Assembly (NCBI GenBank): GCA_038858525.1
Contig: JAWCFL010000034.1
Span: 1-17,044 of the forward strand
Length of the DNA: 17,044 nucleotides
DNA from: Candidatus Jordarchaeales archaeon
GTDB taxonomy: Archaea > Asgardarchaeota > Jordiarchaeia > Jordiarchaeales > Freyrarchaeaceae
Direction of reading: 5' to 3'
Shown here: one piece after another, positions 1 to 17,044 of the stretch
How positions within the stretch are numbered: the first letter of the stretch is position 1
Layout: each line of letters begins with the position of its first letter
The notes under the pieces: generated by a model
Databases searched by the model: none
Seen by the model: only the letters and a program-made list of their open reading frames with translations
Told to the model about the DNA's origin: nothing
Translations under genes and position numbers: made by a program

Positions 1-15
1 GGTGGGGGTGGGGGG

Positions 16-327
16 GTGGAGGAGGTGAGGGATGTGTTGTTGGGTTTGTTGGAGAAGTATTCGCGGGAGAACTCCAAGATGGATTTGGTTCTTCACATTG
101 TGTGGTCGGTTGTCGAGGCGCTTATACGTGACGCTGAGGAGTGTATGGTTGAGAACGTGCTGGATGACGTGTTGTCGCTTGGATACGCTCTTAGTTTGGT
201 TTCTCAGAGGCTGAGTAGTGATGAGAAGGAGTTGCTGAGGGGGGCGGAGAGGAAGCTGATGGGGGAAGTTAAGCGGGCGGTTAAAAGATGCATGATGAAA
301 GTTGCAAGAATACCTATAAGGGCTTGA
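16..327 (+). CDS. Hypothetical helical protein whose last codons and stop lie inside CRISPR repeat 1; possibly truncated by the array
   Basis: Frame is open from the window start. It has Glu/Leu/Val-rich helical composition and G-rich codons like other + strand genes here. Codons 301-327 (VARIPIRA*) come from the repeat. Start is uncertain (GTG 16, 25 or 34; GAGGTG at 22-27). Confidence 0.55.
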   Translation: MEEVRDVLLGLLEKYSRENSKMDLVLHIVWSVVEALIRDAEECMVENVLDDVLSLGYALSLVSQRLSSDEKELLRGAERKLMGEVKRAVKRCMMKVARIPIRA

Positions 328-531
328 AACCCGCTGAGCGAGGCGATTGGGGAGGGGAGGGAGGGGGTTGCAAGAATACCTATAAGGGCTTGAAACAACA
401 TTTTGCTTGATGAGCGCACGTTGGTCCGCAACGGTTGCAAGAATACCTATAAGGGCTTGAAACCCACGCTGCTGCCAGTACTGTTTCGCGGCGTTGACGA
501 GTTGCAAGAATTACCTATAAGGGCTTGAAAT
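301..531 (+). CRISPR. CRISPR array, 4 repeats / 3 spacers, repeat GTTGCAAGAATACCTATAAGGGCTTGAAAC (30 bp)
   Basis: Identical repeats at 301-330, 367-396 and 434-463. A variant terminal repeat at 501-531 has one extra T and a 3' C>T change. Unique spacers are 36, 37 and 37 bp. The GTTGCAA...TTGAAAC ends are typical of archaeal repeats and give + orientation. Confidence 0.95.
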
Positions 532-1073
532 GTTTCGTCTTGATGGAGCATTGTTCGCTAGCCTGTTGAGTTCTGCGTTACCGTGTTTTGTGGAGTGGAT
601 GATGTGCTTGAAATAGCTGTTAGGGAAGTGATTGCTATGTGTAGGCTTGAAGTGACTGACTGCCATGTCTTAATTGATGTTTGCTAGGTCTCCTATGTTC
701 GCCTTGCTTATTGTTATGGTTAACCCAAGTAATTATGCTTTGGAGGACGAAGTGTTTTCGAAGTTTAAAAGTAACATTTCGAGCAACCTGCGGGTCTCTT
801 GGTTTACGTTTTCATGTTCGGGAAAAACGGTCCATCACTCCCTAGACGTGTTTGCATTCTTTAGCAAGGCTCCTTTTCTAATCTAAATTTCCCTTTTGGG
901 ATAGTTTCATTTGGGGATAGTGTCATTTATGCTTGCCGGTTGTTTCGTGTCTATGTTTAGGTTTGGTGAGGTTATTGTGGCGTCTACTTCTTTATGCCTG
1001 ATTAGGCTCTTCGTGTCTTCTAGGTGGTCCGTCGTGTGAATCTATTTCTGGTGCCCGATTTCTAGCACCCGCC

Positions 1074-2124
1074 CTATTGTGAGGAGTATTTCTTGAAGAG
1101 GTTGATCATTCTGTCAACGTCTTCCTTGGTCTTTGCGACCTTTGACGTCCTTATGGCCTCCCTGACAGATTTCGAGTACTCTGAGACTTTTTCAGCAATG
1201 TACCTCGCCAATTCTGCGTCCATGCCTCTCCTCTTTGCAAGGTAGTTTGTCGTTATTTTCAAAAATTCATCCTTTATGTACTCTTTGAGGTGGAAGACCT
1301 GAAACCTGTCCAAAAGCTCACGTGGAAGTTTGTCGATCCTGTTGCATGCGGCTATAACTGAGCATGGGAACTTCTCAACAGCATGCATCTTGTGCTTTGT
1401 TACTATGATGCGTTGGGACTCCATGAGTGTTAGGAGGACGCTTAAGTCCTTCGGGTCGTCTATTTTCTCCAACTCGTCAATCAGTAGGATGCGGGGCTTT
1501 TCTTCAATTAACATGTCCCTGATGCCGACCTTGCTGCTAGTTCCTGCAGTTATAAATTTGGTGTTGGGAAGCCTTTCGATCTCCATCAGGAAGAGTGTCT
1601 TGGCTGTTCCTGGGGGGCCGACTAGCAGCACGTGGAACGGCTCATCTAGAGTGACGATCTTCAGCATAAAACTCTTCAAGTCGTCGTAGCCCTCTATGAC
1701 GTCAAACATGTCAGGAGGCACGCCACTCTCCACTTTCTCTGTAACGCTTTCATCGACTTGCTGTATGCTCTCATACTCCTCTATTTCCTTCATTATTCCC
1801 TCGCGATCCACGAGCAGGTACGACTTCCTCCTGCCGCCAAACGCCCTAACGATGCCTGCTATCAACAGTTTCTCCACAATCCTCCAGTGTACACCCACGT
1901 CCTTCCAGTCCCACAATGGTTTCAATCCAAGTTTTGATAACGTTTCGTTTTTCGCCCGAAGAATCTCGTCAACCTCAGATTGGTCGTAAACAGTGTTTCA
2001 ATCCAAGTTTTGATAACGTTTCGTTTTTCGCTATCTCCTGCTCCTCCTTTATTTCGTAATTTATTATTTTCTTCAACGCTTCCCTAATTTCGTCATTAGA
2101 TATTATGCTATACTTACTCGTCAT
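1074..2124 (-). pseudogene. wHTH + AAA+ ATPase (RuvB-like/MGE-type), 324 aa when reconstructed; interrupted by a 76-bp repeat+spacer insertion
   Basis: ATG at 2124 with SD GAGGTG reads MTSKYSIISNDEIREALKKIINYEIKEEQEIAKNETLSKLGLK and then stops in the insert (TGA 1975-1977). The downstream frame 1925-1074 has Walker A GPPGTAKT, Walker B LLIDELEK, sensor-1 AACN and Arg-finger LLDRF. Removing 76 bp fuses the two in frame (...SKLGLKPLWDWKDVGV...). Confidence 0.9.
1919..2031 (-). CRISPR. Single-spacer mini-array, repeat GCGAAAAACGAAACGTTATCAAAACTTGGATTGAAAC (37 bp) x2 with a 39-bp spacer
   Basis: Exact 37-bp direct repeats at 1919-1955 and 1995-2031 flank a unique 39-bp segment at 1956-1994. The minus-strand 3' end is the canonical ATTGAAAC. 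Confidence 0.8.
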
Positions 2125-2527
2125 CACTCACCTCACCACATTATTGATCGACTATATTCTTCATTGATGTTTCTTTTATCGCATCTCCGCCGATATTCTA
2201 TTTAGTACAGGAAGATTTGTTCCCATGCCTATTTAACGGATTCCTTTGGCGGTATGTTTAGGGTTAAATGGGGGTCGTTTGAAGACGTTTTTGTTGTTTT
2301 CCTTCAAGTCCCCGGGTACTAAACGCAAATATAGTTTTTCTTTCTTGACTCAGAGCTGGGTGAGTGTTTTTCTGGGGGGATTTGTCGTGTTTGGGTGTTG
2401 TTTTCGGAGTTCGAGGGGCATCCAGTCCCCCAGTGGAGCTTTCACCGCTCCCCCGGAGGTATTTCCTAGGATTTCAGTCCTCGCACCTCCAAAACACGCT
2501 TAATTCACCATTCACCACACAGCCTTT

Positions 2528-2571
2528 CAGAGTAACAGCTAACTGATGGCAGAGTGACAGCTAACTAATGG
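2528..2571. repeat. 22-bp tandem duplication (CAGAGT[A/G]ACAGCTAACT[G/A]ATGG), 2 mismatches
   Basis: Copies at 2528-2549 and 2550-2571, read directly. Confidence 0.75.
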
Positions 2572-2601
2572 AGCACCCACTATCCGGGAAACAGTAAAGG
2601 C

Positions 2602-2707
2602 AAGTGAGAACTGATCCGTGCATGTGCATCAGCCACTTCCTTTATCTTTTTCGGGATATTGATGTTCACCATTAGTGTAAGTGAGACCTGATCTGTGCGT
2701 GTGCGTC
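2602..2707. repeat. 29-bp imperfect direct repeat pair, period 77 bp
   Basis: AAGTGAGAACTGATCCGTGCATGTGCATC (2602-2630) vs AAGTGAGACCTGATCTGTGCGTGTGCGTC (2679-2707), 4 mismatches. Confidence 0.7.
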
Positions 2708-2944
2708 GACTACAAGCTTCAATCCTTCCGTTATACTTTTATCGGTGAACGGTGACGAAAACCCATTTCTCAGAGCCCGCAAAGCCCGCCACCAGCAAAC
2801 CATTAACCAGCGGACATAAACCACCCTATCCACCGGGGGAGGGGCGCGAACAAGTCAAGGCACTTAGCATGCAGTCCTCACAAAAAACATCAAAAAATAA
2901 CATTCAAAGAAGCAAAAAGGGGGGGATGACTGGTCAACTCAAAG

Positions 2945-3747
2945 CTAGCGGGGATGGGAGGAAGGAGGAGCAGGGCCTGACGGAGGAACAGACGGAGGAA
3001 CAGCAGGTCGAGGAACAGTGGGTTGAGAAACACCATACCTCTGAAAGGTACTATAGAAAGCCACTGCCCAAAGTATCGAAGACACAAACATTAGTATTAA
3101 TAGGACGACACTAACAATGTTTAGGATTCCTGCTGCTAGAGTGACTGAGGGAGACCCTGTATCTTCTCTTACTGTGGTTCCAGCGATGCCAGAAGTGAGC
3201 AAGAATGCACCTAGAGCTGTGAGTGAGAAAAACAAGGGCCAAATCGTTGGTTGAGTGACGCGCACTAGAAAACCTAGAAAAGATGGACTCTGTTCTACTG
3301 ATAATAACATGAATATATATATGGAACCGGTCCTGTTAATCTCTCTATTAATATTAAAATATATAGTATGAGGGTCACTGGGGAGACAATAAGACCAATG
3401 ATGAATGTGACCATTCCAGAGGTTCTTCCTGTGGCTTTATGGATGCCGTAGAAGCCTAAGCTAATCAGAAGGACGTGCAGAAACAGGAAAATCCCCGTCA
3501 TCGCTGAAACAATCCCAAAAGTCGGCCAAACAGATTCAACGACAAAGAGGTAGTTAAAGAAGAGTAACATTGCCATGGAGTAAGGTATCGGACGTATTGC
3601 AATAAACGGGGATGATAATAAATAGGCGATATAATCACCTATTGAATATAAATTGCTGAACAAGATTATGTGGTAGACGAATATTGGAAAGGCTATTGTT
3701 CCGATTATTCCTCCGGCCATCCCCATTAGTAGCATTGCTCTGCTCAC
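2945..3747 (-). pseudogene. Polytopic membrane protein with Pro-rich C-tail, split into two ORFs (3747-3295 and 3310-2945) by a frameshift at an (AT)5 tract
   Basis: Both ORFs are strongly hydrophobic and overlap at (AT)5, 3313-3322. Deleting one AT unit gives a continuous ~266-aa protein (...LTGPVPYIFMLLSVEQ...). They could alternatively be two genes. Confidence 0.65.
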
Positions 3748-3791
3748 TTTTTCTCTCCCCTTTAATTTTTTAGGAAAAAAATGTGTTTTTT

Positions 3792-3806
3792 TATTTAAGT
3801 TTTTTG
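3792..3806 (-). promoter_or_regulatory. Putative archaeal BRE-TATA promoter for the membrane-protein gene
   Basis: Minus strand reads CAAAAAA-CTTAAATA about 45 bp upstream of the GTG at 3747. Confidence 0.5.
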
Positions 3807-4244
3807 TAGTGGGTTGTTTGGTCTTGTTGGGGTTGTAGGGTGATTTTCGTTTAGCTGCGTGGGTGTGTTGGAGGCTTAAAGCGTTGTTTGAGCTAAAAGT
3901 GGATGCTGATCCTGCTTTCGAGAAGAGGGGGGAAGGCGATCCTGGCTTGCATTAAGAGGTGCCTCTTATCTGTCCCGTATTGTATAATCAGTAGTGATGG
4001 TGGATGGGGGTGAGGAGTTATGTTTCTATGTGGTTGGTGTTGACGAGTACGTTTGCGACTCGTAGAGGGGTCTTTATGGGAGGGGTTTCTAGGTTTGTGT
4101 TTTTGTTTTTCTTTGTGGGGTGGGGTTTGCTGGCGCTTGTTGTGTGGGTTTCGTGTGTTGCTGCTGTTGCGTGGGTTTTGGTGGTTATGTTTTTATTTTT
4201 GTTTTGTGTTGTTTTTTTGGAAGTTTATTTCTGGTGGTGTTGTT

Positions 4245-5684
4245 TTGGGGCGGACTGGGTCGACTTATAGGGCTAGGTTGGTTATGGTTTTTCATGCTTG
4301 TTTGGAGCTTCAGTCTGTTGATGGTGAGGTTCGTGTTGGTAGGCTTGCTGAGAGGGTTGATTTGACTGAGAGGGCTGTGAAGGATTATCTTGATGACCTT
4401 TCGAGTTTGGGTGTTTTGTCTTATAGGGGGGCGGGGAGGTATGTTGTTAATGAGGGTTTTGTTAAGAGTCTTGGTGAGGACTTGCTTTTTGAGCCCTCGT
4501 CTAGTGTTGTTATTGATGAGGGCTTGCTGCATGCTGGTTTGGTTGGTGTTGAGCCTGTTTCGAGGAAGGTTCAGCGTGTTTTGAGGAAGCTTGAGTTTCC
4601 CTTGGTTTCGGGGGAGGAGGTGAGGGAGCGGCTGGTTGCTGCGAGGGTTGGGGACTACGTTTTTCCGGTTAGGCTTTTGGGGGATGGGCTTGTTCTTCCG
4701 AGGTTTGCCGGTGACGTTCTTCTTGATGGTGTTTGGGTGGCTGGTTCTGCTCCTGCTCATAGTGTTCATAACTTTGTTCTTGGTGATTTTTCCGTGTTGA
4801 CTGTTGTTTGTCTGAGTGTTGGTGGCTTCGTGGGGCTGTTTGAGGGTGGTGTTCTTGATCATGAGAGGTCGGTTAGGAGGAGGATTCCTGACCTCCACTC
4901 CTTTAGGGGTGTGGAGCCCTTCGAGGAGGGGGACCCGTTCTTCGAGTTCTCGACGGACTTTCCGGAGCTTCTTCAGGCGGGGAGGAGTATTGCTGCGAGG
5001 TATCTTAGGGAGATTCAGCATTACAGGATGGGGATAAGGCTGATCGAGGAGTTTGGCGATAAGTTTGACTTCTACTTCCGGCTTGGGTCGCTTGTGCCTC
5101 ACGGCTTCCTCGTTGCCTCCAAGGTTCTGGTGAAGCTTAGGGATAAGTGTAACAGGTTGTTTTACGACCTGGTTAGGGTTGCAGGCGAGAAGGGGGTTAC
5201 GCTGGTAGGCGTTAGCCCCGTATCTATGGACAACGTTTTCTTCAGGGCGTGCAGCCAGGTGCTCGGCAAGATTCCGGGGAAGACGAACGACCTTAACTTT
5301 CTCTCCATTGTTTTGAGGGATAGGGACTCGACGTGCCTGATTGAGAGGGGGGAAGAGAAGGGGAAGCCTCCCGTGAGGGACGTCTACGAGTTTTACCTCT
5401 CGCGGAAGGGAATCGTGACGAAGTACGAGTTTGTGTCCAGGGATCCGCTGAGCGACCATAAGAGGGTGGCTGACGTAGCTTACACCCTGACCACGGCGCC
5501 TCTGAGGGAGCGGGAGGAGGCTGGGCCAAGCGTGGTCTCGGTGGCGAGGCAGGAGGCGGCGTTCAACCTTTCATCCCTCGAAAGGTCGGTTGAGCTAAGC
5601 CTCAGGGCGGGCTTCCTAGGAATGCTGGAGAAGATCCAGAGGAGGAGGGATGAGGAGAGGGCGAAGGAGGCGTTTGGAGGGTGA
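4245..5684 (+). CDS. N-terminal winged-HTH fused to a NurA-like (RNase H fold) domain, apparently lacking most catalytic residues
   Basis: Likely start is TTG 4245 after SD GGTGG; the track's 4053 start adds only low-complexity GT-rich sequence. HTH segment: VRVGRLAERVDLTERAVKDYLDDLSSLGVLSY. NurA-like blocks: WVAGS, REIQH, FRLGSL, LVGVS, NDLNFLSIVL, YEFYL...KYEF, GPSVVSVAR. It lies directly upstream of herA, the usual NurA partner. Confidence 0.75.
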   Translation: MGRTGSTYRARLVMVFHACLELQSVDGEVRVGRLAERVDLTERAVKDYLDDLSSLGVLSYRGAGRYVVNEGFVKSLGEDLLFEPSSSVVIDEGLLHAGLVGVEPVSRKVQRVLRKLEFPLVSGEEVRERLVAARVGDYVFPVRLLGDGLVLPRFAGDVLLDGVWVAGSAPAHSVHNFVLGDFSVLTVVCLSVGGFVGLFEGGVLDHERSVRRRIPDLHSFRGVEPFEEGDPFFEFSTDFPELLQAGRSIAARYLREIQHYRMGIRLIEEFGDKFDFYFRLGSLVPHGFLVASKVLVKLRDKCNRLFYDLVRVAGEKGVTLVGVSPVSMDNVFFRACSQVLGKIPGKTNDLNFLSIVLRDRDSTCLIERGEEKGKPPVRDVYEFYLSRKGIVTKYEFVSRDPLSDHKRVADVAYTLTTAPLREREEAGPSVVSVARQEAAFNLSSLERSVELSLRAGFLGMLEKIQRRRDEERAKEAFGG

Positions 5685-5689
5685 GGAGT

Positions 5690-7177
5690 ATGGGCGAGCG
5701 AGCCTTCGAGCTGGGAACGATAATATGTGAGGGCCAGACGCCTAACCACCTCGCCTTCTCTTTTCAGGTGGCTAGGGACGTCGAGGTTAAGGTTGGAGAG
5801 TACGTTGAGGTCCCGCTGGGCTTGAGCGTGATGGTTGGGCGCGTCTACTCGATTCACACTTATAACGAGTACTTTTCCAGCCCGGAGTTTCTCCAGTTCC
5901 ACCTCGAGGATGGGGTTCCGGTTCAGGCCCGCTTCCCGACGCGGATAGGAAGGTGGAGGGTGGCGAGGGTGAGGGTTGTTGGGGTGCTGCGGGGGGACAG
6001 GTTGCTGCCTCCCGAGGTTCCTCCAGAGCCGGGGGACACGGTTTACAGGGCTAAGCCCGAGCTTTTGGAGTCCTTCCTGAAGTTTAGGCCGGACGGGGTG
6101 TTTCTCGGGGTCATGAGGGGGAACAATGACGTTAAGGTTTTCCTGAACCCTGAGCTGCTTCTTCCATACCACGTGGCTGTTCTGGGGGCTACTGGGAGCG
6201 GAAAGTCCTATGCTGTAGGGGTGATCGTGGAGGAGCTTCTGGAGAAGGGGATGCCTGTGGTCGTCGTCGACCCTCACGGGGAGTACAGGTTTTTCTCGCA
6301 GAGGAACGATAACCCGGAGGAGGTTGAGAGGGCCAGGAGGATGGGGGTGACGCCCAGGGGTTTCCCGACCATGGTTTACTCGCTTGGGGAGGACGGGGAC
6401 AGGAAGCTGTCCATAAGCATAGATGACCTTAACCCCTACGCTCTGGCCGAGGTCTGCGACCTGAGCGACGCGCAGTCAGACCTCCTTTACCTGGCGTTCA
6501 GGAAGCTTGGCGGTGGAGGTTACGGGCTGGATGAGCTTGTCGGTGCGGTCAAGGCGGCGGCTAGGGAGTGGGGGTTTCAGAAGAACACGTTGACGGCGGT
6601 CCTCAGGAAGATACAGGCGCTGAACGAGTTCGTTTTTTTCGGGAAGAGTATAAGTGTGGGTGACCTCGTCAAGCCAGGCCACTTGTCTGTTCTAGACCTG
6701 AGTGGGGGGGTGGATGAGGAGATTAGGAGGACTGTTGTTGGAGTGGTTTTAGAGAGGATGTTTAACGCTAGGAGGAGGGGGGAGATTCCTCCAGTGGTGG
6801 TGGTCGTCGAGGAAAGCCACAGGTTCGCCCCTCAGGGGGTGAGGAGCTACTGTGGCTCGGTGCTGAGGAGGATCGCGAGGGAGGGGAGAAAGTTCGGGGT
6901 GACGCTTTGCCTGACCAGCCAGAGGGTTGCGGGGCTAGATAAGGACGTCCTGACGCAGTGTGGAACGAAGATCATCCTACGCATAGAGGGAGCCTACGAC
7001 ATAGAGTACCTCAAGCCGATCTTAGACTACGCCAGTGCTGATGAAGCTGAGAGGATACCTCTCCTACCTACGGGGACCGCCATGGTTACCGGAATGGCGA
7101 CGAGGACGCCGATTCTGGTGGATGTGAGGCCGAGAAAGACGAAGCACGGGGGAGGACACCAGGCGTTCTGGAGATAG
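5690..7177 (+). CDS. herA: HerA-family ATPase/helicase (HAS barrel + FtsK/HerA motor)
   Basis: N-terminal HAS-barrel-like region, Walker A HVAVLGATGSGKS, VVDPHGEY, Walker B VVVEESHRFAP, and AREGRKFG...TSQR. ATG 5690 follows SD GAGGAG, 5 nt after the NurA-like stop. Confidence 0.93.
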   Translation: MGERAFELGTIICEGQTPNHLAFSFQVARDVEVKVGEYVEVPLGLSVMVGRVYSIHTYNEYFSSPEFLQFHLEDGVPVQARFPTRIGRWRVARVRVVGVLRGDRLLPPEVPPEPGDTVYRAKPELLESFLKFRPDGVFLGVMRGNNDVKVFLNPELLLPYHVAVLGATGSGKSYAVGVIVEELLEKGMPVVVVDPHGEYRFFSQRNDNPEEVERARRMGVTPRGFPTMVYSLGEDGDRKLSISIDDLNPYALAEVCDLSDAQSDLLYLAFRKLGGGGYGLDELVGAVKAAAREWGFQKNTLTAVLRKIQALNEFVFFGKSISVGDLVKPGHLSVLDLSGGVDEEIRRTVVGVVLERMFNARRRGEIPPVVVVVEESHRFAPQGVRSYCGSVLRRIAREGRKFGVTLCLTSQRVAGLDKDVLTQCGTKIILRIEGAYDIEYLKPILDYASADEAERIPLLPTGTAMVTGMATRTPILVDVRPRKTKHGGGHQAFWR

Positions 7178-7369
7178 GAGCAGGAAGGACGTTAAGCGGA
7201 TAACGGGTCTGACGGGGTGCTGGTTCTCGAAAAAAGGGTTCTTTCGTGATGAACGCTGGGGTGGCTTCAACCAGCATCTCCACTTTTCACGCCTCGCGTT
7301 GTTGGAACGAAAGGGTCATTTATTCGTTCTGCTCATAGAGTGATTGTCCTTTTCGTGGTGGGCGGGATT

Positions 7370-8197
7370 GTGCCTTTGGGTTTGGTTGTGAAGGTTTACG
7401 CTTTGAACTCTGGGGGAGTGAAGCGCTTCTCAGGTCACCTTGTTAGAGGAGGGCTACTGGGATTTTTCAGCAGAGTTGACCCTGATCTCGCCGGTGCGCT
7501 TCATGCACCGGACCAGCTTAGGCCTTACAGTGTTTCTCCCATTTTTCCATTGGGGGAAAAGAGGATCCACGGAGACCTTTTACATGTTAAGACGGGGGAC
7601 GAGTTCCAGTTTCGCTTAGGATTCCTCGTGGATGACATCGGAAAGAGGCTACTCGAGCGGCTTTTCGACTTAAAGGTTAAGCTGGGAGAGGTAGAGTTCT
7701 CGCTGGTCGAAGTCAACCTGAGAAAGAAGAACTACGACGAGTTCGTTAAGGACGTGAACGTAAGCGACAGGTTTAGAGTGTTTTTCAGGACGCCGACGCA
7801 GCTCTCAGTGCGGGGCGTCGACTTCCCCTTCTTGTTCCCTGACCCACGCTACGTTTACCCCAGTATTGCGAGGCTCTGGAACGCCTTCGCCCCCGAGTAC
7901 GTTAGAGTCGACGTTGACGAGCTTTACAGGTGGGTTTCGGACAACGTTTACGTGCGCAACTACTCCCTCAGGACGGTGAACGTGACGATGGGGAAGGAGA
8001 GGAGGGTGGCGGGCTTCACGGGATACGCGGACTTCTACATGAAGAGCACCGACGGTTACGCTTCATGGGTCACGATCCTCTCAGAGTACGCCACATACTC
8101 AAACGTCGGAGTGAAGAGGACGGGGGGAATGGGCGTGGTGGACGTCGAGCCCCCAAAAAAGGGAAAAAGCGAAGCCGACTCCCCCCAGGATGCGTGA
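7370..8197 (+). CDS. cas6: CRISPR precursor RNA endoribonuclease Cas6
   Basis: Motifs GHLVRG, ALH...RPYSVSP, FRTPT, FPDP...SIARLWNAF and GFTG, plus the C-terminal Gly-rich loop NVGVKRTGGMG. Likely start is GTG 7370 (track start 7340). Confidence 0.93.
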   Translation: MPLGLVVKVYALNSGGVKRFSGHLVRGGLLGFFSRVDPDLAGALHAPDQLRPYSVSPIFPLGEKRIHGDLLHVKTGDEFQFRLGFLVDDIGKRLLERLFDLKVKLGEVEFSLVEVNLRKKNYDEFVKDVNVSDRFRVFFRTPTQLSVRGVDFPFLFPDPRYVYPSIARLWNAFAPEYVRVDVDELYRWVSDNVYVRNYSLRTVNVTMGKERRVAGFTGYADFYMKSTDGYASWVTILSEYATYSNVGVKRTGGMGVVDVEPPKKGKSEADSPQDA

Positions 8198-8277
8198 CTG
8201 GTTCTTGATGTTCAAAGCCACGGTGCAGTAGCCTGTGCGGCGAAAATTACCGTGAAGAGAGCCACGAGCTTCCACAC

Positions 8278-8385
8278 TTATCAGGGTTACTATCTCTCGA
8301 TTTAATTTGTAGCCGATTGAGGATTAGGGGTAAATACCGATGAACTTAAGTATCAGGGTTGTTGTCTCTCGATTTAATTTGTAGC
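8278..8385 (-). CRISPR. Candidate degenerate single-spacer mini-array, repeat ~GCTACAAATTAAATCGAGAGACAACAACCCTGATAC
   Basis: 35-bp direct repeats at 8279-8313 and 8351-8385 (3 mismatches) are separated by 37 unique bp. Minus-strand ends GCTACAA.../...TGATAC resemble GTTGCAA.../...TGAAAC. The unit begins about 80 bp after the cas6 stop. Confidence 0.5.
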
Positions 8386-8565
8386 GCTCGTCAAGTTTCC
8401 GCCCTCGCTCGACCCCTCCTTCAATAAGCCTTCTGGAAACTCTCAGTTGGTGCTTATTCTGGAGGTCCCGCGTTTTCCGGGCGCGAGAAGCCGTTACGCC
8501 ACACCTCGAAGACCCAACACGCTTCGAAGCAATCAAAGAAACACCCCGGGAACACTAACCATTGA

Positions 8566-9155
8566 AGCGCCGAAGCGCGAAGCCTGGGAGGATATCAAAG
8601 CCCTACAAGACAACTTCAACAAGTTGTACGAGGAGCAGGTTAGGCTCAGGGGGACTTTAGAAGCATGCTTGCTAGGGTTGATGCTTTGGAGAGGAATGTT
8701 GCTGAGCTGAGTGCGGGGCAAAAGAGGCTTGATGTGAAGTTTAATGGTCTTAGGGGAAGTATGCTTGCTGGTTTCGATTCTCTTATGAGTCGATTCTCTT
8801 AGGAGGTTTGCGGGTGTTACCTTTGAGGAGTTTGTGAGGGAGATGTTGAGCGGTTCTCTTGTTGGAATGAATGTTCTGCCTGAAGGAGAGCGCTTGGAGA
8901 GACGGGTGCTTGATGAACCTTTTTACGAGGACCCTTTGATGGTTGGAGAAGTGACGGCGCACGCCGAGAGCGGCGAGGAAGTCGATAAGCTTCTTGGAAG
9001 GGCTAGGGTTGTCGAGGAGAAGTATGGAAGGGGGCCCATGTTGTTCCTTGTGATTCTGACGGCGATGAGGGAGGCGGCTAGGGATAAGAGATCTCTCCAG
9101 GCAACATAAAATAGAGTTAATTTTTGGGAGGAGGTTTAACCCGGGTGGGATGTGA
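8566..9155 (+). pseudogene. Degraded coiled-coil + PD-(D/E)XK-like protein (DUF3782-type archaeal family)
   Basis: Stitched frames read WEDIKALQDNFNKLYEEQVRLR / DFRSMLARVDALERNVAEL...AGFDSL / RRFAGVTFEEFVREML...EDPLMVGEVTAHAESGEEVDKLLGRARVVEEKYGRGPMLFLVILTA / IRDLSRQHKIELIFGR. Frameshifts are at ~8650 (G5), 8774-8801 (12-bp duplication) and ~9083. The family is recognised from memory of the pattern. Confidence 0.7.
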
Positions 9156-9223
9156 CCGTTAAACAGTGTTTTTTGAAGAATTTCTCGCTTTAGCGAGAAA
9201 AATAGGGGGTTTTGTAGGGGGAA

Positions 9224-11578
9224 TTATTGTAGTTGTGCTATCATTTGTTTGGCTGCGTTGACGAACTTGTCTGCTTCGGCGCAATCCACGTTAACCATTT
9301 GGATTTTCTGCGGGTTTAGTCCTAACTGCTTCAGCATCTCTCTGAGGAGAGCTACTCTTGCGCCCATCGCTCTTACTCCTTTGTCGAAGTGGCATCTTCT
9401 TTCGAAGCAGCCGACTATTAGTACTCCATCTACTCCGTTCGTCAGAGCCTTGAGTATTTCTTGCGGGTCGATGACCGCTGTGCACGGCACCTCCATCACT
9501 CTGACGTTCGCTGGGTATTCGAGTCCAAGCATGCCCGCGTAGTCTATGGCGGAGTAGCCGCACTCGTAACACGCTATCGCCACGATGTTCGGTTTTGTCC
9601 CGTCATAGGTTAGCCCCTCGATTGTCGCGGTGATCTGCTCGTCAGTGTGGTGCCTTAACTGTATGGCCTCTGCGGGGCAGGCTCCGGCGCACAGTCCACA
9701 CCCGAAGCACTTCGCCTCCTTAACCATTGCCGCTTCGCCCTCAACGACCGATATCGCCTTGAAGGGGCAAGCCCACTCGCAGACTAGGCACTTTCCGCAT
9801 GCATACGCGTCGACGACTGCGGTGAGGAGAGGCTTCTCGATCTTCCCCCTCTTCATTAACCTGGCAGCCATTATCGCTGCAGCTGAGGCGTGGGAGACGC
9901 TGTAGGGTATGTCCATTGGCGTCATCGCTGCTCCCGCTACGAAGACGCCTGCAACGTTCGTCTCGGCGGGCCTAACTTTCCTGTCAAGTGTTTCGATGTA
10001 GCCGTCTGGTCCAAGCTTGACGCCGAGTATCCTTGCCAGCTCCTGGGTTCCCTTGGATGGAACCATGGACATTGAGAGGGCGACCATATCCGCCTTGATC
10101 CTGTTGTACTCGCCGGTCAGCGTATTCTCGACGTCCACAACAAGCTCGCCCTCCTCTCCGGGGACGATGCACGCCGGCTTACCCCTCACGAAGGTGACGC
10201 CCAGCTCCCTTGCCTCCCTGTAGTACTCCTCGTATCTTGACCCAACAGGCCTCATGTCCATGTAGGCTATGACGACATCCACTTCGGGGAACCTTCTCTT
10301 GATCATGACCGCGTGCTTGAGGGCTATCATGCAGCATATGTTTGAGCAGTAGAAGTTGTGCTTCTCATCCCTCGACCCGGCGCACTGTATCATCACTATT
10401 CTCTTGACTGGGCGCCCGTCGGACCTCCTCACCAGCCTGCCGCCAGTCGGGCCGGTTATGTCGAGCAGCCTTGCGAGGTCCACTTGGGTGACGACGTCGG
10501 GGATCTTACCGTAACCGTAGTCCACAAGCCTTCTCGGGTCGTACTCCTCGAACCCCGTCGCCACAATTATTGTCCCAGCGTTGATCACGACTTCTTCCTC
10601 TTTCTCGTCTAGGTTTATGGCGTTGACAGGGCAGGCATCCACACACTTCGCGCACTCCTTAAACTTGCAATTTTCCGGGTCTATCACGTATATGGGTGGT
10701 ATGGCTTGGGGGAACGGGAGGTATATCGCCTTTCTCTCGCTCAACCCAAGGTTGAACTCGTCGGGGACGCTTACCGGGCAGACTTCGGCGCAGGCACCAC
10801 AGTTAATGCAGGCGTCGCTCACATACCTCGGCTTCTTCCTGACGACCACGCTGAAGTTGCCCACCTCACCAACCACATTGACTACTTCTGCGTTCGTCAT
10901 CACCTGTATTCGTGGGTCAACCTCCAACGCAGCCCTGTAAATGCACTTCCTAGTGGAGTCCCCTCCGAGTGCTGGGCACGCAGTTGTCCGGACGCAGAGA
11001 GAACAGTCATCTGTCGGGAAGACTGTTCCAAGCTTGAGGCATAGTCCTCCAAGCGTAGGCTGCCTCTCAACTATCGTGACGTCGAAGCCCAGCTCAGCCA
11101 GCTCCTGCGCCGCCGTTATGCCGCTTATACCCCCACCTATGACGAGCGCCCTCTGATGTATTGGGACAGGCTTGACCGGGACCTCCTCAAGCTTCTCAGC
11201 CCTGTTGGCTGCAGCGTTTATGAGCGCCTTCGCCTTCCCCGTCGCCTCCTTTGGCTGGCTTGGGTGAGCCCAAGCGCACTGCTCCCTTATGTTTGCCACG
11301 ACGAGGCTGTACCTGCTCAGCCCGGCAGCCTCGACGCTTCTCGCCAGCTCCTCCCCCTTAACCTTGGGGGAGCACGCCGCAACCACTACGCGGTCCACGC
11401 CTGCCTTTCTGGTTTTCTCCCTCAGCTCCCTCAGTCCTGACTCGCCGCAGAGGTCGCTGTGCCTCACGACGAAGGCGAACCTTCCACTCTTCTCAGCCCA
11501 TGAGGTCAGCTCGTCAAAGTTAAGGTTCTTGGTTAGGGTTCCACCGCAGTCACAAATGAAGAGCCCAATTTTCGCCAA
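9224..11578 (-). CDS. hdrA: Heterodisulfide reductase subunit A fused to a C-terminal MvhD (methyl-viologen hydrogenase delta) domain
   Basis: Motifs: GLFICDCG, VAACSP, NIREQCAWAH, FAD motif LVIGGGISG, FPTDDCSLC, ferredoxin CxxCxxCxxxCP repeats, MIQCAGSRD, YCSNICC, and MvhD motifs IACYECGY / VPC / GC...CHF. Likely start is TTG 11578 with SD GGAGG (track start 11599). Confidence 0.95.
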   Translation of the reverse strand: MAKIGLFICDCGGTLTKNLNFDELTSWAEKSGRFAFVVRHSDLCGESGLRELREKTRKAGVDRVVVAACSPKVKGEELARSVEAAGLSRYSLVVANIREQCAWAHPSQPKEATGKAKALINAAANRAEKLEEVPVKPVPIHQRALVIGGGISGITAAQELAELGFDVTIVERQPTLGGLCLKLGTVFPTDDCSLCVRTTACPALGGDSTRKCIYRAALEVDPRIQVMTNAEVVNVVGEVGNFSVVVRKKPRYVSDACINCGACAEVCPVSVPDEFNLGLSERKAIYLPFPQAIPPIYVIDPENCKFKECAKCVDACPVNAINLDEKEEEVVINAGTIIVATGFEEYDPRRLVDYGYGKIPDVVTQVDLARLLDITGPTGGRLVRRSDGRPVKRIVMIQCAGSRDEKHNFYCSNICCMIALKHAVMIKRRFPEVDVVIAYMDMRPVGSRYEEYYREARELGVTFVRGKPACIVPGEEGELVVDVENTLTGEYNRIKADMVALSMSMVPSKGTQELARILGVKLGPDGYIETLDRKVRPAETNVAGVFVAGAAMTPMDIPYSVSHASAAAIMAARLMKRGKIEKPLLTAVVDAYACGKCLVCEWACPFKAISVVEGEAAMVKEAKCFGCGLCAGACPAEAIQLRHHTDEQITATIEGLTYDGTKPNIVAIACYECGYSAIDYAGMLGLEYPANVRVMEVPCTAVIDPQEILKALTNGVDGVLIVGCFERRCHFDKGVRAMGARVALLREMLKQLGLNPQKIQMVNVDCAEADKFVNAAKQMIAQLQ

Positions 11579-11595
11579 AAATGACTCCTCCTTTT

Positions 11596-12495
11596 TCACT
11601 TTCCTCCGTTGAGCTTTGCTAGTAGCGGGTCAACCTTGGTTCTGTTAGACTTAAGCTCAAGCTCGTCCGGCGTCATACCCATCGCGAGCCCTAGGAGCTG
11701 CGTGTAGTAGAGCACAGGTATGTTGTAGTCTTTCCCGTATGTCTTATTGATGATCATCTGTCTAACGTCGTACTGCCTGAAGCAGACAGGGCAGAGTACG
11801 GCCATGCAGTCTGCTTTAGCCTGCGTCATGTAGTGGAGCTTCTCCATGACCATTTTGACGTTCGTCGCCTCGTCTAGGTTGCCGACGCCACACCCACAGC
11901 AGAGGAATTTTCTGAAGTAGTCGACGCTCTCAGCTCCCGTCGCCTCAACGAGGGCGTCCAGCAGGACGGGGTTGAATGGGTCGTCCACTTGGAGCAGGTG
12001 GCTGGGCCTGAGAATGTGGCACCCGTAGTGGGCCGCAACCTTCACGCCCTTAAGTGGCCTCTCAACATAGCTTCTAAGCTTTGCTGGTCCAACATCCTCG
12101 TAAAGGACCTGGGCGAAGTGCTTAACCTCAACTCTACCCTTGTACTCCCTCCCGATCTTTGAGAGTGCCTCGGCAACCCTGCTTCTCAGCTTCGCGTCGT
12201 GCTCAAGCAGCACCTTGGCTTCTTTAAGTGTCTCGAAGCATCCGTTGCAGAACGCGATGATGTCGAGCCCGGCTTCTTCGGCAACGCAAAGGTTTCTGGC
12301 TGCCAGCGTCACCCACGTCGTCATGTCCAGTCCAGGGGTTCCGATGGGCTCAGGGCAGCACGAGAAACCGGCGATGTCCTTAACTTCAACGTCGAGCTTG
12401 CCGAAAACTTTCCTTATTGATATTTCGAGGTGCGGCAGAAGGTTCGGTATGACGCACCCCAAAAACATGGCGTAACCACTACTGCTGCTTGCCAC
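11596..12495 (-). CDS. hdrB: Heterodisulfide reductase subunit B
   Basis: Two CCG domains (FLGC, FSCCPEP, FCNGC, HYGCH, LCCGCG, LCPVC). Lies between hdrC and hdrA. Confidence 0.95.
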   Translation of the reverse strand: MASSSSGYAMFLGCVIPNLLPHLEISIRKVFGKLDVEVKDIAGFSCCPEPIGTPGLDMTTWVTLAARNLCVAEEAGLDIIAFCNGCFETLKEAKVLLEHDAKLRSRVAEALSKIGREYKGRVEVKHFAQVLYEDVGPAKLRSYVERPLKGVKVAAHYGCHILRPSHLLQVDDPFNPVLLDALVEATGAESVDYFRKFLCCGCGVGNLDEATNVKMVMEKLHYMTQAKADCMAVLCPVCFRQYDVRQMIINKTYGKDYNIPVLYYTQLLGLAMGMTPDELELKSNRTKVDPLLAKLNGGK

Positions 12496-13024
12496 CGCTA
12501 CTCTCCTCCTTAACTGCTTTCTCCTCCTTGGCGGTCAACTTGACGAAGCCTAAGTGCTCGAGCAAAGCTCTAATCTCGGCTGGGTCAGCCGTTTTAAGCT
12601 CGGGGAGCCCCATCTTAGCTCTCCTGGAAATCGTCGCTTTTGATGGAGCATTAACCAGCCCGGTCTCGATCAGGACTTTTGCCTCAGCCCTTAAGTGCTC
12701 CGGGAAGTTTCCCGCCTTCGTTGCAAGGTTCCTCAGCGTGGCAAGTAGCTCGCTCACCCTAACACCCTGAGGGCAGACCTCGGTGCAGTTATGGCACACC
12801 GTGCACAACCATATGTTGGGGTCATGGATGAGTTCATCCTTCTTACCCGTCAGCATGCCCTCTATGAGTCTCCTCGGGTTATACTTCGAGTTGTATCTAA
12901 ACACGGGACAAATCCCTGAGCACGTCGCGCACTGGTAGCAGAAGTTAATTGTTTCTCCTTCCTCGTGGAGCTCCGCCAGCTCCTTCCTGAAGCGGGTGTT
13001 TATCTCATGATACGTTTCCACCAT
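12479..13024 (-). CDS. hdrC: Heterodisulfide reductase subunit C
   Basis: CYQCATCSGICP and WLCTVCHNCTEVCPQGV 2x[4Fe-4S] motifs. Overlaps the hdrB start. Confidence 0.95.
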   Translation of the reverse strand: MVETYHEINTRFRKELAELHEEGETINFCYQCATCSGICPVFRYNSKYNPRRLIEGMLTGKKDELIHDPNIWLCTVCHNCTEVCPQGVRVSELLATLRNLATKAGNFPEHLRAEAKVLIETGLVNAPSKATISRRAKMGLPELKTADPAEIRALLEHLGFVKLTAKEEKAVKEESSGGKQQ

Positions 13025-13308
13025 TAGCTATCATCCCTTCTTTTTGAATAATCTAAGCGGGGGAGAATTAAGTCTCGCCCGTTGTTACAGGACAGCTAAG
13101 TTTTAAAAATTTTTACTCTCTCAAATGATGAAAACCACATGCAGCACTGTGAAGCGTCCAGAAGGCCCCTGACCCTCCAGTGAATTCGCATCGATTTTTG
13201 ACCATACCTCTTTCGGTTTGCGGCTCCCTCTAACCTGTTTGAAAAGAAGAAAACGGTTTTATGTTGCTCCTCGCTAAATGTGAGGAGGGCTGTGTTGGAG
13301 GGTTCATC

Positions 13309-14091
13309 TTGGGGAGGATTCGAGTAGTGGATTTGAGCGTCCCAATAGAACCTGCACCAAGCGAGTTTCTCCCTCCCGAAGTGATCCATAAGGGTCACAG
13401 GGAAGGAGCAGCCGTCATGAGCGCCCTTTTCGGGTGTAGAGAGGAAGAGTTGCCTGACGGGTTAGGGTGGGCTGACGATACGCTCAACAACCTTTCAACG
13501 CACCACGGTACGCATCTCGACGCCCCGTGGCATTTCGCCCCGGTGAGTGAGGGAAGACCGGCGAAGACTATCGACGAGGTTCCACTCGAGTGGTGCTACG
13601 GTGACGGGGTAATACTGGACATGAGGCATAAGCCGCCCGGCTCGGGAGTAACCGTGGACGACCTAAGGCAGGCACTGGAAAAAATAGGTTACCAGTTGAA
13701 GTCCGGCGACATAGTCCTCATAATGACCGGCGCGGACAAGCTTTGGGGGAAACGAGAGTACCTTAACGCTGGCTGCGGGATGACGCGGGAGGCAACGCTT
13801 TGGCTCATAGAGCAGGGTGTAAGAGTCATGGGGACTGATGCTTGGGGCTGGGACAAGCCCTTCTGGGCAATCAAGGAGGAGTATGAAAAAACGGGTGACG
13901 CCGGCGTAATCTGGGAGGCACACTACGCGGCAAGAGAGAAAGAGTACGTTCACGTGGAGAAGCTCGCCAACCTAGATTACCTGTACGACGTTCTCAGAAG
14001 GCCCTACGGCTTCAAGGTGGCATGCTTCCCTGTGAAGGTTAAGGGTGCCTCAGCAGGGTGGTGCAGGGCAGTAGCGATATTAGAAGAGTGA
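13309..14091 (+). CDS. Cyclase family metal-dependent hydrolase (kynurenine formamidase KynB-like)
   Basis: Motifs VDLSVPI, HHGTHLDAPWHF, GDIVLIMTG, GTDAWGWD, VEKLANLD, P.KVKGASAGWCRAVA. Likely start is TTG 13309 after GGAGG (track start 13261). Confidence 0.92.
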   Translation: MGRIRVVDLSVPIEPAPSEFLPPEVIHKGHREGAAVMSALFGCREEELPDGLGWADDTLNNLSTHHGTHLDAPWHFAPVSEGRPAKTIDEVPLEWCYGDGVILDMRHKPPGSGVTVDDLRQALEKIGYQLKSGDIVLIMTGADKLWGKREYLNAGCGMTREATLWLIEQGVRVMGTDAWGWDKPFWAIKEEYEKTGDAGVIWEAHYAAREKEYVHVEKLANLDYLYDVLRRPYGFKVACFPVKVKGASAGWCRAVAILEE

Positions 14092-14216
14092 CTCCTTCAC
14101 CAGGTGACAATACTTCACGTTAACTATTTATAATGTTCAAGTGCTCATCGCCCCCGAGTTGCAGGGGATCGGGAAAATAAAGGGATCGGGAAAACAAGTT
14201 GCGGCGAGAATTCGTG

Positions 14217-15521
14217 TTAGGTGATTTTTGTTTCTGCCCATGAGTCCACCATGGCCTTTGGCCATCCTATACCTATAAGTTTTTTAGCGGTTTCCTTAGA
14301 GATAACGCCGTTCTTCATTCTCTCGTAGACTGCCTCTATTGGGACTAGGAAGGGCTTTTTGTCATTCCAATCCCACCCTATGAAAAGCTCGTCTTCGTCA
14401 TCAATGTAGAGGCATACTGCGCGGAGCTTCTGCCTGTGCTTCTCCGTGTAGTCCTTAACCCACGCTGGAACGTTTAGTGCTGTGATGCTTGCTCCTCCTC
14501 TCTCGTCTTCAGCCATCAGTTCCTCTGGCAGGATCACGTCGGTGAGGTGCGTGTGGCCATAGACTATTCTCAGTTTCTCGGCGTCGATGACCTTGCCCTT
14601 GGAGAACCTTTTCCACCATGCACGGAGCCCCTTCACGGATGCTTCACGGTTATACCTGGTTCCGACCAGTTTGTTCCAAACCTTTCTCCCGTAAAGGTAG
14701 AAGATGCGGGGACCGCCCAAAATGGCCCAGAGAAGTATCAAGGCGCCATTGCCGAGGACTGCGAGGACTGGAAGCAACACGCTCCAGAAGCCTAGGCTCA
14801 AACCTAGAAAGCTGAGCGGGAGAAGTTGTGGGAGGGGGACGGAGAACATCAACTGACTTAGGCCAGCAGCGAGAGAGAAGTGCTGCGTCACAGCGTAGTT
14901 TAGTGCTCCTGCAATTATGCCGAGGATGAGTAGCCCGATAAAGAGGTCGCCATACTTGCCGAACGCTACAGCTCCTGAACGGATTCCGGGCAAAAGCTTC
15001 CAAGGCTGAAACCTGAAAATTCTGTCAAACTGGTAGCCGTGAACAAACAGGTAATCTCTGTCACCCCTCTTAAGCGTCGTAACCTTTCCACTCTTTCTTT
15101 CCTGCTCCGGGTAGCAGTCCTCGATTATCGTTAAGGTTTGCTCACCTGAAGGGTAGACTCCCACAAGCGACTTCAAGTCGTAGTCGTGGTTGCCTAAAAG
15201 ATAAATCTTCTCGCAGCTCATTTTCTCAAGCAAATCGAAAATCGGCCTACTACAGTACTCTATGGCTCGGTCAGAGGCATCCCACAGCTCTAGAATATCC
15301 CCGATCAAAACCAACTTCTCAGGAGGCTTCAGAACCTTCTCTCTACGCCCACCACCCCAAGGCCCCAACGCGATGCTTGCCTTCTCACCTCTCTCTAGGC
15401 GAATAAGCCAGCTCAAAAACTGGCCTAGCTTCTCCGGCTCACAAACTATACCCTTCCTCTTTCCTCCACCGACCAGACCAAGATGGCAATCTGAAACGAC
15501 GATTACGCTACCATCACCCAT
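14217..15521 (-). CDS. Calcineurin-like metallophosphoesterase with an inserted transmembrane region
   Basis: All five motifs are present (VSDCHLG, GDILELW, LGNHD, FVHG, GHTH). A ~90-aa hydrophobic stretch lies between motifs 4 and 5. Confidence 0.88.
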   Translation of the reverse strand: MGDGSVIVVSDCHLGLVGGGKRKGIVCEPEKLGQFLSWLIRLERGEKASIALGPWGGGRREKVLKPPEKLVLIGDILELWDASDRAIEYCSRPIFDLLEKMSCEKIYLLGNHDYDLKSLVGVYPSGEQTLTIIEDCYPEQERKSGKVTTLKRGDRDYLFVHGYQFDRIFRFQPWKLLPGIRSGAVAFGKYGDLFIGLLILGIIAGALNYAVTQHFSLAAGLSQLMFSVPLPQLLPLSFLGLSLGFWSVLLPVLAVLGNGALILLWAILGGPRIFYLYGRKVWNKLVGTRYNREASVKGLRAWWKRFSKGKVIDAEKLRIVYGHTHLTDVILPEELMAEDERGGASITALNVPAWVKDYTEKHRQKLRAVCLYIDDEDELFIGWDWNDKKPFLVPIEAVYERMKNGVISKETAKKLIGIGWPKAMVDSWAETKIT

Positions 15522-15582
15522 TCAGTTGCCTCCCCCTAAAAGCTCGTCTAGACCTTACCTAGACTCTATAATGACACGCCGT

Positions 15583-15596
15583 ATATTAAATTTCCC
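15583..15596 (-). promoter_or_regulatory. Putative BRE-TATA promoter for the metallophosphoesterase gene
   Basis: Minus strand reads GGGAAA-TTTAATAT about 60 bp upstream of ATG 15521. Confidence 0.45.
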
Positions 15597-15909
15597 TAAA
15601 TAAGCGAACATTAATTGCCATCATGTTCTAACTTTAAGTTACCGGTGAAAGCTTGGAATAATAGCGTGATTCTGCTTCTTTTTCTACTCCGCCCTGGCGT
15701 CTGCTTTTATGCCATATATGGAAGTCAACACTTATGAACGGTCGCTTCGTCAAGACCTTTTATCGGCTACTCAAGGGGGGCTTCCGCATGGATCCTCTAC
15801 ACCTAGAGGTTGCGTGAAACATGCGTTCTTGTTGGTGGCAAAGTCACTGATCTTCGAAGGCTCTTCCCTCTTTCATGATGAGTCCAGTAAGTCTTTCTAA
15901 TAAAAATTC

Positions 15910-15926
15910 AAAAAAAGGTTTAAATA
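15910..15926 (+). promoter_or_regulatory. Putative BRE-TATA promoter for the last two genes
   Basis: AAAAAAAGG-TTTAAATA about 54 bp upstream of ATG 15980. Confidence 0.55.
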
Positions 15927-15979
15927 CTCTTTTAAAATTAAAAATAGGGGAAATACTTATTGTTTGGGAGGCTGAGGGA

Positions 15980-16351
15980 ATGATGTTCGACGTGCCTCAA
16001 CTGCTAGTTTACTTCGCATGCATAGGGCTGTCGCTTCTCATGGCGGTAGTAGGATCGGTGCTCGGGCTGGGAGAAGTCACAGCGAAGGGAAAAGTTACAA
16101 CTAATTCTCCAGTGGAGATAATTAAGGGAATAGGCCCCGGGAGGGCTAAGCTGCTCAAGGAGCACGGCGTGAAAACTGTCGGCGACCTTCTGAACGCTGA
16201 CCCAAAGAAGCTTGGCAGTGAAATAAAAGGGGTCTCGTCCGACCAAATAATGAAGTGGCAGGAAGAAGCTAGAGAAGCAATGAAAGGAGTTAAGAAAGAG
16301 GAAAAGAAGGAAGCTAAGAAGGAAGCTACAAGAAGGAAAGGGGGGAAGTAA
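15980..16351 (+). CDS. Membrane-anchored helix-hairpin-helix protein (DUF4332-like) with a Lys/Glu-rich tail
   Basis: N-terminal hydrophobic helix, then IKGIGPGRAKLLKEHGVKTVGDLLNAD...IMKWQEEA. Likely start is ATG 15980 after GAGG (track start 15875). Confidence 0.8.
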   Translation: MMFDVPQLLVYFACIGLSLLMAVVGSVLGLGEVTAKGKVTTNSPVEIIKGIGPGRAKLLKEHGVKTVGDLLNADPKKLGSEIKGVSSDQIMKWQEEAREAMKGVKKEEKKEAKKEATRRKGGK

Positions 16352-16978
16352 ATGCAGAAGTATACTCACATAATTGTTGGGGCGACTGCAGCCGCCCTCG
16401 TGATAGCCTTCGTATCACCTGAGCTAAAGGGCACTCTTCTCTCTCAGTTCCAGAACTTGATGAACCTTTCAAGGTATGGCTCCACATGGCAGGTTCAGCT
16501 TGCTCTTTCAGGCTCCGTCCCGGCGCTTGTCGCAGGCGGCTTCTTCGGCATATTACCCGACCTAGACCAGATTCTGAAAAGGGAGAAGGTGATGCATAGG
16601 AGCGGTCTCCTCCACAGCATTCTTACGCTCATATGGCTACCACTAGTAATAGGCTTCATAGTTCCACAGTACTTTGCTGTGGCGACGGCGGCTATCTTCT
16701 CTCACTGGTTCATCGACTCATTTAACCCGACTGGCGTGAGAACCCTGCCATACATTCTGCCGCGGAAACAGGAGAGCTTGAAGGACTTTCTTTGGAACCA
16801 TGAGAGAGACCTGCGCATCGCTAAACTGCGCTACGACAACCACGCGGTGAACGTTGTCCTCTGCGGCATATGCACTTTGGTAATAGCGTACTTCGCCCTC
16901 TCCTGGCAGGCTGAGGGAGGAGGCATACTTGGAAGTCTGCTGCCTCACATATCGCAGCTTCTAAACGTAACCCTCTAA
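16352..16978 (+). CDS. Membrane metal-dependent hydrolase (YdjM/DUF457 family)
   Basis: Motifs THIIVG, LPDLD, HRSGLLHS and SHWFIDSFNPTGV with intervening TM helices. It starts immediately after the upstream stop. Confidence 0.88.
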   Translation: MQKYTHIIVGATAAALVIAFVSPELKGTLLSQFQNLMNLSRYGSTWQVQLALSGSVPALVAGGFFGILPDLDQILKREKVMHRSGLLHSILTLIWLPLVIGFIVPQYFAVATAAIFSHWFIDSFNPTGVRTLPYILPRKQESLKDFLWNHERDLRIAKLRYDNHAVNVVLCGICTLVIAYFALSWQAEGGGILGSLLPHISQLLNVTL

Positions 16979-16985
16979 CATCCCA

Positions 16986-17000
16986 TTTTATTTTTCATTT
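16986..17000 (+). terminator. Possible archaeal T-rich terminator
   Basis: TTTTATTTTTCATTT directly after the stop at 16978. Confidence 0.35.
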
Positions 17001-17044
17001 GCCTGCGTATGATGGCGGATTGTACGCCTTGAAGCCGAGAAGCA

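Follow-up and report, generated by a model that had tools for sequence, protein, structure and literature searches.

Very short repeat-spacer or repeat-spacer-repeat structures that lie away from long arrays, some of them with self-matching spacers, are known as solitary repeat units, mini-arrays and crRNA-like regulators such as CreA/CreR. RNAs of the CreA/CreR type carry true or degenerate copies of a canonical repeat together with partial matches to promoters. Off-target integration by the type I-E system of Escherichia coli, giving rise to neo-CRISPR loci, is credited to Nivala, Shipman and Church (2018, Nat Microbiol 3:310) and described in 10.1101/148544, PMC7054753 and PMC9456107. In the E. 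coli work Cas1–Cas2 was over-produced and oligonucleotides were supplied (PMC7054753), and the natural evidence for off-target integration, from two other species, has been called circumstantial (10.1101/148544). The Cas1–Cas2 of Pyrococcus furiosus carries out full-site integration in vitro at non-CRISPR stretches with repeat-like features (Grainy et al., 2019, PMC6698737).

The stretch of DNA analyzed here (the window, 17,044 nt) belongs to the 2.1-Mb metagenome-assembled genome, in 63 contigs, of a Candidatus Jordarchaeales archaeon, probably of the Asgard lineage (G000). An earlier note had described three repeat-spacer structures in it, and all of them are present: array 1 (301-531), unit 2 (1919-2031) and unit 3 (8279-8385). 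They are real but do not represent a single phenomenon. It is very probable, in our judgment, that units 2 and 3 are scars left where spacers were integrated off target and that array 1 is an ordinary old array. The neo-CRISPR-type origin proposed for all three is thus supported for units 2 and 3, which consist of a duplication with an insert and have empty sites in relatives, and has to be given up for array 1, which belongs to an established repeat family.

Array 1 and the main CRISPR-cas locus

The window adjoins contig C33: in contigs of GCA_038866325.1 and GCA_038846665.1 the window, in reverse complement, runs on directly into C33, the two overlapping by 2 nt. Beyond the left end of the window come a Bles03-family gene, eight copies of a 30-nt repeat here called R1 (C33:1026-1515), a long array of 36-nt repeats with periods of mostly 73-76 bp, and a type I-A cas operon with cas1-cas2-cas4. 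One array is visibly collapsed in G000, where C33 has four repeats compared to at least 25 in another assembly. Array 1 lies on the trailer side of this locus, which is the main CRISPR-cas locus of the genome. The search for host adaptation genes that the earlier note had proposed returned two modules, the one on C33 and another on C50, in which cas4 and cas2 accompany two cas1 genes. In a further array, on C49, the repeat is 37 nt long and the period 73-75 bp. Host repeats thus measure 36 and 37 nt; host spacers are mostly of 37-40 bp.

Array 1 (301-531, plus strand) has the repeat GTTGCAAGAATACCTATAAGGGCTTGAAAC in three exact copies (301-330, 367-396 and 434-463) and a degenerate fourth copy (501-531) with one T added and the final C changed to T. 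Its spacers of 36, 37 and 37 bp are unique, and it therefore has the at least three near-identical repeats and the unique spacers of similar length that define a canonical array. The R1 family amounts to 12 copies plus one solitary degenerate copy in this genome, including the eight beside the type I-A cas operon. Metagenome contig L154 carries cas3-cas4-cas1-cas2 followed by an AT-rich leader and exact R1 repeats, and contig L155, from a 98%-identical strain, has R1 repeats with different spacers. In a sister species, the syntenic place beside the AAA gene, where array 1 sits, is taken by a long array with 49 or more repeats. Array 1 is a small array of the ordinary kind, its 30-nt repeat belongs to an established family, and it is probably old and static.

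The sequence in front of array 1 (1-300, plus strand) includes an ORF (16-327) without a Pfam family above cut-off, and a DNA search of four relatives with window positions 1-1073 returned no match. This ORF extends just 27 nt into array 1; the first repeat reads GCT TGA in its frame and thereby supplies its stop codon. The claim that the repeat ends of array 1 and unit 2 both encode Gly-Leu-Lys consequently fails for array 1 and is correct, in frame, for unit 2.

The earlier note had gone further and proposed that all three structures, including the three-spacer array 1, were arrays newly born in a local hotspot by leader-independent adaptation. We could find no leader common to array 1 and the other R1 copies of this genome, and three of the five solitary units described below have cas genes or an array within ~10 kb (rough post hoc binomial P ~0.005), as such a model would have it. 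Nevertheless, it is extremely unlikely, given the R1 copies elsewhere in this genome, on L154 with a leader and on L155 with other spacers, the long array at the same position in the sister species, and the lack of any two-spacer intermediate in the genome scan or, for the unit on C19, across assemblies. The note itself had held that an established repeat family with arrays and leaders elsewhere would speak against a neo-array, and this is what is found for R1, near the cas operon and on L154. Array genesis captured at one-spacer and three-spacer stages is not observed either, since every solitary unit has a single spacer in all assemblies checked (G000 for all units, three assemblies for unit 2 and 10 for the C19 unit).

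Solitary units in duplicated host sequence

Unit 2 interrupts an AAA+ ATPase gene (AAA/MCM P-loop; 1074-2124, minus strand), splitting it into a 49-aa head and a 283-aa tail. In gene orientation, the first 37-bp target copy (1995-2031) is native coding sequence that encodes AKNETLSKLGLK and ends in GGATTGAAAC. It is followed by a spacer-like insert of 39 bp (1956-1994), which brings a frameshift and a stop into the gene, and by a second, identical 37-bp copy (1919-1955). The earlier note had anticipated that removal would restore the frame, and deletion of 76 bp in silico indeed yields a single 324-aa AAA+ ATPase frame. Its alignment with a 328-aa frame of the sister genome G002 (65% identity) runs from end to end, as does that with homologues of 317 and 338 aa. 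In G002 the ortholog passes through the junction without a break and represents the empty site; in the window, the gene is knocked out by unit 2. Searched as the full spacer, the insert had no match in its own genome, nor in 30 relatives with up to 3 mismatches allowed; its 26-nt core had no exact match in IMG/VR.

Unit 3 starts 82 bp past a cas6 gene (7340-8197, plus strand). The genome has three Cas6 (PF10040) matches, this one included, and ahead of it lie a gene for a HerA-type ATPase (5681-7177) and an ORF that matches no family. The same cas6 is present in G002, and the HerA-cas6 order recurs on metagenome contig L185, from a relative less close than G002 (SRR25243437; Cas6 86% identical). 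The repeat of unit 3, previously given as about 36 bp, measures 35 bp, and its two copies (8279-8313 and 8351-8385), on either side of a 37-bp spacer-like insert (8314-8350), differ by three transitions. Unit 3 must therefore be older, or have been altered since insertion. The three repeats had been said to share similar 3' ends; that of unit 3, CCCTGATA, is weakly like the other two. L185 has the empty site, a single repeat bordered on the left by the flank of copy 1 and on the right by that of copy 2; this single repeat is nearer to copy 2. A counterpart of the insert is absent from L185, and the insert had no match in the sequences searched.

Scanning the whole of G000 for imperfect direct repeats 40-200 bp apart, as the earlier note had suggested, revealed three more units of the same anatomy. 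All hits with a period of 72-76 bp were either recognized arrays or the five two-copy units, and most of the remaining repeats were tandem repeats in coding sequence, their periods divisible by 3. The restriction of this period to arrays and units excludes chance as their source. The unit at C15:37573 (39 + 35 bp) splits a Glu/Leu/Phe/Val-type (ELFV) dehydrogenase gene into pieces that cover profile positions 4-122 and 110-215. Judged by handle-end likeness it is antisense to this gene, and co-orientation with the host gene, which the earlier note had stressed, is thus not a general rule. The unit at C29:11732 (37 + 38 bp) lies in frame within a DUF2400 protein and makes it longer by 25 residues. 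The third, at C19:18942 (37 + 38 bp), is intergenic; the sequence duplicated in its flanks is native to the intergenic region and has a paralogous single copy at a distance of 2.6 kb, and its insert is identical at 38/38 positions to C50:9832-9869, within a host cas1 gene. The C19 insert is the sole traceable one; the searches identified no protospacer for the other four, and the five inserts are mutually unrelated. The two copies are identical in four of the five units. The empty sites of the C15 and C29 units are likewise present in G002, and the same scan of that entire genome found long arrays and no solitary unit, which marks the solitary units as specific to this lineage.

A metagenome-assembled genome in 63 contigs, with a collapsed array on C33, might be suspected of producing such structures by faulty assembly or binning. 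The probability of this is negligible, as the filled alleles recur in several independent assemblies obtained with different assemblers and from different samples. Unit 2 is the same in three NCBI MAGs and the C19 unit in 10 assemblies, and these two and the C15 unit are unchanged in every assembly examined. In addition, Logan contigs built with k=31 break precisely at the duplicated 37-, 38- and 39-mers. Contig L156, for example, begins at window position 2002, the first unique 31-mer past the copy at 1995-2031, which is the break expected from a duplicated 37-mer.

Origin of the solitary units

Units 2 and 3 have the features expected of integration products: a native target duplicated at repeat length around an insert of spacer length, uninterrupted empty sites in relatives, and both cas1 and cas2 in the same genome. 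A likeness of the targets to the canonical repeat is found in the core of the handle end. The preference for TTGAAA ends suggested earlier is borne out, since the duplicated targets are closer to the canonical handle end than random 37-mers are. At a fixed offset, at least four of the six positions of the TTTCAA core are matched in all five targets, compared to 8.7% of random 37-mers from the genome, and resampling of the summed scores for the five targets gave P ~5e-6. Likeness over the whole length of the canonical repeats is weak and significant at just two of the five sites. Unit periods (72-76 bp) are close to those of the native I-A and C49 arrays, and a 37-bp stagger is favored over one of 36 bp by a likelihood ratio of 24.

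The maker of the units would thus be Cas1–Cas2. A Cas1–Cas2(–Cas4) complex loaded with a prespacer of 37-39 bp would attack the chromosome at two points on opposite strands, ~37 bp apart, at sites that are loosely repeat-like, chiefly at a TTGAAA(G/C) end. Gap repair would then leave the 37-bp target duplicated on either side of the insert. The 37-bp stagger, equal to a 37-nt repeat, points to the type III-B-linked module as a candidate. The clues to the module conflict, however: the duplication length suits the C49/C50 system, and the TTTCAA-like end is nearer to the 36-nt and 30-nt repeats.

As the role of Cas1–Cas2 is one that we infer, and as no source was found for four of the inserts, another agent may be considered, either an integrase or transposon with a target duplication of ~37 bp and a cargo of ~38 bp, or a templated insertion associated with repair. 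Such an agent is very improbable, because duplication and insert would both have to coincide in length with host repeats and spacers, and because the targets have a canonical repeat-end motif in common. The inserts, being mutually unrelated, do not represent copies of a single element. The target duplications of casposons are ~14-15 bp long, well short of 37 bp.

Scars of off-target integration could in principle have become working mini-arrays, either neo-CRISPR loci or crRNA-like regulators, that are transcribed, cut by Cas6 and loaded into effectors, with the C19 unit, for instance, autoregulating cas1. The retention of unit 2 and the C15 and C19 units in all assemblies examined and the perfectly identical copies of four units agree with this possibility, as do the perfect copy of cas1 in the C19 unit and the position of unit 3 just past cas6. 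Unit 2, moreover, is sense to a transcribed gene, and its end shares 9 nt, GGATTGAAA, with the 3' handle region of the canonical repeat. We nevertheless regard working mini-arrays as improbable. The 3' handle of unit 2 is the sole canonical-like part of the unit 2 and unit 3 repeats, which otherwise are ordinary coding or intergenic sequence. Their folding is not above that of shuffled controls (z +0.6 to -0.1), as opposed to the strong hairpin of the canonical 36-nt repeat (-11.9 kcal/mol, z -4.3). The proposal of the earlier note that mRNAs are turned into pre-crRNAs gains no support here. A functional neo-CRISPR array would be expected to grow, and units 2 and 3 have no further spacers, nor has any other unit gained one. 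The available assemblies are near-clonal (99.9-100% identical) with all units fixed in the set, which makes retention a weak guide to selection. The C19 insert matches the cas1 ORF over its full length, unlike the partial promoter matches of crRNA-like regulators. Most likely, the solitary units are inert scars passed on by inheritance and do not work as arrays.

A more active version of the same process would have an adaptation module with relaxed targeting, perhaps the type III-B-linked one with its two tandem cas1 genes, seed single-spacer units near CRISPR-cas loci, some of them transcribed and processed. We consider this decidedly improbable. Were it true, the cas1-derived C19 spacer could feed back on the adaptation module, and units inside genes would be possible raw material for new arrays.

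Comparison with described systems

Array 1 resembles ordinary archaeal arrays with a 30-nt repeat ending in CTTGAAAC in that its family recurs, both in the genome and in other metagenomes, and is found adjacent to cas1-cas2 and an AT-rich leader. The unique spacers and the degenerate terminal repeat are also alike. It differs from the L154-type arrangement in that this genome has no close cas1 (identity 26-28%). The R1 arrays are also placed downstream of the array of another repeat family and are split by the Bles03-family gene.

CreA/CreR-type elements contain copies of canonical repeats, whereas the solitary units are duplicated host sequence that has just the end motif in common with them. 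Their one traceable spacer, in the C19 unit, is a perfect copy of coding sequence. The C19 unit was considered as a CreA/CreR-type regulator and rejected, with flanks of native intergenic sequence and a full-length match inside cas1.

Archaeal integrase activity with attack points one repeat length apart, which is presumed for these units, is shared with P. furiosus Cas1–Cas2. The latter acted in vitro on a plasmid, with attack points 30 bp apart (PMC6698737), while the units are chromosomal, have a spacing of ~37 bp and are fixed in a wild population.

The likeness to the neo-CRISPR loci of E. coli type I-E is close. In both cases a spacer-sized insert lies between chromosomal duplications of repeat length, outside arrays, at sites that partly resemble the canonical target, and genes can be struck. 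The IHF-like guidance described in PMC9456107 has no known counterpart in this archaeon. In contrast to the E. coli events, the units are natural, archaeal and inherited, number five per 2.1 Mb, show a 37-bp duplication and have known empty sites in relatives. These single-spacer scars thus appear to record, as is rarely seen in nature, a process that has been observed chiefly in E. coli in the laboratory.

Units 2 and 3 and their empty sites

All three repeat-spacer structures named for the window in the earlier note exist, and their coordinates were confirmed. Array 1 (301-531) holds four copies of a 30-nt repeat (R1), the last of them degenerate, with spacers of 36-37 bp. In unit 2, exact 37-bp copies (1919-1955 and 1995-2031) flank 39 bp, and in unit 3, 35-bp copies that are three transitions apart (8279-8313 and 8351-8385) flank 37 bp. 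The window is the complete contig C34 (17,044 bp), and the metagenome-assembled genome that holds it comprises 63 contigs and 2.09 Mb. An Rfam search of the window gave no match.

Unit 2 lies within a minus-strand gene for an AAA/MCM-type ATPase (1074-2124), which it splits into ORFs of 49 and 283 aa: the ATG at 2124 opens a frame that runs through the first 37-bp copy and into the 39-bp insert, and there meets a stop. Excising one 76-bp period yields a single protein of 324 aa. The sister-species genome G002, of the same genus, carries an unbroken frame of 328 aa that is 65% identical to this restored protein and aligns with it free of gaps over the junction (AKNETLSKLGLKPLWDW vs AKDEVLSKLGVKPYWDW). 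The lengths of a homologue in the genome of a further relative, G047 (317 aa), and of a paralogue on contig C52 of the same genome (338 aa) are concordant. The restored frame and the unbroken relatives show the "repeat" of unit 2 to be native coding sequence that was duplicated. Its 37-mer was not found in a metagenome scan. Upstream of the gene, non-coding sequence at 2528-2571 contains two tandem 22-bp units that are 91% identical.

Unit 3 follows cas6 (7340-8197), and its empty site is preserved in L185, a contig from SRR25243437 that represents a relative more distant than G002, with a Cas6 86% identical. In L185 the segment is present once, bordered on the left by the flank of copy 1 and on the right by that of copy 2, and the 37-bp insert has no counterpart. 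Copy 2 is nearer than copy 1 to this single copy, which argues that copy 1 mutated after the event. Unit 3 is thus an event of the same kind as unit 2, but older or altered since. Its generation by tandem duplication was ruled out, as the stretches preceding, separating and following the copies bear no relation to one another. The intergenic region after cas6 in G002 could not be aligned to the unit 3 region, the minus-strand frame spanning the unit has no homologues, and its 21-22-mer was not found in species-genome scans.

Array 1 and the main CRISPR-cas locus

Array 1 had been taken for a new-born array, a view that its repeat contradicts. R1 has eight further copies at C33:1026-1515, on another contig of the same genome, and the exact repeat occurs in two unrelated metagenome contigs, L154 and L155. 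In L154, cas3-cas4-cas1-cas2 are followed by an AT-rich leader and then by R1 repeats. L155 represents a strain 97.9% identical to window 3809-5517, and its R1 spacers differ from those of array 1. A lone, degenerate and slightly shortened R1 repeat also stands on contig C45 (L026, 10933-10960), after a second type III (RAMP-rich) gene cluster. By the criterion for refutation that the earlier note set, array 1 is therefore an ordinary array whose repeat family is already established, rather than a newly formed locus. Assignment of R1 to a host adaptation module fails, the Cas1 of L154 being 26-28% identical to either host Cas1. In L155 (Ga0105163_1016775), the R1 array is joined directly to window position ~3803, and the 3.3 kb at 531-3808 are missing, including two small ORFs for membrane proteins and the broken AAA gene; this contig shows the locus in a variant form, arisen by deletion or rearrangement.

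Two assemblies made independently from this organism (GCA_038866325.1 and GCA_038846665.1) join the left end of the window directly to the start of C33, the two overlapping by 2 nt, and the true order of the locus can thus be deduced. It begins with cas6, the HerA-type ATPase gene (5681-7177) and the broken AAA gene, and proceeds through the four R1 copies of array 1, a small ORF with a Bles03-family gene, eight R1 copies with a 27-nt junction and an array of a 36-nt hairpin repeat. A G/T-rich tract at the leader-proximal repeat follows, then two ORFs without clear family and finally the type I-A genes cas1-cas2-cas4-cas7-cas5-cas3'. The 36-nt array has at least 25 repeats in GCA_038866325.1 vs 4 in C33 (L020 1-1900), with identical leader-proximal copies, and on C33 it is either collapsed in the assembly or shortened in the strain. 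In G002, an array of at least 49 repeats of the 36-nt family lies beside the 3' end of the AAA gene.

Several smaller features accompany this locus. The Bles03-family gene and the small ORF of 103 aa (C33 205-885; window 16-327) stand between two co-oriented R1 arrays, as though a gene cassette had split one array, and the ORF at window 16-327 takes its stop codon from the initial repeat of array 1. A 118-nt non-coding stretch (window 642-757), situated between array 1 and the AAA gene, is 75% identical to C28:7091-7208, on a contig of the same genome; no array was detected at the C28 stretch. An unknown ORF of at least 437 aa, the HerA-type ATPase and Cas6 form a trio (window 4053-8197) that is also found in L185; it has no adjacent effector genes, and its first ORF belongs to no Pfam family. 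In G002 (C3:459333-466241), cas6 is present with the AAA ATPase ortholog ~5 kb off. In the window, an hdrABC-like cluster lies beyond cas6. Comparison of array flanks for a leader disclosed no common sequence, and the G/T-rich tracts beside several arrays are of low complexity (window 3780-4270, C33 1801-1900, C49 280-500 and L160 69-340, the last two on further contigs). These tracts, with GC skew up to +0.49 and AT skew down to -0.54, also lie upstream of the ORF preceding HerA.

Solitary units elsewhere in the genome

The whole genome was scanned for imperfect direct repeats 40-200 bp apart. Apart from recognised arrays and coding tandem repeats, the periods of which are mostly multiples of three, five solitary units of two copies each were returned and no more, their periods being 72-76 bp. 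Three are additional to those in the window. At C15:37573 (39+35 bp), the ELFV dehydrogenase domain of a Glu/Leu/Phe/Val-type dehydrogenase gene is split into pieces matching overlapping profile positions (4-122 and 110-215), and excision joins frames of 139 and 218 aa into one of 302 aa. At C29:11732 (37+38 bp), the unit is in frame and adds 25 residues to a DUF2400 protein, and at C19:18942 (37+38 bp) it lies between genes. In G002, the two copies of the C15 unit map to one and the same stretch, as do those of the C29 unit, and nothing corresponds to either insert; the C19 target has a paralogous single copy 2.6 kb off. Relatives thus provide empty sites for four of the five units. Three of the five lie inside genes, two of which are knocked out. 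The dehydrogenase gene is in three pieces in all assemblies (L023, the C15 contig, 3632-4898; L179-L181), an N-terminal domain ORF and two catalytic-domain ORFs, and it therefore carries a second disruption, a further frameshift, beside the scar.

As a control, the complete G002 genome (2.14 Mb, 8 contigs) was scanned identically and contained no solitary unit; four of its contig ends carry long arrays of the 36-nt family, and it also has a 24-nt family. In the genome under study, cas genes or arrays are found within ~10 kb of three of the five scars (rough post hoc binomial P ~0.005), which is no more than suggestive.

The possibility that the scars are assembly artefacts was rejected, since those checked are identical in several assemblies and contigs break at them as a true repeat demands. 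Three NCBI assemblies give unit 2 in identical form, and ten assemblies (NCBI, JGI, ENA) do so for the C19 unit; the C15 unit splits the same gene in three. Logan contigs, which we take to be built from 31-mers, start or end precisely where the first unique 31-mer adjoins the duplicated 37-, 38- and 39-mers (window 2002, C50:9861 and L023:4084). Such breaks are forced by a true repeat and argue against an artefact. The close assemblies are 99.9-100% identical to one another, and the units are therefore fixed in the nearly clonal population sampled. In one run, SRR27730046, a contig runs through the cas1 protospacer, a hint that the C19 unit may be rare there. Downstream of the C19 scar, at a distance of ~0.5 kb, some strains (L168, L172, L174, L175, ~3770-5550) carry an insertion with a resolvase and TnpB (Cas12f1-like_TNB); this genome is among those without it, and the scar is unchanged either way.

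All 38 bp of the insert in the C19 unit are matched exactly by C50:9832-9869, within host cas1. The matching stretch starts in codon phase 0, inside the Cas1 family match, and the insert is host DNA that was copied and pasted, with precisely the length of a spacer. The protospacer lies in the first of two tandem cas1 genes on C50. This was the sole match when all inserts were searched against their own genome, and the whole G002 genome held no protospacer for any. The unit 2 insert had none in 30 relatives, and the 26-nt cores of four inserts had no match in IMG/VR.

Machinery, target choice and known systems

To our knowledge, Cas1-Cas2 integration is the sole process that joins a target duplication of repeat length to an insert of spacer length. 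The genome has two adaptation modules. One is the cas1-cas2-cas4 of the type I-A locus on C33, the array of which has the 36-nt repeat; the other, on C50 (L021 8350-10229; L160 1215-2985), comprises cas4, two tandem cas1, cas2 and csx3 by a cmr (type III-B) operon. In the latter, the cas1 genes (302 and 285 aa) precede cas2, cas4 is divergent and csx3 is present. Another assembly places a leader-like T/G-rich tract at the C50 cas4 and then a 37-nt repeat, that of the initial array of C49. Native periods (mostly 73-76 bp in the I-A array, 73-75 bp in C49) and those of the scars (72-76 bp) are alike. The exact duplications (37, 37, 37 and 39 bp) favour a 37-bp over a 36-bp stagger by 24 to 1 under a simple model of chance border matches, which points to the type III-B-linked module. 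However, the targets are similar to the 36-nt and 30-nt repeats at the TTGAAA(G/C) end, which counts against that module. All five match the TTTCAA core in at least four of six positions at a fixed offset, vs 8.7% of random genome 37-mers (P ~5e-6 by resampling of the summed scores), and the unit 2 target has GGATTGAAA outright in common with the canonical repeat end. Likeness over the whole length is weak (single-site P 0.013 to 0.5). As the two sequence clues conflict, either module may be responsible, and we favour neither.

Nothing in their sequence suggests that the scars would work as arrays. In units 2 and 3, the duplicated sequence is no more stably folded than its shuffled versions, whereas a strong hairpin (-11.9 kcal/mol, z -4.3) is formed by the canonical 36-nt repeat. 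No leader is shared at any scar, and the handle-end likeness is sense to the gene in unit 2, antisense in the C15 unit and ambiguous in the C29 unit. The proposal that mRNAs are turned into pre-crRNAs is not supported, and the visible effect of the scars is gene damage. Nor is there support for a hotspot in which arrays, array 1 among them, are being born, given the established family of array 1 and the lack of a second spacer at any unit in the assemblies examined. What stands is natural off-target integration as the probable origin of units 2 and 3, with duplication, insert and empty sites, and of three more sites, but not of array 1. The persistence of single-spacer scars without growth counts against easy array genesis. 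For annotation, two-copy "CRISPRs" within genes are best treated as insertion scars, and the genes broken by them as pseudogenes.

The natural occurrence, frequency and cost of off-target integration have hitherto been largely circumstantial, most demonstrations of the process having come from in vitro work and from over-expression of E. coli Cas1-Cas2. Five clean events in one 2.1-Mb archaeal genome constitute a natural data set on target choice (TTGAAA-like end, ~37 bp stagger). They also bear on what adaptation costs in fitness and on the initial step without which no array could arise de novo.

In vitro, the integrase of Pyrococcus furiosus targets non-CRISPR stretches with repeat-like features, at attack points one repeat length apart (PMC6698737), and the repeat-like targets and repeat-length stagger of the scars described here agree with this. 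In E. coli with over-produced Cas1-Cas2, off-target integration gives rise to new repeat-spacer units (Nivala et al., 2018, as described in PMC7054753 and PMC9456107). Outside E. coli, the evidence was considered circumstantial and the commonness of the process unclear (bioRxiv 10.1101/148544), and a text search of the literature for natural cases returned only "ectopic" acquisition inside arrays. Off-target spacer integration is thus an already known process. Whereas the E. coli case depended on over-produced Cas1-Cas2, the present one is natural, archaeal and multi-event, with proof from empty sites.

Follow-up and report, generated by a model that had tools for sequence, protein, structure and literature searches.

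A gene for an MCM-like AAA+ ATPase in an uncultured hot-spring archaeon is split by a short insert flanked by two exact copies of the gene's own coding sequence, and this structure is very likely a scar left when the CRISPR adaptation complex of the host integrated a spacer off target (i.e., non-canonically). The window analyzed here is a stretch of 17,044 nt, the entire contig C34 of a Candidatus Jordarchaeales MAG whose 63 contigs amount to 2.09 Mb (47% G+C, 92.7% completeness, 2.8% contamination). Off-target integration by Cas1-Cas2 had already been proposed in a sequence-only reading of this DNA, and the proposal is now strongly supported by three further loci of like structure, by empty alleles at two of them, and by an insert derived from cas1, as well as by matching native repeat and spacer lengths, the presence of two cas1-cas2-cas4 modules and a motif at the target ends.

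The disrupted gene lies on the minus strand and begins at an ATG at position 2124, with a Shine-Dalgarno-like GGTGAGGTGA upstream. From this start, 31 codons precede the first copy of the duplicated segment (1995-2031), which reads as the in-frame codons AKNETLSKLGLK and ends, in gene sense, with GGATTGAAAC; it is followed by a unique, spacer-length insert of 39 nt (1956-1994; ACTGTTTACGACCAATCTGAGGTTGACGAGATTCTTCGG in gene sense) and then by the second copy (1919-1955), which runs in frame into the remainder of the AAA+ gene. The two 37-nt copies are letter-identical (gene sense GCGAAAAACGAAACGTTATCAAAACTTGGATTGAAAC), and the match between them ends precisely at each of the four borders. When the whole genome was searched with up to nine mismatches allowed, the 37-mer was present at these two sites only and the insert was single-copy, which disposes of the concern that the duplicated segment might be a canonical repeat occurring in many copies. 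An exact 37-nt repeat at such a spacing cannot be attributed to chance.

Left unedited, the reading frame meets a stop codon at 1975-1977, 49 residues from the start, which yields an N-terminal fragment (1975-2124) and leaves an ORF of 283 amino acids (1074-1925) with P-loop, MCM/AAA and AAA_5 domains. Deletion in silico of one 37-nt copy together with the insert, 76 nt in all, produces a single 975-nt ORF from the same ATG, and the resulting protein of 324 amino acids is an MCM-like AAA+ ATPase collinear with intact orthologues. Three claims of the sequence-only reading are thereby confirmed: the exact 37-bp duplication around a unique 39-bp insert, the AAA+ gene with a Shine-Dalgarno sequence and an ATG at 2124, and the one 324-residue frame that is regained when 76 nt are removed. 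The C-terminal 283 amino acids did not match any specific NCBIfam or PADLOC family, and Rfam and tRNA scans of the window returned no matches.

If the structure arose by insertion, related genes should retain a single, uninterrupted copy of the duplicated segment, and such orthologues had been named as a check on the original proposal. Near-identical AAA+ proteins on record are all truncated forms of 280 or 283 amino acids, and gene callers annotate the remaining ORF in sister MAGs as a protein of one or the other of these lengths. A search of genome contigs with the AAA+ protein brought up no confirmed relative; the closest intact genes came from a genome of the same genus, where an open frame of 328 aa has 65% identity, and from metagenomes, as proteins P0003-P0016 (51-68%). 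On both sides of the junction, these orthologues follow the restored ORF collinearly and have the segment in single copy (IAKNETLSKL-GLKPLWDWKDVGV in the window is aligned with IAKDEVLSKL-GVKPYWDWQDVGV), and a 25-residue insert at the junction is absent from both the same-genus frame and P0003-P0016. Uninterrupted orthologues were thus found, at identities of 51-68%; the probable polarity of the change at this locus, from an intact to an interrupted gene, is deduced from these sequences, whose identity does not exceed 68%, and by analogy from the sister loci.

The AAA+ gene is not the only place in this genome where such a structure occurs. Besides CRISPR arrays and the usual tandem protein repeats, a blind k-mer scan for short-range direct repeats recovered precisely four isolated units that share the geometry of the AAA+ scar (C34 1919-2031; 37-nt repeat, 39-nt insert, 37-nt repeat; frameshift), the three additional ones having repeats of 37-39 nt and inserts of 35-38 nt. 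One of these (C15 37573-37685; 39/35/39) splits a glutamate dehydrogenase (GDH) gene, in which removal of 74 nt restores a frame of 302 amino acids; another (C19 18942-19053; 37/38/37) is intergenic and leaves coding sequences unaffected; and the last (C29 11732-11843; 37/38/37) adds 25 amino acids in frame to a DUF2400 gene beside csx1. The four inserts are mutually unrelated, as are the four duplicated segments, and when exact direct repeats were surveyed exhaustively (28 nt or longer, 30-1000 nt apart), this geometry did not recur in any further pair outside arrays and tandem repeats. A possible older scar lies in an intergenic part of the window (8279-8385, plus strand; 35/37/35 nt), where the two copies differ by three transitions; L053-L055 have this unit unchanged, and neither its repeat nor its insert occurs elsewhere in the genome.

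Two of the sister loci segregate as empty and occupied alleles among strains. At the GDH locus, the site is empty (i.e., a single 39-mer without insert) in the conspecific MAGs L015, L018 and L020, and occupied by the full repeat-insert-repeat structure in L016, L017, L019 and the genome studied here. The flanks of the empty allele are identical to those of the occupied allele, save that a run of G, 62 nt ahead of the site, is one G longer; because the scar-free lineage has this extra G, the GDH gene is split in both lineages. The DUF2400 site is likewise empty in L035 and L039 and occupied in L036 and in this genome. An apparently longer insert at the DUF2400 site in L037 and L038 was rejected, as scaffold N-gaps lie exactly there. 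The C19 unit was found in six more assemblies, one of them from ENA, and an empty allele of it was not seen among the assemblies examined.

It is the C19 unit that reveals where an insert came from. Its 38-nt insert is an exact copy of C50:9832-9869, on the sense strand of a cas1 ORF (C50:9207-10229) that sits in the adaptation module adjoining cmr genes. The identity between C19 and C50 stops precisely at the 38-nt borders of the insert, and it is for this reason that the repeat can be set at 37 nt and the spacer at 38 nt. In this instance, therefore, DNA of spacer size was copied from elsewhere in the genome and inserted with a 37-bp duplication of its target. To our knowledge, CRISPR spacer integration is the sole process known to act in this way. 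The C50 protospacer, read on the spacer-sense strand, is preceded by ...GAGTTG and followed by TGAGGC..., a single case that is too few for deriving a PAM. For the AAA+ insert, the suggested search for a protospacer with a PAM came up empty: there was no protospacer in its own genome (up to nine mismatches), no match in IMG/VR (exact 39-mer and two half-length patterns, a 21-mer and a 22-mer), none in the JGI metagenomes (exact 30-mer and 22-mer), and none in 300 genomes of the phylum (up to three mismatches). Nor did IMG/VR contain an exact match to the core of the C15, C19 or C29 insert.

The dimensions of the four scars are those of the genome's own CRISPR arrays. Within the window, a canonical array with three spacers of 36-38 nt (301-531, plus strand; 30-nt repeat GTTGCAAGAATACCTATAAGGGCTTGAAAC, the last copy degenerate) lies 1.4 kb from the AAA+ scar, and its repeats are 30 nt rather than 37 nt long. 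This 30-nt family, which occupies C34:301-531 and C33:1026-1515, has periods of 64-68 nt. Longer repeats, of 36/37 nt and with a hairpin, occur at C33:1543-1802 (periods 73-76 nt; ...GTCCCCAAACATGGGGATTGAAAG in crRNA sense), where the sequence is conserved across 36 nt and a length of 37 nt is deduced from the spacing; repeats of 37 nt also occur at C49:21-280 (periods 74-75 nt). Native spacers are about 35-39 nt. The AAA+ scar has a period of 76 nt (37 + 39), and across the four scars the period is 74-76 nt, as in the long-repeat arrays. The duplication is exactly 37 nt at the AAA+ locus, C19 and C29, and apparently 39 nt at C15, where the 39/35 split sums to 74 nt and would fit 37 + 37 with a 2-nt coincidence at the border. 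The genome encodes the enzymes for such a reaction twice: cas1-cas2-cas4 followed by type I-A genes adjoin the C33 arrays, and a second adaptation set on C50 (cas2, two cas1 genes and cas4) adjoins type III-B cmr genes. A search of the family's four other genomes did not recover the native 36/37-nt repeats. Contigs of sister strains end at the CRISPR arrays.

Resemblance between the targets and the native repeats is confined to one end. The duplicated AAA+ segment matches the end of both native repeat families at nine of ten positions, in agreement with the initial remark that it finishes in a ATTGAAAC terminus (gene-sense GGATTGAAAC vs. native GGATTGAAAG). When each of the four targets was compared by its first 10 nt, in its best orientation, with the native repeat end CTTTCAATCC, to which the end of the 30-nt family (GTTTCAAGCC) is almost the same, there were 9, 6, 5 and 6 matches. 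Relative to random 37-mers from the same genome, the summed motif score has P ~1e-5 for all four loci and P = 0.002 for the other three once the AAA+ locus, which had prompted the idea, is left out. The orientation of the native arrays is ambiguous, such that the repeat end being mimicked is not assignable as leader-proximal. With regard to location, all but one of the four scars are no more than about 6 kb away from a CRISPR array or cas gene: the AAA+ scar is 1.4 kb from the array and 5.2 kb from cas6 (7340-8197, plus strand), the C29 scar adjoins csx1, and the C19 scar is about 5.7 kb from a csaX/type I-A operon. By a rough, post-hoc estimate, such CRISPR-near neighborhoods make up a few per cent of the genome.

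These observations can be accommodated by a simple series of events. A Cas1-Cas2 complex carrying a 39-bp prespacer would have attacked the AAA+ gene instead of the first repeat of an array, at a target whose end (GGATTGAAAC) imitates the end of a native repeat; two staggered strand-transfer attacks 37 bp apart, followed by gap repair, would then have left 37 bp duplicated on either side of the insert. The gain of 76 bp shifts the reading frame and cuts the ATPase after 43 native residues, and, judging from the altered frame, the ATPase has very probably been inactivated by the scar. That Cas1-Cas2 was the catalyst we infer. In Pyrococcus furiosus and Streptococcus thermophilus, the two attack sites are set by motifs at the repeat end and in mid-repeat in combination with a ruler (PMC6698737, PMC6895254), and the formation of new repeat-spacer-repeat units through off-target integration has been described for Cas1-Cas2 of E. 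coli (Nivala et al. 2018, cited in 10.1101/148544 and PMC7054753).

The AAA+ scar is not confined to the assembly in which it was noticed. The repeat-insert-repeat structure with an identical 39-nt insert is present in at least five further independent assemblies, and it is therefore not an artefact of this one. Among these are four NCBI MAGs from other samples: L006 (GCA_038884015.1), L007 (GCA_038883015.1), L008 (GCA_038881135.1) and L053 (GCA_038846665.1). A Logan contig terminates inside copy 1 of the scar. In L006, L007 and L008, copy 2 has one T-to-A change, and two of the three have an additional 15-bp in-frame tandem duplication further upstream; because of the substitution and, in two MAGs, the duplication, these represent distinct haplotypes. 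They differ from the window at 4 of 852 nt in the ORF (0.5%) and at about 3% of positions over 3.2 kb including the flanks. Since the haplotypes split, the 283-aa ORF has acquired three non-synonymous changes and one synonymous change, a ratio that matches neutrality in counts too small to prove decay.

The age of the AAA+ event can be placed relative to that at the GDH locus. Because GCA_038881135.1 and GCA_038883015.1 have the AAA+ scar and lack the GDH scar, the AAA+ event predates the GDH event. No conspecific assembly has an empty allele at the AAA+ site, all sampled strains being occupied. The integration had originally been called recent, which holds in a relative sense only: every strain sampled carries the scar, among them a haplotype in which copy 2 has acquired a substitution.

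If the structure were instead a product of assembly or scaffolding, such as a mis-joined variant bubble, the source would be easy to imagine in a MAG of 63 contigs with 43 scaffold gaps. Yet the same structure and insert recur in the other-sample MAGs L006-L008 and L053, the sister loci recur in ENA and Logan assemblies, copy 2 bears a haplotype-specific substitution, the whole structure of 113 bp fits within one read or one large k-mer, and there are zero Ns within 1 kb of all four loci; the genuine artefacts of this assembly are of a different kind, with duplicated flanks of about 127 nt around scaffold gaps of about 100 Ns. We consider an artefact, which the sequence-only reading had itself named as grounds for abandoning its proposal, to be extremely unlikely. 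Local duplication, replication slippage or an ordinary internal protein repeat can be dismissed with similar assurance. In-frame tandem repeats are indeed plentiful in this genome, in coiled-coil and HEAT proteins, but the AAA+ unit is not tandem (1.49 ‘copies’), its 39-nt insert is unrelated to the surroundings, the reading frame is broken, orthologues are without the insert, and slippage could not have imported a fragment of cas1 into another contig.

Splicing presents another way to reconcile the split frame with a full-length protein: if the surplus 76 nt were an archaeal bulge-helix-bulge mRNA intron, excision between equivalent points of the two copies would restore the frame (76 = 3n+1) and the 324-aa ATPase would be made. 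This is very improbable, as folding of the region gives neither a bulge-helix-bulge nor unusual stability (z = +0.84); both junctions are identical, A-rich and unable to pair with one another; and in three MAGs the sole small palindrome, AACGTT, is abolished by the T-to-A change in copy 2. Moreover, introns do not make exact 37-bp target duplications, and the sister loci are presence/absence polymorphisms at the level of DNA, have lengths of 3n, 3n+1 and 3n+2, and include an insert (at C19) that is a copy of cas1. A subtler alternative concerns the enzyme, which might have been the divergent second Cas1 of C50, acting alone or in the manner of a casposase, or an unknown enzyme of a mobile element. 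Of the two adjacent cas1 genes on C50, one is divergent (62 bits vs. a cut-off of 71.7 bits) and the other supplied the self-derived insert, and four off-target events in one lineage suggest unusually loose targeting. Against this stand the lengths of insert and duplication, which are exactly those of native spacers and repeats; known casposases make target duplications of about 14-15 bp, and casposon features (TIRs, PolB) were not seen. Parsimony favors the standard complex, and we regard a non-standard integrase as unlikely; it is in any case a refinement of off-target integration, not a contradiction to it.

Granting off-target integration by the host adaptation complex, it is relevant to ask whether the AAA+ unit functions as an array. 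The native 36/37-nt repeat has a strong hairpin (-11.9 kcal/mol, z = -4.3), whereas the newly created repeat has no secondary structure (-1.1 kcal/mol, z = +0.6). Because such repeats are without the native hairpin and share only their last 9-10 nt with native repeats, the AAA+ unit is most likely an inert scar rather than a working array, and presumably no crRNA is made from it. The earlier description of the locus as a one-spacer array thus stands in respect of its repeat-spacer-repeat geometry, but is unsupported in a functional sense, the new repeat having no native-type hairpin. The unit carries AUUGAAAC, a near-canonical tag of 8 nt. As read from the sequence, the AAA+ promoter would transcribe the unit in crRNA sense, ending in ...AUUGAAAC. 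A bolder view is that loose targeting recurs in this Asgard lineage, both mutating genes and seeding new CRISPR loci, and that the AAA+ unit, with its AUUGAAAC tag, could already be processed into a guide, which would make it a CRISPR locus at birth; we think this unlikely. On such a view, the short 36/37-nt array on C33 that is fused to the 30-nt array may be an earlier outcome of off-target integration, as may the unit at 8279-8385.

The closest published counterparts are the neo-CRISPR loci of E. coli (Nivala, Shipman & Church 2018, Nat Microbiol 3:310), which share with the scars an insert of spacer length, a duplication of non-CRISPR DNA of native-repeat length, targets that partly resemble the native integration site, and the capacity to strike genes. 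Those loci are reported to have arisen in a type I-E system with over-produced Cas1-Cas2 and supplied oligonucleotides, and the evidence from nature was circumstantial and drawn from two species. In the present case, the process occurred naturally, four times, in an uncultured hot-spring archaeon, involving 37-bp duplications and sites that are empty in some strains and occupied in others, with cas1 itself as the origin of one insert. It documents, at the level of a population in nature, a process that has been known for the most part from experiments in E. coli. Regarding adaptation in this archaeal lineage, we know of no earlier information.

Comparison with other repeat-spacer structures sets the scars further apart. 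The canonical arrays of the same genome (C34, C33 and C49) are like the AAA+ scar in period (74-76 nt), in spacer length (35-39 nt) and in their 3' end, ...GGATTGAAA(G/C), whereas the repeat of the scar is locus-unique coding DNA with a single spacer, no leader and no hairpin. Mini-CRISPR arrays borne by viruses and plasmids also consist of a single spacer between two repeats and lie away from cas genes; in these solitary units, the repeats match the host CRISPR family and can be processed by host Cas proteins, whereas the ‘repeat’ of the scar is a duplicated piece of the interrupted gene. Casposons are integrated by a homologue of Cas1, the casposase, through the same strand-transfer chemistry, which also results in target-site duplication. 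In contrast to casposons, which are several kilobases long with terminal inverted repeats and short duplications, the inserts described here are 35-39 bp in length and the duplications are as long as a repeat.

Two roles have been proposed for off-target integration: it may burden adaptation with a cost, through damage to host genes, and it may be a source of new arrays. Support has come almost wholly from E. coli over-producing Cas1-Cas2. Here, one uncultured archaeal population has undergone four independent events: two disrupted a gene, another lengthened a gene by 25 in-frame residues, and one took up a piece of cas1. At two of the four sites, empty alleles persist beside occupied ones. 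The four target sites make up a small natural dataset on integrase recognition, pointing to one repeat end and a 37-bp ruler, and the paired alleles are ready substrates for biochemical tests. For those who annotate such genomes, genes that appear ‘frameshifted’ may hold spacer scars.

Between cas6 and hdrA, the window carries a repeat-insert-repeat unit (8279-8385) with a 35/37/35-nt layout, whose two repeat copies show three transitions between them and whose sequence is the same in three sister assemblies. Across the whole of the Jordarchaeales genome under study (G000), the repeat and the insert each occur at a single locus. This unit could be an older scar, left by the process that produced the other scars (i.e., the spacer-length inserts between exact duplicated target copies that we read as off-target Cas1-Cas2 integrations); or it could be an unrelated duplicated regulatory element.

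At about 30 scaffold joins in G000 (e.g., C2:26920-27273 and C3:8139-8492), about 100 N lie between exact duplicated flanks of about 127 nt; these flank duplications are assembler artefacts, and there is a risk of their being taken for repeats. An exact 27-nt core repeat at C2:110479-110583, whose copies are spaced 78 nt apart and lie in frame inside a gene, is probably an internal protein repeat, not a spacer scar. As to the CRISPR arrays on contig C33, just 27 nt join the 30-nt-repeat array to the 36/37-nt hairpin-repeat array (C33:1026-1802), and the degenerate repeats are on the same side in both, with the 8-nt tag and the repeat decay giving conflicting orientations. Neither long repeat family (the hairpin repeats of C33 or the 37-nt repeats of C49) was found when the four other genomes of the family were searched.

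Strains also differ within two of the scarred genes. The N-terminal fragment of the AAA+ gene contains a 15-bp in-frame tandem duplication (GTATAGCATAATATC) in two sister MAGs, L006 (2810-2840) and L008, which is absent from the window and from a third, L007. The conspecific MAGs that lack the scar in the glutamate dehydrogenase gene (L015, L018 and L020) read GGGGGG at a point about 62 nt ahead of the scar site, as against GGGGG in the scarred lineage (L009), so that each lineage has a lesion of its own that splits the gene.

On the minus strand at 2945-3747, the window and the sister MAG L053 have two overlapping ORFs (150 and 121 aa) where L006-L008 have one 266-aa gene; the difference is a strain-specific frameshift, and the gene concerned has no known function. 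The interval that separates the AAA+ gene from cas6 holds, at 4053-7177, a HerA-type ATPase of 495 aa and a preceding protein of 479-543 aa, for which no family match was found, and the two may form a HerA-partner defence or repair pair.

In some strains (sister MAGs L045, L048 and L050), an IS element that carries a serine resolvase and TnpB has inserted between the intergenic C19 scar and the ABC-ATPase gene; this element is absent from G000. The insert of the C19 scar (C19:18979-19016) is a perfect 38-nt copy from cas1 of the same genome (C50:9832-9869). At C50:8345-10229, beside a type III-B cmr operon, a pair of neighbouring cas1 genes stands with cas2 and cas4; one member of the pair is divergent and scores under the TIGR00287 cut-off. 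This twin-Cas1 adaptation module is an unusual arrangement to which the loose targeting might be related. Should expression of the C19 insert as a guide ever occur, the spacer would be self-targeting, with the adaptation module as its target.

Follow-up and report, generated by a model that had tools for sequence, protein, structure and literature searches.

A winged-helix NurA paralogue of Asgard archaea that lacks the canonical catalytic residues, is paired with HerA and often lies beside CRISPR-Cas genes

A gene of a Candidatus Jordarchaeales archaeon encodes a true but very divergent homologue of the nuclease NurA that carries an added winged helix and in which, judging from alignments, the canonical catalytic set is lost. 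The gene, here called dNurA (wHTH-dNurA, a presumably nuclease-dead NurA paralogue), covers positions 4245 to 5684 of the window, by which we mean the whole stretch of 17,044 nucleotides that was analysed, and encodes 479 amino acids from a TTG start at 4245. Like all features given below, it lies on the forward strand. In the complex that acts in repair, HerA forms a hexamer capped by a NurA dimer, which supplies it with DNA. We consider it reasonably probable that dNurA is a nuclease-dead NurA cap or loader for a HerA motor of its own, and that the two belong to a CRISPR-associated accessory module. A preliminary description of this DNA had proposed a nuclease-dead ring repurposed as a sensor, scaffold or transcriptional regulator; a NurA fold with a winged helix, and catalytic residues that are replaced and conserved as such, stand, whereas the sensor or regulator role is only partly supported.

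Searches of Pfam, NCBIfam and PADLOC with dNurA gave no match, a genome-wide search for the Pfam NurA family (PF09376) found three other loci and not dNurA, and PDB sequence searches with the protein or the family profile returned no NurA and only weak matches to SmtB-type winged helices. The protein was modelled with AlphaFold2 on 18 homologues, with a moderate mean pLDDT of 65 and a confident core. Against the PDB, the top Foldseek match of this model was S. solfataricus NurA (2ygk_A, E 2.2e-6), followed by T. kodakarensis NurA, D. radiodurans NurA, TM1739, Argonaute PIWI and EndoV. An exhaustive VIA-align search placed 2ygk_B first (Z 14.9, 251 residues), with residues 98-451 of the model on residues 1-334 of the chain; the NurA-like RNase H-fold body (residues ~98-451, positions 4536 to 5597) is aligned to the whole of that chain. 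The top match in the ESM Atlas was a NurA cluster (TM 0.52/0.64, 285 residues aligned, rmsd 3.5), and the model includes the N- and C-terminal extensions that make the Sso dimer. When the family profile was run against 1.84 billion representatives it retrieved 60 proteins, 39 of them below 1e-10, and the weakest matches were Pfam-positive NurA proteins. Using hhalign, a 37-member family alignment matched 13 Pfam-positive NurAs with a probability of 99.7% (E 2.7e-25, 275 columns). It is on this profile search and hhalign result that we base true homology to NurA. The NurA fold proposed earlier is thus confirmed by Foldseek, VIA-align, the ESM Atlas and hhalign. The nearest canonical NurA matches, P0058 and P0061, each stand alone in a housekeeping context and were uninformative on the origin of dNurA.

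Full-length homologues number 18 close ones and about 40 at cluster level, with many invariant columns. Among 400 Asgard genomes, 21 carry an orthologue, always full-length and in single copy, and these belong to 13 of 85 genera; the lineages include Jordarchaeia/Freyarchaeia, Baldrarchaeia and Borrarchaeum. Such a patchy distribution is as expected of an accessory gene. We found no description of a wHTH-fused or inactive NurA in the literature, and a 2026 review of Asgard NurA counts only annotated, catalytically intact copies (PMC13748450). With dNurA, Asgard genomes gain a fifth paralogue with the NurA fold, one that had gone unannotated.

The active site of P. furiosus NurA (PfNurA) is formed by Asp51, Glu105, Asp126 and His411, with Asp51 binding both Mn2+ ions, and mutation of this beta1 Asp abolishes activity (PMC3300031). 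In S. solfataricus NurA (SsoNurA) the site consists of D58, E116 and D133 together with K202 and Y298 (PMC3326311). By profile alignment, all six conserved NurA active-site positions are replaced in dNurA. At beta1, the canonical (V/I)DG(S/G) reads A166-G167-S168-A169 (4740 to 4751). The preliminary description had placed the missing Asp at A166, whereas hhalign places it opposite A169; none of the 37 family members has an Asp in either column. Opposite the canonical alpha1 catalytic Glu, hhalign places H259 (5019 to 5021), which is invariant in the 18 closer homologues and varies among distant members. L280 (5082 to 5084) replaces the beta4 catalytic Asp, with the canonical DGS-x-x-PH reading LGSLVPH, and P325-V326 (5217 to 5222) replace the canonical V-x-(K/E)-D site after beta5 in the hhalign alignment. 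A remnant of motif III runs from E425 to R435 (5517 to 5549, E-A-GPSVVSVAR), in which the Tyr has become E425 and the His/Asp R435. The beta4 Asp is retained in only 3 of the 37 members, and a motif III Asp, Glu or His in about six distant ones; these survivors look like relics that confirm the ancestry. By comparison, VDG, E, DG(S/P) and AH are all present in this genome's three canonical NurAs.

The replacements at L280, P325 and R435 had been noticed by eye and agree with hhalign, and the four codons assigned to the substitutions are correct (A166 at 4740-4742, L280 at 5082-5084, P325 at 5217-5219 and R435 at 5547-5549). Doubtful, by contrast, is the statement that a single glutamate of the catalytic set remains, given that the alpha1 Glu aligns with H259 and not with E256. 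The latter residue sits one turn away from that position, and 4 of the 18 closer homologues have Lys in its place. Taken together, dNurA is presumably devoid of nuclease activity.

The stop codon of dNurA is overlapped by 4 bases by a gene for a cognate HerA-family ATPase (5681 to 7177; Pfam DUF87 1e-31, HAS-barrel). The HerA motifs are intact (Walker A GATGSGKS, Walker B VVEE and REGRKFG) and invariant in 11 orthologues. A herA gene directly follows dNurA in 19 of 19 independent loci, among which the identity of dNurA is 23-81%. The genome has three further, canonical NurA-HerA pairs (contigs C28, C10 and C56), each with nurA near herA. Given these three ordinary pairs in the same genome, the dNurA-HerA pair is an extra, specialised one, separate from the repair-type pairs. 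A complex prediction with HerA and residues 95-479 of dNurA gave a median ipSAE of 0.31, against a mark of 0.32, a value that counts neither for nor against binding. We infer that dNurA and HerA bind each other, and dNurA would form a dimer or ring.

The added domain is a winged helix-turn-helix at residues ~5-83 (4257 to 4493), as seen from VIA, secondary structure and conservation. It resembles the winged helices of IclR, DtxR, MarR and Z-alpha (VIA Z ~10, rmsd 1.5-3), in agreement with the N-terminal HTH reported earlier; also as reported, the domain is foreign to housekeeping NurA, and the three canonical NurAs of this genome carry no HTH. Its third, recognition-type helix (residues 42-54) contains R43, Y48 and L52, which are near-invariant across the family, and is rather acidic (D47, D50 and D51). 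The winged helix would bind DNA or, given this acidic helix, perhaps protein instead. Separately, a feature search of the atlas returned cyanobacterial clusters of 660-720 aa with a wHTH at a score of 0.9.

Directly before the gene lies a promoter-proximal block (4176 to 4244) that, in alignments, is conserved in a same-genus locus and partly in another genus. It holds A/T-rich TATA-like boxes and a GGTGGTG Shine-Dalgarno-like site. In a hot-spring strain variant, the 400 bp upstream of dNurA contain 24 substitutions and 9 indels, all of this variation being restricted to 3774-4175, and the block itself shows zero differences. No second copy of the block was found genome-wide at up to 2 mismatches, and none precedes cas1, cas6 or any other cas gene even with up to 2-3 mismatches allowed. 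With no second genomic copy of the promoter block at up to 2 mismatches, an operator shared by dNurA and cas1 was rejected.

These observations bear on whether dNurA is mainly a transcription factor, with the winged helix binding its own or cas operators, the dead NurA body serving for dimerisation or effector sensing, and HerA as a regulated target or co-regulator. The N-terminal domain is closest to repressor heads of the IclR, DtxR and MarR type, the block that covers the likely transcription start is shared across genera and does not vary between strains, and wHTH regulators are common in CRISPR loci, Csa3 in locus L006 being an example. However, the block is unique in the genome and has no counterpart before cas genes, the NurA body is conserved as well as the winged helix, and the unbroken coupling to herA, often with overlapping frames, is a usual sign of subunits that form a single complex. 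We therefore regard a primarily regulatory role as unlikely and favour a cap or loader for HerA.

CRISPR arrays or cas genes occur within 10 kb in 14 of the 19 dNurA loci; in the other five no CRISPR or cas gene is within reach, and three of these five are on short contigs. In the window, the third gene of the module is cas6 (7340 to 8197; Pfam CRISPR_Cas6 1e-13, TIGR01877 2e-18), and a small CRISPR array of four 30-nt repeats, the last degenerate, lies 3.7 kb upstream of dNurA (301 to 531). In five loci (the window, L050, L006, L011 and L056) the gene directly after herA is cas6, and in L054 about 1.6 kb separate cas6 from herA; the identity of dNurA to the window ranges from 23 to 81% across these loci. 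Four loci (L008/9, L016, L017 and L058) contain the adaptation genes DUF2797-cas1(-cas4), and at the edge of L015 DUF2797 alone is visible. L006 has type I-A genes and L009 has type I-B genes, and in L008, L015, L050 and L056 large arrays directly adjoin the dNurA-HerA pair. The two-repeat 'arrays' at contig ends in L010, L018 and L020 are probably truncated arrays. Among annotated neighbours in the 10-kb flanks, a limited query set found no CARF, csm6 or cas10, and the pair has no mre11/rad50 neighbours. Two repeat features were discarded: what looks like a mini-array between herA and cas6 in L054 is a tandem repeat of 54 nt within coding sequence and not CRISPR, and a repeat pair behind cas6 in the window (8279-8385) lacks conservation in the same-genus locus and was rejected as part of the module. 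The presence of herA in every locus, together with the CRISPR-Cas neighbourhood in 14 of 19, points to dNurA as a subunit without catalytic activity in a CRISPR-associated motor, tied obligatorily to a dedicated HerA ATPase that is itself intact.

The pair could instead be a stand-alone defence or mobile-element module, like Sir2-HerA and DUF4297-HerA, that merely co-localises with CRISPR in defence islands. Such a module would fit the patchy distribution and the TnpB, HepT-like and PIN/VapB genes that adjoin in L004, L010 and L011, and the HerA protein matches the PADLOC HerA models. It is nevertheless quite unlikely: the pair is without an enzymatic effector, arrays directly abut it in several loci, and cas6 is adjacent to and co-oriented with herA in several loci across deep branches (about 22-81% identity). 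A dedicated CRISPR association of the dNurA-HerA pair remains our preferred reading.

The protein could also still be a nuclease with a relocated, non-canonical site built from E234, H259, H286 and D329. Several acidic and His residues are indeed invariant or nearly so. E234 (4944 to 4946) is near-invariant and lies before alpha1 in the loop PF(Y/F)E-x-x-(T/S)(D/E)(F/Y)PELL, a family-specific insertion absent from canonical NurA; placed on a flexible loop beside alpha1, it is reminiscent of the Argonaute glutamate finger, and the loop is poorly modelled (pLDDT <50 for residues 227-242). Other family-specific conserved features are D329-N330 and D349, at helix N-termini, as well as TCLI, EKGKP and YEFY. 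Acidic residues from elsewhere could thus occupy the metal sites, the candidates by sequence being E234, D329 and D161, which is invariant and just before beta1, and a few distant members keep the beta4 Asp or the motif III residue. Against this, the beta1 Asp that is essential in PfNurA (PMC3300031) is missing in all 37 members, H259 is not conserved among distant members, and D329-N330 and D349 look structural from their place at helix N-termini, D349 and the PH of PHG being shared with canonical NurA. We give a relocated active site a low probability and continue to view dNurA as a nuclease-dead partner of HerA.

The reading frame itself is real, as described earlier, and its start is backed by an N-terminus kept across homologues: the peptide MGRTGSTYRARL is found in 17 of them at identities down to 35%, which supports the start at 4245. 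An in-frame extension upstream to 4053 was rejected as non-coding, given that the homologues all begin with MGRTGSTYRARL. The gene is single copy in the genome. The hot-spring strain variant differs from it at 10 listed positions, of which 7 are synonymous and 3 conservative, with no indels, and one or two stop codons interrupt the reading only in two distant matches. From the invariant columns among homologues and the mostly synonymous strain changes, we conclude that dNurA evolves under purifying selection. Contigs from one RNA library overlap parts of dNurA, herA and cas6 at 88-98% likeness, which hints only weakly that a relative is expressed, with DNA carry-over possible. A decaying pseudogene copy of nurA, a possibility that the preliminary description had raised as a decaying allele and for which only the lost catalytic residues speak, is refuted and extremely improbable, given intact full-length orthologues in 21 genomes with many invariant columns, substitutions that are conserved across the family, mostly synonymous strain differences and, as weak evidence, the RNA-library contigs over all three genes.

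How a NurA without nuclease activity could work is suggested by SsoNurA D58A, which is nuclease-dead and still activates HerA-dependent unwinding (PMC3326311). With this precedent, the simplest reading is that dNurA would be a natural nuclease-dead HerA activator. It would sit on the HAS-barrel face of the HerA hexamer, like the NurA dimer in the repair complex, thread or load DNA, and switch on ATP-driven translocation or unwinding by HerA without cutting, while two winged helices would add recognition of DNA or of a partner. The pair, which often shares an operon with cas6 and frequently lies next to arrays or DUF2797-cas1-cas4, would then serve CRISPR, presumably at one of three candidate steps: adaptation, array transcription or processing with Cas6, or maintenance.

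A bolder version, to which we assign only a small probability, is that dNurA-HerA acts as a motor on DNA (or R-loops) that is aimed specifically at CRISPR arrays and does not cut. Here the winged helices would provide recognition, either of array or leader DNA or of a Cas protein. The dead RNase H-fold channel would keep hold of a strand, and HerA would meanwhile open or clear that strand so that Cas1 can integrate, or so that pre-crRNA can be made and then processed by Cas6. If true, this would make the pair a new near-core factor of CRISPR adaptation or expression in Asgard archaea and would provide a function for the long-unexplained CRISPR-associated NurA-HerA pairs, which have been known since 2012 without one. 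That the nuclease was dropped while the fold, the pairing with HerA and the CRISPR setting were all kept suggests that the CRISPR context needs the motor-activating or DNA-threading role of NurA and not its cutting. The dNurA-HerA pair is small, soluble-looking and from a hot-spring thermophile, and should suit biochemistry and cryo-EM.

Compared with the archaeal NurA of the HerA-NurA end-resection complex (2YGK, 3TAL-type PfNurA, PF09376), dNurA shares the RNase H-like fold, the N- and C-terminal helical extensions and a gene directly coupled to herA, and its residual motifs (G-S, GS-x-x-PHG, (R/T)-x-D-x-x-(F/L)L, FY and PS-x-x-x-x-A) follow in canonical NurA order. It differs in having no Pfam NurA match, in the replacement of the catalytic residues and of the active-site K and Y, in the added winged helix and the conserved PFYEL-x-TDFPELL loop, and in a CRISPR context in place of mre11/rad50 neighbours. 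The SsoNurA D58A-HerA complex (PMC3326311), our working model, likewise has no beta1 Asp, and D58A still activates the HerA ATPase and unwinding. However, D58A is an engineered single mutant of a repair enzyme, whereas the dNurA family lost the whole site and gained modules.

In the bacterial defence pairs Sir2-HerA and DUF4297-HerA, a HerA hexamer is coupled to a partner ring (PMC11472057, PMC11291478). Like dNurA-HerA, these systems combine HerA with a partner from an adjacent gene and occur in defence contexts, but their partners are active enzymes (NADase or nuclease), whereas dNurA is without a recognisable catalytic site or PADLOC match.

The CRISPR-associated nurA-(csm6)-herA(-cas6) clusters of Thermoproteales and other Crenarchaeota (Bernick 2012, PMC3396285; Shah 2019 clusters 57/58, PMC6546367) are, like dNurA-HerA, paralogous to the repair pair and located beside arrays and cas6, and their function has been proposed to lie in adaptation (PMC3396285; PMC6546367). 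Unlike dNurA, the crenarchaeal NurAs are Pfam-positive and are not described as wHTH-fused or inactive (PMC3396285; PMC6546367). Their clusters have csm6/CARF between nurA and herA and a type III link, whereas the dNurA loci are Asgard and associated with type I-A, type I-B and adaptation genes. What is new here is a wHTH-fused, catalytically dead, type I- and adaptation-linked Asgard form of the known CRISPR-associated NurA-HerA pairs, dead in the sense that the catalytic residues recognised by alignment are replaced.

An extreme G+T (keto) skew marks the 5' end of the wHTH-fused NurA-like gene, dNurA (4245-5684, plus strand), forming an island at positions 3760-4850 on the coding strand that departs from the genome mean by more than 5 s.d. 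in base composition. On that strand G+T makes up 87% of the 190 bp ahead of dNurA and 75% of the gene's initial 600 nt, declining to 57% by its 3' end. Within codons 1-200, 94% of third positions are G or T and none (0%) are A. A weaker skew is also present in the relatives L015, L018 and L020. The pattern looks like the product of promoter-proximal, strand-asymmetric C>T/A>G mutation.

Islands of comparable skew are rare, with only about nine in the whole genome, further examples lying at contig C33:1600-2800, C49:200-1200 and 10800-10900, and C50:10400-10600. Five of the nine or so are found at the 5' ends of defence operons, namely two cas1 cassettes, a Piwi-domain gene, an HD-domain gene and dNurA itself, and the remainder include some near thermosome and EF-1alpha genes. 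At the start of C49 (positions 1-3000; locus L023), a 500-bp G+T-rich block comes after a CRISPR array and precedes two overlapping ORFs, the first of 534 aa and without any family match, the second carrying a Piwi domain. This pair may represent a long Argonaute, split or frameshifted, that adjoins the array.

The small CRISPR array of the window (301-531, plus strand; four repeats, the last degenerate) lies 3.7 kb upstream of dNurA. An ORF at 16-327 reads directly into its first repeat, and the 300 bp preceding the array have a G+T-rich composition, not that of an A/T-rich leader. An AAA+/MCM-like ATPase is encoded on the minus strand (1074-1925) in the interval separating this array from the dNurA operon. 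Its counterpart in the same-genus locus L050 (12897-13742) shares 63% identity and occupies the same relative position, and the ATPase may be part of this neighbourhood unit. The 5' end of the ATPase gene carries an exact 37-nt direct duplication around a 39-nt insert (1919-2031), and two-copy duplications of 37-39 nt at a spacing of 74-76 nt number four genome-wide, on C15, C19, C29 and C34. Just 3' of cas6, two 35-nt repeats (32/35 identical) flank a 37-nt spacer (8279-8385); this pair is missing from L050 and is therefore lineage-specific. Further downstream, a 791-aa HdrA-MvhD fusion followed by CCG-domain and 4Fe-4S subunits (9224-13024, minus strand) is ordinary heterodisulfide-reductase-like metabolism.

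In Asgard adaptation cassettes, a DUF2797-like gene stands immediately 5' of cas1(-cas4) at L008/L009, L016, L017 and L058, and the same gene order, DUF2797-like gene then cas1, recurs in a cassette of the window's own genome (L024, C33:2252-5000). Because it lies directly ahead of cas1(-cas4) in several Asgard cassettes, its placement suggests that the DUF2797-like gene is an unrecognised adaptation component.

Follow-up and report, generated by a model that had tools for sequence, protein, structure and literature searches.

A winged-helix NurA-fold protein paired with HerA beside cas6 in Asgard archaea: a candidate accessory module with links to CRISPR adaptation

The window analyzed here is a stretch of 17,044 nucleotides from Candidatus Jordarchaeales archaeon (assembly GCA_038858525.1, contig JAWCFL010000034.1, positions 1 to 17,044 of the forward strand). 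Within it, positions 4245-8197 hold three genes on the same (+) strand. The first, termed X (4245-5684, 479 aa), begins with a TTG codon, a start backed by MGRTGSTYRARL N-termini in homologues, and ends with a TGA stop at 5682-5684. A gap of 5 nt precedes the ATG (5690) of the second gene, which encodes a HerA ATPase/translocase of 495 aa (5690-7177). The third (7340-8197) encodes a Cas6 crRNA endoribonuclease of about 277-285 aa, lying 162-186 nt beyond herA according to the start chosen, and is followed at 8279-8385 by two 35-nt repeats (8279-8313 and 8351-8385) around a 37-nt spacer. A candidate operator, GGAAGTTTATTTCT, occupies 4219-4232, 13 nt upstream of the X start codon. Gene annotation of the window revealed no mre11, rad50 or cas5/7/8/10; the remaining genes encode an AAA ATPase, membrane proteins, HdrABC-like proteins, a cyclase and a metallophosphatase. 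The gene layout described in an earlier sequence-only reading was confirmed.

CRISPR context is provided by a four-repeat array with a 30-nt type I repeat at 301-530 (+ strand). Its repeat also makes up an array of 8 copies next to cas1 on contig C33 of the same genome, and the window array carries two extra spacers at its 5′-end compared with strain L011. Elsewhere in the window, the 5′ part of the AAA ATPase gene (- strand) contains an exact 37-nt duplication around a 39-nt insert (1919-2031); removal of 76 nt restores the frame and renders the gene colinear with a longer orthologue in genome G114.

The 8279-8385 unit satisfies array geometry (repeats of 23-47 nt and a spacer of similar size) at the minimum possible copy number, and its two repeats are identical at 32 of 35 positions (3 mismatches). 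The spacer is unchanged in strains L011 and L012 (99% identical), and the whole unit is missing at the syntenic site of G114, which belongs to the same genus. No further copy of the repeat was found in this genome, and its core had no match in public genome, metagenome or viral collections. The repeat does not align with those of the lineage, being without their stem plus ATTGAAAG end, and its hairpin is no better than shuffled controls. RNA coverage of the locus is thin. Thus, the unit is CRISPR-like in geometry, but as judged from sequence its role as a functional array is doubtful.

Protein X gave no Pfam match at E 0.01 and none in NCBIfam or PADLOC, so the label HTH-dNurA proposed by the earlier reading required fold and profile evidence. 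X does not reach the gathering score of the NurA family HMM (PF09376), and a six-frame search of the genome with that model at E ≤ 1 matched contigs C28, C10, C56 and C41 but not C34, which carries X. An AF2 model (mean pLDDT only 69) places a winged-helix domain at residues ∼4-84 and a NurA-fold domain at ∼112-420, joined by a disordered linker. Residues 112-420 superpose on SsoNurA (2ygk_B) with a Z score of 15.4 and an rmsd of 3.7 over 225 aligned residues, and residues 4-84 match IclR/DtxR-type winged-helix domains with Z scores of 10-11. Foldseek likewise relates the model to 2ygk (E 3e-6). The closest folds also include 8wet_G of TdpAB, which we take to be a HerA-NurA-type defence complex. 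X is ∼13% identical to SsoNurA; profile-profile comparison with canonical NurA by hhalign gave 98.9% probability (E 1e-17), and Pfam-positive NurA proteins are recovered by the X profile with E values of 1e-9 to 1e-4. No RNA-binding domain was seen in X. Database searches restrict the family to Asgard archaea, where it is present in 28 of 400 genomes.

The catalytic residues of SsoNurA are D58, E116 and D133, plus Y298/K202 (PMC3326311). In the hhalign profile-profile alignment, carboxylates equivalent to D58, E116 and D133 are not kept in X. The D133 position, in a region of high alignment confidence before a conserved GS-VPH motif, is variable (L/Q/M/S/N/K) across the X family. For D58 (motif I), hhalign confidence is low, with alanine or a small residue found in whichever register is taken. 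E116 aligns to the invariant H259, and the Y298 and “EAD” positions are gone. Given that A169, H259, H286 and E256, which replace the active site, are invariant in the family, some other chemistry may still occur in the same pocket. The combined model and alignment data support the assignment of X as a predicted HTH-fused NurA-fold protein without the canonical catalytic carboxylates, and to this extent the HTH-dNurA label is upheld.

HerA matched DUF87 (E 1e-31) together with the HAS-barrel and HerA_C models. It consists of a HAS barrel and a RecA-like core in which Walker A, Walker B and the arginine-finger region are intact; G166, T168, G169, G171 and K172, E374 and E375, and R397-K401 are invariant across 12 X-linked HerA proteins. 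It scores well short of the threshold set for each NCBIfam HerA equivalog and matches many PADLOC HerA models, among them the “Type III coevolved” PDLC01055 (1e-25), although generic HerA models match better. Cas6 was identified by TIGR01877 (67.6 bits; cut-off 58.65), by PF10040 (E 1e-13, 52 bits; cut-off 25) and by several PADLOC Cas6 models. Its orthologues in related genomes are the only or principal Cas6 there. The Cas6 proteins adjacent to X-HerA form no separate clade, each being the usual Cas6 of its lineage, and in the g3 genomes the orthologue is encoded away from X-HerA.

To the sequence-only reading, the proximity to cas6 could have been incidental. Comparison of the neighborhoods of X homologues showed that X and HerA are adjacent in all 17 Asgard genomes with the downstream side visible, and that the 5-nt gap seen here is replaced in relatives by overlaps of up to 26 nt. 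After this pairing, the most conserved neighbors are Cas6, directly after or flanking X-HerA in seven genomes from five families, and then DUF2797-cas1-cas2-cas4 (four genomes, three families). The order X-HerA-Cas6 was found again in five Asgard families, and in G007 the trio stands at the head of a full type I-A operon; in G307, a two-repeat mini-array directly follows HerA. Of 17 informative genomes, 15 have a cas gene or an array no more than 10 kb from X-HerA, which is far above chance; in the complete genome G116, the listed cas and array regions make up ∼2-3% of the genome, a rough estimate from coordinates. Given that this proximity recurs across Asgard families, it is not incidental. 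Toxin-antitoxin, HEPN/MNT and PIN genes were seen near X-HerA in several loci; across families, the cas6, cas1-module and array neighbors alone are conserved, and other defence genes are not.

The absence of effector genes, on which the sequence-only reading based its module, holds for the window but not for the genome, where both type I and type III effector modules are encoded on other contigs. The absence is thus an apparent one, owing to the shortness of the contig, and the alternative raised at the same time, that of an accessory cassette acting in trans, fits this distribution. X-HerA is also not the housekeeping pair: contig C28 encodes a canonical NurA, a HerA, a Metallophos (Mre11-type) protein and a Rad50 with a zinc hook, and X-HerA is separate from this copy. 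Several NurA paralogues occur per Asgard genome. This genome has three further NurA-HerA pairs, all away from cas genes, one of them being the mre11-rad50 operon.

A 14-bp palindrome with the consensus GGAAATATATTTCC is found just upstream of X at 16 loci from nine families, and it stays close to the X start codon even in distant families in which the intergenic DNA is otherwise unalignable. The copy in the window is weak, with three mismatches to the consensus and a PWM score of 16.1 (rank 9 genome-wide); 0.6 such window matches are expected by chance, so the one observed is near chance level. The 4219-4232 site nevertheless counts, given that the same position is kept upstream of X in 16 loci and that the palindrome recurs at the adaptation operon. 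It lies upstream of DUF2797-cas1-cas4 in G000, G114-G121 and G307, and weakly in G007, and the adaptation-operon copy at C33:2193 is the top PWM match in the 2.09-Mb genome. Given that most genomes with both sites belong to one order, these counts are not independent. Among X-negative genomes, a strong match was present in 1 of 19 genomes (G006) and at 1 of 28 cas1 loci. Upstream of X, no palindrome was found at threshold in G295, G294, G291 and G310; in the last three, the upstream sequence is short or the X start is not placed, and in G295 the recognition helix of X is conserved despite this result. Palindromes were also often observed at the edge of a CRISPR leader. The palindrome common to X-herA and the adaptation operon is new here, and from this co-occurrence X may be inferred to bind it.

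We consider it probable that X-HerA(-Cas6) is an Asgard-specific accessory module of the Cas-HerA/Cas-NurA kind, which acts in trans with effectors and is co-regulated with, and serves, spacer acquisition. Here, the evidence for a functional tie points to the adaptation genes rather than to Cas6. An X dimer would cap the HerA hexamer in the manner of NurA, and the resulting complex would load on DNA ends and translocate on or unwind the DNA without cutting it. For a NurA-HerA complex with the D58A exchange, unwinding of DNA in vitro has been reported. The dimer would bind the palindrome through its two winged helices, and X would therefore control both its own operon and that for spacer acquisition. 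The module would accordingly serve adaptation, either by providing or managing the DNA substrates of Cas4/Cas1-Cas2 or by permitting the expression of these proteins once free DNA ends arise. It would act in trans with the type I and type III effectors found in the rest of the genome, and Cas6, a frequent companion of the pair, would be the normal enzyme of crRNA processing and no special partner.

A more specific and tentative version, to which we give perhaps one chance in several, makes X-HerA a switch that senses DNA ends and permits spacer acquisition. In the resting state, X dimers would occupy the GGAAATATATTTCC operators of their own and the DUF2797-cas1-cas2-cas4 operons. On the appearance of invader DNA ends, HerA-X would load as NurA-HerA does, freeing the operators and turning adaptation on, and the nuclease-dead complex would unwind invader DNA and pass it to Cas4/Cas1-Cas2. 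Such a translocase-driven transcription factor, derived from a dead repair nuclease, would be a new coupling of invader detection to CRISPR memory.

It is unlikely, though the best of the competing explanations, that X-HerA is a stand-alone anti-virus system akin to Sir2-HerA or DUF4297-HerA, in which a HerA hexamer scaffolds and activates an effector and proximity to CRISPR reflects defence-island clustering. The breadth of PADLOC HerA models matched, the toxin-antitoxin, HEPN/MNT and PIN genes near several loci, the TdpAB fold similarity and the pairing of HerA with diverse effectors (PMC11514289) are all in keeping with such a system. However, the would-be effector is without the NurA catalytic residues, the neighbors conserved across families are confined to cas6, the cas1 module and arrays, and the sharing of a palindrome with the adaptation operon speaks for a functional link and not simple co-location.

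Rather less probable is that another lineage-specific regulator binds the palindrome, X-HerA being co-regulated with adaptation and the winged helix of X having another role, for example in non-specific DNA or HerA contacts. The link of X to the palindrome through co-occurrence, the X-bearing genomes without the palindrome and the site near cas1 in G006 would accord with this. The obvious candidate, however, is Csa3, which is absent above cut-off in G116, G117, G118, G120, G121 and G307; these six genomes carry the palindrome at both sites, and two of them are 100% complete. The position of the palindrome against the X start in otherwise unalignable DNA likewise favors X, as does the fold, NurA-fold proteins being dimers (PMC3326311) and so suited to a palindrome.

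The fold, the gene pairing and the multiple Asgard NurA paralogues would also suit a redundant repair paralogue, an additional HerA-NurA pair for end resection or branch migration for which the CRISPR position is meaningless. We regard this as improbable, given that the nuclease residues on which resection depends are missing from X, that 15 of 17 informative X loci are CRISPR-adjacent whereas the other three pairs of this genome are away from cas genes (one in an mre11-rad50 operon), and that X, present in just 28 of 400 Asgard genomes, does not have the distribution expected of a core repair gene. Least credible of all is the self-contained, effector-less CRISPR system proposed in the sequence-only reading, with HerA and a dead NurA guided by Cas6-processed RNAs of the adjacent mini-array: the gene order in five families, the unit after cas6 and the G307 mini-array speak for it, but the Cas6 proteins are ordinary lineage enzymes with no clade of their own and a g3 orthologue elsewhere, the genome has full type I and type III effector sets (and G007 has type I-A in cis), X is without an RNA-binding domain, and the 8279-8385 unit is missing in G114, unique in the collections searched, fixed in its one spacer and without lineage repeat features.

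In canonical NurA-HerA systems (SsoNurA, 2YGK, PMC3326311; Thermococcus kodakarensis, 9X1L-N), as in X-HerA, the NurA fold is RNase H-like, the two genes are coupled and HerA combines a HAS barrel with a RecA-like core, and X retains the GS-VPH, RDT/NDL and PSV structural motifs. By contrast, X-HerA is without mre11-rad50 neighbors, and X has an additional winged helix plus linker, replacements at the D58, D133 and Y298 positions and a histidine opposite E116. Sir2-HerA (PMC11514289) similarly combines a HerA ATPase with a variable partner gene just up- or downstream in a defence neighborhood; for X, unlike that partner, neither a toxic nor a catalytic activity is predicted, and its conserved context is specifically CRISPR. 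In Sulfolobus islandicus, the promoters of adaptation genes and of nurA-herA contain a palindrome bound by Csa3a (PMC5587795). This regulator is a CARF-winged-helix protein, and the NurA-HerA pairs of that organism are enzymatically active in repair, whereas here the candidate regulator would be the NurA-like X itself, and several palindrome-bearing genomes are without Csa3. The description of the module as undescribed does not stand, given that CRISPR-associated “Cas HerA”/“Cas NurA” pairs have been published (Vestergaard 2014, PMC3973734; Shah 2018, clusters 57/58, PMC6546367). Such pairs occur in Thermoproteales and other crenarchaea, and a Pyrobaculum report is also cited in PMC6546367. 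Like them, X-HerA is always paired, is encoded inside or alongside type I and type III cas cassettes and is distinct from the mre11-rad50-linked housekeeping copy. Unlike them, X is missed by the Pfam NurA model and by PADLOC, although PADLOC has a matching “Type III coevolved” HerA; X also differs, as compared by published description, in its N-terminal winged helix and the loss of the catalytic D-E-D, and its family is confined to Asgard archaea, with an operator-like palindrome common to the adaptation operon.

The gene block lies on a 17-kb contig (C34), present in its entirety, that belongs to a 2.09-Mb Asgard MAG of the Jordarchaeum/Freyarchaeota group (G000). Its first gene, termed X (4245-5684, plus strand), has a TTG start that is fixed by the MGRTGSTYRARL N-terminus conserved among homologues. 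Five bases separate the X stop codon (5682-5684) from the ATG at 5690 of HerA (5690-7177, plus strand), which matched DUF87, HAS-barrel and HerA_C and whose Walker A, Walker B and arginine-finger residues showed no variation in 12 orthologues. Cas6 follows at 7340-8197 (plus strand), scoring above the TIGR01877 and PF10040 cut-offs, and a repeat-spacer-repeat unit occupies 8279-8385 (two 35-nt repeats, 32/35 identical, and a 37-nt spacer). The coordinates and family matches confirmed this block as it had been described in the sequence-only reading, and the window contains neither mre11 nor rad50 nor any effector cas gene. One metatranscriptome yielded three short contigs, 95-98% alike, that cover parts of X, HerA and cas6, and one raw-read RNA run gave 7 reads; both sets are too small to indicate co-transcription, strand or processing, and may stem from DNA carry-over.

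X had no match in Pfam, NCBIfam or PADLOC, and members of its family are annotated by NCBI as hypothetical proteins. In an AlphaFold model derived from 16 homologues (mean pLDDT 69), residues 112-420 matched NurA from Sulfolobus solfataricus (SsoNurA, 2ygk) with a Z of 15.4 and a Foldseek E of 3e-6, other HerA-NurA complexes scoring lower, and residues 4-84 resembled winged helices of the IclR/DtxR/MarR type (Z 10-11). A search of 1.8 billion representatives with the X-family profile returned 54 proteins only, the weakest of which were Pfam-positive NurA proteins; alignment of the family with those canonical NurAs by hhalign gave a probability of 98.9% and an E of 1e-17. Against PDB sequences, the profile produced weak wHTH matches only. 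Proteins of ~500 aa in family f13 (L084:8148-9650, L085:8043-9545, L087:9091-10590) matched the C-terminal half of the profile with E values of 1e-11 to 1e-13. Given this weak match and the absence of a HerA neighbor, they were left out of the X family and may represent a sister NurA-like family with another partner.

The catalytic residues of SsoNurA are D58, E116 and D133, plus Y298 (PMC3326311). D133 aligns, in a high-confidence stretch, with a variable L/Q/M/S/N/K preceding the conserved GS-VPH motif of X, and D58, in a lower-confidence stretch, with an alanine or other small residue in either plausible register. E116 is replaced by a histidine that never varies in X, as does a glutamate three residues before it, and Y298 and 'EAD' are not retained in the hhalign alignment. 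Given the fold and profile matches, together with the replacement of these catalytic residues, the assignment of X as an HTH-fused, nuclease-dead NurA is supported, in agreement with the label 'HTH-dNurA' first applied to it. It follows that the pair cannot work by degrading DNA via the NurA site, with the caveat that the residues replacing the active site are themselves conserved, so that this pocket may have some other activity. Structure prediction for a complex of HerA and the NurA-like domain of X gave a median score of 0.29 against a mark of 0.32 and was uninformative for either outcome.

The G000 genome encodes three Pfam-positive NurA-HerA pairs; downstream of the one on contig C28 come a Metallophos (Mre11-type) gene and a zinc-hook Rad50. 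The prospect that X-HerA is the sole housekeeping nurA-herA copy was therefore checked and set aside, the C28 pair adjoining mre11-rad50; X is an unannotated, divergent NurA paralogue added to Asgard archaea. The housekeeping HerA beside mre11-rad50 (G000:C28:17917-19712) appears as two overlapping ORFs of 411 and 215 aa, a split that a frameshift could explain, as could an intron, since mRNA introns are known from this genome.

Among 400 Asgard genomes, 28 contained X, about 20 of them with a strong match, and HerA was downstream of X in all 17 genomes in which that side is visible. All-against-all clustering of neighbor proteins revealed only two conserved neighbors besides HerA, namely Cas6 (7 genomes, 5 families) and DUF2797-cas1-cas2-cas4 (4 genomes, 3 families). 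Pfam-based coordinates and an array scan placed a cas gene or array ≤10 kb from X in 15/17 informative genomes, and several short X contigs terminate in an array adjoining X. In the relative G007, where X is 41% identical, X-HerA-Cas6 is followed by Csa5, Cas7, two unassigned genes in the Cas5 and Cas8 positions, Cas3', Cas3'', Csa3 and Cas4; sister strain L011 carries, ~5 kb upstream, an array with ≥58 repeats. X-adjacent Cas6 proteins formed no clade in a Cas6 tree, each being the usual Cas6 of its own lineage, and the window Cas6 grouped with the sole Cas6 of g3 genomes, in which it is encoded elsewhere. The association with cas6 or arrays in other genomes, proposed as a check in the sequence-only reading, was thus borne out. 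Given the neighbor counts and the Cas6 tree, X-HerA is tied to CRISPR loci in general, and adjacency to cas6 is frequent but breakable. In genome G307, HerA is immediately followed (L079:7096-7196) by a mini-array of two repeats that belong to the host's own type, and the main array begins ~150 bp upstream of X, so that small arrays flank the pair in a second lineage as well.

Comparison between genomes of the 250 nt upstream of X revealed a 14-bp palindrome with the consensus GGAAATATATTTCC. It is located 11-30 nt before the X start in G000, G114-G118, G121, G001, G005, G007, G071, G080, G307 and G060 and in the metagenome loci P0011 and P0014, within upstream regions that are otherwise unalignable; it was not found upstream of X in four X-bearing genomes, and most palindrome-positive genomes belong to one order. 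The window copy (4219-4232) has three mismatches and on its own is no better than chance, but was counted because its position is conserved across genomes. A weight matrix built from the X-upstream sites was scanned over the whole G000 genome, and the top match (C33:2193-2206) preceded by 49 nt the DUF2797-like gene heading the cas1 operon. The palindrome was also present upstream of this adaptation operon in G114, G115, G116-G121 and G307, with scores of 19-24, and more weakly in G007. As a control, 28 cas1 loci from 19 X-negative Asgard genomes (96 kb) gave one strong match, in G006; these loci replaced a first control of 30 DUF2797 loci from X-negative genomes, which was dropped as not cas1-linked. 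By this comparison of promoter regions, X-herA and the adaptation operon appear to have an operator in common. The ~170 nt preceding X (4075-4244) are also extremely G+T-rich (A 8% and C 7% across the 250 nt upstream), a tract that is partly common to the same-genus relative G114 and has a T-rich version in G116.

In Sulfolobus, a site of this kind is a target of Csa3 (PMC5587795). No Csa3 over the cut-off was found in G116, G117, G118, G120, G121 or G307, all of which have the palindrome at both promoters and two of which (G116 and G307) are 100% complete. Given that X is present wherever the motif occurs (the one strong match in the X-negative G006 apart), carries a winged helix and belongs to a dimer-forming fold family, we infer that X is the strongest candidate for binding the palindrome. 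If X does bind it and control cas1, the pair would be assigned to the adaptation arm of CRISPR immunity, where its role most likely lies.

One option put forward in the sequence-only reading was an effector-less system in which HerA and a dead NurA act with Cas6-processed RNAs. The description 'without effector genes' held for the contig but not for the organism, since contig C33 carries a full type I locus (array, DUF2797-like gene, Cas1, Cas4, Cas7, Cas3 and Cas6), and type III RAMP clusters are present on C45, C49 and C50; C19 encodes a further Cas7 and Csa3. With effectors on other contigs, an ordinary Cas6 and a doubtful repeat unit, an effector-less, Cas6-guided system is unlikely. The C33 array is composite (G000:C33:1026-1798, L117), with eight 30-nt repeats (1026-1515) abutting four 36-nt stem-loop repeats (1542-1798) identical to the repeat of the large array beside the X locus in L011.

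The unit at 8279-8385 is a real repeat, with an identical spacer in 99%-identical strains, and is absent at the syntenic position of G114. Its repeat core had no other copy in the G000 genome or in genome, viral or metagenome contig collections, its repeat lacks the stem and ATTGAAAG end typical of the lineage's repeats, and its fold was no better than that of shuffled sequence. Spacers of the three window arrays matched nothing significantly in the genome or fetched loci except themselves and sister strains. The unit is not counted as a working partner of Cas6. That it splits a gene was considered and rejected, as deletion of one repeat plus spacer opens no frame other than an unconvincing one of 111 aa, antisense to the cas6 end. 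It may be an older scar of the kind seen at 1919-2031 (minus strand), where a 39-nt insert, flanked by an exact duplication of 37 nt, truncates an AAA ATPase gene (1074-1925), cutting the N-terminal ~44 codons. Once 76 nt are excised, the frame is again colinear with that of the G114 orthologue (327 aa), and the duplication looks like an off-target spacer integration.

A 30-nt-repeat array at 301-530, the first repeat of which overlaps the end of ORF 16-327, has three spacers versus one in a 99%-identical strain (L011:6183-6270). The shared spacer adjoins the degenerate last repeat, and thus two spacers were gained (or lost) recently at the 5' end. In place of the single 266-aa gene of L011, the window has two membrane-protein ORFs that overlap (121 and 150 aa; 2945-3747, minus strand), a split for which a frameshift, an assembly error and one of the genome's small introns are all candidate causes. 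Between cas6 and the Hdr genes are small ORFs at 8447-8710 (87 aa) and 8834-9109 (91 aa), both gene calls in sister strains and without a family match, of which G114 keeps the second only; a ~26-nt segment is repeated at 8660-8685 and 8756-8781, just downstream of and between these ORFs. A mobile-element origin of the block was rejected, given that its flanks are syntenic with G114 and that no integrase was seen among the scanned window ORFs.

In summary, the X-HerA block is a real, conserved CRISPR accessory module. It is of the same kind as the CRISPR-associated HerA/NurA pairs published as accessory genes of type I and type III systems without an assigned function (PMC3973734, PMC6546367, PMC10910872). 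Although such pairs have been catalogued for >10 years, no experimental test of their role was found in the literature, and a 2026 review describes Asgard NurA proteins as completely uncharacterised (PMC13748450). The Asgard form narrows the options, the nuclease having been lost, a DNA-binding head gained and a palindrome found in common with the spacer-acquisition operon. Unlike the published pairs, X-HerA has a dead active site and a wHTH fusion, is confined to Asgard archaea, is missed at X by current family models and apparently shares its operator with the adaptation genes.
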